DNA from: Burkholderiaceae bacterium | GTDB lineage: Bacteria > Pseudomonadota > Gammaproteobacteria > Burkholderiales > Burkholderiaceae_D | Length of the DNA: 64,000 nucleotides | Assembly (NCBI GenBank): GCA_039936235.1 | Contig: JBDTIS010000141.1 | Coordinates: 1,395 to 65,394 of the forward strand | Reading direction: 5' to 3' | Shown: positions 1-64,000 of the stretch, piece by piece | How the letters are laid out: each line of letters begins with the position of its first letter | How positions within the stretch are numbered: the stretch's first letter is position 1 | Position numbers and translations under genes: made by a program | The notes under the pieces: generated by a model | The model's database searches: none | What the model saw: only the letters and a program-made list of their open reading frames with translations | Told to the model about the DNA's origin: nothing

Positions 1-30
1 GGACTGTGGCGCTCCGCGCCGGCGTGACGC

Positions 31-678
31 TCAGGACGTCAGTTGCCGGATGAACGCCGGCGCGACGTCGCGGTCGATCGCGCCGCCGATCAGCGCGGCG
101 ATCTCGACGTCGCTCCGGCCCACTTTCCTGAGCTGATCGATCTCGTCGCCGAGCAGCGCGATGAACGCCTGCGTCGACAAGGCTTCGGAACCGATCCCCA
201 TCGCGTTGCGCAGCGCGTCGCGCGCACGCGCCAGTTCCTCGGACGAGAAGGTCTGCGCTTCGGCCTCGGCCACGCGTCGTTCGCGCGTCGCCTTCGGTTG
301 CGCGAACAGTCGCGCGATCTCGTCGACCAGCACGTCCGTGTCGGTGGCCTTCGTCAGGAACAGGTCGTAGTCGTCGAAGCGTTCGCGGACCCAGTGTTCG
401 TCGAGTCCGGTGTGGATACCGATCAGAACGTCCGCGGTCCTTTCGTTGTCTCGCAGTACGCGCGCAACCTCGATGCCGCTCATCTCCGGCATCGAGATAT
501 CCATCAGCACCATGTCGAACGGCTTCGCCGCCGCGAGGTCCACGGCTTCGCGGCCGTGCTTGGCCGTGACGACGACGTGGCCCTCGTGTTCCAGCATCAG
601 CTTGAGCACTTCGAGGATCGCCCAGTCGTCTTCGACGATCAGAATGCGACGGCGGGGATCGCGTTGCTTGAAGACCAA
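31..678 (-). CDS. Response regulator: receiver domain plus ~90-aa unassigned C-terminal region
   Basis: The 215-aa ORF starts at TTG 678, the only in-frame start upstream of the REC core. Receiver motifs are RILIVEDD and DMVLMDISMPEMSG. The C-terminal tail has no His and no domain I recognise. It lies 20 nt downstream of the REC-kinase gene on the same strand. Confidence 0.85.
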   Translation of the reverse strand: MVFKQRDPRRRILIVEDDWAILEVLKLMLEHEGHVVVTAKHGREAVDLAAAKPFDMVLMDISMPEMSGIEVARVLRDNERTADVLIGIHTGLDEHWVRERFDDYDLFLTKATDTDVLVDEIARLFAQPKATRERRVAEAEAQTFSSEELARARDALRNAMGIGSEALSTQAFIALLGDEIDQLRKVGRSDVEIAALIGGAIDRDVAPAFIRQLTS

Positions 679-698
679 GGGGGCGCGGGCCTGCGAAG

Positions 699-1841
699 TC
701 AGACGTGAACGCTGGCTGCGGCGACGGCACTCGCAGCGCGCGGCAGCGTGACACGGAACGTGGTCTTCCGATCCGCGCCGCCTGAGAGGACCTCGACCCG
801 CCCGCCGTGCGCGCGCGCGATCTGGTCGACGATGTAAAGACCGAGCCCGAGACCGTCGCCGCGCGTGCGATGCTGGTCACGGCTGCGGAAGGGGTCGAAC
901 ACGTGCGGCAACACGTCGTCCGGGATGCAACCCGCGTTGCTGACGGCGAACGCGACCTCCGCATCGTCAGTCCCGTCGAGTTCGCATTCGATCTCGCAGT
1001 CGGCGCCACCGTGTTGCAGCGCGTTGCCGATCAGGTTCGACGCGATCTGGGCCAGTCGACCCGCGTCCCACTCGCCTCCGAGATTGCCATTGGTCCGCAA
1101 CGCGATCCGCCGCTCGGGCATCGAAGCACGCTGTTCGTCGACGGCATGTGCGATCAGTGCGCCGAGATCGACCGGCTGATGCCGGATCGGAATCCCTCCT
1201 GCGAGTCGCACGCGTGCCAGGTCGAGCATGTCGGAGATCATGTGGCTCATCAGCTTGGCGCTGGCGAGCGTGCGCGCCGCCGATCGGCGCGTCGTCTCGT
1301 CGGCAGCCTTCTTCTCGAGCAGGATGGAGCCCATCACGATCGCGCTGAGCGGTCCGCGCAGGTCGTGGCCGAGCATCGCGGTGAACATCTCCTGCAGCCG
1401 CAGCGTCTCGGTCTTCTCACGCAGCTCGCGCGCGAGCTGCAGCCGTTGCTGTGCGAGCTCGATGAACACGTCGACCTTGCTCTTGAGGATATGCGGATCG
1501 ATCGGTTTGAACAGGAAGTCGACCGCGCCGGTCTCGTAGCCCTTGAACACGCGTCGCTCGTCGCTCGCACCGGCCGTGACGAAGATGATCGGCACGGCGC
1601 GCGTACGCTCGCTGCCGCGCATCAACTCGGCGAGCTCGAAGCCGTCTAGCTCGGGCATCTGTACGTCGACGAGCGCGAGCGAGACGTGATGGATCAGCAG
1701 CAGTTCGAGCGCCTCGGCGCCCGAGCGGGCCTCGAGCAATTCGATGTCGTCGCGACGCAGCAGCGCCGACAGCGCGAGTAGGTTCTCGGGCAGATCGTCG
1801 ACCAGTAACAGCTTCACCGGGATCGCCGGATCGGGTTTCAT
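699..1841 (-). CDS. Response-regulator/histidine-kinase hybrid (REC-HisKA-HATPase)
   Basis: N-terminal receiver motifs are KLLLVDDLPENL, DVQMPELDG and FLFKP. These are followed by an H-box (MLGHDLRGPLSAI), an N-box (NLIGNALQHG) and a G-box (GDGLGLGLYIVDQIARAHGG). ATG 1841 overlaps the cheB stop as ATGA. Confidence 0.9.
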   Translation of the reverse strand: MKPDPAIPVKLLLVDDLPENLLALSALLRRDDIELLEARSGAEALELLLIHHVSLALVDVQMPELDGFELAELMRGSERTRAVPIIFVTAGASDERRVFKGYETGAVDFLFKPIDPHILKSKVDVFIELAQQRLQLARELREKTETLRLQEMFTAMLGHDLRGPLSAIVMGSILLEKKAADETTRRSAARTLASAKLMSHMISDMLDLARVRLAGGIPIRHQPVDLGALIAHAVDEQRASMPERRIALRTNGNLGGEWDAGRLAQIASNLIGNALQHGGADCEIECELDGTDDAEVAFAVSNAGCIPDDVLPHVFDPFRSRDQHRTRGDGLGLGLYIVDQIARAHGGRVEVLSGGADRKTTFRVTLPRAASAVAAASVHV

Positions 1842-2488
1842 GCATCGACCTTCGTGACGGTACTTCCATCGATGGTAAGCAGCAACGCGATGATCTCGTC
1901 GAGTGGAAGCACGAAGTTCGCCGCGATCCGCTTCAGCGCGGCGGCCGGCATCGCCGGGAACAGCGCCGTTTTCGGATCCTGCACGATCGCGATGCCGCCG
2001 GTGCGCTGAACGGCCGCGATTCCAGCCGCGCCGTCGTCGTTCGCACCCGTCAGGACGACGGCCGCGAGGCGCGCTCCGTAGACGTCGATCGCACTCTCGA
2101 AGAGGATGTCGATCGCCGGCCGCGAGTAGTTGACCGGCTCGTCGGCCGACAGCGCGAGGCTCGGACCCTTGTCCAGAAGAAGGTGGTAGTCCGGTGGTGC
2201 GAAGTAGATCGTGCCGATCTCCACGGGCAACTTGTCTTCCGCTTCGCGGACCGGCGCCGCGCAGCGCGCGCCGAACAGGGGCGCGAGCAGGCTCGGCCGC
2301 TCGCGCGGGAGGTGGATCACGATGAAGATCGGAACCGACAGTCGTCCGGGCAGCGCGGGCAGCATCCGCATCAGCGCCTCGATGCCGCCGGCCGACGCGC
2401 CGATCACGACCGCCGAGACGCGCCCCGCAAGCGTCGGTGCCTCGGTCATCGGTGCGCGGCCGTGCGCATGCGCCGCGGCCTCACGCAT
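1838..2488 (-). CDS. cheB: CheB-type protein-glutamate methylesterase, catalytic domain only (no receiver)
   Basis: The protein is 216 aa and carries VVIGASAGGIEAL (nucleophile Ser context), IFIVIHLP and YFAPPDYHLL. There is no N-terminal REC domain. ATG 2488 overlaps the cheR stop by 8 nt; an alternative ATG lies at 2449. Confidence 0.85.
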   Translation of the reverse strand: MREAAAHAHGRAPMTEAPTLAGRVSAVVIGASAGGIEALMRMLPALPGRLSVPIFIVIHLPRERPSLLAPLFGARCAAPVREAEDKLPVEIGTIYFAPPDYHLLLDKGPSLALSADEPVNYSRPAIDILFESAIDVYGARLAAVVLTGANDDGAAGIAAVQRTGGIAIVQDPKTALFPAMPAAALKRIAANFVLPLDEIIALLLTIDGSTVTKVDA

Positions 2489-3338
2489 CGGCCTTCTTCC
2501 GGTATATCCGGTCGCCGGCCACGAACGGATCGAACGCGTGGGCCTGGCTCGAGAATCGCAGCGACTCCTTCGAGCCGATGCCGAGGAAACCCTTGCGGCA
2601 CAAGGCTTCGTGGAACAGGCCGAGCGCGCGGTCCTGCAACTCGCGCGTGAAGTAGATCAGCACGTTGCGACACGACACCAGCTGCATCTCCGCGAACACG
2701 CTGTCGGTCGCGAGGCTGTGATCGGAGAACACGATCTGCTCGCGCAGCGTCTTGTCGAACACCGCACGGTCGTAGGCGGCCGTGTAGTAGTCCGACAGCG
2801 ACGTGTGCGCGCCGGACCTTCGATGATTCTCGGTGAAGCCGGCGATCCGGTCGATCGCGTAGATGCCGGCCTCGGCCTGCGCGAGGGCACGCGGATTGAT
2901 GTCGGTCGCATAGATCAGCGTGCGTTCGAGCAGCCCTTCCTCGCGCAACAGGATGGCGATCGAATAGGCCTCCTCGCCGGTGCTGCAGCCGGCGATCCAG
3001 ATCTTCAGCGACGGATAGGTGCGCAGCAGAGGCACGACCTTCTCGCGCAGCGCGAGGAAGTAGGCAGGGTCGCGGAACATCTCGCTGACCTGGACCGTCA
3101 GGTAGTCGAGCAGCGGCGGAAAGAAGGCCGGGTCGTGCAGCACGCGATCCTGCAGCTGCGACAACGTCTTGCAGCCGAAGCGTGTCATCGCGGTCGTCAG
3201 CCGACGCTTCAACGACGCGCCGGCGTAGTCGCGGAAGTCGTAGTGGTACTTCAGGAAGATCGCGTCGACGAGCAGCTGCAATTCGATGTCGAAGTCCCTG
3301 CTGGCCTCGGCGACGGTTGCCGGCGGGGTGGTGATCAC
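2481..3338 (-). CDS. cheR: CheR-type protein-glutamate O-methyltransferase
   Basis: Track ORF 2481..4442 is over-extended. CheR-like sequence begins near DFDIELQLLVDAIFLKYHYDFRDYA. The SAM-binding region is KIWIAGCSTGEEAYSIAILL, followed by CRNVLIYF. GTG 3338 forms a GTGA overlap with the stop of the upstream hybrid kinase. Confidence 0.9.
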   Translation of the reverse strand: MITTPPATVAEASRDFDIELQLLVDAIFLKYHYDFRDYAGASLKRRLTTAMTRFGCKTLSQLQDRVLHDPAFFPPLLDYLTVQVSEMFRDPAYFLALREKVVPLLRTYPSLKIWIAGCSTGEEAYSIAILLREEGLLERTLIYATDINPRALAQAEAGIYAIDRIAGFTENHRRSGAHTSLSDYYTAAYDRAVFDKTLREQIVFSDHSLATDSVFAEMQLVSCRNVLIYFTRELQDRALGLFHEALCRKGFLGIGSKESLRFSSQAHAFDPFVAGDRIYRKKADA

Positions 3339-6300
3339 TTCGGCATCCAGACGCGGACCAGCGACAGGAGCTTCTCGACGTCGAGCGGCTTCGCGACATA
3401 GTCGTTGGCGCCCGCCGCGAGGCATTTCTCCTGGTCGTCGCGCATCGCCTTGGCGGTCAGTGCGATGATCGGCAGCTTCTTCCAGCGCGGATCCTTGCGG
3501 ATCTGGCGCATCGCCGTGTACCCGTCCATCTCGGGCATCATGATGTCCATCAGGACCAGATCGATCGCGGCAGCCGGGTCGCCGACGGTCTTCGCGAGCG
3601 CCTCCAGCGCTTCGCGGCCGTTGCGGGCGATCTCGATCTTCAGGCCCTTCGGTTCGAGCACGCTCGTCAGCGCGAACACGTTGCGCACATCGTCCTCGAC
3701 GACCAGCACGCGCCGACCCTCGAAGGTGGACTCGCGGCTGCGTGCCTCGCGCAGCATCCGTTGCCGTTCCGGCGGCAGGTCGGCCTCGACCTGATGCAGG
3801 AACAGCGTGACCTCGTCGAGCAGGCGCTCCGGGGACCGCGCGTCCTTGATGATGATCGATCGCGAGTAGCGGCTCAGCCGCTGCTCTTCGCTTCGCGTGA
3901 GCAGTCGGCCCGTGTAGACGATCACCGGCGGGAACGCCACGTCGTCGTGCGCGGCCATCTTCTCGAGCAGGTCGTAGCCGGACAGGTCCGGCAGGTTCAG
4001 ATCCATCACCATGCAGTCGAAGGTCGCGCCCTGCAGATGCGCTAGCGCGTCCGACGCGCGCGACGCACCGACGATCTGCACGCCGTCGCTCTCGAGCAGC
4101 TGGCGGATGCTTTCGAGCTGGCGCGCGTCGTCCTCGACGACCAGCACGCGGCGCAGGTGCGGCGTGAAACGGGCGCGCAGGCCTTCGAGCGCTTCGACGA
4201 GCTGTTCGCGCTTGACCGGCTTCAGGTCGTAGCCGACGGCGCCGAGTTCGCGCGCCTCCTGGCGATAATCGGCGACCGACGCGACGTGAACCGGGATGTG
4301 CCGCGTATCCGGATCGCGCTTGAGCTGGTCGAGCACGCCGAGCCCGGAGTGGTCGGGCAGGTTCATGTCGAGCAGGATCGCGTTCGGCCGATAGGTCTTC
4401 GCGGCGGACAGACCGTCGCCGGCGCTGTGTGCGATGACGCACTGGAAGCCCATCTCGTGCGCCAGGTCCTGCAGGATCGCGGCGAAGCGCTTGTCGTCCT
4501 CGATCACGAGGATCAGCCGCGCATGCGGTGCGAGTCGATCGCGGTCGTCGCCGGTGACCGGCGGCAGCCCTGGCGCCTCGTTCGCCCGTGCCGGGACGAT
4601 GATCGTCGGCGGCGCTGACGGCGGGGGCGGCGCCACGAACGGCGTCGGGGGCAGTCGAGCCGGCTTCTCGCCGTCGGCGACGAACACGATCGGCAGCGTC
4701 AGCGTGAACACGCTGCCCTGTCCGGTCGTGCTCTGCACGACGACGTCGCCGCCGAGCAGCCGCGCCAGATCGCGAGAGATCGACAGGCCGAGCCCGGTCC
4801 CGCCGAAGCGACGATGGGTGCTGCCGTCGGCCTGACGGAAGGCCTCGAAGATCACTTCCTGTTCATGCGGCGCGATGCCGATGCCGCTGTCGCTGACAGC
4901 GATCGCGATCTTCCCGTCTTCGGGCGTGAAGACGCGCAGTCCGACTTCACCGCGGGCCGTGAACTTGAACGCGTTGGACAGCAGGTTGCGGACGACCTGG
5001 CCGATCCGCTGCGGATCGGTCTCGATGCGCAGCGGCGTGCCGGGCTCGACGGTCGCCGTGAACGCGAGACCCTTGTCGCGCGCGATCGGCTCGAACGTCA
5101 TCACGAGCGCTTCGACGATGCGATTGACCGGCACCGACTCGACGTCGATGTCGACCTTGCCGGCCTCGATCTTCGACAGGTCGAGGATGTCGTTGATCAG
5201 CGTCAGCAGATCGTTGCCCGCCGACAGGATGGTGTCGGCGAACTTGACCTGTTCGTCGGTGAGATTGCCGTGCTTGTTGTCGGCCAGCAGCTTCGACAGG
5301 ATCAGCGTCGAGTTCAGCGGCGTACGCAGCTCGTGGCTCATGTTGGCGAGGAATTCGCTCTTGTACTGGTTCGAACGCTCCAGTTCCTCGGCCTTGTCGA
5401 CCAGCACGTTCTGCGAACGGACCAGCGTCGCCTTCTGGTCCTCGAGCAACTGTGCCTGCTCTTCGAGTTGGGAATTGGTCTGCTCGAGTTCGGATTGCTG
5501 GCCCTCGAGCTGTGCCTGAGAGACCTTCAGCGCCTGGCCCTGTTCCTCGAGCTCCTCGTTGCTCACGCGCAACTCTTCCTGCTGCGCCTGCAACTCCTCG
5601 GCCTGCTGCTGTGTCTCGGCGAGCAGCGCGTCCACCCGGTCGCGTTCGCGCGAGCTCCGGATCGCGACCGCAACGACTTCGGAAATGCGTGCCAGCAGTT
5701 CCCGATCTTCGGCACCGACTTCGCGCAGGAAGGCGAACTCCATGATCGCCTGGAGCTGTCCGTCCACCGTCGCCGGTGCGACCAGCAGTTCGCGCGGCTG
5801 CCCGCGACCGAGCGACGAACGGATCTCCAGGTAATCGGCGGGCACCTTGCGGACGTGGATCACGTCGTTGTCCTTCGCGGCCTGGCCGACCAGCCCTTCA
5901 CCGATCGCCACCGATCGCGATTCGTCGGCGGACCCGTCGGCATAACCGGCGACGCGATGCAGGCGGCCGTCGCCTTCGGGCGCGTAGACCGTCGCATGCG
6001 GCACGTCGAGATAGCGGGCGAGGAAGGCCAGCGCTTTCGCGCACATCGCGTCCATTCGCCTCTCGCCGAGCAACTGTTCGGCGAGCCCCGAGACGCCGGC
6101 ACGCAACCAGCTCTCGATCTCGCGTTCGCGGTGGCCGCGCGCCAGAGCCCAGGCGGCGGTCGCGATCAACAACAGCAGAACCGTCGCTCCGATCATCGTG
6201 AAGCGGAAAGCGGCCCGCACTGCCGCATCGCTTTCGGCCTGCCGACTTGCCAGCACGCCGCGTTCGTCGGCCTGCATCTCGCCGATCAGCGCGCGGATGC

Positions 6301-6793
6301 TGTCCATCGTGACCTTGCCAAGATCGGTGCGAACGAGCGCCACCGCGCCGTCGATATCGCCAGAACGACGCAGCGTCACCGTATCGCGCAGCTCGGTCAG
6401 TTTGCTCTCGACCAGCGGCTCGAGCGCGGCGATCCGGGCCGCCTGCCGCGGGTTGTCGGCGGTGACGCTCCGCAACGAAGCGAGTTCGCCGGGCGCCGTC
6501 GTCTGGGCCGTCGTATAGCGTGCGAGATAGTTCTCGGTGCCGGTCAGCAGATAGCCGCGCTGTCCGGATTCGGCGTCCTTCATGTGATCGAGCAGCGTCT
6601 GCACGCGGGCGAGCACCTCCAGCGTGTGCGCCACGCTCTCCTCCGTGGCCTGGCTGCCGAGCATCGAGCGGTAGGCCAGCGCCGCGGAGACGGTCACGAC
6701 GATCGCCGCGATGACGAGGCCCCCGACAGTGCGCGCAGGAAGGTGAAAGCGCTTGCGGGCCACGGCGAAGGGAGCGGCTTGGGAATCGGGCAT
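3335..6793 (-). CDS. Hybrid sensor histidine kinase: TM-CHASE3-like-TM, GAF-like, long coiled coil, HisKA, HATPase, three receiver domains
   Basis: I place the start at ATG 6793; the track ORF runs on to 6925 through an Arg/Pro-rich stretch. Two TM segments bracket a ~170-aa region with CHASE3-like sequence (ESGQRGYLLTG). Downstream are a GAF-like block, a Q/E-rich coil, an H-box (MSHELRTPLNS) and HATPase motifs (NLLSNAFKFT, GGTGLGLSISRDLARLLGG). Three REC domains follow (LILVIEDD, VLVVEDDARQ, VLVVEDDVRN). Confidence 0.9.
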   Translation of the reverse strand: MPDSQAAPFAVARKRFHLPARTVGGLVIAAIVVTVSAALAYRSMLGSQATEESVAHTLEVLARVQTLLDHMKDAESGQRGYLLTGTENYLARYTTAQTTAPGELASLRSVTADNPRQAARIAALEPLVESKLTELRDTVTLRRSGDIDGAVALVRTDLGKVTMDSIRALIGEMQADERGVLASRQAESDAAVRAAFRFTMIGATVLLLLIATAAWALARGHREREIESWLRAGVSGLAEQLLGERRMDAMCAKALAFLARYLDVPHATVYAPEGDGRLHRVAGYADGSADESRSVAIGEGLVGQAAKDNDVIHVRKVPADYLEIRSSLGRGQPRELLVAPATVDGQLQAIMEFAFLREVGAEDRELLARISEVVAVAIRSSRERDRVDALLAETQQQAEELQAQQEELRVSNEELEEQGQALKVSQAQLEGQQSELEQTNSQLEEQAQLLEDQKATLVRSQNVLVDKAEELERSNQYKSEFLANMSHELRTPLNSTLILSKLLADNKHGNLTDEQVKFADTILSAGNDLLTLINDILDLSKIEAGKVDIDVESVPVNRIVEALVMTFEPIARDKGLAFTATVEPGTPLRIETDPQRIGQVVRNLLSNAFKFTARGEVGLRVFTPEDGKIAIAVSDSGIGIAPHEQEVIFEAFRQADGSTHRRFGGTGLGLSISRDLARLLGGDVVVQSTTGQGSVFTLTLPIVFVADGEKPARLPPTPFVAPPPPSAPPTIIVPARANEAPGLPPVTGDDRDRLAPHARLILVIEDDKRFAAILQDLAHEMGFQCVIAHSAGDGLSAAKTYRPNAILLDMNLPDHSGLGVLDQLKRDPDTRHIPVHVASVADYRQEARELGAVGYDLKPVKREQLVEALEGLRARFTPHLRRVLVVEDDARQLESIRQLLESDGVQIVGASRASDALAHLQGATFDCMVMDLNLPDLSGYDLLEKMAAHDDVAFPPVIVYTGRLLTRSEEQRLSRYSRSIIIKDARSPERLLDEVTLFLHQVEADLPPERQRMLREARSRESTFEGRRVLVVEDDVRNVFALTSVLEPKGLKIEIARNGREALEALAKTVGDPAAAIDLVLMDIMMPEMDGYTAMRQIRKDPRWKKLPIIALTAKAMRDDQEKCLAAGANDYVAKPLDVEKLLSLVRVWMPK

Positions 6794-7018
6794 GGGATGG
6801 TTCGATCGAGCGGACGCGGCCGCGCCTCGGCCGGGGCGCCTGAGGGGCCGTGCATGATAAACGGCGCGCGGCGGCGGGTCGTGGGAGCGCGCCTGATCCG
6901 GAAGCGTCCGACGCAGGGTTCGCAAAAATACGACGGGCGGTCAGACGCGTCGGCCCCGATCGCCCCAGGCCGGGCCTTGCGCACACCGATCAATGCGCTC
7001 GGCGCTTCGGAGCGGGCC

Positions 7019-7723
7019 CTAGGCGGTTCTTTCGTCGGTCCGAACCGTCAGGATCGGCGGCGCCGTGATGCGCCCGCCGTCGATGTGAAAAGCCTCGTCG
7101 GCAAAACGCGCGAGGTCGGCCGGGTCGTGCGTGATCATCACCATCGGCAGGTCGACGTCGCGCAGCAGCGCATCGAGCTCGTCGCGCATCCGCTCGCGCA
7201 GTGCCGGATCGAGCGCCGAGAACGGTTCGTCGAGCAGCAGCGCGCGTGGCCCGTTGACGAGCGCACGGGCCAGGGCGGTCCGCTGACGCTGGCCGCCCGA
7301 CAGTTCGCGCGGCGCCTGGTCGGCGACGTCGAGCAGCTCGAACGCGCGCAACCAGCGCAGGACCGGTTCGGTGTCGACACGGGCCGATGGATTGCGCAGG
7401 CCGGTGGACAGCCCGAACGCGACGTTCTGGCGCACGCTCAGCTTCGGGAACAGCGCGTAGTCCTGGAACAGATAGCCGAAGCCGCGATCGCGGGCCGGCA
7501 CGTCGATGCCGGCCGCGCCGTCGAACAGGACATCGTCGTCGAACGCGATGCGGCCGCGGTCGGGCGTGCGCAGTCCGGCGACCGCCTGCAGCAAGACCGT
7601 CTTACCGGCGCCGGAAGGGCCGTAGAGCACCGTACGCTTCGTCGTCGTGCAAAACTGCACGCACAATTCGAACGTGCGCGACACGCTCTTCAATCGCTGC
7701 GTGATGTCGACGTGGAGGGTCAC
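7019..7723 (-). CDS. modC: Molybdate ABC transporter ATP-binding protein, short form without C-terminal TOBE/Mop domain
   Basis: The start is GTG 7723 with a GGAG about 8 nt upstream. Motifs are Walker A (GPSGAGKT), signature (LSGGQRQR) and Walker B (LLLDEP). The protein is only 234 aa. It lies 19 nt downstream of modB. Confidence 0.8.
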   Translation of the reverse strand: MTLHVDITQRLKSVSRTFELCVQFCTTTKRTVLYGPSGAGKTVLLQAVAGLRTPDRGRIAFDDDVLFDGAAGIDVPARDRGFGYLFQDYALFPKLSVRQNVAFGLSTGLRNPSARVDTEPVLRWLRAFELLDVADQAPRELSGGQRQRTALARALVNGPRALLLDEPFSALDPALRERMRDELDALLRDVDLPMVMITHDPADLARFADEAFHIDGGRITAPPILTVRTDERTA

Positions 7724-7742
7724 GCTACCGGCTCCGCCGCAT

Positions 7743-8414
7743 TCATTTGTCGACCCGCGCCGGGGCGAGCCTGCCGGCCGCGAGGAGCACCGTCACGCAG
7801 ACGATCGATGTGATCACGACCAGGAAATTGGCCTGCTCGTCCTGACCCGCCTGGACTGCTTCGTAGACCGCCATCGAAAGCGTCTGGGTGCGACCGGGGA
7901 TGCTGCCGGCCACCATCAGCGTCGCGCCGAACTCGCCGAGCGACCGCGCGAACACGAGCAGCGTGCCGGCGAGGATGCCGGACCACGCCATCGGCACCGT
8001 GACGCGGGCGAAGACGGCCCATTCGCCGAGGCCGAGTACGCGGGCCGCGTTCTCGAGTTGCGGGTCGACCGCTTCGAACGCGCCGCGCGCCGACCGCAGC
8101 ACCAGCGGGAACGAAACCAGGGTGGCCGCGATCACGGCACCCTGCCACGTGAAGATCAGGTTGATGCCGAACGACTGCTGCAGCCAGCCGCCGAGCCAGC
8201 CGCGCTTGCCGATCAGCACCAGCAGGTAATAGCCGAGGACGGTCGGCGGCAGGACCAGCGGCAGCGTCAGGACCGCGTCGACGAACTCACGGCCGGCGAA
8301 CCGCTTGCGGGCGAGCAACCATCCTACGGCGACGCCGAGGACGAGGTTGATCGCGGTGGCGCACAGGGCCACCTTCAGCGTCAACGCGATCGTGATCCAT
8401 ACGGAGGCGTCCAT
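7743..8414 (-). CDS. modB: Molybdate ABC transporter permease
   Basis: I use ATG 8414 (MDASVWITIAL); the track ORF is longer. The protein is multi-TM and carries an EAA-loop-like sequence (ENAARVLGLGEWAVFARVTVPMA) typical of ModB/CysTW-type permeases. Confidence 0.85.
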   Translation of the reverse strand: MDASVWITIALTLKVALCATAINLVLGVAVGWLLARKRFAGREFVDAVLTLPLVLPPTVLGYYLLVLIGKRGWLGGWLQQSFGINLIFTWQGAVIAATLVSFPLVLRSARGAFEAVDPQLENAARVLGLGEWAVFARVTVPMAWSGILAGTLLVFARSLGEFGATLMVAGSIPGRTQTLSMAVYEAVQAGQDEQANFLVVITSIVCVTVLLAAGRLAPARVDK

Positions 8415-8550
8415 CGGTATCGGGGTGGGCGTTGCCGGTGACGGGAGCGGTCTTGAAGGGCGCTGCCGGGAGCGGAAGGCGGAATATATCGCAGGATATA
8501 ACGGTGCTGCGATGGTCCGGCGTGGAGACGACGCGAACCTGCAAATCACA

Positions 8551-8961
8551 TCACTCGCGCTTCAACATCTTCAGCAACTTCGACACATCCGCTCGACAGG
8601 TCTGCGTCGCCCTGGCTTCGATGCCGCGGTACAGCGCGATCAGCTTCAGTCCGGACGCGGTCACCTCGCTGCCACCGCCGTGCTGGCCACCCTTCGCCGA
8701 ATCGACCGCAGGCTGCGCGAGTGACCGGTTCAACGCGTCGAGCAGCATCCAGGCGCGCCGGTACGACATGTCGAGACTCCTGGCTGCCGCGGTGATCGAT
8801 CCGGTCTCGGCAATCGCCTCGATCAGCGCGATCTTGCCGGGACCGATGGCGATCGCGTCTCCGGCGGTCACCCTTAACCGGAACTTCATCTGCGGCGTCG
8901 GCGCAGTGGTCGCCGGACGGGATAGGCGCTTGGACTTGGTATTCGCGGAGGCTGGGGGCAT
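8551..8961 (-). CDS. ModE N-terminal-domain-like winged-helix regulator (no Mop domains)
   Basis: The sequence IGPGKIALIEAIAETGSITAAARSLDMSYRRAWMLLDALN matches the ModE/LysR-type HTH N-domain. The protein ends after ~136 aa. The start is uncertain: ATG 8961 or ATG 8889. Confidence 0.7.
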   Translation of the reverse strand: MPPASANTKSKRLSRPATTAPTPQMKFRLRVTAGDAIAIGPGKIALIEAIAETGSITAAARSLDMSYRRAWMLLDALNRSLAQPAVDSAKGGQHGGGSEVTASGLKLIALYRGIEARATQTCRADVSKLLKMLKRE

Positions 8962-9091
8962 GTCAGGACGGGATGCGAAAAGGAGCAGGACGAGCGGCGG
9001 TCGACTTATCCCGATTAGAGCACCGCCGGTCCCACGCGGCCATCGCGCCCACGCACCACATCGCGGTAGTTCCTCATGGAACGTCTGCACT

Positions 9092-9119
9092 AGCGTGATA
9101 TTCATTCGAATATCACGCT
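9092..9119. promoter_or_regulatory. Perfect 12+12 inverted repeat, Mo-box-like dyad 1
   Basis: The sequence is AGCGTGATATTC-attc-GAATATCACGCT. Read as CGtGATATt-N6-aATATCaCG, it has the same CG-to-CG spacing (22 nt) as dyad 2. It lies in the divergent region between the modE-like gene and modA. Confidence 0.55.
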
Positions 9120-9133
9120 TGCTGCAAGGCAAT

Positions 9134-9157
9134 CGTTATATTTCGAGATATATTACG
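9134..9157. promoter_or_regulatory. Mo-box (ModE operator)-like dyad 2 upstream of modA
   Basis: The sequence is CGtTATATt-tcgaga-TATATtaCG. The E. coli-type ModE consensus, as I recall it, is CGnTATATA-N6-TATATAnCG. The dyad ends 32 nt upstream of the modA ATG. Confidence 0.65.
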
Positions 9158-9188
9158 CTTCCACCTTTCTGCGAGCCGACCCGCATCC

Positions 9189-9953
9189 ATGTCCTGTCTC
9201 CTCCGCGCGTCCGCGCTCGCAGTCCTGCTGTGTATGTCGTCGCTGATCTCCAACCCGGCGTCTGCCGCGGACCTGACCGTTTCGGCGGCTGCGAGCCTCA
9301 CCAACGCCTTCCGGGAACTGGGCACGTCGTTCGAAGCGCAGAACCCGGGTACGACGGTCCGGTTGAACTTCGCCGCGTCGGGCGCGTTGCTGCAGCAGAT
9401 CGTCAAGGGCGCGCCGGTCGATGTGTTCGCCAGCGCCGACCAGGAGACGATGGACGACGCTCAGAAGCAAGGTCTGGTCGAGCCCGGCACGCGCGTCGAC
9501 TTCGTTCGCAACGCACTCGTCGTCATCGTCCCGACCGACAGCAAGCTCACGGCGACCGGCCTCGCGGACCTGCGCTCGGATCGCTTCGCGAAAATCGCCA
9601 TCGGCCAGCCGGCCAGCGTTCCGGTCGGGCGCTACTCGAAGTCGGTCCTCGAGCAGGCCGGTCTGTGGACCATCGTGGAGCCGAAGTCGATCGGCGCCCA
9701 GTCGGTGCGTCAGGCGCTGGATTACGTCGCGCGCGGCGAGGTCGATGCCGGCTTCGTCTACGCGACCGACGCGGCCATCATGACCGACAAGGTCCGCGTC
9801 CTGTTCATCGCCTCGACACCGATTCCGATCCTTTACCCGATCGCCGTGATGAAGGGGTCCGCCAACGATGCGATCGCGAGGAAGTTCGCGCAGTACATCG
9901 CATCGCCGCCGTCGCAGGCCGTCCTCGCGCGCTACGGTTTCGGAACGCCGTGA
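9189..9953 (+). CDS. modA: Molybdate ABC transporter periplasmic binding protein
   Basis: A signal peptide is followed by ADLTVSAAASLTNAF, NFAASGALLQQI, VDVFASAD and GRYSKSVLE, which are typical of ModA. Confidence 0.9.
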   Translation: MSCLLRASALAVLLCMSSLISNPASAADLTVSAAASLTNAFRELGTSFEAQNPGTTVRLNFAASGALLQQIVKGAPVDVFASADQETMDDAQKQGLVEPGTRVDFVRNALVVIVPTDSKLTATGLADLRSDRFAKIAIGQPASVPVGRYSKSVLEQAGLWTIVEPKSIGAQSVRQALDYVARGEVDAGFVYATDAAIMTDKVRVLFIASTPIPILYPIAVMKGSANDAIARKFAQYIASPPSQAVLARYGFGTP

Positions 9954-9958
9954 TCGCA

Positions 9959-9983
9959 GGGAAGCACTTGTCCAGTGCTTCCC
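9959..9983 (+). terminator. Stem-loop directly after modA stop (10-bp perfect stem, no U tract)
   Basis: The sequence is GGGAAGCACT-tgtcc-AGTGCTTCCC, starting 6 nt after the TGA. No T run follows, so terminator function is uncertain. Confidence 0.4.
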
Positions 9984-10227
9984 GAGCTCGACGTCGACGC
10001 TCCGCGTGTCCGCGCCGCGCAGCACCGTGAATGCGGTCCAGCCGGCATCCGCGTTAGTTGCGTGGAAATCACACTTTGCTTTCGCATCGTCGTGCGCTCG
10101 TGAATACTTCGGACTGACGTCGAACGGCCGGAATGGTCGTATCGACCGCAAAGGTCGCCAGGGCCGCGAGTCGTGGCGCGACAGGATGGCACCGCAGTCC
10201 GTCCGCTCAGAAAATACAGGGAACCCA

Positions 10228-11331
10228 ATGAAGAAGCTTCTCCCCATCGCCGCAGGCCTTCTGCTCGCCGGCGCGGCCCAGGCCCAGACCGCGGTCACGC
10301 TGTACGGCATCGCCGACGGCGACTTCCGGCTGGATCACACGGCCATCGGTACGCTCAAGTCGGTCGGCAGCGGCGGCGAATCGGCGAGTCGCTGGGGCCT
10401 GCGCGGTACCGAGGATCTCGGCAACGGCATCAAGGCGGTCTTCAACTTCGAGCAGGACTTCGACCTGAGCGACAACGGAGTGCCGCAGGGCAACATCGGC
10501 GGCGTCACGCCGACGTCTCCGACCTCATCGACCGGCAGCCGCCTGTTCGGTCGTCGCGCGATCGTCGGCATCAACATCCCTTCGGCCGGCGAGCTGCGGA
10601 TCGGTCGTGAGTACACGCCGCTGTACCAGGCATGGTCGACCGCCGATCCGTTCGCGGCGGGTACCGTGTCGCGTGCTACGAATTACGCGGTCGGCAACGT
10701 GGTGCGCAACGACAACTCGATCACCTACGAGAGCCCGAGCTTCTCTGGGCTGGCGTTCAAGGCGCAGTTCCGCGCGGGCGAGGCGACGACCAACACGGTC
10801 GCCAGCGGCGCCACGAAGAACGGCGGCAACTCCACCAGTGCGTCGCTGACCTATGCGCAGGGGCCGCTGTACGCGGGCGTCGGTTACATCGGCACGAAGA
10901 ACGCGATCGACAACAACACCACGCGCAGCGAGGCCGCCGCGCTGATGTACGACTTCAAGTTCTTCAAGCTGCACGGGCTGTACTTCCATACGAAGAACGC
11001 GACGACGACGAAGCAGCAGTCCTACGCGTTCGGCGTGACGGTGCCCATCCAGGCGTTCAAGATTATCGGCACCGTGGCACGGGTCGACAACAAGTACGAC
11101 GGCAACAACAGCACGCTGCACCTGAATGACGCGAACTTCTTCGGCCTCGGCGGCAACTACGCGCTGTCGAAGCGCACCGACCTGTACCTGGTCTACTCGA
11201 AGATCGTGAATCAGGGCGCTGCGCAGTATCTGATCGCCGACAACAGCAACGCCGGCCTGTTCACGACGACCAACGTGCCGGCCGGCTTCAACCCGTGGTC
11301 GACCCAGTTCGGCGTGCGCCACCTGTTCTGA
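10228..11331 (+). CDS. Gram-negative general porin (Burkholderia OmpC/Omp38-like)
   Basis: The start is ATG 10228. The N-terminus is MKKLLPIAAGLLLAGAAQAQTAVTLYGIADG, with SRWGLRGTEDLGNG downstream. The C-terminus ends in an aromatic residue (FGVRHLF). Confidence 0.9.
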   Translation: MKKLLPIAAGLLLAGAAQAQTAVTLYGIADGDFRLDHTAIGTLKSVGSGGESASRWGLRGTEDLGNGIKAVFNFEQDFDLSDNGVPQGNIGGVTPTSPTSSTGSRLFGRRAIVGINIPSAGELRIGREYTPLYQAWSTADPFAAGTVSRATNYAVGNVVRNDNSITYESPSFSGLAFKAQFRAGEATTNTVASGATKNGGNSTSASLTYAQGPLYAGVGYIGTKNAIDNNTTRSEAAALMYDFKFFKLHGLYFHTKNATTTKQQSYAFGVTVPIQAFKIIGTVARVDNKYDGNNSTLHLNDANFFGLGGNYALSKRTDLYLVYSKIVNQGAAQYLIADNSNAGLFTTTNVPAGFNPWSTQFGVRHLF

Positions 11332-11354
11332 GCGTCGGCAGACGGTCAACGGAG

Positions 11355-11381
11355 GAGCGGTCGCGAAACCGCTCTTTTTTT
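11355..11381 (+). terminator. Rho-independent terminator after porin gene
   Basis: The sequence is GAGCGGT-cgcgaa-ACCGCTC followed by TTTTTTT. Confidence 0.8.
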
Positions 11382-11417
11382 CGATCACCAGCAACCTGCG
11401 GCGGCGGGACCGCACTA

Positions 11418-12602
11418 TCAGCGCATCCCCGCTGCAACGAAACGCACGAGCGCGATGACCGGCAGCACGCTGCCGACGACGACCACGCCGGTCCAGCTGA
11501 AACGGGCGTACAGCGGACTCGCGATCAGCGACCCGACCGCGCCGCCGATGAAGACGCTCGTCACGTACAGCGCATTCAGGCGGCCGCGGCTGGCTGCGTC
11601 GAGCGCATAGATCTCGCGCTGGCCGAGGACCATGTTCATCTGGACGCAGAAGTCGAGCAGCACGCCGGTGAGAATCATCCCCGCCACCCCGAGCGACGGC
11701 GCCATGGCGACCGGCCAGAAGCCGACGGCAGCCAGCGTCATCGCGACCGATGAGCCCGCCCGCGTGTGGCCCGCGTCGGCGAGTCGGCCGGCGATCGGTG
11801 CCGCGATCGCACCGAGTGCGCCGATCAGCGCGAAGACCGCGATCTGACTCTGGCTGTAGTCGAAGTGACGGGACAGTTCGAGCGGCGCCGTGGTCCAGAA
11901 CAGGCTGAACGACGCGAACATGCAGCCCTGATAGAAGGAGCGCCGACGCAGCGCCGGCAACCGCGCGACCAGCGTGAACAGCGAACCGAGCAGCGCCGTG
12001 TAGCTGGCCTCGTGGTCGGGCTGGCGGCGCGGCATCAGCACCGCTAAGAGCAGCGCGATGCCGATCATCAGCACGGTCGCGGTCCCGAACACGGCGTGCC
12101 ATCCGAAGTGGTCGGCGACGAAACTCGAGAACGGCCGCGACAGCAGGATGCCCAGCATCAGGCCGCCCATCACGTTACCGACGACGCGGCCGCGCGCGTC
12201 GTCCGGCGCGAAATGCGCGGCCAGCGGTACGAGAATCTGGACAGACACGGATCCGAAGCCGATCAGTAGCGAGACGAACAGGAAGATGCCCGGATCACTG
12301 ACGACCGTCGCGATCGCGAGGCTGACGACCGACAGCATCGTCGTCGCGATCAGCAGCCGCCGGTTCTCGACCAGATCGGCCAGCGGCACGATGAAGAAGA
12401 GCCCGATCGCGTAGCCGATCTGCGTCAGCGAGACGGTCAGGCTGGCGGCCGTCGGCGACAGGCCGATGTCCGGTCCGATCAGTTCGATGATCGGCTGTGC
12501 GTAGTACAGATTGGCCACGATCGCGCCACAACAGAACGCGAACAACGTGACCATCGCCGGCGTCATGCGCAACGCGCGCGGCGGTGGAACCTGGGCCTGC
12601 AT
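11418..12602 (-). CDS. MFS transporter
   Basis: The 394-aa protein has about 12 hydrophobic segments and an MFS-like loop (PLADLVENRRLL). An alternative ATG lies at 12566. Confidence 0.85.
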   Translation of the reverse strand: MQAQVPPPRALRMTPAMVTLFAFCCGAIVANLYYAQPIIELIGPDIGLSPTAASLTVSLTQIGYAIGLFFIVPLADLVENRRLLIATTMLSVVSLAIATVVSDPGIFLFVSLLIGFGSVSVQILVPLAAHFAPDDARGRVVGNVMGGLMLGILLSRPFSSFVADHFGWHAVFGTATVLMIGIALLLAVLMPRRQPDHEASYTALLGSLFTLVARLPALRRRSFYQGCMFASFSLFWTTAPLELSRHFDYSQSQIAVFALIGALGAIAAPIAGRLADAGHTRAGSSVAMTLAAVGFWPVAMAPSLGVAGMILTGVLLDFCVQMNMVLGQREIYALDAASRGRLNALYVTSVFIGGAVGSLIASPLYARFSWTGVVVVGSVLPVIALVRFVAAGMR

Positions 12603-12698
12603 CGGCGGAGAAGCGTGGTTGATTGGCCGCCGATGATCGCATGCAGCCCAGTGCTCGGACCCCGATGAGCGTCGTCGGCGATCGTCTCCTTTCGCGGA

Positions 12699-13331
12699 TC
12701 AGACCGCCGAAAAAGGCGTCCTGCGCCTCGTGCGCAGCCTCGTTGCGAGGATCGCGAGGCCGAGACCGAACAATGGCAGCACACCGGGCTCAGGCACGGC
12801 GGTGACTCGGACGTTGTCTATATAGCCGCCGCGACTGTCGCTGATGCCGAACGCGGTGAACGACACGCGCGACAGCGACGAGGTCGCCACGGCGGTCATG
12901 TCGTAGCCGGACCAGACGGTGTCGGCGAGATCGATGCCGCTCAGAGCCATCATCGCGTACGGCGAGTCGTCCCACAGGAACGCGAGGCCGTTCGAGGCCG
13001 CACTCACCCCTGGCCGCGGCGAATACTGGAACTGGATCCTGTAGGTGGCGCCGATCGCCGTCGCGAAGTCCTGATACATGCTGCTGTTGCCATCGGTGTC
13101 GAGTTCGACGTACTGGTTGCCTTCGTACGGCGTACCGGCGACGTGGTTCTGGACTTCGATGGTGGGCGCGCCGATCCAGCCCGGGATGGCCGTCAGCGTC
13201 GCGAAGCTTCCGTCGGCGATGGCGGGCTGCTCGAAGCCGCCGTCGATCAGCAGGTTCGCGTGCGCCGGAATGGCCGCGGCCGCGGCTAGAGCCAGGGTCA
13301 GAGCGACGAAGGCCGTCTTGTAGATACGCAT
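12699..13331 (-). CDS. Secreted PEP-CTERM sorting-domain protein with beta-sandwich-like N-domain
   Basis: I use ATG 13331 (MRIYKTAFVALTLALAAAAAIPAHA, a signal peptide). The C-terminus is VPEPGVLPLFGLGLAILATRLRTRRR: a PEP motif, a TM helix and a basic cluster. Confidence 0.75.
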   Translation of the reverse strand: MRIYKTAFVALTLALAAAAAIPAHANLLIDGGFEQPAIADGSFATLTAIPGWIGAPTIEVQNHVAGTPYEGNQYVELDTDGNSSMYQDFATAIGATYRIQFQYSPRPGVSAASNGLAFLWDDSPYAMMALSGIDLADTVWSGYDMTAVATSSLSRVSFTAFGISDSRGGYIDNVRVTAVPEPGVLPLFGLGLAILATRLRTRRRTPFSAV

Positions 13332-13554
13332 GCGTGCCACCAGGGTTGGTCGTTGATGGTCCACGACTCCCGCATATTCCGTGCCGGGCAAGTTCGCGGC
13401 GTGCGTTTACCCATGACGCGAGCCGTGCAACGACTCACGATCGCGGGACGGCTGTTGTGACGGGAATCGGTCGACAGGACCGCACCGCGTCATCGACAGG
13501 TCGCTTTCGGCCGCGCCGCTATCATGAGCATACCCAGGTCATTCCCTCGATCCC

Positions 13555-14361
13555 ATGCCCAATCCCCTGAAACGCTATCGCATCGTCGACGACCGTAAAC
13601 TGGATCTCGCGACGTTCGATCCCACCGTTCCGGCGATCGATGCGAAGGACGTCGGCGACGCGATGAAGGGCTTGCAGGTCGACATCGCGGCGCTGCAGAA
13701 TAAGTTGTTCGCCGAGCGGACCCGCAGCCTGCTGCTGATCCTGCAGGGGATGGACACGTCCGGCAAGGACGGCGCGACGATCGCGACCTTCGACAAGACC
13801 CACCCGCAGGGCGTGCTGGTGGCGCCGTTCAAGGCGCCGTCGAGCGACGAGGCGGCCCACGACTTCCTGTGGCGCGTCCACGCGCACACACCGGCCAGGG
13901 GAATGATCGCGGTATTCAACCGCAGTCATTACGAGGCCGTGATCGCCGAGCGCGTGCTCGGCCTGGCCGATCGGCAGGAATGTCGCCGTCGCTACCGGCA
14001 GATCGCCGACTTCGAACGGATGCTGGCCGAGCACGGGACGCTGGTCGTCAAGTGCTTCCTGCACATCTCGATCGGCGAACAGCAGATGCGGTTGCAGTCG
14101 CGGATCGACGATTCGACGAAGCACTGGAAATTCAATCCCGCCGATCTCGTCGAGCGGGCGCGCTGGAGCGCCAACATGGACGCCTACACGGATGCGATCC
14201 GGCGGACGTCGACGCGCATCGCTCCGTGGTGGATCGTGCCGTCCGACGCGAAGCCGCATCGCAACCTGATGGTAGCCACGCTGGTCCGCGATGCGCTGAT
14301 GAGGCTGAACCCGCAATATCCGACGTTGGACCCGCAGTACGCGTCGCTGCAGGTCACCTGA
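13555..14361 (+). CDS. Polyphosphate kinase 2 (PPK2) family protein
   Basis: The sequence LLLILQGMDTSGKDGA is the Walker A-like motif. Other family features are DFLWRVH, IAVFNRSHYE and WWIVPSD. Confidence 0.9.
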   Translation: MPNPLKRYRIVDDRKLDLATFDPTVPAIDAKDVGDAMKGLQVDIAALQNKLFAERTRSLLLILQGMDTSGKDGATIATFDKTHPQGVLVAPFKAPSSDEAAHDFLWRVHAHTPARGMIAVFNRSHYEAVIAERVLGLADRQECRRRYRQIADFERMLAEHGTLVVKCFLHISIGEQQMRLQSRIDDSTKHWKFNPADLVERARWSANMDAYTDAIRRTSTRIAPWWIVPSDAKPHRNLMVATLVRDALMRLNPQYPTLDPQYASLQVT

Positions 14362-14504
14362 CGTTCCGTGCCAAGGCGCGGTCCGGCGCAAGACACAGGA
14401 GGGTGTGCGCGAAGCGGTGCTATGACCACACTGACGGTCGGCCGTGCTGTATCCAGGGCCTGCATGGTCGGGAGACCATCGCAGACACATGACGTCGAGG
14501 GCAC

Positions 14505-17500
14505 GTGGACAAGGACTCGAAAGGCTCCAGCGGATCGATCCCGACGACCGGAATGATATGGGTCGCGCTGTTCGCGGCCGGTGCCTTCTTCGCGCACGAG
14601 GTGCCGTGGCAGGGATCGCGTCCGAACGATGGCGAGCCGAAGCCGTATCCGTACGTCGCACGCCAGGACGTCGACGCGCGCCTGTGGCAGGACCCGCTCG
14701 GCGCGATCACGCGTGGACGCGACGATGTCCGCAAACAGTATCCGGGCATTTCGGGACCCGCGCCGTCGGACGGGTCTGTTTCTCCGCGCACGGAGAAGGA
14801 GGAACATGGTCCCGAGGCGTTGGTGGCCGACATCGGGGATCGAAGCTGCCAGTCCGGCGTCGCGCCGCTGATCGTCCCGATCATGATCCCCGGCGGCTCC
14901 TATCCGGGGCTCGTCGAGTCAAGGCGTCGGGACCGATACGCAGCGCTCGCGGCGTTCAACGAACTGGGGTACGCACCCGACGATCCCGAGCATCTCGGTT
15001 ACCTGATGCCGGGCCCACGTACGGCGACCGGCGGAATGACGATGCCCGAGTTCATCGCGTACGAATGGCTGAGCCCGGCGCGCTCCGGCGTCGAGGAGGC
15101 CGGCAGCCCACAGGCTCTCGTGCTGTGGCTCGACGAGGATGTCTTCGGAAAGGAACCGCTCGCCCACTTCGATGCATTGACGAAGATGCTCGGCACCGCG
15201 GCGTGCGCCGCCGGTCCCGGTCGCGCGGCGCACGCCGTCACTCCTCGCTTCGTGGTCATCGGACCTTCGTACACGTCGACGTTGCAGGAGATGCTGAAGG
15301 CCGCGGTCCTGGAACGGCGGAGCGGAGCGACGCCGCCGAAGCGGCCGCGCTTCTACGCTTACGGTGCGACGTCCGACAACGCGAGCATTCTCCAGAGCCA
15401 GGGTTTCGACACGGCGAAGACGACGCTGCCCATTCTTTTCGGGAGCGACGGCCTGGAAGTCTTTCGCACCATCGGTCAGGACCGCGACCTGACCGTGAGT
15501 CTGCACGGCGAACTGATCAAACGCGGCGTCGATCCGGCGCGCCACGCGAACTGCTACAACGAGCCCGCGAAGGAAGCCGGCGTCCAGCACGTCATCCTGA
15601 TCGCCGAATGGGACACGTTCTACGGTCGCGCGCTGCCGGACTTGATGATGGAGCAGTTCAGGGATGGAGGCTGTTCTGCCAAGGCCGTGCGTCGCTACGT
15701 GCATCGTTACAGTTACATGCGCGGCCTCGACGGACAACTACCGACGGTCGGCAAGAGCGCTGCTCCGGCAACGACGTCGTCGACCGCGGCTGCAGCGCCG
15801 GGCGACGCCGGACGGCCCACCGACAAGAGCAACCGCGAACGGCAGATCGAGCGGCCGGAAGGGCAAAGCCAGCTCGATTATCTGCGCCGCCTTTCGGTGG
15901 ACCTGGCCACGCTCGACCAAACGCTGCAGCGCGAAGGCCATGGCTCGATCGTGACGATCGGCGTTCTCGGCACCGACGTGTTCGACAAGATGCTCATCCT
16001 GCAGGCGCTGCGACCCCAGTTCCAGAACGCGATCTTCTTCACGACCGATCTCGATGCGGAGATGCTGCATCCGAAGGAACGTGACTGGGCGAAGAACCTC
16101 GTCGTCGCGTCGTCGTTCGGCCTGCAACTGCATCCGTCCGTGCAGCGCGACACCCTGCCGTTTCGCGACAGCTATCAGACGTCGGTCTACCTGTCGACGC
16201 AGATCGCGCTCTACAACGCACTCGATCTATGCAACGCGACGCTGGACGGCCGTGGTCCCTGCATCGGCCAGAACACGCTCGACCAGTGGCTCGCGCATCC
16301 GCGCGTATTCGAAGTGGGACGTGACCTCGCATTCGACTTCGGCGCGACCCGCGAAGTGCTTTGCGACGACGTCGACGACTGGACGACCTGCGACAGCATC
16401 CATCCTCCCGGTACACGTCGCTTCCGGTCCCTGCGCGGCAACGCCTTTCGCAACGGCATCCTGCTCGTGATCGCGGGCCTCGTGATCCTCGGCATCACCA
16501 CCGGCGTCGGCCGTCGCGTCAAGGCCTGGAAGCTCGGCGTCCGGCTGCGTCGGGCCATCCTTCGAGTGCGGTTGGGCAAGGGCCTCGGCCGTATCGCGAG
16601 CGGTCGTTGGCTGGCCAACGCAGGGCCCGCCAGCTGGATCATGCGAGCCCGCTTCAGCCAGCCGCTGATCGACCTGCGCTTTGGTCGATGGCTGCAGCAC
16701 ACGCATCCTTCATGGTGGGTGAGCGGCCAGCAGAAGCCGTCGTCGCGGCTGCGCAATTGCGTAGCCGACTGGCTCATCCGACTAACGCCGTGGTCGCTGG
16801 TGATGTTCGCCATCGGCGTCGTCACGATCGTTCTGCTGACGTTTTCAGGCCAGTGGTTGTGGGAGCGCTTCGCGGGTTACCTGACACAGGGTGACGACGG
16901 CGAGCCGATCTCGTTCATCGACGGGATCAGCGTCTGGCCGACCGAACTTCTTCGCCTCGTGTCGTTCGTGCTGTCCGTGGCTTTCGGGATCTGGGCCTGG
17001 GTCCTGCTGAACCGCAACCTGATCGAAATCGCGCGCGAGCTGAGGTTCCGGCCCACGCAGAAGCGGATGATGGCCGACGTCCGCTCCGACGTGCGCAACT
17101 GGACGTGGTGCGACCGGATCGTCGGCATCCTTTCGTTCCGACTCGGGGAGTACCAGGGCAAGTCGATGACACGGAAGATCGGACTGACGCCGCGCGCGCA
17201 ATGGTTCTGGAAGAAGTACCTCTACAAGGGCATGGGCCTGTCGCGGTCGATCCGGGTCGTGGGCGCCGTGGTGCTGTACGCGATCGTCGCGTCCGCCGTG
17301 GTCGCCTACTTCGGTGTGCCGGGGACTCCCTACCGCGGCGAGGTGTCCAAGGCTTGGAACGCGGCGGTCCTCCTGCTCAGCGTCGGTTCGATGTTGTTCA
17401 TCATTTTCTTCGTGGTCGATGCGACGGTGTTTTCTCACCAGATCATCAAGGCGCTGAAAAAAGAGATCGACAAGCGGTACGCCGATGGTGGCGGAACGAT

Positions 17501-18002
17501 CTGGGCGAGCAGTACCGTCGCCCATTACCAGAAGAAGTTCGAGATCAAGGATCCGTACCAACTGGACGCGTGGGTGCTGATGGATTTCATCTCGCTGCGC
17601 ACGAAGGTCGTCGCCAAGCTGATCTACCTTCCGTTCATCGCGATCTCGCTGATGGTCCTGTCACGCAGCCAGCTGTTCGACAACTGGACGATGCCGGTCG
17701 GACTCGTCCTCGTGTTCGCGAGCAGCGTCGCGATCATCATGGGATGCGCCATCCTGCTACGCGAGTCGGCCGAGTCGGTCCGTGACGACGTGCTCCGGCG
17801 ACTGACCGAAGAACTGGTCCGTGTGAAAGGGATCGGCGGCGCGTCGGGACAGATCGAGACGTTGATCGCGGAAATCAGGTCGTTGCGCAAAGGCGCCTTC
17901 GCGCCCTACACGCAGCAGCCGCTATTTCGCGCGCTGCTGTTGCCGCTGAGCACGTTCGGTGGCTCCGCACTGCTCGACTACATGACCATGTACAGCTTCT
18001 GA
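14505..18002 (+). CDS. Large (1165-aa) multi-pass membrane protein of unknown function
   Basis: This is a single long ORF with G/C-rich third positions. The start is GTG 14505 (GAGGG just upstream) or ATG 14553. It has one N-terminal TM, a ~620-aa hydrophilic region with paired Cys, then 7 hydrophobic segments and a ~80-aa C-terminal tail. I recognise no catalytic or family motif. Confidence 0.8.
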
Positions 18003-18097
18003 CCGCGGGCGGGTTGAACTCACCGGTCGATTGGTCTATGGTCGGACGCCCCACAGCCCCACGGACGGGCCAACCGTCGCCGCGCAGGAGACACGAC

Positions 18098-21000
18098 ATG
18101 ACCGACCTATCCGTCCCGAAGACGCTCGCCGATCGCGACGCCGCCTGGCGTCCCGTCAACAAGGTGCGCTTCGTCACGGCCGCCTCGCTGTTCGACGGCC
18201 ACGATGCATCGATCAACATCATGCGTCGCATCCTGCAGTCCAGCGGCTGCGAAGTGATCCACCTCGGCCACAACCGCTCGGTCGACGAGGTCGTCACCTG
18301 CGCGCTGCAGGAAGACGTGCAGGGCATCGCGATGTCGAGCTATCAAGGCGGGCACGTCGAGTACTTCAAGTACATGATCGACCTGCTGAAGGAGCGCGGC
18401 GGCGCGCACATCAAGGTATTCGCGGGTGGGGGCGGCGTGATCGTCGGGTCGGAGATCCGCGAACTGCAGGCCTACGGGGTCGAGCGGATCTACAGCCCGG
18501 AGGACGGGCAGCGGATGGGGCTCGCCGGGATGATCCGCGACATGATCGAGCGGTGCGACGTGGATCTGTCGGTGTTCGCGCCGACGACGCTGGATGGTAT
18601 TCGCGGCGGGGATCGACGTCAGTTGGCGCAGCTGATCACGGCGCTGGAGAACCGTCGCGGCTCGAGCCCGGATCAGCGCTTCACGGCGCTTCGTGCCGAG
18701 TTGTATCGAGGCGCCGACGCCACCACCATCCCTTCCCTCGGCATCACCGGCACCGGCGGCGCCGGCAAGTCGTCGCTGACAGACGAACTGATCCGCCGCA
18801 TCCGCCTCGACCAGGACGACGCGCTCGACATCGCGATCATCTCGATCGACCCGTCGCGTCGCAAGTCCGGCGGTGCGCTGCTCGGCGACCGCATCCGGAT
18901 GAACGCGATCGGGCCGTGGAGACGCGCGGACGGTACGGCCAGGACCTCGGTCTTCATGCGCTCGCTCGCGACGCGCGAGGCTGGCCAGGAGATCTCCGAC
19001 GCGCTGCCCGACGTGATTGCGGCCTGCAAGGTCGCAGGCTTCGACCTGATCGTCGTCGAGACCTCCGGCATCGGCCAGGGCGACGCGGCGATCGTGCCGC
19101 TGGTCGACGTGAGCCTGTACGTGATGACCCCGGAGTTCGGCGCCGCCAGCCAGCTCGAGAAGATCGACATGCTCGACTTCGCCGATTTCGTGGCGATCAA
19201 CAAGTTCGACCGCAAGGGCGCCGCCGACGCGCTGCGCGACGTCGCCAAGCAGGTTCAGCGCAACAAGGAAATGTGGACGACGAAGCCCGAAGAGATGCCG
19301 GTCTACGGCACGCAGGCTTCGAAGTTCAACGACGACGGCGTGACGGCTTTGTACCAGGGACTGCTGCCGAAACTCGCCGGGTTCGGATTGAAGACGGTCG
19401 ACGGCAAGCTGCCGAAGGTCGGCACGCACCAGTCGACGGCGACGAACGTGATCGTGCCGCCTGCGCGCGCGCGCTATCTCGCGGAGATCGCGGATACGGT
19501 GCGCGGATATCTCGCGCGCTCGATCGACCAGAGCCGTGTGGCACGGGAAGTGCAGCAGTTGCGGGCGGCGGCGATGATGTTGGCGGAGTGCGCCACCGCA
19601 CACAGCACTGACATCGGCGCGTTGACGTCCCTGGCCGACGACCGCCATGCCTTCCTGGGCCCCACCGAGAAGAAGCTCCTGGCGATGTGGCCCGCGATGC
19701 AGAAGGCCTACGCCGGCGACGAGTACGTCGTGAAGATCCGCGACAAGGAACTGCGCATCGCGCTCACCACGAAGTCCCTCTCCGGCACCACGATCCGCAA
19801 GGTCGCGCTGCCGAAGTACGAGGATCACGGCGAAACGCTGAAGTGGCTGCTGCGCGAGAACGTGCCGGGCTCCTTCCCGTTCACCGCCGGCACGTTCGCG
19901 TTCAAGCGCGAAGGCGAGGATCCGACGCGGATGTTCGCCGGCGAAGGCGATCCGTTCCGCACCAACAAGCGCTTTCGCATCCTGTCCGAAGGGATGCCTG
20001 CGAAGCGGCTGTCGACCGCGTTCGACAGCGTCACGCTGTACGGCCACGAGCCGGACCTGCGACCCGACATCTACGGCAAGGTCGGCAACTCCGGCGTGTC
20101 GATCGCGACCCTCGACGACATGAAGGTGCTGTATTCGGGCTTCGACCTGACGAGCCCGGTGACGTCGGTGTCGATGACGATCAACGGCCCCGCGCCGTCG
20201 ATCCTCGCGATGTTCATGAACACCGCGATCGATCAGAACCTCGACAAGTTCAGGGCCGAGAATGCACGGGAACCCACGGACGACGAAACCCGGAAGATCC
20301 GCGCATGGGTTCTGGAGAACGTCCGCGGCACCGTACAGGCCGACATCCTGAAGGAAGACCAGGGACAGAACACCTGCATCTTCTCGACCGAGTTCAGCCT
20401 CAAGGTGATGGGCGACATCGCGCAGTATTTCGTGCAGCACCGCGTCCGCAACTTCTATTCAGTATCGATCAGCGGTTATCACATCGCCGAGGCTGGCGCG
20501 AACCCGATCAGCCAGCTCGCGTTCACGCTGTCGAACGGCTTCACGTTCGTCGAAGCCTCTCTGGCGCGCGGGATGCACATCGACGACTTCGCGCAGAACC
20601 TGTCGTTCTTCTTCAGCAACGGCATGGACCCCGAGTACACCGTGATGGGCCGCGTCGCGCGCCGCATCTGGGCCATCGCGATGCGCGACAAGTACGGCGC
20701 GAACGATCGCAGCCAGAAGCTGAAGTACCACATCCAGACCTCGGGTCGATCGCTGCACGCGCAGGAGATCCAGTTCAACGACATCCGCACGACGCTGCAG
20801 GCGCTGATCGCCGTCTACGACAATTGCAACAGCCTGCACACGAACGCATTCGACGAGGCGATCACGACGCCGACCGAAGACAGCGTGCGTCGCGCGATGG
20901 CGATCCAGCTGATCATCAATCGCGAATGGGGCCTGGCGAAAAACGAGAACCCGAACCAGGGCGCGTTCATCATCGATGAACTGACCGACCTGGTCGAAGA

Positions 21001-21424
21001 AGCGGTGCTGGTCGAGTTCGAGCGCATCGCCGAACGCGGCGGCGTGCTCGGCGCGATGGAGACCGGCTACCAGCGCGGAAAGATCCAGGAAGAGTCGATG
21101 CACTACGAGATGTTGAAGCACACCGGCGAGCTGCCGATCATCGGCGTCAACACGTTCCGCAACCCGCACGGCGACGCGCATCTCGACAAGGTCGAGCTGA
21201 TGCGATCCACGGACGAGGAGAAGCAGTCTCAACTCAAGCGCCTCGCCGACTTCCACGCGGCGCATGCAGCCGAGTCACCCGCGATGCTGACGAAGCTTCA
21301 GCAGGCGGTGATCGACAACAGGAACGTGTTCGAGGTGCTGATCGACGCGGTACGGGTCTGTTCGCTGGGGCAGATCACGAACGCGCTTTTCGAAGTCGGC
21401 GGGCAGTACCGACGGAGCATGTAG
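18098..21424 (+). CDS. icmF: Fused isobutyryl-CoA mutase (B12-binding domain + MeaB-like GTPase + mutase catalytic domain)
   Basis: The start is ATG 18098, preceded by AGGAG. The B12-binding motif is [11 protein letters not shown]. The P-loop is [10 protein letters not shown], with NKFD downstream. The C-terminal domain is mutase-like ([20 protein letters not shown]). Confidence 0.92.
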
Positions 21425-21472
21425 CCGGCGACGGACTGCGAGGAGCCGCCATGCGTCGCCCGGATCTTCCAG

Positions 21473-21853
21473 TCAGGTGCCCGGCGCACGCAGCCGCAAT
21501 TTCCGACCGACGGCGATGTGGCTCGGATCGCTCAGGTCGTTCCACTTCGCGAGGTCTGTCACCTTCACCTTGTTCTCCCGAGCGATCCTGTAGAGCGTCT
21601 CGCCTCTGGCGACGACATGCGTATGGCCTGCAGTCTTGGGCCTTTCCATCGCAGCGGCCGACGGCGGCGCGGTCACGGCGGGCGGTTCGGCCGGCGGTGG
21701 TGCCGCGGGCTCGACGACCGGGGGCGGGGGCGCGGGTGCGGGAACCGGCGCTGGCTGTTCGATCGGCGCCGGAATCGGCTTGGGCGCGTTGTCGCTCTTG
21801 CCGCAGCCGGCCAGGGCGATTACGGCGATCACCGGGGGGATCCATGCCTTCAT
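21473..21853 (-). CDS. LysM-domain lipoprotein with Pro/Ala-rich linker
   Basis: The lipobox is IALAGC. A P/A-rich spacer follows, then a LysM domain (HVVARGETLYRIARENKVKVTDLAKWNDL). Confidence 0.85.
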   Translation of the reverse strand: MKAWIPPVIAVIALAGCGKSDNAPKPIPAPIEQPAPVPAPAPPPPVVEPAAPPPAEPPAVTAPPSAAAMERPKTAGHTHVVARGETLYRIARENKVKVTDLAKWNDLSDPSHIAVGRKLRLRAPGT

Positions 21854-22046
21854 GATTGGGCCTCTGTACGTTGGTGTTTCGTTTGGACGGGCAGCCAGTC
21901 TGACGTCGACCGTCGAGTGTGGTCCTCCGAACGCTCACGTCAATGCGCGCTCGGCAGTCGCCACGCTACACCGACTGCTGCCTTGGTCGTTTCCCGGACA
22001 TCGCGGACCCTGACGCGAGGCGCGTCGCAATGGGGCGCTGGCGCCA

Positions 22047-23390
22047 TCAGCGTGTCGCCGCCTTCGTCGCCCCGGAAACACGCCATACCGTGTTGCCGAC
22101 GTCGTCCGCAATCAGCAACGCACCGGCCTTGTCGACGGCGACGCCGACAGGGCGGCCGTGCGCGTGCTTCTCGTCCGCTGTCAGGAAACCGGTCACGACG
22201 TCCTGCGGCGTTCCCGACGGTTTGCCATCGCGAAACGGCACGAAGACCACCTTGTAGCCGGAGACCGGCGAGCGGTCCCAACTGCCGTGCTCTCCGACGA
22301 ACATGCCGCCGCGATACACCGCGGGCAGGCCGGCTGCGTCGTACCACGTGACGCCGAGCGGTGCGACGTGCGACCCGAGCGCGTAGTCGGGCTTGATGGC
22401 CGTCGCGACGAGGTCGGGGCGCTGCGGCTTGACCCGCGGATCGAGGTGCTGACCGTAGTAGCTGTACGGCCAGCCGTAGAACGCACCCTCCGTAACGCTG
22501 GTCAGGTAGTCCGGTACCAGATCCGGACCGAGTTCATCGCGCTCGTTGACCACCGCCCAAAGCTTGCCCGTGGTCGGCTCGAACGTGAGGCTGGTGGGAT
22601 TGCGCGTGCCGCTCGCGAAGATCCGTGACGCGCCGGTCTGGCGATCGATCTGCCAGATCGCCGCGCGGAGGTACTCGGCCGGCATGCCGTTCTCCGTGAT
22701 GTTGCTGTTCGATCCCACGCCGACATACAACTTGCTGCCGTCCGCACTCGCCACCATCGACTTCGTCCAGTGATGGTCGATCGGTCCGCCCGGCAACTCG
22801 GTCAGCCTGGTGCCGGGCGCGGTGATCGTCGTCTGCCCGCTCTGGTACGGATAGCGCATCACGGCATCCGTGTTCGCGACATAGAGGTCGTTGCCGACCA
22901 GCGCCACGCCGTATGGCGAATTCAGATCGGACAGGAAGATCGTGCGCAACGCCGGCTTGCCGTCGGCGCCGTAGCGCACCAGCGTGATCCGGTTGCCGCC
23001 CTTGCCGGTCGTGCCGCCCGCGGACTTCACCAGCCCGGCGATCTTGTCCTTCGGTCGAAAGATCGGTGCCTTAGGGCCGTTCGTCTCGACAATCAGCACA
23101 TCGCCGTTCGGCAGCACGTAGACGAAACGCGGATGAAGAAGATCGGTCGCGATCGCATCGACCTGCAGGCCAGCCAGCACTTGCGGAACCTCGCCCTGCT
23201 TCCAGCCGATGGCCGAAGGCACATCCATCGGCGGGACCAGGTACGCCTGTGGCTCGGGTAGCCGCGGGTCGGCGCCGATCTGCAGCTTGGGATCGATGGT
23301 CGAGCGATCGCCGCAGGCCGCGGTCGTGACGGCGATCATCATCGACACGGCGATCGTCGATCGGCGGTACAGGAAGGAGCAGGAGCGCAT
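22047..23390 (-). CDS. PQQ-dependent sugar (sorbosone-type) dehydrogenase family lipoprotein
   Basis: I use ATG 23390; the track ORF is over-extended. The lipobox-like sequence is VTTAAC. Propeller-type motifs include NSPYGVAL, GTRNPTSLTF, VNERDELG and GWPYSYYG. Confidence 0.85.
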   Translation of the reverse strand: MRSCSFLYRRSTIAVSMMIAVTTAACGDRSTIDPKLQIGADPRLPEPQAYLVPPMDVPSAIGWKQGEVPQVLAGLQVDAIATDLLHPRFVYVLPNGDVLIVETNGPKAPIFRPKDKIAGLVKSAGGTTGKGGNRITLVRYGADGKPALRTIFLSDLNSPYGVALVGNDLYVANTDAVMRYPYQSGQTTITAPGTRLTELPGGPIDHHWTKSMVASADGSKLYVGVGSNSNITENGMPAEYLRAAIWQIDRQTGASRIFASGTRNPTSLTFEPTTGKLWAVVNERDELGPDLVPDYLTSVTEGAFYGWPYSYYGQHLDPRVKPQRPDLVATAIKPDYALGSHVAPLGVTWYDAAGLPAVYRGGMFVGEHGSWDRSPVSGYKVVFVPFRDGKPSGTPQDVVTGFLTADEKHAHGRPVGVAVDKAGALLIADDVGNTVWRVSGATKAATR

Positions 23391-23842
23391 CACAGCGGCG
23401 TCTTTCGGGTGCGGGAACGGGTATGGGCGCGGCCGACGATCGCGGTCAGCACAAGGAGAGCGACGGCCACGGCAGACAGCGTGATCCCTCCGGGCACCAC
23501 GGCCTGGTAAGCGTCGCGACTGTGGACGAAGGCGTTGAAGATCGAGACGACGACCACCGCTGCGAAGCCGATCAGGTACGGCCACACGTTGCCTAGCATC
23601 CCGAGCCGGTGATGCGCCACACGATCGATGAAGCCGACCAGGGCGGCCACGCCTGCCACGATCAATCCGATCGTGATCAACCATACCGAGAACGTGACCC
23701 ACATCGCGTTGGGGGCTTCTGCGTAAACGATGTCGGTGAACAGCGCGCCGACGAAGCAGGAGGCAGCGAATCCGCCAACCCATTTGAAAGGCAGATCGTT
23801 GCCGACGGGCGCGATGACCAATCGATTCGTAGTGCTCGCCAC
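23390..23842 (-). CDS. Small 4-TM membrane protein (DUF2231-like?) coupled to the dehydrogenase
   Basis: I propose GTG 23842 with GAAAGG upstream. The ~150-aa protein is mostly hydrophobic. Its stop overlaps the dehydrogenase ATG as TGATG. The family assignment is tentative. Confidence 0.55.
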   Translation of the reverse strand: MASTTNRLVIAPVGNDLPFKWVGGFAASCFVGALFTDIVYAEAPNAMWVTFSVWLITIGLIVAGVAALVGFIDRVAHHRLGMLGNVWPYLIGFAAVVVVSIFNAFVHSRDAYQAVVPGGITLSAVAVALLVLTAIVGRAHTRSRTRKTPL

Positions 23843-24121
23843 GGAATGCCTTTCGAGCAAGGAGGATCGGCGCGCATCCGACCATCCGGAAAGGCCGGGT
23901 CGGGGCTCGCCGCAGCGTCGCCGCGCATGGTTCGCCGCGGTTTGCCGAGAGGTATCTATCCTAGCCCGCAGCGTGTGTCGCCGGATCGGATCGCGCCCTA
24001 GAAGAGGTTCGGCGCGTCGGCTTTCGGAGGTCATCATCGACGATCACATCCGGCCCGGTTGCGAAGGCAGGTGCAGCGTGACGTATCGTTCCGGATCCTG
24101 CCGACCTGACCGATCGCGCCC

Positions 24122-25246
24122 ATGCCCACCTCTCCCGTCCGTCCGCTGCCGCAAGTCGGTGATCCCGTCGCCTCGATCGATACGCCAGCTCTCGTGGTCG
24201 ATCTCGACGCGATGGATCGCAACATCGCCGCGATGGCCGCATTCGCGCGTGCGAACGGCGTTCGCCTGCGGCCGCACGCGAAGATGCACAAGAGTGCTTT
24301 CGTCGCCGCCAGGCAGATCGCCGCAGGTGCCGTCGGCGTCTGCGTGCAGAAGACGTCGGAAGCCGAAGCGCTCGCCGACGTCGGCGTGGACGACATCTAC
24401 ATCAGCAACGAGGTCATCGCCCCCGCCAAGCTCGCCCGTGTGGCCGCGCTGGCGAAGCGCGTGACGATGGCGATCGCGGTCGACTCGCTGCCCGGCATCG
24501 ACCGGCTCGCCGCAGCGATGCGATCGGCCGGTGCGACGATCGACGTGTTCGTCGAGATCGACGTCGGCCAGGAGCGTTGCGGCGTGCCTCCTGGACGGGC
24601 AGGCGAACTCGCTCGCCGTATCGTGTCGCACGGACTGCGTTTCGCCGGGCTGCAGGCCTATCACGGCGGCGCGCAACACCTGAGGACCTTCGATCGACGA
24701 AAGGCTGCCATCGCCGCTGCGATCACCGCGGTCCGCACGGCCCAGGCCAGCCTCGCCGCCGAAGGAATCGCGTGTCCGCTGGTCACCGGCGCGGGCAGCG
24801 GCACCTTCGCGCTAGAGACCGCGAGCGGCGTGTGGGGCGAGCTGCAATGCGGCAGTTACGTCTTCCTCGATCGCGACTACGCGGACAACGAGTCGACGCC
24901 TGGCGCACCGGCTTTCGAGCACGCGCTCTTCGTCAAGAGCCAGGTGATCAGCCGCGACGACACGCACGCGGTCGTCGACGCGGGGCACAAGAGCCACGCG
25001 ATCGATTCGGGATTGCCGACCGTATGGGGGCACGACCTGACGTTCACGAACGGCGGCGACGAACACGGCATCGTCCATGCGCGCGGTGATGCAGTACCGG
25101 CGCTCGGCGAGACGGTGTGGCTGGTACCGGGACATTGCGATCCGACCGTGAACCTGCACGACCGCTGCGTCGGGGTACGCGGCGGACTGGAGGGTGGTGC
25201 GGTCGAAACCGTGTGGGCGGTGGATGCCCGAGGATGCGTGACCTGA
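24122..25246 (+). CDS. DSD1-family PLP enzyme (D-threonine aldolase / D-serine dehydratase-like, alanine-racemase N-fold)
   Basis: Supporting sequence includes DTPALVVDLDAMDRNI and RPHAKMHKS (PLP Lys context). The C-terminal motif is GHCDPTVNLHD. Confidence 0.85.
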   Translation: MPTSPVRPLPQVGDPVASIDTPALVVDLDAMDRNIAAMAAFARANGVRLRPHAKMHKSAFVAARQIAAGAVGVCVQKTSEAEALADVGVDDIYISNEVIAPAKLARVAALAKRVTMAIAVDSLPGIDRLAAAMRSAGATIDVFVEIDVGQERCGVPPGRAGELARRIVSHGLRFAGLQAYHGGAQHLRTFDRRKAAIAAAITAVRTAQASLAAEGIACPLVTGAGSGTFALETASGVWGELQCGSYVFLDRDYADNESTPGAPAFEHALFVKSQVISRDDTHAVVDAGHKSHAIDSGLPTVWGHDLTFTNGGDEHGIVHARGDAVPALGETVWLVPGHCDPTVNLHDRCVGVRGGLEGGAVETVWAVDARGCVT

Positions 25247-25331
25247 TCGTGCGCGAGGCGTCGTCGAAGCGATGCCTCGGCGTCGCTGGTGATGTCGGCG
25301 ACGGCCCGAATTCGGTTGCTAGAATCTGCCG

Positions 25332-25958
25332 ATGAAAATCGATTTCGTCTCGGACGTGACGTGCCCGTGGTGCGCCATCGGACTTAACGCCCTCGAACAG
25401 GCCCTTGCGCGACTCGACGGCACCGTGCAGGCCGACATCCGCTTCCAGCCGTTCGAACTCAATCCGCAGATGCCGCCCGAAGGGGAAGAGATCGTCGAAC
25501 ATCTGACGCGCAAGTACGGCCTGACGGCGGCAGACGTGGAGCGCAACAGCGAAGCGATCCGTCTGCGCGGCGCGTCGGTCGGATTCGTCTTCGGACAGGG
25601 CAAGCGCCGCCGCACCTACAACACGTTCGATGCGCATCGGCTGCTGTTCTGGGTGGGCATCGAGGGAAGCCAGCGCGCGTTGAAGCACGCGCTGCTGAAA
25701 GCCTATTTCACCGACGGCGAGGATCCGAGCAATCACGCGGTCCTGATCCGCGTGGCAGGCGAGGTCGGCCTCGATCCGTCGGTCGCGAAGGCCATCCTCG
25801 AGTCCGATCGCCATGCAGCCGAGGTGCGCGAGCGCGAGCGTTTCTACCAGGCGCTCGGCATCCAGTCGGTGCCGTCGGTCATCGTCGACGACCGACACCT
25901 GATCCAGGGTGGCCAGCCGGTGGAAGAATTCGAGCGCCTGTTGCGTCAGGTGGCCTGA
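25332..25958 (+). CDS. DsbA-family oxidoreductase (FrnE/HCCA-isomerase-like)
   Basis: The N-terminus is MKIDFVSDVTCPWCAIG, containing a CPWC motif. GIQSVPSVIV lies downstream. Confidence 0.85.
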   Translation: MKIDFVSDVTCPWCAIGLNALEQALARLDGTVQADIRFQPFELNPQMPPEGEEIVEHLTRKYGLTAADVERNSEAIRLRGASVGFVFGQGKRRRTYNTFDAHRLLFWVGIEGSQRALKHALLKAYFTDGEDPSNHAVLIRVAGEVGLDPSVAKAILESDRHAAEVRERERFYQALGIQSVPSVIVDDRHLIQGGQPVEEFERLLRQVA

Positions 25959-26058
25959 TGCGGCGACGCCGTGACGACGCAACGTGCCGTCGCGAAAGAC
26001 GAGCGCGGCGTGAGCGCCGAAACCGCAGGCGCTTCTTCGCGCCAATCCCTGCGGCTCG

Positions 26059-26490
26059 TTACAGCAGCAGGAGATTGTTCGGGGTCGCACCGACGACGGT
26101 GCTCATCGCGACCCGATGGTCCAGCGTGACGAGACAGCCGCCGTTGGCGACGGCCAACGCGAGCAGGTAGAGGTCGGTGATCTGGTTGTGACCCAGCACG
26201 CGGGACCAGTCGACCATGCCCGGCGTTCGCAACGAGACGTTGTCGGGCCAGAAGGCATGGTCCAGCCCGACGCAGATCTCGTGGAGTTTTCGCGCGACGA
26301 CCTGGAAGCCGACGGGGCCGAGGCGGCTGTAGCCCGGCAGGTTCAGGACGCGGACGACGCCGTTCTCCACTAGCGGGCAGGTGGCGATCCGGAGCTTGCG
26401 GCGCTCGATGAAGGCCAGCGCCTGCGGGTGGAAGACATGGGCCTCGTCCAGCAGCGCCACCCAGACGTTGACGTCCAGCAGGTGGCGCAC
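26059..26490 (-). CDS. vapC: PIN-domain toxin, VapC family
   Basis: The start is GTG 26490. Acidic PIN residues sit in the contexts LLDVNVW, ITDLYLLALA and VTLDHR. The gene lies 3 nt downstream of the antitoxin gene. Confidence 0.8.
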   Translation of the reverse strand: MRHLLDVNVWVALLDEAHVFHPQALAFIERRKLRIATCPLVENGVVRVLNLPGYSRLGPVGFQVVARKLHEICVGLDHAFWPDNVSLRTPGMVDWSRVLGHNQITDLYLLALAVANGGCLVTLDHRVAMSTVVGATPNNLLLL

Positions 26491-26493
26491 GAC

Positions 26494-26733
26494 CTAGAAG
26501 CCTTCCTGGTCCATCAGCGACCGGACGTGCTCGGGAGTGATCGTCTCAGGGCGGGCCGGCAACAGTGCGTATCGGGACGCGGGCTCTGCCAGCATCGCGC
26601 GCGGCCGTCCCTGCGCGACGATGCCCTGCCGCGCCAGCCGCGAGACGGCTTCGCCGATCGAGATGCGTTCGCGCTGCGCGTGCGCCTTCGCATAGGCGAA
26701 CACGTCATCGTCGAGAGCGAGGGTGGTGCGCAT
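26494..26733 (-). CDS. vapB: VapB-type antitoxin
   Basis: The protein is 79 aa and begins MRTTLALDDDVFAYAKAHA. It sits directly upstream of the PIN toxin. Confidence 0.7.
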   Translation of the reverse strand: MRTTLALDDDVFAYAKAHAQRERISIGEAVSRLARQGIVAQGRPRAMLAEPASRYALLPARPETITPEHVRSLMDQEGF

Positions 26734-26744
26734 GGCGGAACCAT

Positions 26745-26777
26745 AGCATCAATGCATCAGTTTCGCATCAGTGCATC
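26745..26777. promoter_or_regulatory. Four GCATC(A/C) direct repeats upstream of vapB (putative operator)
   Basis: GCATCA occurs at 26745, 26753 and 26764, and GCATCC at 26772. The spacing is 8/11/8 nt. The repeats lie 12-44 nt upstream of the vapB ATG. Confidence 0.35.
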
Positions 26778-26868
26778 CGGTCGCGGCCCGGCGGAGTACG
26801 CCATGCGCTCCCACATGCCGGCATGGATGACAACCTGATGCAGATCCCCTCACGCAAGGCAGCGGACC

Positions 26869-27123
26869 GTGTCTGAACCCACCATCGATGCCGCGACCTT
26901 CGACGCACTGAAGGACCTGCCCGGCGACGAATTCGTCGACGAGCTGGTCGGCTTTTTTTCTCGAAGAGGCGCCCGACATGATCGGGGATCTCCCCGCATC
27001 GCTGACGACCGGCGACGCGTTCGGCTTCCGTCGCGCCGCGCGCTCGCCGACGATCTGGCGACCGAGGTGATCGGGGCAGTCGTGTTTCCGGGCAAGACGA
27101 TCGCCCGTTCGAGCGCACGATGA
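26869..27123 (+). pseudogene. Decayed Hpt (histidine phosphotransfer) domain gene
   Basis: The GTG-started ORF begins IDAATFDALKDLPGDEFVDELVGFF, then loses similarity at a T7 run (26953-26959). Removing one T restores LEEAPDMIGDLPASLTTGDAFGFRRAARS. In that reading the usual phospho-His position is Arg, and a stop follows 10 codons later. Confidence 0.5.
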
Positions 27124-27138
27124 CGCGGCTGCGCAGCG

Positions 27139-27798
27139 TCAGTCGCGATCCGGCGCACCCAGCGGGAACAGCGGACGATACGGCCTCGCCTCGTCGACCG
27201 CACGCGCGTACGACGGCCGCGCCAGCAGGCGCCGTCGATAGGCGTGCACGTTCGTCCATGACGTGGCGATCGGATGCGTCCAGTCCGCATAGAACAACGC
27301 GGGCGCGGCTGCGCAGTCGGCGAGGCTGAAGCTGTTCCCCGACGCCCATTCGCGGTCGGCCATCCTGCCGTCCAGCCATCGATAGGCCGTGTCCAGCATC
27401 TGTCGCGCGTCATCGACGCCGAAGGGATCGCGCGATTCGGGAGGGCGGATGTGGTCGAACACGATCCTCTGCTGCGGCGTCGAGACGTAGTTGTCGAAGA
27501 AGCGATCCATCATCCGCACGTCGAGCGCGGCAGCCGCGTCGTCGGGAATCAGCCGCACCGTCCCCGGATGATGCAGTGCGAGATGCTCGATGACGATGGT
27601 CGCCTCGAACACAAGGCGACCTTCGTCGACGAGGATCGGGAAGCGCCGTAGCGGCCACAGCGCCGCGAACGCCGCCCCGATATCCGGCATGTCGGGAGAC
27701 AGCATCCGGAACTCGAACGGCGTGGCGTTCTCGTAGAGCGCGATCAGCGCCTTCTGGCAGTACGACGAGAACGGATGGGCATACAGCAGCAGCGCCAT
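27139..27798 (-). CDS. Glutathione S-transferase
   Basis: The 219-aa protein has an N-terminal thioredoxin-like GST fold (LLYAHPFSSYCQKALIAL, FPILVDEG) and a C-terminal helical domain. Confidence 0.88.
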   Translation of the reverse strand: MALLLYAHPFSSYCQKALIALYENATPFEFRMLSPDMPDIGAAFAALWPLRRFPILVDEGRLVFEATIVIEHLALHHPGTVRLIPDDAAAALDVRMMDRFFDNYVSTPQQRIVFDHIRPPESRDPFGVDDARQMLDTAYRWLDGRMADREWASGNSFSLADCAAAPALFYADWTHPIATSWTNVHAYRRRLLARPSYARAVDEARPYRPLFPLGAPDRD

Positions 27799-27804
27799 CT
27801 GCGG

Positions 27805-28272
27805 TCACCCGCCCATCTTCTGCATGCCCTCGATCAGCTGCTCGGGGGTGAAGTCGTGCTGGTGCGTGGCCATCGACCACTTGTGCCCGAACGGATCGAC
27901 CAGCATGCCGTAGCGATCGCCCCAGAACATGTCGGCGACCGGCATCACGACGGTCGCACCGGCCGCGACGGCTTTCGCGAACGCGGCGTCGACATCCTCG
28001 ACGTAGACGTGGATCGTGACGGAGCTACCCTTGAGCGCCAGCGGACCGAGGGCATCCCACTCCGGCATCTCGTCGACCAGCATCAGCACCGAGTCGCCGA
28101 TGCGCATACCGGCATGCATGATTTTGCCGGTCGGCATCACGAGCCGGGACAGTTCGACGGCGCCGAACGCGGCGGTGTAGAAGTCGATCGCGTTCGCGGC
28201 GCCGGCGCAGACCAGATGCGGCGTCAGCGAGTGCATGCCTTCGGGGATTGCCTTGACGGGAGTAGCGGACAT
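27805..28272 (-). CDS. VOC (glyoxalase/bleomycin-resistance fold, PhnB-like) protein
   Basis: AGGAGAA lies upstream of the start. Supporting sequence includes LTPHLVCAGAANAIDFY, FWGDRYGMLVDPFGHKW. Confidence 0.85.
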   Translation of the reverse strand: MSATPVKAIPEGMHSLTPHLVCAGAANAIDFYTAAFGAVELSRLVMPTGKIMHAGMRIGDSVLMLVDEMPEWDALGPLALKGSSVTIHVYVEDVDAAFAKAVAAGATVVMPVADMFWGDRYGMLVDPFGHKWSMATHQHDFTPEQLIEGMQKMGG

Positions 28273-28735
28273 CGCGGTTTCTCCTGAAAAAATGATGTGG
28301 GATAGCGATCCGTCGATCGACTGCGCGGGTGGTGACGAGACGGTGGGGGAGGCCGTGAGTTTCGTCGGCGTGGAACCGGAGGAAGGACGTGATCTTCCCG
28401 AATACTGGAATCGGCGGGTCTCCTGAATCGGCGGAAGGCGGCGACGGCCCGGTCTAGCCAGCCTGCCACCTCGTCGAACGAGTCACCGCAGAATCGACAG
28501 TCGTTCGCAGAAACGGGTCCTGATCGGCAAGGCGGCCGATCCTGACGGAACGACGCGGGCGCCACCGATATAGAAGCCGGGTCGCGCTACGGGACGGCGC
28601 AGCGATGGGTCGTTCTGCTGTCGAGCGTCGCGGCGATGCTGCTGCAGACACTCGGCATGCGGCGCGGTCTGATCGCGCGCAAGGATCTCGCCCGCGCCTG
28701 CCGGGATCGCTATCGCGTCGGCTGAGCGGCGACGA

Positions 28736-29692
28736 TCAGCGGTTGCGAGGCCTGGCCGGAGCGGCCCCGGCCTTCGTGCGCGGCGATGCCTTGCTGCTGT
28801 CGTCGTCCGGTGTCGGCATCTCGCGCTCGGCTCCCTTCAGTTCGCCACGGATCTGTCCGTACGCCAGCAGCGTGAAGACGACTGTGCCGCCGACCACGTT
28901 GCCGACCAGTGTCGGGAGGAAGAAGCGCGTCACCGCGTCGCCGAAGCGCATCGATCCGTCGAGCACCAGGTATGCGGCTTCGACGGTGCCGGCGACGACG
29001 TGGTCGAAGCCGCCGAGCGCGATCAGGTAGGTCATCAGCACGATGATGGCGAGCCCGGAGCCTTCGATGCCGGCCAGGATCCACACCAGCGACGCGATCA
29101 GGAATCCCGACACCATCGCGCGCGGCATCGTCTCCATCGGCACGGAGTCGGCGAGATGTGCGCAGACCTCGTGGATCGCCTTCGCCAGTTCGGGCTCGAT
29201 CGCGCCGCTGTGGCGCAGGAACACCGCGAACAGCGCGGCGCCGACGACGTTGGCGATCAGCACCACGGCCCACAGCCGCAACATCAGCAGCAGGTTGCGC
29301 AGGTGCGACTTCGCCATCACCGGCACGACGGCCGTGATGACGTTCTCGGTGAAGAGCTGCTGGCGGCTCAGGATGACGATCACGAAGCCGACGCTGTAGC
29401 CGAGCATCGAGATGATCGGCGACCAGCCGCCCTGCGGCAGATACCGCTGCAGCATCGCCGGCGTGAGCACCGAGAAGCCGATGCTGAGGCCCGCGACCAT
29501 CCCGGACCACCATAGCGACTGCAGAGGCCGTTCGAGCTCTTCCTGGCCGTTGCGGCGGATGATCTCGAACAGCACCGGCGCCCGGTGCGGCATCTGGTCG
29601 CGGATGTGCGTCTCTTCGTCGGCGGTCAGTTCGACCGCCGATTCCAGGTCGGGGCCGTTCGGATCGGCGTCCTTCTCTTCAGCCGCGCTCAT
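28736..29692 (-). CDS. Formate/nitrite transporter (FNT) family channel, YfdC-like
   Basis: The protein has 6 TM segments and carries SRQQLFTEN, GGFDHVVAG and NVVGG. It also has a hydrophilic N-terminal region and a basic C-terminal tail. Confidence 0.85.
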   Translation of the reverse strand: MSAAEEKDADPNGPDLESAVELTADEETHIRDQMPHRAPVLFEIIRRNGQEELERPLQSLWWSGMVAGLSIGFSVLTPAMLQRYLPQGGWSPIISMLGYSVGFVIVILSRQQLFTENVITAVVPVMAKSHLRNLLLMLRLWAVVLIANVVGAALFAVFLRHSGAIEPELAKAIHEVCAHLADSVPMETMPRAMVSGFLIASLVWILAGIEGSGLAIIVLMTYLIALGGFDHVVAGTVEAAYLVLDGSMRFGDAVTRFFLPTLVGNVVGGTVVFTLLAYGQIRGELKGAEREMPTPDDDSSKASPRTKAGAAPARPRNR

Positions 29693-29737
29693 GAACGATC
29701 TCCCGGCAACCGCTGCGGCGAGGGTGGTCGACGTCCA

Positions 29738-30073
29738 TCAGCCGTCGCTCTGAGCCGAATCGGTCATCTCGGCCAGCGCCTGACTGATGACCCTCGCATC
29801 CGCAGGCCGCGTGACGCGCGCGACTTCGTGGCCGCCGACGAGGAAGATCATGGTCGGCCACAGCTTCACGCCGAACGAGCGTCCGGTGGGCCGCCCCCTG
29901 CCGTCCTCGATGCGGATGAGTGCGACGTTCGGAAAGTCCGCGAGCGCATTCGCGATCAGGGGCTCCGCAGCCTGGCACCAGTCGCACCGGTCGGTGCCGA
30001 ACTGGACCACCACCGCCCCAGGCATCACATCGAGTTCCGCACGGCTCGGACCGGGTGCATAAAGGGCTGCCAT
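29738..30073 (-). CDS. Thioredoxin-fold protein with CDWC motif
   Basis: I use ATG 30073 with GAGGAG upstream. The protein is 111 aa, with VVQFGTDRCDWCQ and LWPTMIF (cis-Pro context). Confidence 0.75.
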   Translation of the reverse strand: MAALYAPGPSRAELDVMPGAVVVQFGTDRCDWCQAAEPLIANALADFPNVALIRIEDGRGRPTGRSFGVKLWPTMIFLVGGHEVARVTRPADARVISQALAEMTDSAQSDG

Positions 30074-30395
30074 CGTCGCTCCTCGTCTGGTCCGCGGCCG
30101 CCATCGGTCGGGACGATGGGGTCGATTATCGCGTGTGTCGCAGCGGCGTCCGAATGGCGTTCTCGTTACAACTGGACTTCCCCGATGGCCGATCTCACGC
30201 CGGACCGTCACCTTCCGGTTCCGCGAACTCGCTTTCGCGAAACGCGTGTCGAGACGCCGGCCCGGCGACCGTCGCTGCTAGGTCGTTCGCGACGCATGCG
30301 AAGGGCTTCTTCCGCGACGCATCCGTCCACACCTCCTGTCCAGGCGGTTCTTCCCCTTCCGTCGGGGCGGGCGTGTCGTGACGATGTAACGCTCG

Positions 30396-32162
30396 CTACA
30401 TGAAGCCCAGACGGCGCGCGATCCACGAGCGCGTGTCGGCCGGATCGATCACTGCGTCGATCTCGAGTGTCGCCGCCATGTTCAGCGCGCTGCCGCGTTC
30501 GTATTGCGATGCGACCAGGCGCCGGTACAGCGCGTCGCGTTCAGGCCCGGCGGCGGCCGCCTCGAGCTCCTTGCGATAACCGAGCCGGACCGCGCCCTCG
30601 AGCCCCATCGCACCGAACTCGCCGGTCGGCCACGACACGATCGCGGAAGCCGCGTGGAAGCCGCCTCCGGTCAGCGCCATCGCGCCCAGCCCATAGGCCT
30701 TGCGCAGCACGACCGCGACCAGCGGCACGCGCAGTTGCGCGTTGGCGATGAACAGCCGGCCCGCGTGCCGGACCTGTCCGCGCGCCTCGGTGTCGGGTCC
30801 GACCATGAAGCCCGGTGTGTCGATCAGCGACACGATCGGCAGTTCGCCGCGGTCGCACAGCGCGATGAACTGCGCGGCCTTGTCGGCGGCGTCGCCGTCG
30901 ATCGCCCCGCCGCCTTCGGACGACTGGCTCACCAGCATGCCGACGGAGCGACCCTCGATGCGCGCGAGGAAGGTCAGGATCGCCGGTCCGAAGCGCGGCC
31001 GCAGTTCGAGCAGCGCCTCGTCGTCGACCAGCGTCTTCACGATGGTCCGCACGTCGTAGGCGCGGACGCGACTGAGCGGCAGCGCGTCGCGCAGCGCAGC
31101 CTGGTCGCCGGACGTCCACGACTTCGACGGCCCCTGCAGGAAGCCGAGGTACTGCTTCGCGACCGCCACGGCCGCCGCCTCGTCGTCGCACAGCACGTCG
31201 ATGACGCCGTTGCCGTCGAGTACGTCGGCCGGACCGATCTGCTCGGGCCTGAACACGCCGAGGCCGCCGCCTTCGATCATCGCGGGGCCGCCCATGCCGA
31301 GGTTGCTGCCGCGGGTCGCGATGATGAGGTCGCTGCAGCCGGCCAGCGCCGCGTTGCCGGCGAAGCAGCGGCCCGCGACGATCGCGACGACCGGCACGCG
31401 ACCCGACAGCCGTGCATAGCTCGCGAACGTCGGCACGTGCAGGCCGGCCACGATCGGCATGTCGACGTCGCCGGGCCGCCCGCCGCCGCCTTCGGCGAAC
31501 AGTACGACCGGCAGCTTCTCGACGTCCGCGATGGCGAGCATGCGATCGGTCTTCTGATGGTTTCGATGGCCCTGCGTGCCGGCCAGCACCGTCGCGTCGT
31601 ACGCCATCACGACGCAACGCGTTCCGCCGATCGTGCCGATGCCGGTGACCATGCCGTCGGCCGGCGTGTTGCGGATCAGGTCGTCGGCGTCGCGTCGCCC
31701 GCTCTGCGCGGCGACGGCGAGTGCGCCGTATTCGACGAAGCTGCCGGGGTCGCACAGGTCGGCGACGTTCTCGCGCGCGCTGCGCAGGCCGAGGGCGTGA
31801 CGCTTGTCGATGGCGCGCGGCCGCGCGGTGTCGAGCGTGAGGGCGTGACGCTCGAAGTGGGCGGCCAGCTCGTGGCGCAAGCCGTCGAATATCGCGTGCA
31901 CGGCATGCGGCGCGGCGCTATCCGGGCCGGTGGATGCGCCCGCCGCCTCGATCCGCATCAGCACATCGTCGTTCTGGACCAGGTCGCCGGCGACGACGAG
32001 CACCTCGACGACGATGCCGTCGCATCGCGCGCGCAACTCGTGCTCCATCTTCATCGCCTCGACGATGGCGACCACCTCGCCGTCGCGGACCCGTCGGCCG
32101 GGGCCGGCCACGATCTCCACCACGGTCGCACTCATCGGAGTGCGGATCTCCTCGCTGCTCAT
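30396..32162 (-). CDS. Biotinyl (BCCP) domain fused to acyl-CoA carboxyltransferase (PccB/12S-like) domain
   Basis: I use ATG 32162; track ORF 30396..34406 is grossly over-extended. The N-terminal ~70 aa contain VAIVEAMKMEHEL. The remainder is carboxyltransferase-like (MVTGIGTIGG, FAEGGGGR, LIDTPGFMVG). Confidence 0.85.
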   Translation of the reverse strand: MSSEEIRTPMSATVVEIVAGPGRRVRDGEVVAIVEAMKMEHELRARCDGIVVEVLVVAGDLVQNDDVLMRIEAAGASTGPDSAAPHAVHAIFDGLRHELAAHFERHALTLDTARPRAIDKRHALGLRSARENVADLCDPGSFVEYGALAVAAQSGRRDADDLIRNTPADGMVTGIGTIGGTRCVVMAYDATVLAGTQGHRNHQKTDRMLAIADVEKLPVVLFAEGGGGRPGDVDMPIVAGLHVPTFASYARLSGRVPVVAIVAGRCFAGNAALAGCSDLIIATRGSNLGMGGPAMIEGGGLGVFRPEQIGPADVLDGNGVIDVLCDDEAAAVAVAKQYLGFLQGPSKSWTSGDQAALRDALPLSRVRAYDVRTIVKTLVDDEALLELRPRFGPAILTFLARIEGRSVGMLVSQSSEGGGAIDGDAADKAAQFIALCDRGELPIVSLIDTPGFMVGPDTEARGQVRHAGRLFIANAQLRVPLVAVVLRKAYGLGAMALTGGGFHAASAIVSWPTGEFGAMGLEGAVRLGYRKELEAAAAGPERDALYRRLVASQYERGSALNMAATLEIDAVIDPADTRSWIARRLGFM

Positions 32163-32233
32163 GCGGGCTCCGTCGCGCTGCACCTGAATCGCGCGGAGTC
32201 TCGCACAGCGGGTCGGACCTTTCGCGGCGCGCG

Positions 32234-33166
32234 TCAGGTCGCGCCGGGTATAGCCGCCTTCGAATCGGTCGCGGCGATCGCTACCTGCAGCGACGGGCCC
32301 ATGCCCTTGCGGTCGACACCCGGATAGAGCGTGACGTGCGGGAACGGGATCTCGATGTTCTTCTCGTCGAACACGGCTTTCAGACGTCGCAGGTACTCGC
32401 GCCGCACCATCCACTGCGCGAGCGGCGCAACCCGGAAGCGTCCGCGCAGGATCACCGCGCTGTCGTCCCAGCGTTCCACACCGACGACCTCGAACGGATC
32501 GAGGATGAGATCCTTGAACGGCGCGTCGTCCCGCAGTTGGGCGGCCACCTCGGCCATCACGGCCAGGCAGTCGTCGGCGTTCTCGCGGTAGGCGACGCCG
32601 ATGTCCATCACCGAGTAGGCGAAGCCGCGGGCCTTGTTGGTGACGGTCGTGATCAGTCCGTTGGGGACGAAATGCACGTGGCCGTCGTAGTCGCGCAGCC
32701 GTACGTGACGCAGCGTCAGGTCCTCGACGAGGCCGCTGATGCCGGCAATGTCGACCACGTCGCCGGTGCGGATCTGGTCCTCCAGCAGCAGGAAGAAGCC
32801 CGCGAAATAGTCCTTTACCAGGCTCTGCGCGCCGAAGCCGACGGCCACGCCGACCACCCCCGCCGCGCCGAGGATCGGAGCGAGCGAGATGCCCACTTCG
32901 GCCAGGACCAGCATGAACGCGATGACGCCGACGACCAGCGCGATCAGATAGCGGGTGACGCGGCCGAGCGTCTCGGCCCGCTTCACCGACTCCACGCCGC
33001 CCATACGTGCCGTGATGCGGATGCGAACCGCGCGGACCAGCCGTTGCAGGACGGCGATCGCGGCCCAGGCGAGGATCAGGATCAGGACGATGCGGATCCC
33101 CGACTTGATGGGGCCTTCCCAGCGCGACCAGTCGATCCGGTCGAGCATTGCCATGAGACGGTTCAT
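32234..33166 (-). CDS. Small-conductance mechanosensitive channel (MscS family)
   Basis: The start is ATG 33166 with GGGAGAA upstream. After the TM helices comes GFGAQSLVKDYFAGFFLLLEDQIRTGD. Confidence 0.88.
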   Translation of the reverse strand: MNRLMAMLDRIDWSRWEGPIKSGIRIVLILILAWAAIAVLQRLVRAVRIRITARMGGVESVKRAETLGRVTRYLIALVVGVIAFMLVLAEVGISLAPILGAAGVVGVAVGFGAQSLVKDYFAGFFLLLEDQIRTGDVVDIAGISGLVEDLTLRHVRLRDYDGHVHFVPNGLITTVTNKARGFAYSVMDIGVAYRENADDCLAVMAEVAAQLRDDAPFKDLILDPFEVVGVERWDDSAVILRGRFRVAPLAQWMVRREYLRRLKAVFDEKNIEIPFPHVTLYPGVDRKGMGPSLQVAIAATDSKAAIPGAT

Positions 33167-33455
33167 CGATATTCTCCCTGTGTGCGTGATCGTTCGTCGC
33201 TGGTCCGTCGGTCCGGCGCGAAGCGGTCCGGCGTCCTGCGGCTGCAAAGGTTCCCCGGCGAACGCGCGCGAGCGGCGCTTTCGGGCCGCGCGCGGTGGCT
33301 GGCAGCATGGAAATTCCCGATGTCCACGACCGGGACGGTAGGCTAGGATGCGTCGCTTCTCGGGCGCGACGGATCGCACGATGCCCGCTGGCCGTACCCC
33401 CGGCGTCCCCGCGTCCCACGTTCGCTGGGGCAGGGCGCTTCACAACGGAGACATC

Positions 33456-34451
33456 ATGTTCAACCAATCTTCCGGTGGCGCTGGACGACGCGCCGCCTCG
33501 TTCGTCCGTTCGTGCATCGGCGTCGCCGCGTGTGCGGCCGCGGTGTCCGCCGCCCCCGCGTTCGCGCAGCAGAAATTCGTCAACGTCCTGACCGGTGGCC
33601 AGAGCGGCGTCTACTACCCGCTCGGCGTCGCGTTGAGCCAGATCTATGCGAAGGCCCTGCCCGACGTGCGGACCAGTGCACAGGCGACCAAGGCTTCGGC
33701 CGAGAACCTCAACCTCGTGCAGGCGGGCAAGGGCGAGGTCGCGTTCTCGCTCGGCGACGCATTGTCGGATGCCTACAAGGGCAACGAGGAAGCCGGCTTC
33801 AAGACGCCGCTCAAGAAGCTGCGCGTCATGGGCGCGATCTACCCGAACTACATCCAGATCGTCGCGACCGCCGAATCGGGCATCAAGACGCTCGCCGACC
33901 TCAAGGGCAAGCGCATCTCGGTCGGTGCGCCGAAGTCCGGCACCGAGCTGAACGCCCGGGCCGTGCTGAAAGCTGCCGGCCTGTCGTACAGCGACTTCTC
34001 GAAGGTCGAGTATCTCGCGTTCGGCGAATCGGTCGAATTGATGAAGAACCGCCAGCTCGACGCGACGCTGCAGTCGGCCGGCCTCGGCGTCGCGTCGATC
34101 CGCGACCTGGCGACGTCGGTGCCGATCGTCGTCGTCGCGGTCCCGGCCGACGTGGTCGCGAAGGTCGGCGATGCAGCCTACCAGGCGGTGATGATCCCCG
34201 CCAACACCTACGGGGGGCAGACCACCGCGGTGCCGACCGTCGCGATCGAGAACTATCTCGTCACCAGCGAGAGCGTGCCCACCGACATGGTCTACGCGCT
34301 GACCAAGGCGACCTTCGAGCATCTCGACGTGCTGGTGGCCGCGCACAACGCGGCCAAGGCCATCTCGAAGGAAAACGCGGCGAAGAATCCGCCCGTGCCG
34401 CTGCACCCGGGCGCGGAGAAGTACTTTCGCGAGATCGGCGTCCTGAAGTAA
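33456..34451 (+). CDS. TAXI-family TRAP transporter solute-binding protein
   Basis: The start is ATG 33456. A signal peptide is followed by LTGGQSGVYYPLG, SAENLNLV and HPGAEKYFRE. Confidence 0.9.
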   Translation: MFNQSSGGAGRRAASFVRSCIGVAACAAAVSAAPAFAQQKFVNVLTGGQSGVYYPLGVALSQIYAKALPDVRTSAQATKASAENLNLVQAGKGEVAFSLGDALSDAYKGNEEAGFKTPLKKLRVMGAIYPNYIQIVATAESGIKTLADLKGKRISVGAPKSGTELNARAVLKAAGLSYSDFSKVEYLAFGESVELMKNRQLDATLQSAGLGVASIRDLATSVPIVVVAVPADVVAKVGDAAYQAVMIPANTYGGQTTAVPTVAIENYLVTSESVPTDMVYALTKATFEHLDVLVAAHNAAKAISKENAAKNPPVPLHPGAEKYFREIGVLK

Positions 34452-34539
34452 GTCGTCGAGGGTGATCGTCGTCCCTTCCCCCTAAACTGCAAGCGCCGCT
34501 TCCTGCCTGCTTCCCGCCCCGTTTTCAGATCGAGTCCGC

Positions 34540-36621
34540 ATGACCGAATCGCACCAGGCCGACCTCCAGGCTCCGCCACCGGGAACCCCCATCGCCTCGG
34601 AATCCGGCAAGGTCGATCCGCAGATCGAGGCGCATGCCGGACCGCCGTTCTCGGGCCTGCTGTTCTACGTAGCGATCGTGTTCTCGGTGTTCCAGATCGT
34701 CACGGCGGCATTCAGCCCGCTGTCGTCGCAGGTCGTCCGCGCGGTGCACGTCGGCTTCCTGATGCTGCTGGTCTTCGCGCTCTATCCGCCGCTGCGTTCG
34801 AAACCGCTGGGATGGGCCGTCGGCCTCGTCGGCTTCGCGATCGGCGTCTATCACTGGGTCTTCGAGGGCGACCTGATCCAGCGCGCCGGTGAACTGACGC
34901 AGACGGACCTCGTCGTCGGCATCACGCTGATCGTGCTGACCTTCGAGGCGGCGCGCCGCGTACTCGGCTTCGCGCTGCCGCTGATCTGCGGGGCGTTCCT
35001 GGCCTACGGGTTCCTCGGGCAGTACGTGCCCGGCGCGCTCGGCCACCGCGGCTTCGACCTGGCCCAGATCGTCGGGCAGCTGAGCTTCGGCACCGAAGGG
35101 ATCTATGGCACGCCGACCTACGTGTCGTCGTCGTACATCTTCCTGTTCATCCTGTTCGGGGCTTTCCTCGAGCAGGCCGGGATGATCAAGCTGTTCACCG
35201 ACGTCGCGCTCGGCCTCTTCGGAAGTTCACGCGGCGGACCCGCCAAGGTCGCGGTGATCTCGTCGGGTTTCATGGGCACGATCAGCGGATCGGGCGTGGC
35301 CAACGTGGTCACGGTGGGCCAGTTCACGATCCCGCTGATGAAGCGCTTCGGCTACAACGCCGCTTTCGCGGGCGGGGTGGAGGCCACGGCGTCGATGGGT
35401 GGCCAGATCATGCCGCCGGTGATGGGCGCAGTCGCGTTCATCATGGCCGAGACCATCAACGTGCCGTACGCGGAAATCTGCAAGGCCGCCACGATCCCGG
35501 CCATCCTGTATTTCTTCACGGCCTTCCTGATGGTCCATCTCGAGGCCGGCCGCGCGAAGCTGCTCGGCATGCCGAAGGACCAGTGTCCGAATCCGTGGGC
35601 GGCGCTCAAGGAGCGCTGGTACCTGCTGATCCCGCTCGGGATGCTGGTCTACCTGCTGTTCGCCGGCTACACGCCGCTGTTCTCGGGGATGGTCGGTCTC
35701 GCGCTCACGGTGATCGTGATCTTCGGCTTCGGCATCATGGCCGGCATCGGGCCGGTCGGCATGCGGGTGCTGTTCTGGATCGCGGTGGGCCTCGCATGTG
35801 CGACCTTCTTCAAGTTCGGGGTCGTCGCCGTCATCGTCGTCGCGCTGCTGCTCGCGCTGCCGCTGTTCGTCATGCGCGGCGGCCGCGAGACGCTGCGCAT
35901 CTCCATCATCGCGCTCGCGGACGGCGCGAAGCACGCGCTGCCGGTCGGAATCGCCTGCGCGCTGGTCGGCATCATCATCGGCACGCTGACGCTCACCGGC
36001 GCGGCGACCACGTTCGCCGGCTTCATCATCCAGCTCGGCCAGCAAAGCATCTTCGCGAGCCTGGTGCTGACGATGCTCGTGTGCCTGGTCCTCGGCATGG
36101 GCATCCCCACGATCCCGAACTACATCATCACGAGTTCGCTCGCGGCGCCGGCGCTGCTCAAGCTCGGGGTGCCGCTGATCGTGTCGCACATGTTCGTCTT
36201 CTACTTCGGGATCATGGCGGACCTGACGCCGCCGGTCGCGCTCGCGGCCTTCGCCGCAGCGCCGATCGCGCGCGAGTCGGGGATGAAGATCGGCTTCCAG
36301 GCCATGCGCATCGCGGTCGCCGGGTTCATCATCCCGTTCATGGCCGTCTACGATCCGGCGCTGATGCTGCAGGGCGGCGGCATCGCTGCGGTGACCTATG
36401 TCGTGTTCAAGACGATCGTCGCGATCTTCCTGTGGGGCGGCGCGGCGATCGGCTTCTGGATCACGCCGCTGAACGTGTTCGAACGGGTGTTCGTGTTCGT
36501 CGCCGCGTGCTTCCTGGTCAGTGCGGGCTCCTGGACCGATGTGATCGGCTTCGTGCTGACCGCGTTGATGGTGGTGTGGCACCTGATGCGGTCGTCGAAG
36601 GCGCGTGCGCTGCCCGCGTAA
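34540..36621 (+). CDS. TRAP transporter fused permease (TAXI type)
   Basis: The protein is 693 aa and highly hydrophobic with many TM segments. It sits directly downstream of the TAXI binding protein. Confidence 0.9.
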   Translation: MTESHQADLQAPPPGTPIASESGKVDPQIEAHAGPPFSGLLFYVAIVFSVFQIVTAAFSPLSSQVVRAVHVGFLMLLVFALYPPLRSKPLGWAVGLVGFAIGVYHWVFEGDLIQRAGELTQTDLVVGITLIVLTFEAARRVLGFALPLICGAFLAYGFLGQYVPGALGHRGFDLAQIVGQLSFGTEGIYGTPTYVSSSYIFLFILFGAFLEQAGMIKLFTDVALGLFGSSRGGPAKVAVISSGFMGTISGSGVANVVTVGQFTIPLMKRFGYNAAFAGGVEATASMGGQIMPPVMGAVAFIMAETINVPYAEICKAATIPAILYFFTAFLMVHLEAGRAKLLGMPKDQCPNPWAALKERWYLLIPLGMLVYLLFAGYTPLFSGMVGLALTVIVIFGFGIMAGIGPVGMRVLFWIAVGLACATFFKFGVVAVIVVALLLALPLFVMRGGRETLRISIIALADGAKHALPVGIACALVGIIIGTLTLTGAATTFAGFIIQLGQQSIFASLVLTMLVCLVLGMGIPTIPNYIITSSLAAPALLKLGVPLIVSHMFVFYFGIMADLTPPVALAAFAAAPIARESGMKIGFQAMRIAVAGFIIPFMAVYDPALMLQGGGIAAVTYVVFKTIVAIFLWGGAAIGFWITPLNVFERVFVFVAACFLVSAGSWTDVIGFVLTALMVVWHLMRSSKARALPA

Positions 36622-36630
36622 AGGCGTGCG

Positions 36631-37056
36631 ATGCCGGCCGCGCTGATCGCGGCCGCGCTGCTGTGCCTGGCGGCGCCCGGCTACGCGGCGCGTCTGCCGG
36701 CCGATCGCTTCACGCTGGTGTGGCAGCATTCGATCGAGAAGATCGACTGGGAGGAGGACTACGTCGTCGCCGGAGATTGGCTCTATCTGTCGGGCGCGCG
36801 CATCCGCGGCACCGGTGCGGGGATGGAGCCGCCCGACGACGCGCAGCGTGTGGGTGCCGTTTATGTCTATCGGCCCGCGCTGCGCTGGTTCCGCGAACTC
36901 GATCTCGCGCGATCGGACTTCGTGCAGGACTATCGCCTGTGCGTCGACGGCCGCTGCGCGCCGATGTCCGACTGGGTGCCGGTAGCGGCCGGCATGACCG
37001 TCGTGAAACCCTGTGCTACACCATCGCCAGCGGCATCTTCCGGTCGGGCGGAGTGA
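36631..37056 (+). CDS. DUF1850-like protein associated with TAXI-TRAP systems
   Basis: The protein is 141 aa and contains FTLVWQHSIEKIDWEEDY. It starts 10 nt after the permease stop. Its 3' end overlaps the convergent AKR gene by 41 nt. Confidence 0.7.
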   Translation: MPAALIAAALLCLAAPGYAARLPADRFTLVWQHSIEKIDWEEDYVVAGDWLYLSGARIRGTGAGMEPPDDAQRVGAVYVYRPALRWFRELDLARSDFVQDYRLCVDGRCAPMSDWVPVAAGMTVVKPCATPSPAASSGRAE

Positions 37057-37897
37057 AGGCCGCGTCGATGGCCTTCAGTTCGACGTCGGTCAGCACGAGA
37101 TCGACGGCGCCGAGGTTGTCTTCCAGGTGGTCGTGGTTCACCGCCTTCGGGATCGCGATCACGTCGCCGTGGCGCATGACCCATGCGAGCGCGACCTGCG
37201 CCGCGCTCGCGCCTCGTGCCGAAGCGATCGACTGCAGCGCCGCGTCCGTCGCGAGCGAGCCGCGCCCGAGCGGGCAATACGCCATCGTCGGCATGTGCAG
37301 CGTCTGCTGATAGGTCAGCAGGCTGAACTCCGCGCCGCGTTCGTCGAGCGCGTAGTAGATCTGGTTCGTCGCGCAACGCAGCTTGCCGGGCTTCGCCGTC
37401 AATGTCGGTTTGTGGATCGCCTCGAGCTCGATCAGGTCGTCGAGGTCGAAGTTGCTCACGCCCCATTCGCGGATCGCGCCGCCGGCCTTCAGCGCCTCGA
37501 ACGCGTCGACGGTCTCGGCGAGCGGCACCGCCCCGCGCCAGTGCAGCAGATAGAGATCGATCGCGTCGAGGCCGAGACGCTTGCGGCTGCGGTCGCACGC
37601 CCCGGGCACGCCGGCGCGGTCCGCGTTGTGCGGATAGACCTTGCTGACGATGAAGACCTCGTCGCGGCGAACCGCGTTGGTGCGCAGCGCATCGGCGAGC
37701 GCGCTGCCGAGCACGGTCTCGGCGCCCCCCTCGCCGTACATCTCGGCGGTGTCGAACAGGCGATAGCCGCATTCGATCGCGAAGCGCACCGCGGCCACCT
37801 CGGCATCGCGGCTCGCCGGCGACTCGCCCATCTGCCACGTGCCGAGTCCCAGCGCGGGGACCCGTTCGCCGGTCGGTAACGCAACGGTCTTGTTCAT
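37016..37897 (-). CDS. Aldo/keto reductase
   Basis: The start is ATG 37897 with GGAGAA upstream. Motifs are LGLGTWQMG, FDTAEMYG, IDLYLLHW and IAIPKA. Confidence 0.9.
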   Translation of the reverse strand: MNKTVALPTGERVPALGLGTWQMGESPASRDAEVAAVRFAIECGYRLFDTAEMYGEGGAETVLGSALADALRTNAVRRDEVFIVSKVYPHNADRAGVPGACDRSRKRLGLDAIDLYLLHWRGAVPLAETVDAFEALKAGGAIREWGVSNFDLDDLIELEAIHKPTLTAKPGKLRCATNQIYYALDERGAEFSLLTYQQTLHMPTMAYCPLGRGSLATDAALQSIASARGASAAQVALAWVMRHGDVIAIPKAVNHDHLEDNLGAVDLVLTDVELKAIDAAFTPPDRKMPLAMV

Positions 37898-38022
37898 CGG
37901 GGACGGTTCTCCATACGGATGCGATGCGAGCGGCGAGCGTGGCACAGCCGTCACGACGCTTCGATAGGACAACGCTGGAACGCGAGGGTATTCTCACCAA
38001 CCCCGCAGATCGGAGCCCGACG

Positions 38023-39141
38023 ATGACCCAGACCCGCAGCGACTTCCTCGTCCGCCGCGACGATCTGCACGCGACCGCCGTTCGCGACACGCCACTGCCC
38101 GGGATGCTCGACGAAGGCGACGTGCTGATGACGGTCGACCGCTTCGCGTTGACGGCCAACAACGTGACCTACGCCGCGTTCGGCGACGCCATGTCGTACT
38201 GGGACTTCTTCCCGGTGACGGAGGACGGATGGGGCCGGGTGCCGGTGTGGGGCTTCGGCACGGTGGTGGACTCGCGCTGTGACGGGATCGTGCGGGGCGA
38301 ACGCTTCTACGGCTACTTTCCGATGTCTTCGGACCTGCTGGTGCGACCCGTGCGCGTCAGGGAAAGCGGCTTCGTCGACGGCAGCGCGCATCGCCAGAAG
38401 CTGCATCCGCTCTACAACCAGTACACGCGCAACGCCACCGATCCGCTGTACGACGCGGCGCGCGAAGAGTTGCAGATGCTGCTGCGGCCTCTGTTCATCA
38501 CGTCGTTCGTGATCGACGACTTCCTCGCCGACAGCGATTTTTTCGGCGCACATGCGGTGATCCTGTCGAGCGCGTCGAGCAAGACCGCCTACGGACTCGC
38601 CTGGCAGCTGTCGCTGCGCAGGCCCGATGGCCCCGAAGTCATCGCTCTGACGTCGCCGGGCAACGTGGCGTTCGTCGCGGGCCTCGGCTGCTACGACCGC
38701 GTCGTGACCTACGAAGCGATCGCGTCGCTACCCCCGGACCTGCCGGTGATCTACGTGGACTTCGCCGGCGACCGCGTGCTGCGCGCGAACCTGCATCGCC
38801 ATTTCGGCGACGCGATGCGTCACAGCAGCGCGGTGGGGTCTTCGCACTGGGATGCCGAACGGGAGAGCGGCGACGGCGAGGCATTGCCTGGTGCGAAGCC
38901 GACCTTCTTCTTCGCGCCGGCGCAGATCAAGAAGCGCAGCGCGGAGTGGGGCGCCGACGGCTTCGGCCAGCGCTTCGCGGCCGCCTGGCATGCGTTCGTC
39001 GCGCGCGTCGTCGATCCGGCGAGGCCGTGGATGACGATCTTCGACGAGCGCGGTGCGGACGCGGTCGAGCGCGTCTACCGGGAATTGCTCGACGGCCGCG
39101 CGCGGCCGCAGGACGGACGCATCCTGTCGATGCGTGGCTGA
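38023..39141 (+). CDS. DUF2855-family protein (function unknown)
   Basis: The start is ATG 38023. The sequences VDRFALTANNVTYAAFGDAMSYWDFFP and ERFYGYFPMSS match my recollection of DUF2855. Confidence 0.75.
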   Translation: MTQTRSDFLVRRDDLHATAVRDTPLPGMLDEGDVLMTVDRFALTANNVTYAAFGDAMSYWDFFPVTEDGWGRVPVWGFGTVVDSRCDGIVRGERFYGYFPMSSDLLVRPVRVRESGFVDGSAHRQKLHPLYNQYTRNATDPLYDAAREELQMLLRPLFITSFVIDDFLADSDFFGAHAVILSSASSKTAYGLAWQLSLRRPDGPEVIALTSPGNVAFVAGLGCYDRVVTYEAIASLPPDLPVIYVDFAGDRVLRANLHRHFGDAMRHSSAVGSSHWDAERESGDGEALPGAKPTFFFAPAQIKKRSAEWGADGFGQRFAAAWHAFVARVVDPARPWMTIFDERGADAVERVYRELLDGRARPQDGRILSMRG

Positions 39142-39145
39142 GCGG

Positions 39146-40324
39146 TCACGGCGAGCGCCACAGCAGCAGTACCGACGCACTGGTCACGAGCGCGATCGTC
39201 GCGACGATCGCCGGCAGCTGCATCGCGCTGACCGCCGATGCGCCCCCGTGCGCGAGCAGCGGGCCGACCAGCTGACCCAAGGCGAACGACGCGGTCAGGC
39301 CGGCCACCGCACGCGCCGGCGATGCGTGCGCGATGCGGCGCGCCTCCTGCAGTCCCGCCAGCGTGACGACGATGAACGTGCCGCCGACGCAGATCGCCGA
39401 GACGACCAGCGCCGCGATGCTCATCTGCAGCACCGGCACGACGGTGCCGACGGCCATCACGATCATGCCGAGCGCGCAGACGGTGCGCGGTGCGATGTGC
39501 GACAGGAAGGTCGACACGCCGATCGTGCTGATCGCGGCCGCGATGCCGAAGGCGGGCCAGATCCATCCGAACACCGCGGGGTCGTTGACGAGCGCGCGCG
39601 CGACCGCGGGCAGGAAGGTCGCCGGCACGATGTAGCCGAAGCCCGCGACACCGTAGCAGACGATCAGCAGCCAGCCATCGCGGTCCAGAGGCGGCGCGTT
39701 CGCGAGCGACGCGGCATGCGTCGCCGGTTCGCGCGACAGGCGTCGCCAGGTGAACGCCGAGATCGCCGCACTGGTCAGCCCGAGCGCGGCCCATGCGGCA
39801 CGCGGATCGCCGACGGTCGTGGCGACCACGAAGACGACGCCGCCGACGGCTGCGATGCTGGTCCCGACGCATCCGAAGATCCAGCCGCCGAGCTTGCCGC
39901 GCCCCGCGGTCGCGAGCTGCGTGAGGGCCCAGCCCGCGACGCCCACCATCACCAGCGCGCTCGCGATGCCGGCGACGAAGCGCAGCGCGAGCCACGCGGC
40001 CATGCCCGCACTGACCGCCATGCCCAGCGTCGACACCGCTACCAGCGCGACGCCACAGCGCGTCGACAGCCCTGGACGGATCGGCCGGAGGAAGCCGAAG
40101 AGGGCGCCGACCAGGTAGCCGAGGTAGTTCGCCAGCGCCAGCCACGTCCCGTTCGCGAGGCTGAGGCCCTGCGTCTGCTGCATCAGCGGCAGCAACGGCG
40201 TGAACGCGAAGCGGCCGATCCCCATCGCGGTCGCCATGCAGAGACCGCCGACCGCGACGATGGCGAATGGCGTCGGCACGCCCGGCGACCGGTCCCTGCT
40301 CGACACGGGCTCCACGACGCTCAT
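39146..40324 (-). CDS. YbfB/YjiJ-type MFS transporter
   Basis: I use ATG 40324, which forms an ATGA overlap with the GST stop. Supporting sequence is MGIGRFAFTPLLPLMQ, and there are about 12 TM segments. Confidence 0.8.
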   Translation of the reverse strand: MSVVEPVSSRDRSPGVPTPFAIVAVGGLCMATAMGIGRFAFTPLLPLMQQTQGLSLANGTWLALANYLGYLVGALFGFLRPIRPGLSTRCGVALVAVSTLGMAVSAGMAAWLALRFVAGIASALVMVGVAGWALTQLATAGRGKLGGWIFGCVGTSIAAVGGVVFVVATTVGDPRAAWAALGLTSAAISAFTWRRLSREPATHAASLANAPPLDRDGWLLIVCYGVAGFGYIVPATFLPAVARALVNDPAVFGWIWPAFGIAAAISTIGVSTFLSHIAPRTVCALGMIVMAVGTVVPVLQMSIAALVVSAICVGGTFIVVTLAGLQEARRIAHASPARAVAGLTASFALGQLVGPLLAHGGASAVSAMQLPAIVATIALVTSASVLLLWRSP

Positions 40325-40938
40325 GGTCGCCCGTTCGCGCCGTGCCGCCGGTACGGTTCGCGCTGTTCGAGCCGCGTCATCCACGCGTCGACCGCGGCCA
40401 GCGCCGGTCGCTCGATCGGCGTCATCGTCCATCGATAGCTCGCGAGACCGATGACGACGTCGGCCAGCGTGAACGTCGGCCCCGCGATGAAAGCGCCGGT
40501 CTTCGCGAGGCGGTCGTCGACGATCCGCATCTGCCGGTTCCAAGACGCGACGCTCGCGGCGACGGCCGATGCATCCTGACAGGCCGGGTCCTTGCGCACC
40601 AGCGACAGGAACGCGTAGCGCCAAGCGTTGTCGAGCTCGGTGATCTGCCAGTCCATCCACTGCTCGACGACCGCCCGTGCGACCGGCTGCGTCGGCAGCA
40701 GGTCGTCGCGGCGTTCACGGGCGGCGAGGTAGCGGCAGATCGCGTTGGACTCCCACAGGACGAATTCGCCGTCCTCGATCACCGGCACCCTGCCGTTCGG
40801 GTTGAGCGCGAGGAACGCCGCCGTCTTCAGGTCTGCGCCGCCGCTCTCCGTGTGATCGAACGCGACGCCGAGCTCGTCCAGCGTCCACAGGACCTTGCGG
40901 ACGTTGATGGAAGTCGATCGTCCCAGCAGTTTCAGCAT
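40321..40938 (-). CDS. Glutathione S-transferase
   Basis: The start is ATG 40938. Supporting sequence includes MLKLLGRSTSINVRKVLW, NPNGRVPVIEDG and WESNAICRYL. Confidence 0.85.
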   Translation of the reverse strand: MLKLLGRSTSINVRKVLWTLDELGVAFDHTESGGADLKTAAFLALNPNGRVPVIEDGEFVLWESNAICRYLAARERRDDLLPTQPVARAVVEQWMDWQITELDNAWRYAFLSLVRKDPACQDASAVAASVASWNRQMRIVDDRLAKTGAFIAGPTFTLADVVIGLASYRWTMTPIERPALAAVDAWMTRLEQREPYRRHGANGRP

Positions 40939-40951
40939 CGTTTCGCTCCGC

Positions 40952-41773
40952 TCACACGTCGATCGTTCGTACCGAGCCGGATACGCGGATCGCACTGCCG
41001 GGTCGCGACGGGATGTCGGCACGGATCCGCGACGGTACGCCCATGTCGTCTCCCTGGCTGACGACGACCGATCCGTCGTGCGGCCACGCGAGGTCACGCA
41101 GGTAGCCGGCGAGGGCCGCGGTCGATGCACCGGTCGCCGGGTCTTCGTAGACGCCGCCGTACGCGAATGCGTTGCGGGTCACGAAGCGCTGCGGTGCTTC
41201 CGACCAGCCGAGCAACACGGTGATCCATCCTTCGGCGCGCATCAACCGGCGCCCACGCTCGAAGTCGTAGGCCATCGCCGCGAGCGTGGCGCGATCCTTC
41301 AGCATCAGCACGAGATGATCGGCGCCAGCGTGGATGGTCGCAGGCGGGATCCGCAGGTCGAGGTCGCCGTGCGCAAGCCCGAAGAGGCCGAGTGCCGCTT
41401 CGATCCGGGCGCCCCCGCACGGTGCGCTGTGCGTCGGCGGCGACTGCAGCGCGGCAGACTCGCTCGTGCCTTCGACGCTGATCCGGATGTCGTTCAGCGC
41501 CAGCGCGAACGCGCCGTCACCCTGTCGCATCGCTAGCGCCGCGCCGAGCGCGATGGTCGCGTGGCCGCAGAACGGCACTTCGGCCTCCGGCGAGAAGTAG
41601 CGCACGCGCCAGCCGTCGCCTTGCGGCATCGCGAACGCGGTCTCCGAATAGCCGACCTCGGCCGCGATCCGCTGCATCGCATCGGGCGTCGGCAGCGTGT
41701 CGACGAGCACGACGCCGGCCGGGTTGCCGCCGCTGACGCCGTGCGAGAAGGCGGCCAGTCTCAGTACATGCAT
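40952..41773 (-). CDS. PhzF-family isomerase
   Basis: The start is ATG 41773. Supporting sequence includes FSHGVSGGNPAGVV, SETAF, FSPEAEVPFCGHATI and EDPATGAS. Confidence 0.85.
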   Translation of the reverse strand: MHVLRLAAFSHGVSGGNPAGVVLVDTLPTPDAMQRIAAEVGYSETAFAMPQGDGWRVRYFSPEAEVPFCGHATIALGAALAMRQGDGAFALALNDIRISVEGTSESAALQSPPTHSAPCGGARIEAALGLFGLAHGDLDLRIPPATIHAGADHLVLMLKDRATLAAMAYDFERGRRLMRAEGWITVLLGWSEAPQRFVTRNAFAYGGVYEDPATGASTAALAGYLRDLAWPHDGSVVVSQGDDMGVPSRIRADIPSRPGSAIRVSGSVRTIDV

Positions 41774-42078
41774 CGCAGCGCGGCTTCGTCTCGTCGTTGG
41801 CCGGATACAGCCCCGGCACGGATCGCCTCGATGCCGGCCCGGGTCGAGATCGGCGCGCCCCACGAGCCCGGCGTCGCGCGGTCTTCGCGGGCCGGCACGA
41901 AGCGCGGCATGAACGTTCGGCCGAAGAGCCGCGACTGGCCGGGTCGCTGCGGCAGCGGTCCGCCGATCCACACGTGGCGCAGTCCCTTCTTCAGAAGGAC
42001 CGTGGTCAGCGTGGCGGTGGGGACGCGGGGCGGACGTTCGACGAGGGCCGCGTCTGGCGGCAGCGGTTCGATGGGCAC
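41761..42078 (-). pseudogene. Truncated RraA / dimethylmenaquinone-methyltransferase-family gene fragment
   Basis: This GTG-started 105-aa ORF contains ATLTTVLLKKGLRHVWIGG and FVPAREDRATP...ISTRAGIEA, resembling the first ~85 aa of RraA-family proteins (full length about 160-230 aa). It then diverges, stops, and overlaps the phzF start. Confidence 0.45.
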
Positions 42079-42179
42079 GCACTTCCTTCGAGATCGGACG
42101 TTCGGAGCCGGATGATGCCCGTTCGCATCCCGCTTTGGCTATCATCGTCGCCCGTACGAATCCGACGAAAACGGCACCC

Positions 42180-42533
42180 ATGGACATCACGCACCTGCAC
42201 CTGCATACCCGCGACCGCGCGAAGTCGGAAGACTTCTATCGACGCTGGTTCGGCCTCGCGACGAAGACGCGCGGTGACGAAATCACGTTCATGCGCGGCG
42301 ACCGCGATTTCCTGCTGGCGCTGATGGACGATGCGGAGCCCGCGCCCTTGCCATCGTGGTTCCATTTCGGGATGCGCATGGCGACACCCGACGCGGTGCG
42401 CGCGAAGCATGTCGAACTGGTCGCGGCCGGGCTGCCGATGAAGCCGCTGCGTGACTTGCCGGCCGTCACGTCGTTCCGTTGCGCAGACCCGGACGGCTAT
42501 TCGATCGAGGTCTACTGCCTGGCCGACGCATGA
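42180..42533 (+). CDS. VOC/glyoxalase-family protein
   Basis: The start is ATG 42180. The sequence runs [10 protein letters not shown]...FYRRWFG...[10 protein letters not shown]. Its stop overlaps the SDR start as ATGA. Confidence 0.8.
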
Positions 42534-43291
42534 GCGGGGGGCGTCATGATCGCGTCGCTGTCGTGACCGGTGCCGGCAGCGGGATCGGTCGCGCGGTCGC
42601 ACTCGCATTGCTCGCTGACGGCTATCGTGTGGCGCTGGCGGGGCGCAGCCTCGACAAGCTCGCGGCGACCGCAGCAAAAGGCGATGACCCATCGTGCCTC
42701 TTCGCCCAGTCGATGGACGTCGGCGATCCGCTATCCGTGCGCGCGTTCTTCGATGCGGTCGTCGGTCGCTTCGGCCGTCTCGATCTGCTGTTCAACAACG
42801 CGGGCGGCGGGGCGCCGTCGGTTCCGTTCGAAGAGTTGCGCTTCGACCAATGGAAGACGGTCGTCGACACGAACTTCACCGGGACCTTCCTGTGCATGCA
42901 GCAGGCGTTCCGGATCATGAAGGCACAAACGCCGCGCGGCGGCCGGATCATCAACAACGGCTCGATCTCGGCCCACACGCCGCGACCGCTGTCGGCGCCG
43001 TACACGTCGACCAAACATGCGGTGACCGGGCTGACGAAGTCCGGAGCGCTCGACGGCCGCGGCTTCGACATCGCGGTGGGCCAGATCGACATCGGCAACG
43101 CGGCGACCGACATGACGACGCCGATGGAAAGCGGCGTCCTGCAGCCGAACGGCCAGCTCGCCGCCGAACCGAGGATGGACGTCGCCGCCGTGGCCGATGC
43201 CGTGCTGTACATGGCCGGCTTGCCGCTGTCGGCCAACGTGCTGTGCATGACGGTGATGGCGACGCGGATGCCGTATGTCGGACGGGGTTGA
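42530..43291 (+). CDS. SDR-family oxidoreductase
   Basis: Motifs are [18 protein letters not shown] and the catalytic Y-x3-K in YTSTKHA. Confidence 0.9.
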
Positions 43292-43567
43292 GGTCGCGCC
43301 GATCGGCCGCGTGAGGTAGAAGCGCCTCACAGGCGTTGGAACGACATCCGGGCTACCGTCGTCCCGACGAAGGGGGACCTTGCCTTCCAGGCATGCGCTG
43401 CGAGCCCATGCATCGCGGCAGAGGTTGCCGATATGCGTTCGGAAGACAGAGCAGGCCGGTCCGCAGCCTGTCCGGACAGTCCTTTCCGCGAACGAGGGCA
43501 ACCCAGGTCGCCGGGTCTGCCGCCCTGCAACGCGGCATCATGGCGACCCGTCGCCCCAGCTCAACGC

Positions 43568-44521
43568 ATGCAACCCACTACTAAATCGACGATCGCGATG
43601 CCGATCACCGTGGACGCCGCACCGTCCGACCAGCCCGTCTTCCTCGGCCTGAGCACCGCGGTCCTGGTCGCGCTGCTTACGGTCTACGTCGTCTGGGGAT
43701 CGACCTACTTCGCGATCCGCCTCACGCTCGAGTCGCTTCCGCCGTTCCTGCAGGGCGGTGCGCGATTTCTCGTGGCAGGCACCCTCCTGTTCGTGTTCCT
43801 CGCAGTGCGCGGCCGGCCGATGCCGACGCTGCGGCAATGGCGCGACGGCGCGATCGTCGGCGTGCTGCTGCTCACCTGCGGCAACGGCGGCGTCGTGTTC
43901 GCAGAGCAGTACGTCTCGTCGAGCGTCGCAGCGATCTTCATCGGCGCCGGTCCGCTGGCGGCGGCCCTGTGGTCGGGGCTGTTCGGTTTCTGGCCGCAGC
44001 GCGCCCAGTGGGTCGGCATCGTGATCGGCTTCGTCGGCGTGCTGATGCTGGCCGGCGGCGCGCAGCTGTCGGCGCATCCGATCGGGCTGATCGGACTGGT
44101 CACTTCGGTCGTCTGCTGGACGCTCGGTTCGGTGCTGGCCCAGCGCAAGCTGTCGCTCGCGCCAGGCGCGATGGGCTTCGCGACCGAGATGCTGGCCGGC
44201 GGCGCCGTGATGCTGATCGTCGGCCTCCTGCATGGCGAAGCGCCGCGACTGGGCGCCGCATGGCCGCCGACGCCGGTCGCGATCGGCGCGTTCGTCTATC
44301 TGGTGTTCGCCGGTTCGCTGGCTGCTTTCTCGGCGTACATGTACCTGCTGTCGAAGGTCTCGTCGACCATCGCGATCAGCTATGCCTACGTCAATCCGAT
44401 GATCGCCGTCCTGCTCGGCGTCGTGTTCGGCGGCGAAGTACTGACCACGAAGGAGGGCATCGCGACGGCGGTGATCGTCGGCAGCGTGATCCTGCTGACG
44501 CTCGAAAGACGCACCACCTGA
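43568..44521 (+). CDS. EamA/DMT-family transporter (YedA-like)
   Basis: The protein has about 10 TM segments and two EamA-like halves. It contains VVWGSTYFAIR. An alternative ATG lies at 43598. Confidence 0.85.
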   Translation: MQPTTKSTIAMPITVDAAPSDQPVFLGLSTAVLVALLTVYVVWGSTYFAIRLTLESLPPFLQGGARFLVAGTLLFVFLAVRGRPMPTLRQWRDGAIVGVLLLTCGNGGVVFAEQYVSSSVAAIFIGAGPLAAALWSGLFGFWPQRAQWVGIVIGFVGVLMLAGGAQLSAHPIGLIGLVTSVVCWTLGSVLAQRKLSLAPGAMGFATEMLAGGAVMLIVGLLHGEAPRLGAAWPPTPVAIGAFVYLVFAGSLAAFSAYMYLLSKVSSTIAISYAYVNPMIAVLLGVVFGGEVLTTKEGIATAVIVGSVILLTLERRTT

Positions 44522-44578
44522 CTCCGCACGCCAGCGAGCACGTGCACGGGACCGGCCTGACGAATCGGCCGATCATCG

Positions 44579-45757
44579 TCAGATCATCCGCTTCGCGACC
44601 TCCTCGAGCATCACTTCGGTGGCGCCGCCACCGATCGCCTGCACGCGTGCGTCGCGCGCCATCCGCTCGATCGCCGTTTCGCGGATGAAGCCCATGCCAC
44701 CGTGGAACTGCAGGCAGTCGTACATCACCTCGTTGACGAGCGTGCCGCACAGCGCCTTGATCATCGACACTTCCTTCGTCACGCTCTGGCCCTGCGCGTC
44801 GCGCCACGCGGTGTTGTAGACCAGCGCCTTCGCGGCCTCGACCTGAGACGCGCGCATCGCGAGCCGCTGGCGCACCGTCTGCTTGTCCCACAGCGCGGTC
44901 CCGAACACGTTGCGCTGCGTGGTCCATTCGACCGCAAGCTCGATCGCGCGCGACGCTTCGCCCATCGATTGCGCGCCCAGCACGATCCGTTCGTTCTGGA
45001 GGTTCTTCATCAGTGCGTAGAAGCCCTTGTTCTCCTCGCCGAGCAGGTTGGCGGACGGGATGCGGCAGTCGTCGAACACCAGTTCGGCCGTGTCGCTCGA
45101 CAACCAGCCGGTCTTTTTGAGCGGTCGCGCGACGGTGAAACCCGGCGTGCCCTTCTCGACGATGAACATCGAGACCATGCGGTTACGACCCGGCTGGCCA
45201 CCGGTCTTCGCGGCGACGAAGTACACGTCGCCGTGGACGCCGTTCGTGATGAACATCTTCGCGCCGTTCAGGACCCATTCGTCACCGTCGCGCACGGCAG
45301 TCGTGCGCATGCCTGCGAGGTCCGAGCCGGCATCGGCCTCGGTCATCGCGACCGCCGCGATGCACTTGCCCGCGACGATGTCCGGCATGTAGCGGTCCAG
45401 CTGCTCGGGCGTTCCGCCATGGAACAGGTGCGGGCTGGCCATGTCGGTGTGGACCAGCACCGTGATCGCGAAGCCGCCGTAGCCGGAACGGCCGAGCTCT
45501 TCGGCAAGCACGACGGTCGCCAGCGTGTCGAGCTCGCTGCCGCCGTGGCGATCGTCGTAGCGAATGCCCAGCAAGCCGAGCGCGCCCATCTCCTGCAGCA
45601 CGGCGCGCGGTGTGTATCCGTCTTCTTCCCACTGGTCTGCGTACGGCAGCACGCGGTCGGCGATGAAGCGCCGGATCGTCGTGCGCAGCATCTCGTGTTC
45701 CGCAGTGAAGTAAGGCGACGGACTCGTGTTGCCGGGCATGTGGAGGGGAGCGTGCAT
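44579..45757 (-). CDS. Acyl-CoA dehydrogenase
   Basis: Supporting sequence includes AMTEADAGSDL, GAKMFITNG, QFHGGMGF and IGGGATEVM. Confidence 0.92.
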   Translation of the reverse strand: MHAPLHMPGNTSPSPYFTAEHEMLRTTIRRFIADRVLPYADQWEEDGYTPRAVLQEMGALGLLGIRYDDRHGGSELDTLATVVLAEELGRSGYGGFAITVLVHTDMASPHLFHGGTPEQLDRYMPDIVAGKCIAAVAMTEADAGSDLAGMRTTAVRDGDEWVLNGAKMFITNGVHGDVYFVAAKTGGQPGRNRMVSMFIVEKGTPGFTVARPLKKTGWLSSDTAELVFDDCRIPSANLLGEENKGFYALMKNLQNERIVLGAQSMGEASRAIELAVEWTTQRNVFGTALWDKQTVRQRLAMRASQVEAAKALVYNTAWRDAQGQSVTKEVSMIKALCGTLVNEVMYDCLQFHGGMGFIRETAIERMARDARVQAIGGGATEVMLEEVAKRMI

Positions 45758-45787
45758 GGTGCCTTTCAGGGAGCGGGTCGGCGCGTA

Positions 45788-46603
45788 TCAGCCGCGTCGC
45801 GAGCGAAGGTTGCGGGAGATCTTGCCGATGTAGAAGTCGATTCCACCCGCCAGTAGCGGCGCGCCGGGAACACGAAACGGCCCGACGATGTCGCCCGGGT
45901 TCACGGCCTTGAACGCGCCGTGCGACAGCCGCTTGACGAAGCGGCCCAGATCGATCGCGTTCAGCAGCAGCTTCTTGTCGACGGTGCGATCGGTGACGAA
46001 CTCCTGGATCAGCAGCAGCGCCCGGGTATGGCCGCGACGCTCGGCCTCGGCGAGGCAGCCGGCGGATGCCGTCAGCAGCTGGTAACGAAGATCCTTCAGT
46101 GGCGGGTCGTCGCCCACGCGCGGTCCGAGCAGCGCGGCGGCGAGCTGCGTGATGCGCGCAATACCGTGCGAACGCTCGTTCTCGAGCAGGCGATCGACGG
46201 CCTCTCCAAGCGTGTCGCCGACGGTGTTGCTGAACGGCTCGTCGGACTTCGCCTCGACAGTGATCAGGTAGGTGCCGTGGGCATCCTCGGCATGCACCAC
46301 GAGATCGGCGTTGCACGGCTCGCCGCCGAACCCATCGAACGGCAGCCTCGCATCCGGTTCGGCCCACCACGTCGTCAGCCTACCGAACGCCTCGTGGCGT
46401 TTCAGCGCGGCCATCAGCTCCTTCGGCGGATCGACGGCATCGCCTTCGAGCCATGCACGCGCGGCTTCCTTCGCACTGCGCCCGTCGGTCCAGTGGTCGG
46501 GGCTCCTGGGGCCGGCGCTGGTCTCCCAGTCTTCCAGCGTCAAAATGGCAACGTCGTTTTTCGAGATCGGCAAACTGTGCTCCGTGTTCGGCAGGGATCT
46601 CAT
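45788..46603 (-). CDS. Hypothetical protein with PD-(D/E)XK-like motif (resembles the family I recall as DUF6946)
   Basis: The 271-aa ORF starts at ATG 46603. It contains EDW...DHWTDGRSAKEAARAW, then NADLVV...LITVEAKSDEPF (a D...E-x-K arrangement), and LRYQLLTASAG. It lies 30 nt upstream of the acyl-CoA dehydrogenase on the same strand. Confidence 0.7.
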   Translation of the reverse strand: MRSLPNTEHSLPISKNDVAILTLEDWETSAGPRSPDHWTDGRSAKEAARAWLEGDAVDPPKELMAALKRHEAFGRLTTWWAEPDARLPFDGFGGEPCNADLVVHAEDAHGTYLITVEAKSDEPFSNTVGDTLGEAVDRLLENERSHGIARITQLAAALLGPRVGDDPPLKDLRYQLLTASAGCLAEAERRGHTRALLLIQEFVTDRTVDKKLLLNAIDLGRFVKRLSHGAFKAVNPGDIVGPFRVPGAPLLAGGIDFYIGKISRNLRSRRG

Positions 46604-46623
46604 TCGAGCCGAAGTATACTAGT

Positions 46624-46643
46624 TACCTAACAAACGTTAGGTA
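46624..46643. promoter_or_regulatory. 8+8 perfect inverted repeat, candidate TetR operator
   Basis: The sequence is TACCTAAC-aaac-GTTAGGTA. It sits in the middle of the 56-bp divergent region between 46603 and 46660. Confidence 0.5.
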
Positions 46644-46659
46644 GACTGCTGGCTCACCT

Positions 46660-47334
46660 ATGACTCAATCCATCATGCTGACCAGACAGCGACCATCCTC
46701 CACCGTCGAACCGGCCGCGACCGGTGCCGAACCCGGCGACGGTCGCGGGCTGATCCTCGACACCGCGGCGCGTCTGTTTCGCGAGGAAGGCTACGCCGCG
46801 ACGTCGCTACGCGACATCGCCGCCGAATGCGGGATGAAGGCCGGGAGCCTCTACTACCACTTCGCATCGAAGGACGCGATCATCGCCGAGGTACTGCGGA
46901 TCGGTGTCGAGCGCGTAGCGGACCACGTGCGGCAGTCGGTGCTCGCGCTGCCGCCCGACGCCGACGCGCGGACGCTGCTGCATACCGCCGTCCGTGCCCA
47001 CCTGTCGGCGCTGCTCGAGCTGCACGACTACACATCGGCCAACGTACGGATCTTCGGCCAGGTGCCGACGGCGGTCCGCGACGCGCACATCGCGACGCGC
47101 GACGCCTACGAGCGCTTCTGGACCAAGTTGTTGCGGCGCTGTGCGCGGAGCGGCGGCTGGGATAAGCGTCGCAAGATCGGCCTGACACGCCTGTTCCTGA
47201 TCAATGCGCTGAACGGGTCGCTCGAATGGTTCACCGACGGCCGCTCGACTGTCGAGCAGCTTGCGCACGAACTGACCGAACTGTTCCTCGACGGGCTGAA
47301 CACGCGTTTTCCGGTCGTGGGGCGAAAGCCATGA
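46660..47334 (+). CDS. TetR/AcrR-family transcriptional regulator
   Basis: The HTH region is LILDTAARLFREEGYAATSLRDIAAECGMKAGSLYYHF. Its stop overlaps the next ATG as ATGA. Confidence 0.9.
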   Translation: MTQSIMLTRQRPSSTVEPAATGAEPGDGRGLILDTAARLFREEGYAATSLRDIAAECGMKAGSLYYHFASKDAIIAEVLRIGVERVADHVRQSVLALPPDADARTLLHTAVRAHLSALLELHDYTSANVRIFGQVPTAVRDAHIATRDAYERFWTKLLRRCARSGGWDKRRKIGLTRLFLINALNGSLEWFTDGRSTVEQLAHELTELFLDGLNTRFPVVGRKP

Positions 47335-48935
47335 AGACGCGCATCGATCCGACTTCCGAAGTCTTCCGTCGCAGCGTTGCGCGTTATGCCGAACTGACCG
47401 ATCGGCTGCGCGACCGCGTTCGGTGGTCGCTGGCCGGCGGCGGCGAGAAGCTGCGCGCGCGTCATCTCGAGCGCGGCAAGATTCCGGTGCGCGACCGCAT
47501 CGAACTGCTGCTCGACTCCGGCAGCGCGTTCCTCGAACTGTCGGCGCTGGCCGGCTGGGGGCTCTACGACAACCAGGTGCCCGCGGCCGGCGTGATCACC
47601 GGGGTCGGCAACGTGTCCGGCGTGGCCTGCATGATCATCGCCAACGACGCGACGGTGAAGGGCGGCAGCTTCTTCGCAGAGACCGTCCGCAAGCATCTGC
47701 GCGCCCAGGAGATCGCGTGGGAGAACCGGCTGCCGTGCCTGTACCTGGTCGACTGCGGCGGCGCCTTCCTGCCCGAGCAGGATCGCGTGTTCCCCGACTA
47801 CGGCCACTTCGGCACGAGCTTCTATCACCAGTGCCGGATGAGCGCCGACGGGCTGCCGCAACTGTCCGCGGTGTTCGGGGGCTGCACGGCCGGCGGTGCC
47901 TACATCCCCGCGCTGTCCGACGAGTCGGTGATGGTCGAAGGCACCGGCCGCATCCATCTCGGCGGCCCGCCGATCGTGAAGGCCGCGATCGGCGAGATCG
48001 TCGACGGCGAGACGCTCGGCGGCGCCGCGATGCATGCGCGTGTGTCCGGCGTCACCGACTATCTCGCGATGACCGAACACGAGGCGCTGCAGAAGCTGCG
48101 CGACATCGTGGCGCATCTGAACTGGCCGGTTGCGACCCATGCGACGCGATTGCCGGTGCGGCCGCCGCTGCACGATCCGGCACAGATCGAAGGCATCGTC
48201 GGGACCGATCTCAAGCAGCCGTTCGACGTCCGCGAGGTGATCATGCGATTGGTCGATGCGAGCCGGGATGGCAACGGCATGCAGGAGTTCAAGCCCGAGT
48301 ACGGTTCCACGCTGGTCTGCACGTTCGCGCATCTGCACGGTTATCCGGTCGGCATCGTCGCGAACAACGGTGTGCTGTTCTCGGAGTCGTCGATGAAGGG
48401 CGCGCATTTCATCGAGCTGTGCAACCAGCGCCGCATCCCGTTGCTGTTCCTGCAGAACATCACCGGCTTCATGGTCGGCACCGAGGCCGAGCGCGGTGGT
48501 ATCGCGAAGCATTCGGCGAAGCTGGTCTACGCGGTCGCGACCGCGCGTGTGCCGCGCTTCACGGTGCTGATCGGCGGCAGCTACGGCGCCGGCAACTACG
48601 GCATGTGCGGACGCGGCTTCGCCCCGCGTTTCCTGTTCGCATGGCCGAACAGCCGCATCGCGACGATGAGTCCCGAGGTCGCGAGCACGGTACTGGTGGC
48701 GCTGCGTCGGAGTTCGTTGAAGGGCGACGGCGATGCCGAGTCCCTGCAGGCGCTGGAGACCGGGACGCGGCGGCAGTTCGAGGAACAGAGCGATCCGTAC
48801 TACGCGACCGGGCGGCTGTGGGACGACGGTTTGATCGAGCCGTCGCAGACGCGGGATGTACTGGGGATCTGCCTGCAGCTCGCGGACGCGAGCACGCCGC
48901 GCTTCGAAGGACAGAGTCCGGTTTATCGGATGTGA
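47331..48935 (+). CDS. Acyl-CoA carboxylase carboxyltransferase (beta) subunit, methylcrotonyl-/geranyl-CoA carboxylase family
   Basis: The protein is 534 aa and contains GKIPVRDRIELLLD, ANDATVKGGS, GGAYIPA and QNITGFMVG. Confidence 0.92.
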   Translation: MKTRIDPTSEVFRRSVARYAELTDRLRDRVRWSLAGGGEKLRARHLERGKIPVRDRIELLLDSGSAFLELSALAGWGLYDNQVPAAGVITGVGNVSGVACMIIANDATVKGGSFFAETVRKHLRAQEIAWENRLPCLYLVDCGGAFLPEQDRVFPDYGHFGTSFYHQCRMSADGLPQLSAVFGGCTAGGAYIPALSDESVMVEGTGRIHLGGPPIVKAAIGEIVDGETLGGAAMHARVSGVTDYLAMTEHEALQKLRDIVAHLNWPVATHATRLPVRPPLHDPAQIEGIVGTDLKQPFDVREVIMRLVDASRDGNGMQEFKPEYGSTLVCTFAHLHGYPVGIVANNGVLFSESSMKGAHFIELCNQRRIPLLFLQNITGFMVGTEAERGGIAKHSAKLVYAVATARVPRFTVLIGGSYGAGNYGMCGRGFAPRFLFAWPNSRIATMSPEVASTVLVALRRSSLKGDGDAESLQALETGTRRQFEEQSDPYYATGRLWDDGLIEPSQTRDVLGICLQLADASTPRFEGQSPVYRM

Positions 48936-48967
48936 TGGGAATGCACGCAACACTGCCGCGGTTTGCC

Positions 48968-48988
48968 CCTCCCCCTTCGAGGGGGAGG
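48968..48988. repeat. REP-like GC hairpin (family shared with 59949-59969)
   Basis: The sequence is CCTCCCCCT-tcg-AGGGGGAGG, inside the 168-bp beta/alpha spacer. Flanking sequence is also similar, in reverse orientation, to the 59940-59969 region. Confidence 0.6.
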
Positions 48989-49103
48989 CTGGTAGGGGGA
49001 TGGGTTTCGACGCATCGCCTGACAAATGCCGGCCCTCTCCCCTCCCCGACCCGCACCCTGGGTCAAGCCCGGGGCACGCTCTCCAAGCGGAGGGGACGTA
49101 CCG

Positions 49104-51101
49104 ATGTTTGACGCCCTCCTCATCGCCAACCGCGGCGAGATCGCCTGCCGCGTCATCCGCACCTGCCGCCGCATCGGCATCCGCACGATCGCCGTGTTCT
49201 CCGACGCGGACGCGAACGCACGTCACGTTCGCGAGGCCGACGCCGCGATCCGCATCGGTCCCGCGCCGGCGCGCGCGTCCTACCTCGACGCGCACGTCAT
49301 CTTGCAAGCGGCGATCGACAGCGGTGCGCAGGCCATCCATCCCGGCTACGGCTTCCTGTCCGAGAAGCTCGAGCTGATCGATGCCTGCGCCGCCACGGGC
49401 ATCACGTTCATCGGCCCCCACCGCGATGCGATCGCGCTGATGGGCTCGAAGATCGAGAGCAAGCGGATCGCGCGCGCCGCCGGCGTCCCCTGCGTGCCGG
49501 GCTACGACGGCGACGACCAGACCGATGCGCGGCTGCACGACGAAGCGCAGCGGATCGGCTTCCCGCTGCTGATCAAGGCCAGCGCCGGCGGCGGCGGCAA
49601 AGGCATGAAGCGCGTCGACGACGCCGCTGCATTCGCCGCACGACTGCATGCGGCGCGCGGCGAGGCACTCGCGTCGTTCGCCGACGATCGCGTACTGCTG
49701 GAACGCTACATCCAGCGACCGCGCCATCTCGAGGTTCAACTGCTCGGCGACCGGCACGGCGGCCTCGTGCATCTCTTCGAACGCGAGTGCTCGATCCAGC
49801 GCAACTATCAGAAGCTGATCGAGGAGGCGCCGGCCAATCACCTCGGCGACGCAATCCGTACGAAGCTGTTCGACGCCGCGCTGATGCTCGGTCGCGCGAT
49901 CGGCTACGACTCGACCGGCACCGTCGAATTCGTCCTCGACGCCGACGCCGGCGACACGCCTTGTTTCCTCGAGATGAACACGCGGTTGCAGGTCGAGCAT
50001 CCGGTAACCGAGATGACCGTGACGGCCGACGGCATGTCGATCGATCTGGTCGAGCAGCAGATCCTCAGCGCGCTCGGCGAACGCCTCGTGTTCGCGCAAC
50101 CGGATATCCGCAGGCACGGTTGGGCGATCGAGGCGCGCATCAACGCCGAGGTACCGGAGCAGGACTTCGGTGCGTCGTTCGGTCCGATCACCGGCTACGA
50201 AGAACCGGTCGTCCACGGGCTGCGGTTCGACAGCGGCATCGACGCGCGCAGCACGATCACGCCGCATTACGACGCGATGCTCGCGAAGGTCATCGCATCG
50301 GCTGCGACGCGCGCGGTCGCACGCGATCGACTGCTGGACGGACTGCGGCGCCTGCGCATCGAAGGCATCCAGACCAACCAGCGCTTGCTCGCCGCGGTCG
50401 TCGCATCGCCGGCGTTCGATGCCGTGCTGACGACGCGCTTCCTGCCCGACGCGTTCCCCGATGGATACCGTGTCGCTGCCATGGCGGTCGACGAACGCGT
50501 CTGCGCGGCCGCGGCGGCCCGGTATTTCGCTGCGGTCGAGCGGCACTCGTCCGATCGTCCGCTAGCTGCGCTGACCGGCTTTCGGCTGACCGCGCCGGCC
50601 GGCCGACGCGCGATGGCGACATTCCTCGTCTCGGACGACGCCGCGGACCGAATCGTCGTCGTCGAGTCGCTGACTGCGCTCAGGGTCGCCTGCCATCTCG
50701 ACGGCGACACCTGGCCATTCGATGGCGAGACCGGTGCCGTCGTTTCGGCGACCCGTCGTTATCGCGCATCGATCGACGACGCGCAGGTCGCGCTGTGGAC
50801 CGAGGGCACCTGGAAGCGATTCGCAGTCGGGCCCGCCGTGGCGGCGCGCCAGGCCGACGATCGCACAGGCGGAGGCGGGGACTGCATCGCGGCGGATCTG
50901 CCGGGCGTCGTGACGCAGGTACTGGTCGACGTCGACCAGCCGGTCGCCGCGGGTACCCCGGTGATCGTCGTCGAGGCGATGAAGCTGTTCCACACGCTGG
51001 TCGCGCCGCGTGACGGCGTGATCGCGCACATCCGCGTCGCGATCGGCGCGACGGTAGATCGCGGGGACGTGCTCGTGGAGCTGGCACCCGCGACCGTCTG
51101 A
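49104..51101 (+). CDS. Acyl-CoA carboxylase biotin carboxylase + BCCP (alpha) subunit
   Basis: The start is ATG 49104 with GGAGGGGA upstream. The N-terminus is MFDALLIANRGEIACRVIRT. Other biotin carboxylase motifs are GGGGKGM and EMNTRLQVEH. The C-terminal biotinyl domain reads VVEAMKLFH. Confidence 0.92.
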   Translation: MFDALLIANRGEIACRVIRTCRRIGIRTIAVFSDADANARHVREADAAIRIGPAPARASYLDAHVILQAAIDSGAQAIHPGYGFLSEKLELIDACAATGITFIGPHRDAIALMGSKIESKRIARAAGVPCVPGYDGDDQTDARLHDEAQRIGFPLLIKASAGGGGKGMKRVDDAAAFAARLHAARGEALASFADDRVLLERYIQRPRHLEVQLLGDRHGGLVHLFERECSIQRNYQKLIEEAPANHLGDAIRTKLFDAALMLGRAIGYDSTGTVEFVLDADAGDTPCFLEMNTRLQVEHPVTEMTVTADGMSIDLVEQQILSALGERLVFAQPDIRRHGWAIEARINAEVPEQDFGASFGPITGYEEPVVHGLRFDSGIDARSTITPHYDAMLAKVIASAATRAVARDRLLDGLRRLRIEGIQTNQRLLAAVVASPAFDAVLTTRFLPDAFPDGYRVAAMAVDERVCAAAAARYFAAVERHSSDRPLAALTGFRLTAPAGRRAMATFLVSDDAADRIVVVESLTALRVACHLDGDTWPFDGETGAVVSATRRYRASIDDAQVALWTEGTWKRFAVGPAVAARQADDRTGGGGDCIAADLPGVVTQVLVDVDQPVAAGTPVIVVEAMKLFHTLVAPRDGVIAHIRVAIGATVDRGDVLVELAPATV

Positions 51102-51120
51102 CCTCGCCCGGAATGCGCCT

Positions 51121-51435
51121 TCAGCCGACCACGACTTCGCTCATCTGGATCACCGGTGCCAGGTCGGTGTAGTTCTTGATGTCGGCCATGATCTCCTGGG
51201 CGTGCGGACCGAAGCCCGCGCCGAATGCATCGGCCGACTCGCTGTAGATGTGGCACATCCCGACATAGGTCGCCGGCGTATCCGGCGCGCCGCCGCCCAG
51301 GCCCCTGTCGATCGTGTACTTCACGCAACTGTCCCCCATCCGCGCCTTCACGAGCGGCATGTGCTTGTCGCGGTAGTAGTCGTGGTCGAATCGGGCACCA
51401 GGGGTGTTCGGATACATCACGCTGACCTTGATCAT
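51121..51435 (-). CDS. EthD-family protein
   Basis: I use ATG 51435 with GAGGAGAA upstream. The protein is 104 aa and begins MIKVSVMYPNTPGARFDHDYYRDKHMPLV. Confidence 0.8.
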   Translation of the reverse strand: MIKVSVMYPNTPGARFDHDYYRDKHMPLVKARMGDSCVKYTIDRGLGGGAPDTPATYVGMCHIYSESADAFGAGFGPHAQEIMADIKNYTDLAPVIQMSEVVVG

Positions 51436-51982
51436 TGCTTCTCCTCGTCGTTGTCCTTCGTACCGGCGACGGATCGTGCACCGGCGTTCCGCATCTGACA
51501 AGGCGTTGTACGGATCAGCCCTTCGATTTCCTCTTCGTCGTGACGGCGGCCCGGGCTGCTTCGGCGCATCGTCGTCGGACGGCAGATGGGCCAGCTGGTC
51601 CGCGTCGAGCTTGCCGATGAACTTCCAGCCGTCCGGCAGCTCGATGAACGCGAAGCGGTCGGCGGATCGACGAATACGTCGTAATCGCTGGCGACGGGCG
51701 CCTGCTCGCGCGGCGGAACCGATCAACATCGCAGGTATGAAGACGAGGCACGGGGCGCCCATGGTCGCGGTGAGCGCCGGGCTGCTCGAAGTTGCCGCGC
51801 TGACGACTCTTTACTCGGGATTAACCCGGCTGGTCGATCGCGGCCGGGCAAGGCACACTCGCAGGCCGTCATGCATCGGTCCCGCGCCATATGCGCACGA
51901 ATCTTGGAGGGTTCGGTGGGAGACCGTTCGCGAATGCACCGACGTGCACGGGGACTCGAACACAACACGACAAGGAAAATAT

Positions 51983-53335
51983 ATGTCTCAAGACGATTCC
52001 AGCAATTCGAAGGACGGCCTGTCGCGACGCGGCTTCCTGCAGGCCGGCGCCGGCCTCGCCGGCGGTCTTCTCGTTCCGAGCCTGATCCAGCAGGCCCTTG
52101 CGGCCGATGCGACCGTGGGCACCTACCCGGCGGGCACGTCTGGCTCATCCGTCTTCGTCGGCATCTGCACGCCGCGCACCGGGACCTACGCGGCGCAGGG
52201 CGAGGATGAGATCAAGGGCTACGAGCTGGCGATCGAGCACCTGAATGCGGGCGACGAGTTGATCCGCAAGATCTCGCCGAACACGAAGAAGGGCGTCCTC
52301 GGCAAGGAAGTGAAGTACGGCATCTCGGACAGCGAAGCGAAACCCAATACGGCGGTGCAGGCCGCGTCGCGATTCATCTCCGAGAACAAGGCCATCATGT
52401 TCACCGGCTCGGTCTCGAGCGCGGTCGCGGTGGCGCTCAACAAGCTCGCCGATCGCGAGAAGGTCATCTACCTGCCGTGCATCAGCGGCTCGAACGACAC
52501 CACAGGCAAGGACTGCGTCCGCTATTCGTTCCGCGAGTGCTTCTACGCACAGACCGCGGCGCAGGCGATCGCCCCGGTGCTGATCAAGAACATCGGACGC
52601 GGCAAGAAGATCGCGTTCCTGACGCCCGACTACACCTATGGCCATACGGTGCGCCAGTCGATGGAGGACGTGCTCAAGGCCAAGGGCGACTGGACGGTCG
52701 CGACGAACCAGGTCTCGCCGCTCGGCACGACCGACTTCTCGTCGTACCTGCTCAACGTCGCCAACAGCGGCGCGGACGTCGTCGTCAACATCAACTTCGG
52801 TCGTGACGCGGTCCTCTCGATCAAGCAGGCGAGCAGCTTCGGCATCCTGCAGAAGATGACGCTGGTGCTGCCGTACAACACGCCGTTCGTCGCGAAGGAA
52901 GTCGGCGAGGAAGCGATGGAAGGCGTCTACGCCGGCACGGACTACTGGTGGACGATCGAAGACAAGTATCCGCTGGCGAAGATGTTCAACGCGTCCTTCA
53001 AGAAGAAGTACAACTACAACCCCGAGTGGGGCGCGAATGCGGCCTACCTGCAGATCGCGATGTGGGCCGACGCCTGCGAGCGCGCCAAGACCTTCAATCC
53101 GCCCGACGTCATCAAGGCCTACGAAGCGGGCAAGGTGGTCCAGTCGACCGTCGGGGACGTCCACTTCCGTCCCGAGGATCATCAACTGGTGCGCCCGGTC
53201 ATCATCGTCAAGGGCAAGAAGAAGTCGGCGATGAAGGCGGCGGACGACTACTACGACGTCGTGGACATCGTCGACGGCGGCCCGCTGATGCAGGCGCCCG
53301 ACGCCTTCGGCTGCAAGCTCGGCAGCTACACCTGA
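51983..53335 (+). CDS. Liv/HAAT-type ABC substrate-binding protein with twin-arginine signal
   Basis: The start is ATG 51983. The Tat motif is SRRGFLQAG. The remainder has PBP type-I-like sequence. Confidence 0.88.
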   Translation: MSQDDSSNSKDGLSRRGFLQAGAGLAGGLLVPSLIQQALAADATVGTYPAGTSGSSVFVGICTPRTGTYAAQGEDEIKGYELAIEHLNAGDELIRKISPNTKKGVLGKEVKYGISDSEAKPNTAVQAASRFISENKAIMFTGSVSSAVAVALNKLADREKVIYLPCISGSNDTTGKDCVRYSFRECFYAQTAAQAIAPVLIKNIGRGKKIAFLTPDYTYGHTVRQSMEDVLKAKGDWTVATNQVSPLGTTDFSSYLLNVANSGADVVVNINFGRDAVLSIKQASSFGILQKMTLVLPYNTPFVAKEVGEEAMEGVYAGTDYWWTIEDKYPLAKMFNASFKKKYNYNPEWGANAAYLQIAMWADACERAKTFNPPDVIKAYEAGKVVQSTVGDVHFRPEDHQLVRPVIIVKGKKKSAMKAADDYYDVVDIVDGGPLMQAPDAFGCKLGSYT

Positions 53336-53370
53336 CCGTCTGCGGTTAACCGGCCTTAGAAAGGGCGTCG

Positions 53371-54246
53371 ATGTTCAGTTGGGCCAACCTGGTTTCGCAG
53401 ATGTTCAACGGCCTGGTGCTGGGAGCGCTGCTCGCGCTCATCAGCTCCGGCCTGACCATCATCTACGGGACGCTCGGCGTTCTGAATCTGGCACACGGCG
53501 CGATGTTCATGATCGGCGGCTACGCGGGCTACGTCGCGTATACGTACACCGATTCGTACGTCGTGGCCGTGATCGCCGGTTCGCTGTTCGTGATGGTGGT
53601 CGGCGTGTTGATGGAACGGGTCGTCATCCGCCATTTCTACAGCCGGCCGGACGAAGACCAGATCCTGGTGACGTTCGGCCTCGGCATCTGTTTCGTCGAG
53701 GTCATCCGCTACTTCTTCGGCAGCCTGTCGCGGTCGATGCCGTCGCCGTCGTGGGCCACCGGGATCACGTCGCTCGGTTTCGTGTTCTATCCGACCTACC
53801 GGCTCGCAGTGGTGGGCATCGTGGCGGTCGCGCTGCTCGCGCTCTACATCGTCCTGTACCGCACGCGGCTCGGCATGATCGTGCGCGCGGGCATCGAGGA
53901 CGCGGTGATGGTCGACTCGCTCGGCATCAACGTGTATCGGATCTTCATGATCGTGTTCGGCATCGGCGCGATGGCGGCGGGCTTCGCCGGTGCCGTGAAC
54001 CTGCCGGTCGCCCCGATCACACCCGATAGCGGCGAAGCGATCCTCATCCAGACCTTCGTGGTGATCGTGATCGGCGGCGTCGGTTCGTTCCCCGGCGCCA
54101 TTCTCGGAGGCATCATTGCCGGCGAGATCCTCAGCATCACGTCGATGATCAATCCCGGCTACGCGTATCTCATGCTGTTCGTCGCGATGACGCTGGTGCT
54201 GGTCTACCGGCCTCACGGGTTGCTCGGCAGCCAGACACGGAGCTGA
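53371..54246 (+). CDS. Branched-chain-type ABC permease (LivH-like)
   Basis: Supporting sequence includes LISSGLTIIYGTLGVLNLAHGAMFMIGGY. The protein is 291 aa and multi-TM. Confidence 0.9.
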   Translation: MFSWANLVSQMFNGLVLGALLALISSGLTIIYGTLGVLNLAHGAMFMIGGYAGYVAYTYTDSYVVAVIAGSLFVMVVGVLMERVVIRHFYSRPDEDQILVTFGLGICFVEVIRYFFGSLSRSMPSPSWATGITSLGFVFYPTYRLAVVGIVAVALLALYIVLYRTRLGMIVRAGIEDAVMVDSLGINVYRIFMIVFGIGAMAAGFAGAVNLPVAPITPDSGEAILIQTFVVIVIGGVGSFPGAILGGIIAGEILSITSMINPGYAYLMLFVAMTLVLVYRPHGLLGSQTRS

Positions 54247-54249
54247 CCG

Positions 54250-56097
54250 ATGGCCCGCATTTCCCCAGCGCGTCGTTACGGACGCGCCGAGATCCTGACG
54301 GCCATCGGGCTGATCCTGGCGCCGTTCGTGCTGCCGTACTTCGGCTTCGCGACCGACACGATGAACCGCATCCTGGTGCTGGGCCTGTTCGGCATCGGCT
54401 TCGACCTGCTGTTCGGCTACACCGGCCAGCTCTCGTTCGGCCAGTCGGCCTTCTTCGGGACCGGCGGGTTCGTGGCCGCCTACCTGCTGACACGGACCGG
54501 CTTTCCTAGCGTCACGCTCGCGTTGCTGATCGGCACGGCAGTCGCCGCAGCGACCGGCTATGTCGTCGGCCTGATCGCGCTCAGGCGTACCGGCATCTAC
54601 TTCGCGATGATCACCGTCGCGATCGCCGAGGTGTTCTTCTTCGTGGAGAACTCGCCGATGTCCGCCTACACCGGCGGCGAGAACGGGCTGCCCGGCGTGC
54701 CCGCGCCGACGTTCTACCTCGGCTTCACGACCCTCCCGATCACGAGCGGCTGGAGCATGTACGGCTTCCTGGCCGTGTGCTACTTCATCGGCATCGTGTT
54801 CGCGCGCCGCATCGTCCAGTCGCCGGTCGGCCGCATCCTCGTCGCGATTCGCGACAACCCGCTGCGGGCGCAGGCGGTCGGTCACGACGTACATCGCTAC
54901 AAGCTCCTGGTGTTCGTGATCGCGGCCGCCTATGGCGGCCTCGCCGGTGGGCTGCTCGGCGTGCTGCAGGGCTACATGCCGCCCGACGCGTTCACGTTCG
55001 ATACGTCCGGGCAGCTCGTCATGCAGAGCGTGATCGGTGGACTGGGCACCCTGTACGGGCCGCTCGTGGGGGCCGCGATCTGGCTCTACCTGCGCGACTT
55101 CCTCCAGGACGCACTCCATCTCGGCGCGGCGTGGAAGCTCGTGCTCGGTGCGATCTTCGTGCTGCTCGTGTTCTTCCTGCGCCGTGGCGTGATCGGCGGC
55201 TTCGTCAGCCTGCGTGCCTGGATCGCCCATCGCGGCAGCGCCACGACCGACGGTGAGGAGCCCGACGGCGAGATGGCGGAGATCGAGGACACGCCCGTCG
55301 CGGCGGCGATGCCCGCGCGTCACCGCGACATCGACCGGACGTCCGGTCCGATCCTGCAGGCGACCGGGCTCTCCAAGCGCTACGGCGGGTTGATGGCGAA
55401 CAGCGATATCGACTTCACGGTCGAGCACGGCGAGCTGCGCGGCATCATCGGTCCGAACGGCGCCGGCAAATCCACGTTCTTCAAGATGCTGACCTGCGAG
55501 GTGGCGCCGACCTCGGGCAAGATCGTCTTCGAAGGCAGGGACATCACCGGCATGAGCGTCACCGACGTCTGCCAGCTCGGCCTCACCAAGAGCTACCAGG
55601 TCAACCAGCTCTTCACGCACCTGACCGCACGCGAGAACCTGACGGTCGCGGCGCTGGCCGACCTGCGCGGGAAGTTCCGCATGGACGTGCTGCGCACGCC
55701 GTCGAAGATTCCGGGACTGTCCGATCAGGTCGACCACGTGCTCGGTCTCGTCAACCTGTCGCGCCGCGCCGACACGCCGGTCGCGTCGCTCGCATACGGC
55801 GAGAAGCGACGCCTGGAGATCGGCCTCGCGCTCGCCACGTCGCCCAGCCTGCTGCTGCTCGACGAACCGCTCGCCGGCATGAGTCCGCAGGAACGCGTGT
55901 CGACCGTCCGCCTGCGCAAGTCGATCAGCGCGGGCCGCACGATGATCATCATCGACCACGACATGGACGCGCTCTTCGAACTGGCCGAGAAGGTCACGGT
56001 CCTGCAGGAAGGCCGGGTGCTGGTGGAGGGGACGCCCGACGAGATCAAGGGTAACGCACGGGTGCAGGAAGCCTATCTCGGCGGAGTCCTCGAATGA
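54250..56097 (+). CDS. Fused LivM-like permease and LivG-like ATPase
   Basis: The N-terminal ~330 aa form a permease (GYTGQLSFGQSAFFG). A linker follows, then an ATPase with GPNGAGKST, a signature motif (AYGEKRRLE) and LLLLDEP. Confidence 0.88.
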   Translation: MARISPARRYGRAEILTAIGLILAPFVLPYFGFATDTMNRILVLGLFGIGFDLLFGYTGQLSFGQSAFFGTGGFVAAYLLTRTGFPSVTLALLIGTAVAAATGYVVGLIALRRTGIYFAMITVAIAEVFFFVENSPMSAYTGGENGLPGVPAPTFYLGFTTLPITSGWSMYGFLAVCYFIGIVFARRIVQSPVGRILVAIRDNPLRAQAVGHDVHRYKLLVFVIAAAYGGLAGGLLGVLQGYMPPDAFTFDTSGQLVMQSVIGGLGTLYGPLVGAAIWLYLRDFLQDALHLGAAWKLVLGAIFVLLVFFLRRGVIGGFVSLRAWIAHRGSATTDGEEPDGEMAEIEDTPVAAAMPARHRDIDRTSGPILQATGLSKRYGGLMANSDIDFTVEHGELRGIIGPNGAGKSTFFKMLTCEVAPTSGKIVFEGRDITGMSVTDVCQLGLTKSYQVNQLFTHLTARENLTVAALADLRGKFRMDVLRTPSKIPGLSDQVDHVLGLVNLSRRADTPVASLAYGEKRRLEIGLALATSPSLLLLDEPLAGMSPQERVSTVRLRKSISAGRTMIIIDHDMDALFELAEKVTVLQEGRVLVEGTPDEIKGNARVQEAYLGGVLE

Positions 56098-56792
56098 GCC
56101 TTCTCGAGGTCCAGGGTCTCAACAGCTACTACGGCGATTCGCACATCCTGTTCGACGTTTCGCTGCGCGTGGAGCCGAACGAGGTCGTCGCGCTGATCGG
56201 CCGCAACGGCGCCGGCAAGAGCACGACGCTGAAGAGCCTGATGGGCGTCGTCACCCCGCGAAGCGGCTCGGTGGTCTTCGACGGCCATGACGTCGCCGGC
56301 AAGAAGAGTCACGCGATCGCCAGGGCCGGCATGCAGCTGGTTCACGAGGACCGTCGTATCTTCGGCAGCCTCAACGTCGAGGAGAACATCATCCTCGCCG
56401 GACTGACCGCGCCGGCGCGCTGGCCGCTCGACCGCATCTACGAGATGTTCCCGCGGCTCAAGGAACGGCGCGGCAGCCGCGGGACCGACCTGTCCGGCGG
56501 CGAGCAGCAGATGCTCGCGATCGCGCGCGCGCTGGTGCGCGATCCGAAGCTGATCCTTCTCGACGAACCGTTCGAGGGTCTGGCGCCGGTGATCGTGCAG
56601 GACTTGATGAAAGCGTGCAGGGCGCTTGCGGCGGCCGGCCAGACCATCGTGCTCGTCGAGCAGAACCTGGCAGCCACGCTGGCGCTCGCGCATCGCATCT
56701 ACATCGTCAACAACGGCCACATCGTCCACGAAGGCCTGGCCAGCGAACTCAAGGCCCGGCCCGAGATCCTGCAGCGCTATCTCGGCGTCTGA
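56094..56792 (+). CDS. LivF-like ABC ATP-binding protein
   Basis: The start overlaps the preceding stop as ATGA. Motifs are GRNGAGKST, LSGGEQQML and ILLDEP. Confidence 0.9.
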   Translation: MSLLEVQGLNSYYGDSHILFDVSLRVEPNEVVALIGRNGAGKSTTLKSLMGVVTPRSGSVVFDGHDVAGKKSHAIARAGMQLVHEDRRIFGSLNVEENIILAGLTAPARWPLDRIYEMFPRLKERRGSRGTDLSGGEQQMLAIARALVRDPKLILLDEPFEGLAPVIVQDLMKACRALAAAGQTIVLVEQNLAATLALAHRIYIVNNGHIVHEGLASELKARPEILQRYLGV

Positions 56793-57031
56793 GGCGGCCG
56801 GCTGGACCGGTCGATCGTGATCAAGCGGACAAGCGACGCCGATCGGGGTCACGATACCCTGCGTCGCGACCGCGTTTCACAGGCGCGCGGCAGGGTTAGA
56901 CCCTAACGCAACTTGCAGGGCCGGATGCGAAAATTGCCAGTTGCAAAGGCGATGCGAAAGTCCGACCGGCGTCCGATCGATCCCTTCGATGAACGCATCG
57001 GCAGACACGGCGACACGGAGCGTGGGTCACC

Positions 57032-59017
57032 ATGACTGAAGGCACAGCAACCACCAGCGCGATCGCCGACGACGTAGCGACGATACCGCGACTGCTCGTC
57101 GAGCATGCGCGGGTCCGTGGCAACCGCGCGTCGATCCGCGAGAAGGACCTCGGTATCTGGCAGACCTGGACGTGGTCGCAGGTGCTGTCCGAGGTCGAGG
57201 CGCTGACCGCCGGCCTGTCGCTGCTCGGTCTCCGACGCGGTGACCATCTGGCCATCGTCGGTGACAACCGGCCGCGGCTCTACTGGTCGATGACCGCGGC
57301 ACAGGCGCTCGGCGCCGTGCCGGTGCCGCTGTACCAGGACGCGATCACCAGCGAGATGCAGTTCGTGCTGGAAGATGCCGAGGTGCGCGTCGCGTTTGCC
57401 GAAGACCAGGAGCAGGTCGACAAGCTGCTCGAGATGCTGCCGCGACTGCCGCACCTCGAGACCATCGTGTACGACGACGCGCGTGGTCTGCGACATTACG
57501 ACGCGCCGCAGCTCGTGTCCTTCGACGACGTGCAGCGCGACGGTCGCGCGCTGCTCGCGAAGGATCCGGCGTTCTTCGCGCGCGAGGTCGCAGTCGGCAA
57601 GCCCGACGACATCGCGGTGATGCTGTACACGTCGGGCACCACCAGCAAGCCGAAGGGCGTGTGCCTGACGCACCGCTCGTTCGTCGCGGTCGCGCGCGGC
57701 GCGGTCGCGTTCGACGGCTTCAACGAGCGCGACGAGGTGTTGAGCTACCTGCCGATGGCGTGGGTCGGCGACCACCTGTTCTCGTATGCCGAGGCGATGG
57801 CGGCCGGCTACTGCGTCAACTGTCCCGAGTCCGGCGATACCGTGATGACCGACCTGCGCGAGATCGGTCCCACCTACTACTTCGCACCGCCGCGGGTGTT
57901 CGAGAACCTGCTGACGCAGGTCACGATTCGCATGGACGACGCCGGTGCGATCAAGCGCGGGCTGTTCAAGTTTTTCATGGGCGTCGCGAAGCGCTGCGGC
58001 GCGGACCTGATGGACGGCCGGCCGGTGGGCCTCGGCGATCGCGTGTTGTACGCGATCGGCAATCTCGTCATCTACGGTCCGCTGCGCAACGTGCTCGGCA
58101 TGAGCCGGCTGCGCGTCGCCTACACCGGCGGGGCGGCGATCGGCCCGGACCTGTTCGGTTTCTATCGATCGATCGGCATCAACATCAAGCAGTTCTACGG
58201 TCAGACCGAGACCTGCGCGTACGTCTGCAAGCAGAAGGACGGCGAGGTCCGCCTCGACACGGTCGGCAAGCCGATGGCCGGCGTGTCGCTGCGGATCGCG
58301 GACAACGGCGAGGTGCAGATCCGGTCTCCCGGGATGCTCAAGGAGTACCACCGGCGTCCGGAAGCGACCGCCGGGGCAGTGACCGAGGACGGCTGGTTCA
58401 TGACCGGCGACGCCGGCTTCGTCGACGATCGCGGCGAGCTGAGGATCATCGATCGCGCGACGGACGTGGGTCGCCTCGCGGGCGGCGCGTACGACGGCGC
58501 GCTGTTCGCGCCGCAGTACATCGAGAACAAGCTGAAGTTCTTCCCTTACATCAAGGAGGCCGTCGCGTTCGGCAACGGCCGCGACATGTGCTGCGCGTTC
58601 ATCAACATCGACGTGACGGCCGTCGGCAACTGGGCCGAGCGCCGCAACCTGCCGTACGCCGGCTACACCGATCTGGCGCAGAAGGACGAGGTCTACCTGC
58701 TGATCCAGCAATGCATCGAGGAGGCGAACGTCACGCTGTCGCAGGACAGCGCGCTGGCGGGCTCGCAGATCCGGCGCTTCCTGATCCTGCACAAGGAGCT
58801 CGATCCCGACGACGACGAACTGACGCGCACGCGCAAGGTCCGGCGCGGATTCATCGCCGAGAAGTACGGCGTCCTGGTCGACGCGCTGTATGCCGGCAAG
58901 ACGTCCCAGTTCATCTCGACCGAGGTCAAGTTCGAGGACGGCCGGCGTGGTCGCGTCGAGGCCGACCTGAAGATCCGCGACGCGAAGACATTCGGGACTA
59001 TGGCGCATGCAGCCTGA
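57032..59017 (+). CDS. AMP-dependent acyl-CoA synthetase/ligase (long-chain type)
   Basis: The AMP-binding motif is MLYTSGTTSKPKGV. Other features are YGQTET, GWFMTGD and a long C-terminal extension. Confidence 0.9.
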   Translation: MTEGTATTSAIADDVATIPRLLVEHARVRGNRASIREKDLGIWQTWTWSQVLSEVEALTAGLSLLGLRRGDHLAIVGDNRPRLYWSMTAAQALGAVPVPLYQDAITSEMQFVLEDAEVRVAFAEDQEQVDKLLEMLPRLPHLETIVYDDARGLRHYDAPQLVSFDDVQRDGRALLAKDPAFFAREVAVGKPDDIAVMLYTSGTTSKPKGVCLTHRSFVAVARGAVAFDGFNERDEVLSYLPMAWVGDHLFSYAEAMAAGYCVNCPESGDTVMTDLREIGPTYYFAPPRVFENLLTQVTIRMDDAGAIKRGLFKFFMGVAKRCGADLMDGRPVGLGDRVLYAIGNLVIYGPLRNVLGMSRLRVAYTGGAAIGPDLFGFYRSIGINIKQFYGQTETCAYVCKQKDGEVRLDTVGKPMAGVSLRIADNGEVQIRSPGMLKEYHRRPEATAGAVTEDGWFMTGDAGFVDDRGELRIIDRATDVGRLAGGAYDGALFAPQYIENKLKFFPYIKEAVAFGNGRDMCCAFINIDVTAVGNWAERRNLPYAGYTDLAQKDEVYLLIQQCIEEANVTLSQDSALAGSQIRRFLILHKELDPDDDELTRTRKVRRGFIAEKYGVLVDALYAGKTSQFISTEVKFEDGRRGRVEADLKIRDAKTFGTMAHAA

Positions 59018-59861
59018 CCGCCTGCAGCGGGAGGTCGACCGGATGGGGGGCGGCGCGGGCGGCGGGCTGCTGCCGACCGGTGGTCGACGCATCGGCGACG
59101 TGATCCTCGCGCTCGAATCGATCTCGCTTTCGTTCGGGGGCGTGAAGGCGTTGACCGACATCTCGTTCGACGTCCGCGATCACGAGATCCGCGCGATCAT
59201 CGGGCCGAACGGCGCCGGCAAGAGCTCGATGCTCAACGTGATCAATGGCGTGTATCACCCGCAGAAGGGTCGCATCATCTTCCACGGCAGCGAGCGCAAA
59301 AATATCAAGCCGCACGAGGCCGCGCGCGAAGGCATCGCCCGCACGTTCCAGAACATCGCGCTGTTCAAGGGCATGAGCGTGCTCGACAACATCATGACCG
59401 GCCGCAATACGCTGATGCGCGGCAACTTCATCCTCGACGCGCTGCACCTGGGCTTCTCGCGCAACGAAGAGTTGCGGCATCGTCGGCATGTCGAGCAGGT
59501 CATCGACTTCCTCGAGATCCAGCACATCCGCAAGACGTCGGTGGGACGCCTGCCTTACGGGTTGCAGAAGCGCGTCGAGCTCGCACGCGCGCTGGCGGCC
59601 GAGCCGAAGATGCTGCTGCTCGACGAGCCGATGGCGGGGATGAACGTCGAAGAGAAGCAGGACATGTGTCGCTTCATCCTCGACGTCAACGACCAGTTCG
59701 GAACCACGATCGTGCTGATCGAGCACGACATGAGCGTGGTGATGGACATCTCGGATCGGGTGGTGGTGCTGGACTACGGGAAGAAGATCGGGGACGGGAC
59801 GCCCGACGAGGTGAGGCGGAATCAGGATGTGATCGATGCCTACCTGGGGGTGGTGCATTGA
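59007..59861 (+). CDS. LivG-like ABC ATP-binding protein
   Basis: ATG 59007 overlaps the ligase 3' end by 11 nt; an alternative ATG lies at 59043. Motifs are GPNGAGKSS, YGLQKRVELA and LLLDEP. Confidence 0.88.
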   Translation: MQPDRLQREVDRMGGGAGGGLLPTGGRRIGDVILALESISLSFGGVKALTDISFDVRDHEIRAIIGPNGAGKSSMLNVINGVYHPQKGRIIFHGSERKNIKPHEAAREGIARTFQNIALFKGMSVLDNIMTGRNTLMRGNFILDALHLGFSRNEELRHRRHVEQVIDFLEIQHIRKTSVGRLPYGLQKRVELARALAAEPKMLLLDEPMAGMNVEEKQDMCRFILDVNDQFGTTIVLIEHDMSVVMDISDRVVVLDYGKKIGDGTPDEVRRNQDVIDAYLGVVH

Positions 59862-59897
59862 TGGACGCGATGCTCGGCGCACCCGCTCGGTCGCGCT

Positions 59898-59999
59898 CGC
59901 TCCCCTTCACGGTGCCGGGAGCGACCGCCGGACCCATCCCCTCCTCGACCCTCCCCTCGAAGGGGAGGGGGACGACAGCCTTCCGCCTCTGGCGGAAGG
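59898..59999. repeat. Cluster of three GC-rich REP-like hairpins in an intra-operon spacer
   Basis: The three hairpins are: TCGCTCCC-12 nt-GGGAGCGA (59898-59925), CCCTCCCCT-cga-AGGGGAGGG (59949-59969) and CCTTCCGCC-tct-GGCGGAAGG (59979-59999). Confidence 0.6.
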
Positions 60000-60011
60000 A
60001 TTCATAAAGAG

Positions 60012-60905
60012 ATGCAGTTCTTCATCGAAGTCCTGATCGGCGGCCTGCTGTCGGGCGTGATGTACTCGCTTGTCGCGCTCGGCTTCGTGCTGATCTACAA
60101 GGCGTCCGGCGTATTCAATTTCGCGCAGGGCGCGATGGTCTACTTCGCCGCGCTGTCGTTCGTCGGCATCCTCGCGAAGGGCGTGCCGTTCGGCGTCGCG
60201 CTGATCCTCGCGCTGGCGATCATGATCGTCTTCGGCATCGTCACCGAACGCTTCGTGCTGCGGCCGCTGGTCAACCAGCCGCCGATCTCGCTGTTCATGG
60301 CGACCATCGGCCTCGCGTTCTTCCTCGAAGGCCTCGGGCCCTTCCTGTGGGGCAACGAGAGCCACGAGATCAAGCTCGGCATCCCCGACGAGCCGCTGCC
60401 GTTCTTCCTCGACCGCTACAACATCGCGATCTCCACCTTCGACCTCGCTGCGGCCGCCATCGCCGGCGCGCTCGTCGCGGGCCTCGCGCTGTTCTTCCAG
60501 AAGACCAAGATCGGTCGCGCGCTGCGCGCGGTCGCCGACGATCATCAGGCCGCGCTGTCGATCGGCATCCCGCTGCAGGTGATCTGGATGATCGTGTGGG
60601 GCGTCGCCGGTTTCGTCGCGCTGGTCGCCGGACTGCTATGGGGTGCACGCAACGGCGTGCAGCTCGCACTGGTGTCGGTGGTCCTCAAGGCGCTGCCGGT
60701 GCTGATCCTCGGCGGCTTCACGTCGGTACCCGGCGCGATCGTCGGCGGGCTGATCATCGGCAGCACCGAGAAGCTCGCGGAGGTGTACATCGGGCCGATG
60801 GTCGGTGGCGGGCTGGAAAGCTGGTTCCCTTACGTGCTCGCGCTGGCGTTCCTGCTGGTCCGCCCGGAAGGGCTGTTCGGCGAGCGGCATATCGATCGGG
60901 TGTGA
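60012..60905 (+). CDS. LivH-like ABC permease
   Basis: The protein is 297 aa and contains LVALGFVLIYKASGVFNFAQGAM. Confidence 0.9.
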   Translation: MQFFIEVLIGGLLSGVMYSLVALGFVLIYKASGVFNFAQGAMVYFAALSFVGILAKGVPFGVALILALAIMIVFGIVTERFVLRPLVNQPPISLFMATIGLAFFLEGLGPFLWGNESHEIKLGIPDEPLPFFLDRYNIAISTFDLAAAAIAGALVAGLALFFQKTKIGRALRAVADDHQAALSIGIPLQVIWMIVWGVAGFVALVAGLLWGARNGVQLALVSVVLKALPVLILGGFTSVPGAIVGGLIIGSTEKLAEVYIGPMVGGGLESWFPYVLALAFLLVRPEGLFGERHIDRV

Positions 60906-60939
60906 CGATGCGATTGAGCACGCGCTTCCTCGATGCCCA

Positions 60940-60961
60940 CGTTCCCGCGTACGCGGGAACG
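60940..60961. repeat. 22-nt perfect palindrome (REP-like) between the two permease genes
   Basis: The sequence is CGTTCCCGCG-TA-CGCGGGAACG. Confidence 0.7.
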
Positions 60962-60990
60962 ACGTTTCCAAACATGAGTCCGGGCTGCTG

Positions 60991-62067
60991 ATGCTCTACC
61001 GCGAAGCCGGTCAGTTCAAGACCACCTATGCCGCCGATCAGCAACTGCTGCCGATCCGCCAGGATCGCATCGCGTTCTTCGCGCTGCTCGCCGTCGTGTT
61101 CCTCGTCGTTCCGCTGTTCGTATCCGACTACTGGTTCACGGCGCTGCTGATCCCGATCCTGATCTTCTCGCTCGCGGCGATCGGCCTGAACATCCTGACC
61201 GGTTACGCGGGCCAGCTGTCGCTCGGGTCGGCCGCATTCATGGCGGTCGGCGCGTTCGCGGCGTACAACTTCGTGCTGCGCATGCCGTGGCTGCCGCAGA
61301 TCGTGTCGTTCCTGCTGGCCGGGGTCTGCGCGGCGTTGGTGGGGCTCGCGTTCGGGCTGCCGTCGGTCCGCATCAAGGGGTTCTATCTCGCGGTCGCCAC
61401 GCTGGCCGCACAGTTCTTCGTGATCTGGGCGCTTCAGAAATTTCCGTGGTTCACGAACGACAGCGCGTCGGGGGTCATCAGCGCACAGCCGGTCGTCTTC
61501 TTCGGCATCCCGATCGATTCGCCGGTGCGCAACTATGTGTTCGTGCTGGGCGTGGTCACGGTTCTCGCGCTGCTGGCGAAGAACATGGCGCGCTCGAACA
61601 CCGGCCGCAAGTGGATGGCGGTGCGCGACATGGACGTGGCCGCCGAGGTCATCGGCATCCCGCTGATGCATACCAAGCTGCAGGCGTTCGCGATCAGCTC
61701 GTTCTACTGCGGCGTGGCCGGCGCGCTGTACGCGTATTGCTACATCGGCACCGTGGAGCCGGAAGCGTTCAGCCTCGACATGTCGTTTCGCGTGCTGTTC
61801 ATGATCATCGTCGGCGGCATGGGCACGATCATGGGCGGATTCATCGGGGCGACCTTCTTCACGGTGCTGCCGATCTTCCTTTCGATCCTGATCCCCTGGA
61901 CCGCCGGGCTGCTGAACCTGTCGTTCCAGCGCGCGTCGCTGACCTACATCGAGTACATGATCTTCGGTGCGCTGATCATCTTCTTCCTGATCGTCGAGCC
62001 GCACGGACTCGCACGGCTGTGGCAGATCGGCAAGGAGAAGCTGCGCATCTGGCCGTTCCCGCACTGA
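60991..62067 (+). CDS. LivM-like ABC permease
   Basis: I use ATG 60991 (MLYREAGQFKTTY). The protein contains GYAGQLSLGSAAFMAVGAF and is multi-TM. Confidence 0.88.
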   Translation: MLYREAGQFKTTYAADQQLLPIRQDRIAFFALLAVVFLVVPLFVSDYWFTALLIPILIFSLAAIGLNILTGYAGQLSLGSAAFMAVGAFAAYNFVLRMPWLPQIVSFLLAGVCAALVGLAFGLPSVRIKGFYLAVATLAAQFFVIWALQKFPWFTNDSASGVISAQPVVFFGIPIDSPVRNYVFVLGVVTVLALLAKNMARSNTGRKWMAVRDMDVAAEVIGIPLMHTKLQAFAISSFYCGVAGALYAYCYIGTVEPEAFSLDMSFRVLFMIIVGGMGTIMGGFIGATFFTVLPIFLSILIPWTAGLLNLSFQRASLTYIEYMIFGALIIFFLIVEPHGLARLWQIGKEKLRIWPFPH

Positions 62068-62132
62068 CTGGTTTCGCCAGAACACCATTCCGGCCTCGAG
62101 CGAACGGTCGGATCATTCATCAGGAGACAGAC

Positions 62133-63473
62133 ATGTTCGACAGCAAGAGAGTCCAAGGCGTGAAGGCGCTGTGCGCCGCGGCGCTCGGCATCGCGGCACT
62201 CGTCACCAGCGCGCCGACGTTCGCGCAGGCGAACGACCAGTTCATCAGCGTGCTGTCGTTCCGCGTAGGCCCTTACGGTCCTGCCGGCGTCGGCATCTTC
62301 GGGGGCTTCATCGACTACATGACGTACATCAACGCCAAGGAAGGCGGCGTCGGTGGCGTCAAGCTGTCCTGGGAGGAGTGCGAGACCGAATACCAGGCCG
62401 CGCGCGGCGTCGAGTGCTACGAGCGCCTGAAGACCAAGAGCCCTACCAAGGGCACGTTGATCAATCCGGTGTCGACGCCGATCTCGTACGCGCTGCTCGA
62501 CAAGACGGCCGCCGACAAGGTGCCGCTGGTACAGACCGGCTACGGTCGCACCGATACGATCGACGGCCGCTACTTCCCGTGGGCCTTCCCGCTGATCACG
62601 ACCTATCCGATGCAGGCCACCGCGATCGTGAAGTACCTGTCGCAGAAGGAGAAGGGCAACCTGCGTGGCAAGAAGATCGCGTATCTGTATCTCGATTCCG
62701 CGTACGGCAAGGAGCCGATCACCTACCTGCAGGCCGAGGCCAAGGTCAACGGCTTCGAGCTGACGACCATTCCGGTCACGTCGCCGGGCACCGAGCAGGG
62801 TGCGCAGTGGCAGCAGATCCGCCAGAGTCAGGCCGACTACGTGATCTTCTGGGGCTTCGGCGTGATGAATGCCGCCGCGATGCGGGCCGCGCAGAAGATC
62901 GGCTATCCGCGGGACAAGATCATCGGTAGCTGGTGGGCGGGGTCCGAGGAGGACACGGTCCCGGCCGGCGATGCCGCGAAGGGCTACATGTCGGCCGCGA
63001 TGAACGTCTCCGGCAAGACCCCGCTGATCCTCGACATCGAGAAGACGCTGTACGGTGCCAACCCGACCGGCAACATGCAGGACCGCTCGAAGATCGGCGG
63101 CATCAACTACAACCGCGGGGTCGTCATCGGCATTCTCACGGTCGAGGCGATCCGGGTCGCGCAGGCGAAGTACGGCAAGAAGGTCATGGACGGTGAGCAG
63201 ATTCGTTGGGCGCTCGAACATCTCGACCTGTCCGATGCGCGGTTGAAGCAGCTCAACGCGACCGGACTGATGCCGACGATGAAGACCAGTTGCATGGACC
63301 ATGAAGGCTCGGGAAAGATCAAGATCCAGCAGTGGGACGGCACGAAATGGAACCTGGTCTCGGACTGGATCGAAGGCAACCGCGCGCTGGTGCGGCCGCT
63401 GCTGGAGCAGTCGGCGATCGAATATGGCAAGAGCAAGGGAATCACGCCGAGAGACTGCGCGAAGGAATCCTGA
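62133..63473 (+). CDS. Liv/HAAT-type ABC substrate-binding protein (Sec signal)
   Basis: The start is ATG 62133 with CAGGAGA upstream. The signal peptide ends at TFAQA. The protein is 446 aa. Confidence 0.88.
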   Translation: MFDSKRVQGVKALCAAALGIAALVTSAPTFAQANDQFISVLSFRVGPYGPAGVGIFGGFIDYMTYINAKEGGVGGVKLSWEECETEYQAARGVECYERLKTKSPTKGTLINPVSTPISYALLDKTAADKVPLVQTGYGRTDTIDGRYFPWAFPLITTYPMQATAIVKYLSQKEKGNLRGKKIAYLYLDSAYGKEPITYLQAEAKVNGFELTTIPVTSPGTEQGAQWQQIRQSQADYVIFWGFGVMNAAAMRAAQKIGYPRDKIIGSWWAGSEEDTVPAGDAAKGYMSAAMNVSGKTPLILDIEKTLYGANPTGNMQDRSKIGGINYNRGVVIGILTVEAIRVAQAKYGKKVMDGEQIRWALEHLDLSDARLKQLNATGLMPTMKTSCMDHEGSGKIKIQQWDGTKWNLVSDWIEGNRALVRPLLEQSAIEYGKSKGITPRDCAKES

Positions 63474-63503
63474 GCGTCTCCAGCGGGCGAAGCCCCGCCA
63501 TTC

Positions 63504-63576
63504 ATGTCATCCCGGCGCAGGCCGGCAGCTGATCAACAGAGTAGCAATCGGGCCCCGGCCTTCGCCGGGTGACATC
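63504..63576. repeat. Pair of imperfect ~21-nt inverted repeats (REP pair / MITE-like)
   Basis: The left arm is ATGTCATCCCGGCGCAGGCCGG. The reverse complement of the right arm is ATGTCACCCGGCGAAGGCCGG. The two arms are separated by 30 nt. Confidence 0.55.
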
Positions 63577-63581
63577 ACAAG

Positions 63582-64000
63582 ATGGCCGCACTGCCCCTGC
63601 AAACCGCCCCCATCCCCGCGCCGCTCCTCGCGGTGAATAACATCGAGGTCATCTACGACCACGTGATCCTCGTGCTGAAGGGCGTCTCGCTGACGGTGCC
63701 GAAAGGAAAGATCGTCGCGCTGCTGGGCGCCAACGGCGCCGGCAAGACCACCACGCTGAAGGCGATCTCCAACCTGCTGCGCGCCGAGCGCGGCGACGTC
63801 ACGAAAGGCTCGATCACGTTCGAAGGCGACCGCGTCGACCGCCTCACGCCGAACGACCTCGTCCGGCGCGGCGTGATCCAGGTCATGGAAGGCCGTCACT
63901 GCTTCGCCCATCTGACGATCGAGGAGAACCTGCTGACCGGCGCCTACACGCAACGCATCGGACGCGCCGCGCTCGCCGAACAGCTCGAACGCGTCTACGC
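63582..64000 (+). CDS. LivF-like ABC ATP-binding protein, 5' partial (runs off the window)
   Basis: This ORF is absent from the track because it has no stop within the window. From ATG 63582 it reads MAALPLQ...LLAVNNIEVIYDHVILVLKGVSLTVPKGKIVALLGANGAGKTTTLKAIS... with no stop through 64000. Confidence 0.85.
   Translation, partial: MAALPLQTAPIPAPLLAVNNIEVIYDHVILVLKGVSLTVPKGKIVALLGANGAGKTTTLKAISNLLRAERGDVTKGSITFEGDRVDRLTPNDLVRRGVIQVMEGRHCFAHLTIEENLLTGAYTQRIGRAALAEQLERVY

Follow-up and report, generated by a model that had tools for sequence, protein, structure and literature searches.

A five-gene signalling operon of the cfcABCDE type places CheR and receiver-less CheB enzymes beside a CHASE3-GAF hybrid sensor kinase

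The window, the whole 64,000-nucleotide stretch of DNA that we analysed, comes from an uncultured Burkholderiales-like bacterium and carries a minus-strand set of five genes at positions 31-6793 (Table 1). In transcription order the products are HK1 (a hybrid kinase with CHASE3 and GAF domains and three receivers), CheR, a receiver-less CheB, a REC-kinase (gene D), and a REC protein with a tail (gene E). Read directly from the sequence, HK1 and cheR overlap in GTGA (3335-3338), cheR and cheB overlap by 8 nt, ATGCGTGA (2481-2488), cheB and gene D overlap in ATGA (1838-1841), and a 20-nt gap (679-698) separates gene D from the TTG start of gene E. A sequence-only reading of this DNA had proposed five same-strand genes joined by overlaps and one 20-nt gap, and the junctions and all five ORFs, which lie where that reading placed them, bear this out. 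We conclude that 31-6793 is a genuine signalling operon of five genes. The start of cheB is ambiguous: the gene caller took the second ATG (P0001, 203 aa), and with that start cheR and cheB would lie 31 nt apart instead of overlapping by 8 nt. Of the two candidates, the first ATG is preceded by the better purine-rich stretch. The acidic pocket of the gene E receiver is kept only with the TTG start.

Table 1. Features of the five-gene operon, in transcription order
Feature	Coordinates	Strand	Basis
HK1, CfcA/RsbK-type hybrid sensor kinase, 1152 aa	3335..6793	-	Pfam; ATG at 6793, stop in GTGA overlap
CHASE3 periplasmic sensor domain, aa 51-187	6233..6643	-	Pfam PF05227, 148 bits, 1.8e-43
GAF domain, aa 245-378	5660..6061	-	Pfam GAF_2 and GAF
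Signalling helix, aa 391-450, proposed methyl-accepting segment	5444..5623	-	Conservation and heptad repeat
HisKA dimerisation/phosphoacceptor domain, aa 478-545	5159..5362	-	Pfam
HATPase_c catalytic domain, aa 593-702	4688..5017	-	Pfam
Three receiver domains, aa ~757-1146	3356..4525	-	Three Pfam Response_reg stretches
CheR-type protein-glutamate O-methyltransferase, 285 aa, CfcB/RsbM-like	2481..3338	-	Pfam CheR_N and CheR
Receiver-less CheB methylesterase, 216 aa (or 203 aa), CfcC-like	1838..2488	-	Pfam CheB_methylest only
Gene D, REC-HisKA-HATPase relay kinase, 380 aa, CfcD-like	699..1841	-	Pfam
Gene E, receiver and helical tail of ~90 aa, 215 aa, position of CfcE	31..678	-	Pfam REC only

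HK1 is built as TM, periplasmic CHASE3, TM, GAF, Glx-rich signalling helix, HisKA, HATPase, and three receivers, and its orthologues are 1144-1296 aa long in most of the 65 aligned loci. Hydrophobic stretches lie on either side of the CHASE3 domain (~aa 22-42 and 199-218), and Pfam gave no HAMP match in aa 188-244. The H-box histidine is His487 (nt 5333-5335); the motif around it reads FLANMSHELR here, and none of its positions falls below 98% conservation. In the alignment, all three receivers have the acidic pair, Asp, Thr/Ser, and Lys, with Asp809, Asp931, and Asp1083 as phosphoacceptors. A free Hpt protein that might serve a relay from these receivers was looked for and not found.

Profile searches confirmed the CheR and CheB assignments of the sequence-only reading. 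Both CheR domains (PF01739/PF03705) scored above the Pfam cut-off (CheR_N, 42.8 bits; SAM-binding domain, 134.4 bits, 4.5e-39). Against the E. coli-type CheR equivalog the protein scored 63.5 bits with a cut-off of 435, which implies that it belongs to a distinct subfamily. CheB matched CheB_methylest (PF01339) over aa 27-202 (188 bits, 1.1e-55), and Pfam found no receiver. Ser32 in the GASAGG motif, His59, and Asp152, which by reference to the Salmonella CheB structure we take to be the Ser-His-Asp catalytic triad, are invariant in 26 homologues (alignment A1). This receiver-less CheB has more than 6000 homologues, and all 120 among the matches listed are proteins of 194-237 aa with this one domain. 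In phylogenetic trees, cassette CheR and cassette CheB each form a group of their own apart from the chemotaxis enzymes (SH-aLRT 100 and 98, respectively), and both are nearer to the enzymes of fused kinases than to those of chemotaxis.

The gene D H-box reads MLGHDLRGP. The receiver of gene D is found directly after CheB in 74 of 80 loci at 58-90% identity, and the kinase core attached to it varies. The gene E receiver spans aa 12-121, with Asp60. Its tail has no Pfam match even at E<=10, is found in only 10 proteins of a 5.8-billion collection, and is modelled by AlphaFold2 as five helices with block-mean pLDDT of ~50-83. The tail is a local addition confined to a narrow lineage.

The core of kinase, CheR, CheB, and usually REC-kinase is found with the same order and spacing of genes in about 80 species; these belong to seven phyla, which include Pseudomonadota (Pseudomonas among them), Myxococcota, Acidobacteriota, Planctomycetota, Verrucomicrobiota, and Bdellovibrionota. 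Among 80 species-level loci, essentially every one with enough flank has the CHASE3-GAF-helix-kinase-receivers, CheR, CheB, REC-kinase order, and in 78 of them cheR and then cheB follow the kinase on the same strand. The operon is thus a member of a widespread and already named type, represented by cfcABCDE in Pseudomonas and related to RsbK/RsbM. The sequence-only reading had held that neither mechanism nor output was defined for this cluster type, which does not stand: cfcABCDE is named, the CfcA-CfcR connection is known, and methylation of the RsbK S-helix is published.

In P. putida KT2440, cfcABCDE (PP_3761-PP_3757) encodes a CHASE3/GAF hybrid kinase, CheR3, CheB, a REC protein, and a fifth product (PMC4951495; PMC8175716), and CfcA, with H496 as phosphoacceptor (PMC4951495), drives the REC-GGDEF-EAL regulator CfcR, by which c-di-GMP is raised. 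The orthologous BmsA of P. alkylphenolica is cited as affecting biofilm and motility (in PMC8175716). The window shares with cfcABCDE the five genes and their order, including the REC-containing hybrid kinase and the small receiver protein (PMC4951495; PMC8175716). The Pseudomonas loci found with the window CheB, a set in which KT2440 does not appear, have CheB 51-54% and CheR 62-66% identical, fall in the same CheB and CheR tree groups as the window, and place the HK1 phosphoacceptor histidine at 496-503 compared to 487 here. In one of them (L086), gene D is REC-HisKA-HATPase as in the window and gene E is a 132-aa receiver. Unlike cfcABCDE, the window has the extra ~90-aa helical tail on its fifth protein, and its host has a single PilJ receptor and no match to FlhA, the only flagellar gene searched, in the 3.95-Mb assembly.

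Compared by published architecture, RsbK of B. cereus resembles HK1 (CHASE3-(HAMP)-GAF-S-helix-HisKA-HATPase-REC, with an adjacent CheR-type gene). In vitro work with 14C-SAM has shown RsbK to be a substrate of RsbM (PMC4574943), and the S-helix is the site methylated by this adjacent CheR-type enzyme, with importance in vivo as well (PMC4574943; PMC12848376). RsbK has one receiver and a HAMP domain, whereas HK1 has three receivers and no Pfam HAMP match. RsbM lacks a paired esterase, whereas a dedicated receiver-less CheB lies beside CheR here, which implies that the methyl mark should be reversible. By contrast with the B. cereus output (the REC-PP2C protein RsbY and sigma-B), the genes downstream here encode a REC-kinase and a REC protein, and Pfam found no PP2C domain downstream of the window CheB.

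A second comparison is with CheB-CheR-PAS-histidine kinase fusions, annotated as "signal transduction kinase with CheB and CheR activity", in which a receiver-less CheB and a CheR are likewise tied to a kinase and not to an MCP. Their CheB groups with cassette CheB and not with chemotaxis CheB. In the fusions, however, the enzymes and the kinase are one polypeptide, and CHASE3 and GAF domains are absent. Canonical chemosensory adaptation (MCP-CheA-CheW, CheR, and REC-CheB, including PilK/ChpB of Pil-Chp) uses both enzyme families, and the expected chemistry, reversible Glu methylation on a coiled coil, would be the same. Unlike the canonical systems, the cassette has no MCP, CheA, or CheW, its CheB has no N-terminal receiver, and its enzymes belong to separate lineages. 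CheS3 from the Rhodospirillum centenum Che3 cascade is a REC-kinase with the same architecture as gene D (PMC3868531).

The candidate substrate within HK1 is the signalling helix, which consists of eight heptads: one core position holds Leu, the other Asn, Gln, or Ser, and Glu-Glu fills both positions that precede Leu. Three of these are strict EEL heptads (aa 399-415, nt 5549-5599). In a set of 66 sequences (the window and 65 orthologues), mean column identity was 0.74 for HK1 aa 379-477 compared to 0.49 for CHASE3 and 0.54 for GAF. Apart from the catalytic core, no part of HK1 is as well conserved as this helix, and surface Glu, Gln, and Asn residues are invariant across phyla; E406, E407, L408, N412, E413, L415, Q433, and N440 are invariant in the alignment. 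In the Brucella orthologue, position 414 is Lys. Three heptad-spaced [E/Q]EL motifs occur once in the window's own genome, in HK1, and at 31 loci in 41 related genomes. At 27 of these loci a CheB match lies within 4 kb on the same strand; two more are clusters of this kind cut by a contig break, one retains a CheR remnant in its cluster and belongs to a genome with CheR-CheB elsewhere, and one, a paralogue (L105), has no CheR or CheB nearby. In these genomes the repeat is nearly confined to sequences next to, or fused with, CheB/CheR. The reversed pattern, used as a control, had no matches in the 41 genomes, and the forward pattern had none in those genomes among the 41 with no CheB or only receiver-bearing chemotaxis CheB. 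In the fusion kinases, an independent architecture, N-E-E-L heptads in the same register as in HK1 directly follow CheR, between CheR and PAS, whereas the repeat lies next to the H-box in HK1.

Several observations count against a methyl-accepting role for the HK1 helix. Unlike MCP helices, it does not fit the methylation consensus of small residues flanking Glx-Glx, and its invariant Glu pairs show none of the Glu/Gln interchange common at MCP sites. L105 and Lys414 in Brucella also weigh against it, as does the possibility that the helix is conserved for signal transmission alone; the missing Hpt weighs against the wider scheme, at the step of a relay from the three receivers. Moreover, P. 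putida mutants in cfc genes other than cfcA keep the CfcR-dependent crinkle phenotype (unpublished remark, PMC4951495), which implies that the CheR/CheB pair is not required for signalling as such.

The same remark, which covers cfcB and cfcC, and the exclusion of a chemotaxis role in P. putida, as cited in PMC4951495, would fit a different view, that cheR and cheB are inactive leftovers of a chemosensory cluster with no present enzymatic role. Yet CheR is 61-89% identical in loci with a full CheR and CheB 48-70% identical across phyla, the triad is invariant, the overlapping start and stop codons are retained, and loci that have lost the genes show just a remnant. This pattern implies strong selection, and we regard inactive leftovers as highly improbable. 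A better but still improbable candidate is that the pair serves PilJ of the type IV pilus Pil-Chp system and shares an operon with the kinase for co-regulation only. The sequence-only reading had called this CheR MCP-less, which holds for the window, with no MCP, CheA, or CheW in its contig region, and fails for the genome (3.95-Mb assembly, 92.7% complete), where one MCP, identified as PilJ by its PilJ N-terminal domain, lies on another contig with one ChpA and CheW-like gene(s). That Pil-Chp cluster has no CheR or CheB (no PilK or ChpB) of its own, the cassette pair gave the only CheR and CheB matches in the assembly, and in P. aeruginosa PilK methylates and ChpB demethylates PilJ (PMC12129077). 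Against this, all 14 genomes of the genus have one PilJ-like MCP and three of them (98, 99, and 93% complete) lack any CheB, which implies that PilJ works without the pair. The pair also remains syntenic with the CHASE3 kinase across phyla whether a genome has 0 or more than 50 MCPs, and it is phylogenetically apart from the MCP-linked enzymes sampled. Brucella haematophila, whose single CheB is that of the cassette, and a cassette-bearing Acidobacteriota MAG had no MCPsignal or CheW match. In the 14 same-genus genomes and these two MCP-less ones, we thus found none of the co-variation with MCP/CheA/CheW that the sequence-only reading had named as grounds for rejecting a kinase substrate.

The remaining alternative, that CheR and CheB act not on the HK1 helix but on a different protein, from the cassette or from elsewhere in the cell, such as REC-kinase D or a receiver domain, is unlikely but has more to recommend it than the two above. 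The gene D receiver is better conserved than the kinase part behind it, Salmonella CheR is reported to act on the regulator PhoP at Glu/Asp pairs (PMC8546571), and one genome keeps CheR-CheB-REC-kinase without HK1 (L107). However, that genome has an HK1-type kinase with the repeat elsewhere (L106), genes D and E lack a Glx-rich repeat while the heptads that track CheB are in HK1 and the fused kinases, and the B. cereus precedent places the modification in the kinase helix. We therefore favour, as probable though well short of certain, the reading that the methylation enzymes tune the neighbouring sensor kinase through its Glu-Glu-Leu helix and not a chemoreceptor. The earlier proposal of a two-component relay into which methylation is built, with a kinase as its target, gains indirect support from these sequence comparisons, and B. 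cereus offers a direct experimental precedent for it.

The presence and order of domains in HK1 underlie a proposed route in which the kinase would sense through periplasmic CHASE3 and cytoplasmic GAF and the signalling helix, as a dimeric coiled coil, would carry the signal on to the HisKA/HATPase core. Conservation and the CfcA-CfcR connection suggest that phosphate would move from His487 to the three receivers of HK1 and to the conserved receiver of gene D, and that gene D, as a second kinase, would act on the small regulator E or on an unlinked regulator. As RsbM does with RsbK, CheR would methylate Glu residues of the HK1 EEL heptads, and receiver-less CheB would demethylate them. This CheB lacks a receiver and so is probably not switched by phosphorylation; feedback could arise if helix conformation decides which enzyme acts, or if one of the many receivers works in trans. 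The methylation level of the helix may then set the on/off bias of HK1, or may allow the kinase to adapt.

Five open reading frames on the minus strand occupy positions 31-6793 of the window and are joined, in transcription order, by a GTGA junction, an 8-nt overlap, an ATGA junction, and a 20-nt gap. The sequence-only reading had described five same-strand genes with these overlaps, and the coordinates and junctions read directly agree with that description; likewise, Pfam assignment returned the domains that it had named, including a CheB that lacks a receiver. The 8-nt overlap hinges on the start of cheB, for which the gene caller picked the second ATG, giving a 203-aa protein; the purine-rich stretch upstream of the first ATG is better than that at the second. 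All five receivers retain the acidic pair, phosphoacceptor Asp, Thr/Ser, and Lys, and the H-box His is retained in both HK1, the CHASE3-GAF hybrid sensor kinase that opens the operon, and the kinase of gene D. Convergence of a cupin gene on the end of gene E implies that the operon terminates there. The spacer between HK1 and the upstream gene is 225 nt, and a promoter/terminator scan of window 1-7200 returned no signal exceeding shuffled background. NCBIfam assigned none of the five proteins to a specific family and matched them only to generic kinase/regulator models, below cut-offs.

Features of the window operon and of the Pil-Chp chemosensory locus (L007) on contig C70 of the same genome (G000)
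Feature	Location	Strand	Product and domains
HK1	3338-6793	-	1152 aa; Pfam CHASE3 51-187, GAF 245-378, HisKA 478-545, HATPase_c 593-702, three receiver stretches to residue 1146
CheR	2484-3338	-	285 aa; Pfam CheR_N and SAM-binding domain
CheB	1841-2488	-	216 aa; Pfam methylesterase domain alone
Gene D	702-1841	-	380 aa; Pfam REC-HisKA-HATPase
Gene E	34-678	-	215 aa; Pfam receiver, then ~90 residues without family match at E ≤ 10
Pil-Chp cluster (L007)	G000:C70:14000-33000		PilJ, 709 aa; ChpA-like kinase, 1936 aa, with three Hpt domains, CheW, and receiver

The same gene order is found in cfcABCDE (PP_3761 to PP_3757) of Pseudomonas putida KT2440, where CfcA is a CHASE3/GAF hybrid kinase and CfcD has a receiver (PMC4951495). 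That paper presents CfcB and CfcC as a CheR/CheB pair without a chemotaxis role, and its authors remark, as unpublished work, that mutants in cfc genes other than cfcA keep the CfcR phenotype (PMC4951495). BmsA of P. alkylphenolica is an orthologue with the same neighbours that affects biofilm and motility (PMC8175716). In Bacillus cereus, RsbK is composed of CHASE3, HAMP, GAF, an S-helix, a kinase core, and a receiver, and its S-helix is methylated by RsbM, a CheR-type enzyme encoded beside it; this methylation holds the sigma-B pathway off (PMC4574943; PMC12848376). B. cereus has no paired esterase (PMC4574943; PMC12848376), whereas the window cassette contains CheB. The earlier statement that the mechanism and output of this cluster type were undefined did not hold, since this kind of system is already in the literature, together with one output and one mechanism. 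The window cassette belongs, as an unexceptional member, to a known family, and for the window itself the outcome is mainly a correct annotation.

Receiver-less CheB homologues number more than 6000, and all 120 of those listed are single-domain proteins of 194-237 aa; Ser32, His59, and Asp152 are invariant in 26 homologues. A scan with one genome per species yielded at least 583 loci, so that the cassette is common and occurs in hundreds of species; the best 80 loci were examined. Their Pseudomonadota members span Beta-, Gamma-, and Alphaproteobacteria, including Pseudomonas, Herbaspirillum, Acidovorax, Rhizobium, Brucella, sphingomonads, and Caulobacterales, and the remainder come from Myxococcota, Acidobacteriota, Planctomycetota, Verrucomicrobiota, and Bdellovibrionota. 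Wherever upstream sequence suffices, CHASE3, GAF, linker, kinase core, receivers, CheR, and CheB keep the order and spacing of the window, two loci excepted. The two exceptions, both from Cystobacter fuscus (L027 and L075), are an orphan cassette-type CheB, a 258-aa ORF with the esterase domain alone, flanked by genes for a solute-binding protein and a large protein with CARDB repeats; neither CheR nor a kinase is nearby. One entire cassette (L083; NZ_CP177351.1) lies on a 1.54-Mb Rhizobium plasmid. Another locus (L097), on a 7.1-Mb chromosome titled Leclercia tamurae (OZ240079.1), shares 91-93% DNA identity with that of Pseudomonas thivervalensis (L086) across 16 kb, and the title of this entry probably does not match the organism of that chromosome.

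In the best 80 loci, the receiver immediately after CheB is 58-90% identical to that of gene D, and the kinase core fused to it varies (HisKA/HATPase in Pseudomonas, REC-kinase-REC in Brucella, HWE-type in Rhizobiales). The conserved unit thus comprises four genes. The fifth gene of the window cassette is lineage-specific; in Pseudomonas, this position is occupied by a 132-aa receiver. The helical tail of ~90 residues that follows the receiver of gene E (window 31-312) is present in only ten proteins of a 5.8-billion collection, all of them receivers of 212-243 aa, and drew no match from Pfam at E ≤ 10 or from the ESM Atlas. AlphaFold2 models this tail as a helical bundle with moderate confidence only. 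Its end carries conserved DQLR..., EIAALI, and AIDRD motifs and may form a helix-turn-helix.

Catalytic-domain trees, built from quick searches and a subsample with midpoint rooting only, separated CheB into cassette (SH-aLRT 98), chemotaxis (98), and fused-kinase (97) groups, with cassette and fused-kinase CheB on one side of a branch supported at 98. For CheR, too, the cassette sequences grouped together (SH-aLRT 100) and separately from those of chemotaxis (97). Phyla are intermingled in the cassette tree, a pattern compatible with lateral transfer. Two loci, L119:3344-4663 (-) and L118 (G034:C3), form a small sister group to cassette CheB; the L119 ORF encodes 439 aa, in which Pfam finds only an esterase domain, at 104-276.

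We aligned HK1 of the window with 65 orthologues. Mean column identity was 0.49 in CHASE3 and 0.54 in GAF, compared to 0.74 in the segment at 379-477, 0.74 in HATPase, and 0.87 in HisKA. Within this segment, residues 391-450 form eight heptads, whose core positions are Leu (401, 408, ... 450) and Asn/Gln/Ser (412, 433, and 440 invariant) and in which the two positions preceding Leu are Glu-Glu. E406, E407, N412, and E413 are invariant, and position 414 is Glu in 65 of the 66 sequences. The Brucella orthologue has Lys at this position. The same helix sequence recurs from Acidobacteriota to Verrucomicrobiota, and the invariance of surface residues on a coiled coil argues for partner recognition.

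A six-frame scan of the window's own genome for three heptad-spaced [E/Q]EL motifs found the HK1 site only. The corresponding DNA pattern occurred at 31 loci in 41 related genomes, and the reversed pattern at none in the same genomes. When these loci were checked against all CheB matches of those genomes, 27 lay within 4 kb of a same-strand CheB, and two were the other halves of cassettes that contig ends had split. Another (L106, G020:C16:47000-65000) consists of an HK1-type kinase, a CheR remnant of ~67 residues (219-285), and a REC-kinase; a second locus of that genome (L107, G020:C53:178000-192000) has a complete CheR-CheB-REC-kinase set with no HK1-type kinase within ~7.8 kb upstream. The last (L105, G016:C171:1-9000) is a GAF-helix-kinase-three-receiver paralogue with a QEL/EEL/NEEL helix and neither CheR nor CheB adjacent. 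The only CheB of the L105 genome is of the receiver-bearing type. Apart from that genome, the repeat was absent from genomes with only receiver-bearing CheB or no CheB.

Fourteen of the 27 CheB-linked loci are not Cfc-type and encode large CheB-CheR-coiled coil-PAS-kinase-receiver fusions, in which N-E-E-L heptad runs follow CheR in the register of HK1. The repeat is therefore found with receiver-less CheB and CheR in two architectures, cassettes and fusions. The fusions of the same genus and order are 1370-1490 aa long (L100:4292-8449 (+) and L103:2152-6270 (-), and also in genomes G012, G005, G004, G001, G010, G030, G034, and G040). The L100 fusion additionally ends in a receiver, and the window's own genome carries no such fusion.

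The MCP methylation consensus (small-small-x-x-Glx-Glx-x-x-small-small), also in a looser form, had no meaningful match in the five proteins, and the HK1 helix as an MCP-like methylation site fails the consensus rule. Glu/Gln interchange was likewise rejected as a signature of CheB deamidation, since the invariant Glu pairs never alternate with Gln; the mixed E/Q columns of the alignment (388, 417, 438, 448, and 472) are not decisive. The earlier label of MCP-less holds within the window, whereas the genome as a whole does have an MCP, PilJ, and PilJ was therefore weighed as a rival substrate of CheR and CheB. The assembly (3.95 Mb, 245 contigs, 92.7% complete), in which the window lies on contig C141, contains one MCP, with a PilJ N-terminal domain, which on contig C70 adjoins a CheW-like gene and a ChpA-like kinase; this Pil-Chp cluster is the only chemosensory set of the genome, and FlhA was not found in the assembly. 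Nothing is encoded between pilJ and chpA, which implies a Pil-Chp system without PilK and ChpB, and the CheB and CheR of the window are the sole ones in the assembly. A 693-aa ORF after ChpA had no Pfam match.

Across the window's genus, a single PilJ-like MCP is present in 14 of 14 genomes; CheB is of the cassette type in 11 and wholly absent in three nearly complete genomes. In the wider survey, 50 cassette-bearing genomes contained from 0 to more than 50 MCP matches, and two of them had no match to MCPsignal or CheW. One is the isolate Brucella haematophila CCUG 38531, which has an intact 1165-aa HK1 orthologue and whose single CheB is that of the cassette; the other is an Acidobacteriota MAG with a cassette and a fused kinase, both carrying the repeat. 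By these genus counts and the two MCP/CheW-less genomes, the pair does not co-vary with an MCP/CheA/CheW set, the association that the sequence-only reading had named as contrary to its interpretation. We consider it unlikely that CheR and CheB serve PilJ.

The signalling helix of HK1 is the most likely site of methylation. CheR would methylate this helix and shift the kinase towards its off state, as in the B. cereus precedent, and the presence of CheB leads us to infer that the mark is reversible here. The free catalytic domain of CheB from E. coli and Salmonella is active without phosphorylation, which suggests that control may be exerted through the conformation of the HK1 helix or by a receiver acting in trans. 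Phosphate from His487 may pass to HK1's own receivers and to the receiver of gene D, much as has been proposed for CfcA with CfcR and CfcD, and gene D would then be a second kinase, resembling CheS3, a REC-kinase of R. centenum (PMC3868531). An Hpt family search of the genome found no free Hpt protein, and Hpt domains only inside ChpA and one 1185-aa ORF on another contig; a decayed Hpt previously suggested at window 26869-27123 had no score in this search at E ≤ 0.01. The lack of a free Hpt makes a four-step relay less likely than direct His-to-Asp transfer to D. The initial observation is confirmed, and the interpretation that methylation is wired into a two-component relay is partly supported: conservation and the repeat support a kinase substrate, but the description of the system as undefined was incorrect.

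The domains, order, and conservation of the cassette are shown, as is the association of the repeat with CheB and CheR. Chemoreceptor-type methylation enzymes are here bound, in many phyla, to a conventional sensor kinase, and the same repeat marks a second, fused kinase family. The Pseudomonas cassette controls c-di-GMP and biofilm, and the analysis supplies candidate residues in HK1 (Glu399/400, 406/407, and 413/414) and their equivalents in CfcA. Reversible methylation is the textbook mechanism of chemoreceptor adaptation. We give an even chance to the proposal that the [N/Q/S]-E-E-L heptad zipper serves generally as an MCP-independent module that accepts methyl groups, common to CHASE3-GAF (Cfc/RsbK-type) kinases and CheB-CheR-PAS kinase fusions. 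Through it, a dedicated CheR and a receiver-less CheB would equip ordinary two-component kinases with reversible control of their set point, or with true sensory adaptation, in the absence of CheA feedback. If this is true, thousands of histidine kinases in at least seven phyla would adapt like chemoreceptors.

Follow-up and report, generated by a model that had tools for sequence, protein, structure and literature searches.

A protein of 1165 aa encoded in a 64,000-nucleotide window (the whole stretch of Burkholderiaceae DNA that was analysed) carries a Venus-flytrap domain that is anchored by two membrane helices, TM1 and TM2, and is followed by a conserved helical module (Table 1). As modelled by AlphaFold2 (AF2), the residues between the two anchors that are listed in Table 1 are of the type I periplasmic-binding-protein fold, and the domain architecture and topology as a whole are very probably as given here. 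The combination suggests a new bacterial ligand-gated sensor, for which a self-contained flytrap-gated channel is the best reading, one that we hold tentatively.

Table 1. Features of the gene and its product, in positions of the window
Feature	Position	Residues	Strand	Basis
Complete gene	14505..18002		+	1165 aa plus stop
TM1, N-terminal anchor, in-to-out	14547..14591	15-29	+	hydropathy (~12-30) and helix 15-29 in AF2 model
11-aa membrane-proximal motif	14664..14696	54-64	+	family alignments
Type I periplasmic-binding-protein / Venus-flytrap-like domain	14802..16349	~100-615	+	AF2 model and Foldseek
Low-complexity Ala/Thr/Ser/Pro-rich insertion in flytrap domain	15717..15860	~405-452	+	pLDDT <50 at 417-452
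Linker from flytrap domain to membrane, with Cys pair C-x8-C-xx-IHP	16350..16436	616-644	+	Cys co-occurrence in 113 homologues
TM2, out-to-in	16437..16499	645-665	+	hydropathy, AF2 model, homologue alignment
Arg/Trp-rich cytoplasmic loop	16500..16787	666-761	+	hydropathy, AF2 model, homologue alignment
Helices S1-S6 of membrane module	16788..17834	S1 762-793, S2 811-845, S3 911-936, S4 946-994, S5 1017-1052, S6 1065-1110	+	two independent AF2 runs, conservation, coevolution
Predicted split last helix S7a/S7b	17844..17990	S7a 1114-1125, S7b 1139-1162	+	two AF2 runs, homologue alignment, coevolution (S6ext-S7a hairpin)

Gene, neighbours and family

The reading frame is uninterrupted and codon-biased, as the original prediction had it, with GC at the three codon positions of 0.63, 0.47 and 0.83, similar to that in other genes of the window (66.6% GC). 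It starts with GTG at 14505 in NCBI's call, against an alternative ATG at 14553, leaving an uncertainty of at most 16 codons. The product corresponds to GenBank MEO8937411.1 / MEO9062783.1 ('hypothetical protein ABI277_00490') of a Burkholderiaceae MAG. As had been described, PPK2 (13555-14361) lies 143 nt upstream and icmF, whose product has B12-binding, MeaB and mutase domains, lies 95 nt downstream. The accompanying view that neither has an evident functional link to the gene is supported by related loci, with PPK2 upstream in 2 of 83 and IcmF downstream in 1 of 83. Across the 83 loci, which span several phyla, no gene neighbour was conserved with the family gene, the sole neighbour cluster shared across clades being generic ABC ATPase paralogues in varying positions, and a search for a riboswitch accompanying the family gene found none.

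Pfam, NCBIfam and PADLOC gave no family match to the protein at E<=1 and PDB sequences gave no match, in agreement with the claim that it is unassignable by sequence; the family has no name and no Pfam family, and no literature on it was found. An initial homologue search returned at least 314 matches. The family comprises at least 3,556 clusters at 50% identity (E<=1e-3), with members that are nearly all ~1,000-1,250 aa long and are spread over Beta-, Alpha- and Gammaproteobacteria, Verrucomicrobiota, Methylomirabilota, Nitrospira and others, including homologues in the culturable Ralstonia, Roseateles, Azotobacter, Nitrosomonas and Methylomicrobium. Thirty-four alignment columns are invariant across phyla, and 67 of the 80 loci examined have an intact ORF that is 900 aa or longer. 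The family is real and constrained.

Periplasmic domain and its membrane tethers

Hydropathy reproduced the layout that had been proposed for the protein, namely TM1, a hydrophilic block of 620 aa and seven further hydrophobic segments within residues 651-1085. TM1 is probably an uncleaved signal-anchor, because Phe occupies position -3 of the lone Ala-X-Ala-like site. In the membrane-proximal motif, R59, W61, D63 and P64 are invariant family-wide. Loops on the cytoplasmic side are rich in Lys and Arg (20 K+R against 2 D+E in residues 670-763, for example), and the same charge asymmetry was seen across 113 homologues, so that the predicted agreement with the positive-inside rule holds both here and in the wider alignment. 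The loop of residues 666-761 is disordered at 694-757 and represents a lineage-specific expansion (family median, 21 aa). Both Cys pairs that had been pointed out are present, C576/C586 being lineage-specific and C620/C629 a family feature (both residues present in 83 of 113 homologues, both absent in 25), and a disulfide between C620 and C629 is likely. Given that 109 of 113 homologues have an even number of Cys residues in the large domain and that loop charges follow the positive-inside rule, this domain is placed by its sequence in the periplasm, in line with the oxidising compartment originally envisaged.

The full-length AF2 model reached a pLDDT of 82.8 and a pTM of 0.81, and by DSSP its residues 122-611 contain ~14 strands in alternation with helices, most of this stretch having a pLDDT >90. 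The best Foldseek match of the domain was the ANP receptor (1dp4, E 4.1e-5), leading matches ranged from 4e-5 to 1e-3, and the probability was 1.00 for the top nine, the leading ones all being type I binding proteins or flytrap domains. With target-normalised TM-scores of 0.61 (1qnl, AmiC), 0.59 (4ru1), 0.58 (3hcw), 0.56 (1qo0) and 0.54 (4zjp), the domain can be superposed on solved type I members at TM >=0.5. AlphaFold2 and Foldseek thus confirmed a guess from sequence stretches that the domain is an alpha/beta fold of the periplasmic-binding-protein kind. A confident match to a characterised family, which had been named as the finding that would remove interest in the gene, was obtained at the fold level for the periplasmic domain alone and nowhere else in the protein. 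At the sequence level, ANF_receptor, Peripla_BP_1-6 and LppC gave no match to the domain (Pfam/NCBIfam, E<=1), while a genuine Peripla_BP_6 protein within the window, serving as positive control, scored E 2.4e-72; hhalign of the domain against that same protein gave a probability of 0.35%. A faint echo of the type I 'strand-D-x-x-YG' motif is found in HIALISEWDTxYGR.

Conserved motifs of the domain include GGxY..E.RRR.RY, VLWLD, GP, SEWDTxYGR, YxRGLDG, EGQSQxDYLRRL, GxLGxDxxDK, FFTTDLD and PFRDxYQTS, and its invariant acidic, basic and aromatic residues cluster right after beta-strands, at strand C-termini, where an inter-lobe cleft would be expected. The Ala/Thr/Ser/Pro-rich insertion is predicted to be disordered. 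Such conservation could also be that of a membrane-anchored periplasmic enzyme, with a catalytic alpha/beta domain and a membrane module that anchors it or supplies a lipid-linked substrate: at strand ends (in EWDTxYGR, GxDxxDK and TTDLD), ~25 positions are invariably Asp, Glu, Arg, Trp or Gly, an unusually high, enzyme-like degree of conservation that exceeds what most binding proteins keep at 30% identity. However, the confident structural matches are all binding or receptor domains, no catalytic family was matched, and conservation of the module equals that of the soluble domain, which one would not expect if it were a mere anchor. We consider an enzyme improbable.

Membrane module and comparison with insect chemoreceptors

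After TM2, six clear helices (S1 to S6) are followed by a marginally hydrophobic C-terminal S7b. Because the flytrap domain is periplasmic and TM2 follows it, S1 is expected to be N-in; an outer C-terminus would require S7b to cross the membrane. S4, S5 and S6 measure 49, 36 and 46 aa in two independent AF2 models, according to which ~15-25 residues of each would protrude into the cytoplasm. Periplasmic loops are short and conserved (EL1, 17 aa, GEPxxxxxGxSxWPTE; EL2, 9 aa, PxRG; EL3, 12 aa, SRSxxFDNW), and with 9-17 aa the outer loops are shorter than the inner ones with 22-65 aa (IL1, 65 aa; IL2, 22 aa; S6ext-S7a-linker, ~50 aa). Coevolution recovers the packing of S2-S4, S4-S6, S4-S5 and S2-S5, and its strongest pair, 1029-1092, represents a contact between the S5 and S6 extensions.

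A split of helix S7 was seen at the level of predicted secondary structure. In the models, S7a is cytoplasmic and forms a hairpin with the S6 extension, and six coevolving pairs with constant i+j define this S6ext-S7a hairpin. The S7a-S7b linker, GAFAPxxQQP, contains an invariant G1130 and a P1139 kept in 108 of 113 homologues. S7b is helical in both AF2 models and, with a mean Kyte-Doolittle value of 1.2, is missed at a threshold of 1.5; it contains Pro, Gly-Gly, Ser/Thr and Asp/Glu residues, conserved among them P1147 and G1152-G1153, with R/K at 1142 and E/D at 1158. This helix may be a ninth membrane segment and is a putative pore or gating helix, its basic residue 1142 and acidic residue 1158 being compatible with an in-to-out helix; coevolution gave no placement for S7b. 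If S7b does not span the membrane, the topology is unlike that of the insect chemoreceptor channels (7TMICs). Mean column conservation was highest in S5 (0.59), EL3 (0.59), S7b (0.58) and S6ext-S7a (0.47-0.59), and low in S1 (0.25), IL1 (0.31) and S3 (0.34).

The original prediction had parsed this region as a 7-TM module plus a C-terminal tail of ~80 aa. Seven hydrophobic segments and a C-terminal stretch of that size are both present, but the parsing is probably wrong: TM2 seems to tether the flytrap domain to a seven-helix unit that comes after it, and the split last helix of this unit lies in the supposed tail, which is not a plain one: it includes a helix-linker-helix and is the best-conserved part of the module.

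In a Foldseek search with the full-length model, Gr43a was matched at E 1.6e-2 and probability 0.98; with the module alone, insect Gr/Or chains filled the top seven and 17 of the 26 leading places, with probabilities up to 0.94. These chains were the only coherent membrane-protein matches in both searches, and the far commoner GPCR and transporter chains were not among such matches. TM-scores of the module against solved Gr/Or structures were 0.28-0.37 (rmsd 10-18 A; E 0.02-0.9), below the criterion of >0.5 for established 7TMICs. In the same Foldseek list, the de novo designed helical-repeat protein 9mg8 (PMC12685108) appears at probability 0.38-0.51, so that scores in that range can reflect generic long-helix similarity. 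Alignment of the module with the Orco C-terminal alignment by hhalign gave a probability of 0.06%, and 7tm_6, 7tm_7 and DUF3537 yielded no meaningful match, the one of 25 members that reached 7tm_7 at E 0.21 being noise.

Prokaryotic 7TMICs have been reported by Himmel, Moi and Benton 2023 (bioRxiv 10.1101/2023.08.30.555482), whose criteria we applied to the module. It agrees with them on five points, including short outer loops, a long TM4-TM6 running into a cytoplasmic anchor, a TM7 that is split in the predicted secondary structure (the criterion having 7a intracellular and 7b in the membrane) and a conservation that is strongest in the anchor, in TM5-TM6 and in TM7b. Given that the published screen retained proteins with exactly seven predicted TM helices (bioRxiv 10.1101/2023.08.30.555482), the architecture of the 1165-aa protein would have been dropped by it. 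From the models, a 7TMIC-like fold of the module is conceivable, with a chance somewhat below even, and it is rather doubtful that the family is a prokaryotic 7TMIC branch that gained a dedicated extracellular flytrap domain for ligand binding.

A relation to class C GPCRs would read the same helices in another way, as a flytrap, a Cys linker and seven TMs from TM2 to S6 with N-out/C-in topology. Full-length mGlu2, mGlu3 and the sweet receptor are among the Foldseek matches, the stretch that joins the flytrap domain to the membrane contains a Cys pair, and the topology would be N-out, C-in if S7b were not a membrane helix. These matches are nevertheless explained by the flytrap alone, as the alignments cover ~570 columns, or 1045 at an rmsd of 30 A. 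Although thousands exist in the PDB, no GPCR transmembrane domain ranks high (the sole listed GPCR has a probability of 0.02), 7tm_3 was without a Pfam match, and neither long cytoplasmic helix extensions nor a first inner loop of 65 aa is GPCR-like. We give this relation hardly any weight.

Proposed function and relation to known systems

No enzymatic cytoplasmic output domain was found in the protein by Pfam; combined with the lack of a conserved neighbour in the 83 loci and of a riboswitch, this indicates that the membrane module would be its own effector. An earlier suggestion of a receptor-channel or sensor-effector fits these findings, with some support from an insect-receptor-like module that has neither a cytoplasmic output domain nor a conserved partner gene, and the function is still a proposal. 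The cytoplasmic helices could instead serve a non-conducting transmembrane receptor, in which ligand reshapes the helical bundle so that a cytoplasmic partner from an unlinked gene is recruited or released, in the manner of chemoreceptors and anti-sigma factors. From S4 to S7a, the helix extensions make up a conserved bundle of ~150 aa in the cytoplasm, with invariant charges such as R1093 and E1090, and flytrap domains often drive signalling receptors (the ANP receptor, class C GPCRs and BvgS). However, a recognisable output or adaptor domain is absent, and no partner gene is conserved in the 83 loci of several phyla, whereas in bacteria a receptor and its signalling partner are usually encoded by linked genes. 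A receptor of this kind seems quite unlikely.

The flytrap could also capture a solute and hand it over to the module acting as a new secondary permease, a tethered-binding-protein transporter that resembles ABC importers with fused substrate-binding domains, minus the ATPase. Type I binding-protein folds classically partner transporters, the best structural matches include sugar and amide binding proteins, and the binding domain is fused to a polytopic module whose tightly conserved periplasmic loops could dock it; moreover, the gene stands alone, so that its function must be self-contained. By contrast, the module resembles no permease family in sequence (Pfam) or structure (Foldseek), with BPD_transp, DctM/Q and TctA (ABC, TRAP and TTT permeases) all lacking a Pfam match in the protein. 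It also falls short of known secondary carriers in size and shows no inverted-repeat look like theirs, a large part of its mass would, as modelled, be a cytoplasmic helical bundle, and neither an ATPase nor another energising partner is conserved nearby. We regard a transporter as unlikely.

In the flytrap-gated channel, the gene product would act as a chemosensor in the periplasm and would have its own membrane module as effector, with the build of the insect receptor channels for taste and smell. A small, probably invariant ligand would enter the cleft lined by family-invariant charged and aromatic residues, and closure of the cleft would be relayed via the Cys-clamped linker, TM2 and EL1-EL3 to the module. 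The module would oligomerise, as a tetramer by analogy, with S7b lining the pore through its Pro, a Gly-Gly hinge, a basic residue at the inner end and an acidic residue at the outer end, and ligand binding would gate an ion flux, probably of cations. Channel function as such is a possibility whose chance we put somewhat below even, at or just under that of the 7TMIC-like fold.

The gene, of ~1,100 aa, is found in thousands of bacterial genomes, and its carriers include nitrifiers, methanotrophs, polyphosphate accumulators, abundant soil Verrucomicrobiota and the plant pathogen Ralstonia. If the module is a true 7TMIC, the superfamily of insect taste and smell receptors would gain a sensor-fused architecture that is new to it, and for the first time a separate sensor domain would control the gating of a 7TMIC. 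Evolution would then have joined a Venus flytrap to a membrane effector on three or more occasions. Class C GPCRs and glutamate-receptor channels, which follow the logic of 'clamshell plus membrane effector', would have a counterpart in a single bacterial gene, and there would be an expressible bacterial system in which culturable hosts make gating tractable. If the 7TMIC link fails, a widespread one-gene device for periplasmic sensing or transport would still be at hand, and the very high conservation of cleft residues would point to one common, probably important, environmental ligand.

The periplasmic domain shares its two-lobed alpha/beta form and, judging from topology, its extracytoplasmic location with type I binding proteins and flytrap receptor domains (AmiC, LivJ-type proteins, sugar binders, the ANP receptor, mGluR and the amino-terminal domains of NMDA receptors). 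Unlike typical type I binding proteins, it is ~150 aa larger with a disordered insertion, is membrane-anchored at both ends and has many more invariant residues. A binding-protein fold tethered to a polytopic module is also found in ABC importers of the OpuA and GlnPQ type, but an ABC permease or ATPase signature appears neither in the protein nor in conserved neighbours. With class C GPCRs and ionotropic glutamate receptors, including GluR0, the protein has in common an outside clamshell coupled to a membrane effector in one polypeptide, whereas there is no relation between the membrane parts (neither sequence nor structure gave a match to a GPCR, to Lig_chan or to a K-channel pore). Ligand-binding domains of GluR0 and iGluRs are type II clamshells split by the pore, while the 1165-aa protein has a type I clamshell ahead of its module.

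To our knowledge, the ligand of known 7TMICs binds within their bundle of helices, and they lack a separate binding domain outside the cell. By contrast, the protein adds TM1 at the N-terminus, a flytrap domain of 520 aa and TM2, the last helix of its module is marginally hydrophobic, and its outer loops are highly conserved, unlike those of insect receptors. In common with Gr43a, BmGr9, Orco and MhOR5, the module would, according to the models, be N-in with short outer and long inner loops, with helices 4-6 extended into the cytoplasm and helix 7 split, and its strongest conservation likewise falls on the C-terminal anchor and pore region.

The gene, its flanks and its family

The ORF at 14505-18002 (+) starts with GTG and runs single and uninterrupted for 1165 aa, with a codon-position GC of 0.63/0.47/0.83 that is usual for genes of this 66.6% GC window. 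In its Kyte-Doolittle profile TM1 lies at residues ~12-30, a hydrophilic block of 620 aa comes next and seven hydrophobic segments fall within residues 651-1085; K/R-rich loops alternate with K/R-poor ones (20 K+R and 2 D+E in residues 670-763). The original prediction had described such a frame, first helix, hydrophilic block and seven segments, as well as two Cys pairs, both of which were found in the protein, and PPK2 and icmF as neighbours at 143 and 95 nt, the latter gap holding provided that IcmF starts at ATG 18098. It had also recognized no family, and Pfam, NCBIfam and PADLOC searches of the whole protein gave no usable match, being empty at E<=1. Because the ORF, segments, Cys pairs, neighbours and family searches all agree, this description is confirmed. 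The longest icmF ORF begins at TTG 18014 (window 18014-18098); the shorter start at ATG 18098 is more likely, because a GGAGA ribosome-binding site lies ahead of it and it matches the 95-nt gap. Elsewhere in the window, 3335-6940 (-) encodes a hybrid sensor kinase of 1201 aa that matches CHASE3, GAF, HisKA and HATPase_c as well as, three times, a receiver domain. A 230-aa protein encoded at 12699-13391 (-), between an MFS transporter and PPK2, has at its C-terminus a PEP-CTERM sorting motif, whose E of 3.8e-4 narrowly misses the Pfam cut-off, and is missing in a syntenic relative (locus L001).

Features of the 1165-aa protein (residues) and its flanking genes (window nucleotides)
Feature	Position	Basis or remark
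PPK2 gene	13555-14361	flanks the ORF, gap 143 nt
IcmF, fused isobutyryl-CoA mutase (B12-binding + MeaB + mutase)		flanks the ORF, gap 95 nt if ATG 18098
TM2	645-665	AlphaFold2
S1	762-793	AlphaFold2, two models
S2	811-845	AlphaFold2, two models
S3	911-936	AlphaFold2, two models
S4	946-994	AlphaFold2, two models
S5	1017-1052	AlphaFold2, two models
S6	1065-1110	AlphaFold2, two models
S7a	1114-1125	AlphaFold2, two models
Linker GAFAPxxQQP	1126-1139	AlphaFold2, two models
S7b	1139-1162	AlphaFold2, two models

GenBank lists the identical protein as MEO8937411.1, a 'hypothetical protein' of a Burkholderiaceae MAG. A word-indexed search returned at least 314 relatives, nearly all 1,000-1,250 aa in length, with none named and none possessing a Pfam domain; the database names of family members are all 'hypothetical'. 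Neither the protein nor family profiles had a meaningful match among PDB sequences, and a literature search yielded no description of this architecture. When a profile of the membrane module was scored against 1.84 billion cluster representatives, 3,556 proteins reached E<=1e-3, of which 2,182 reached E<=1e-30. Matching proteins of 390-510 aa were considered as stand-alone modules, a sign of modularity, and rejected as such: their starts fall within the flytrap domain or on a conserved internal Met that immediately precedes TM2. As these shorter matches look like truncated gene calls, the family architecture is essentially uniform. Over 113 family sequences of ~30-55% identity 34 columns are invariant, and an ORF of >=900 aa is intact in 67/80 loci; the gene is real and strongly constrained.

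Species-representative genomes were scanned and yielded 76 loci, with Rivibacter subsaxonicus, Paucibacter, Roseateles violae, R. saccharophilus, Nitrosomonas nitrosa and Methylomicrobium lacus as cultured hosts and many MAG hosts (Methylocella, Xanthobacteraceae, Accumulibacter, Gallionellaceae, Chthoniobacterales/Udaeobacter, Methylomirabilota, Syntrophobacteraceae); a homologue in Azotobacter salinestris was identified by the protein search together with a look-up of its contig. The megaplasmid NZ_CP039340.1 of Ralstonia pseudosolanacearum UW386 encodes a 1039-aa homologue of 28% identity (WP_254706924.1; locus L084, 6001-9120), where the PLSDB table lists no feature, and UniProt A0A0S4TUK3, a 'conserved membrane protein of unknown function', is the homologue in another strain, placing a family member in a genetically tractable plant pathogen. 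P0224 (1461 aa) and P0099 (1505 aa) represent a divergent subfamily in which an extra ~350-400 aa are inserted into the periplasmic domain and the C-terminal motif is changed to GAFSHWTRHP. In Paucibacter sp. PLA-PC-4 (locus L083, 4255-6024) the gene is broken up, its two ORFs (250 and 324 aa) matching the C-terminal end only, and is probably a pseudogene remnant.

Six long contigs were inspected, and the neighbourhood was compared at 83 loci, 7 of them contig loci and 76 taken from the genome scan, with all ORFs >=90 aa clustered by all-against-all BLAST. No conserved neighbour emerged across these loci beyond within-clade synteny; the only cross-clade cluster consisted of generic ABC ATPases and was dismissed as a conserved partner. 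PPK2 lies upstream in 2/83 loci and IcmF downstream in 1/83, both cases being the closest betaproteobacterial relatives. An Rfam scan detected no riboswitch or other RNA element upstream of the gene or anywhere in the window, and terminator and sigma-70 promoter patterns were none above chance. With no conserved neighbour and no RNA element, the family gene is a stand-alone unit: sensor and effector must reside in one polypeptide, or the partner is unlinked. The latter possibility corresponds to a non-conducting receptor signalling through an unlinked partner, which we consider distinctly unlikely.

A predicted periplasmic flytrap domain

An AlphaFold2 model of the full-length protein built from a 61-sequence alignment reached pLDDT 82.8 and pTM 0.81, with 655 residues at pLDDT >=90, and strands and helices alternate over residues ~100-615. 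Type I periplasmic-binding-protein/Venus-flytrap domains ranked first when this model was searched against the PDB with Foldseek, the best being the ANP-receptor hormone-binding domain (E 4.1e-5), together with mGlu2, mGlu3, a Desulfohalobium 'extracellular ligand-binding receptor' and NMDA-receptor amino-terminal domains. Target-normalised TM-scores were 0.61 for AmiC, 0.54-0.59 for sugar-binding proteins and 0.58 for LacI-type repressors. The predicted fold assignment is sound, and the earlier guess of a periplasmic-binding-protein-like fold proved right at the fold level. The matches to mGlu receptors could suggest a class C GPCR-like protein; this is highly improbable, because the flytrap domain accounts for them and no GPCR transmembrane domain was matched.

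At the sequence level, by contrast, the domain is far off canonical type I binding proteins. It had no Pfam match, while a control Peripla_BP_6 protein of the same window scored E 2.4e-72, and hhalign of the domain versus that protein gave a probability of 0.35% with 28 columns aligned, covering a strand-DxxYG motif only. The control, a genuine LivJ-like protein at 51380-53335 (+), comes from an open frame of 651 aa in which the domain covers residues 258-615 only, so that either its true start is far downstream or it has a ~250-aa N-terminal extension; among the genes that follow are an ORF fusing BPD_transp_2 to an ABC ATPase (54247-56097) and a gene for an AMP-binding enzyme.

A periplasmic location of the flytrap domain is supported by the positive-inside charge pattern, by a Cys count that is even in 109/113 homologues and by the C620/C629 pair, of which both members are present in 83/113 and both absent in 25/113. 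Its invariant residues comprise E138, R140, R144, E187, W208, D326, E336, R340, D370, G407, D409, G410, Q456, D458, R462, G486, G489, D491, D494, K495, F512 and R554. Most lie just after beta-strands in the alignment and model, which for a flytrap fold would be the inter-lobe cleft. Because they are so uniformly conserved, they suggest one common ligand or, as a minority rival, a catalytic role; a membrane-anchored periplasmic enzyme of the latter kind is improbable. As a separate observation, the gene for homologue P0062 (locus L005, 8001-11333; metagenome contig ERZ25039482 contig_18690) lies 136 nt 3' of a urease operon that is complete (ureABC-EFG) and has the same orientation, a single case without conservation elsewhere. 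With AmiC, an amide receptor, as the best TM-score flytrap match, this is only a lead toward urea or amides as ligand.

The membrane module

The module was modelled twice independently, within the full-length protein and as residues 745-1165 alone (pLDDT 84.8), and the helices of both models are identical. Since the flytrap domain is predicted to be periplasmic and TM2 runs out-to-in, S1 would begin in the cytoplasm. The periplasmic loops EL1-EL3 measure a short 17, 9 and 12 aa and show strong conservation (GEPxxxxxGxSxWPTE, PxRG, SRSxxFDNW); those on the cytoplasmic side are long, and S4-S6 reach 15-25 residues into the cytoplasm. Column conservation peaks in S5, EL3, S6ext-S7a and S7b (0.47-0.59), and S1 scores least (0.25). 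TM2 and S1 are joined by a cytoplasmic loop (residues 666-761; window 16500-16787) that is Arg/Trp-rich, predicted disordered and 96 aa long for a family median of 21 aa, and that looks like a lineage-specific insertion.

When mean-field DCA was run over 278 module sequences (Neff 250), it independently gave an S6ext-S7a hairpin, visible as six pairs of constant i+j, parallel S2-S4 and S4-S6 pairs, antiparallel S4-S5 and S2-S5 pairs, and an S5ext-S6ext contact. For S7b the signal was too noisy for placement, with only a weak depletion of contacts to cytoplasmic segments (3 observed, 9.8 expected), as for S1 and unlike S7a. S7b contains P1139, P1147 and G1152-G1153, a basic residue at 1142 in 83/113 sequences and an acidic one at 1158 in 86/113, plus 20 with Gln; it is marginally hydrophobic (mean KD 1.2) and was missed at the 1.5 threshold. 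Homologues with extra C-terminal sequence were rejected as a clue to the compartment of the C-terminus, as they resemble frameshift read-through.

Possible mechanism and likeness to insect receptor channels

The flytrap domain is membrane-tethered at both ends and adjoins the three conserved periplasmic loops, while the cytoplasmic part of the module is a helical bundle only, without enzymatic output. Ligand binding might close the clamshell, and the linker with its Cys clamp, TM2 and EL1-EL3 could relay this closure to the module. As a self-contained output, ion flux would be the most economical, through an oligomeric pore with S7b as its lining; the Pro/Gly-Gly hinge of S7b and the acidic residue at its outer end would fit a cation pore that is gated. 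A transporter with a tethered binding protein is an unlikely alternative reading.

Insect gustatory (Gr) and odorant (Or, Orco) receptors are the founders of the 7TMIC superfamily. In the top 50 Foldseek matches of the full-length model, the membrane proteins were insect Gr/Or only: Gr43a (E 1.6e-2, probability 0.98), BmGr9, Gr64a, Orco/OR5, AaegOR10 and AgamOR28. With the module only, Gr/Or channels were the first 7 and 17 of the 26 best matches, with probability up to 0.94 and alignments covering essentially the whole target; GPCRs and transporters, far commoner in the PDB, were absent from these matches. The same module-only list contained 9mg8 (b-iTHR-110) at probability 0.38-0.51, a de novo designed helical-repeat protein (PMC12685108) that was for this reason rejected as a bacterial receptor and kept for calibration; given these scores, only a few top Gr/Or matches clearly exceed generic helix similarity.

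The module shares with 7TMICs the loop-length rule, a long 'anchor' made by TM4-6, a TM7 that is split in the models and the pattern of conservation, while helix count and C-out topology both depend on the marginally hydrophobic S7b. By contrast, TM-scores against Gr/Or were 0.28-0.37, where the superfamily criterion is >0.5, and hhalign of the module versus an Orco C-terminal alignment gave a probability of 0.06%, which is no sequence-profile link. That alignment was seeded with an Orco fragment matching a PDB Orco chain at 100%, the protein-database Orco sequences being exon-sized fragments. Pfam 7tm_6/7tm_7 were absent from the 1165-aa protein, and 25 module sequences scanned versus Pfam gave scattered noise. 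Because of these TM-scores, the profile result and the calibration caveat, we speak of likeness to 7TMICs, not membership: the models tentatively suggest a module that works like, or is built like, a 7TMIC, and a Venus-flytrap-gated bacterial 7TMIC proper is possible, if on the unlikely side.

Roseateles saccharophilus BE314 carries two full-length paralogues in tandem on the same strand (locus L070, 40-3495 and 3625-7122; 1151 and 1165 aa, 48% identical), and two MAGs also have two loci each (L060/L067 and L045/L082). The tandem pair raises the possibility of hetero-oligomers, by analogy with insect Or/Orco. Prokaryotic 7TMICs have been reported by Himmel, Moi and Benton (bioRxiv 10.1101/2023.08.30.555482), who retained a protein only if its predicted TM helices numbered exactly seven, so that a nine-helix fusion like the 1165-aa protein would have been dropped. 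Each of the two building blocks is a fold of a known kind, but their combination and the family are new.
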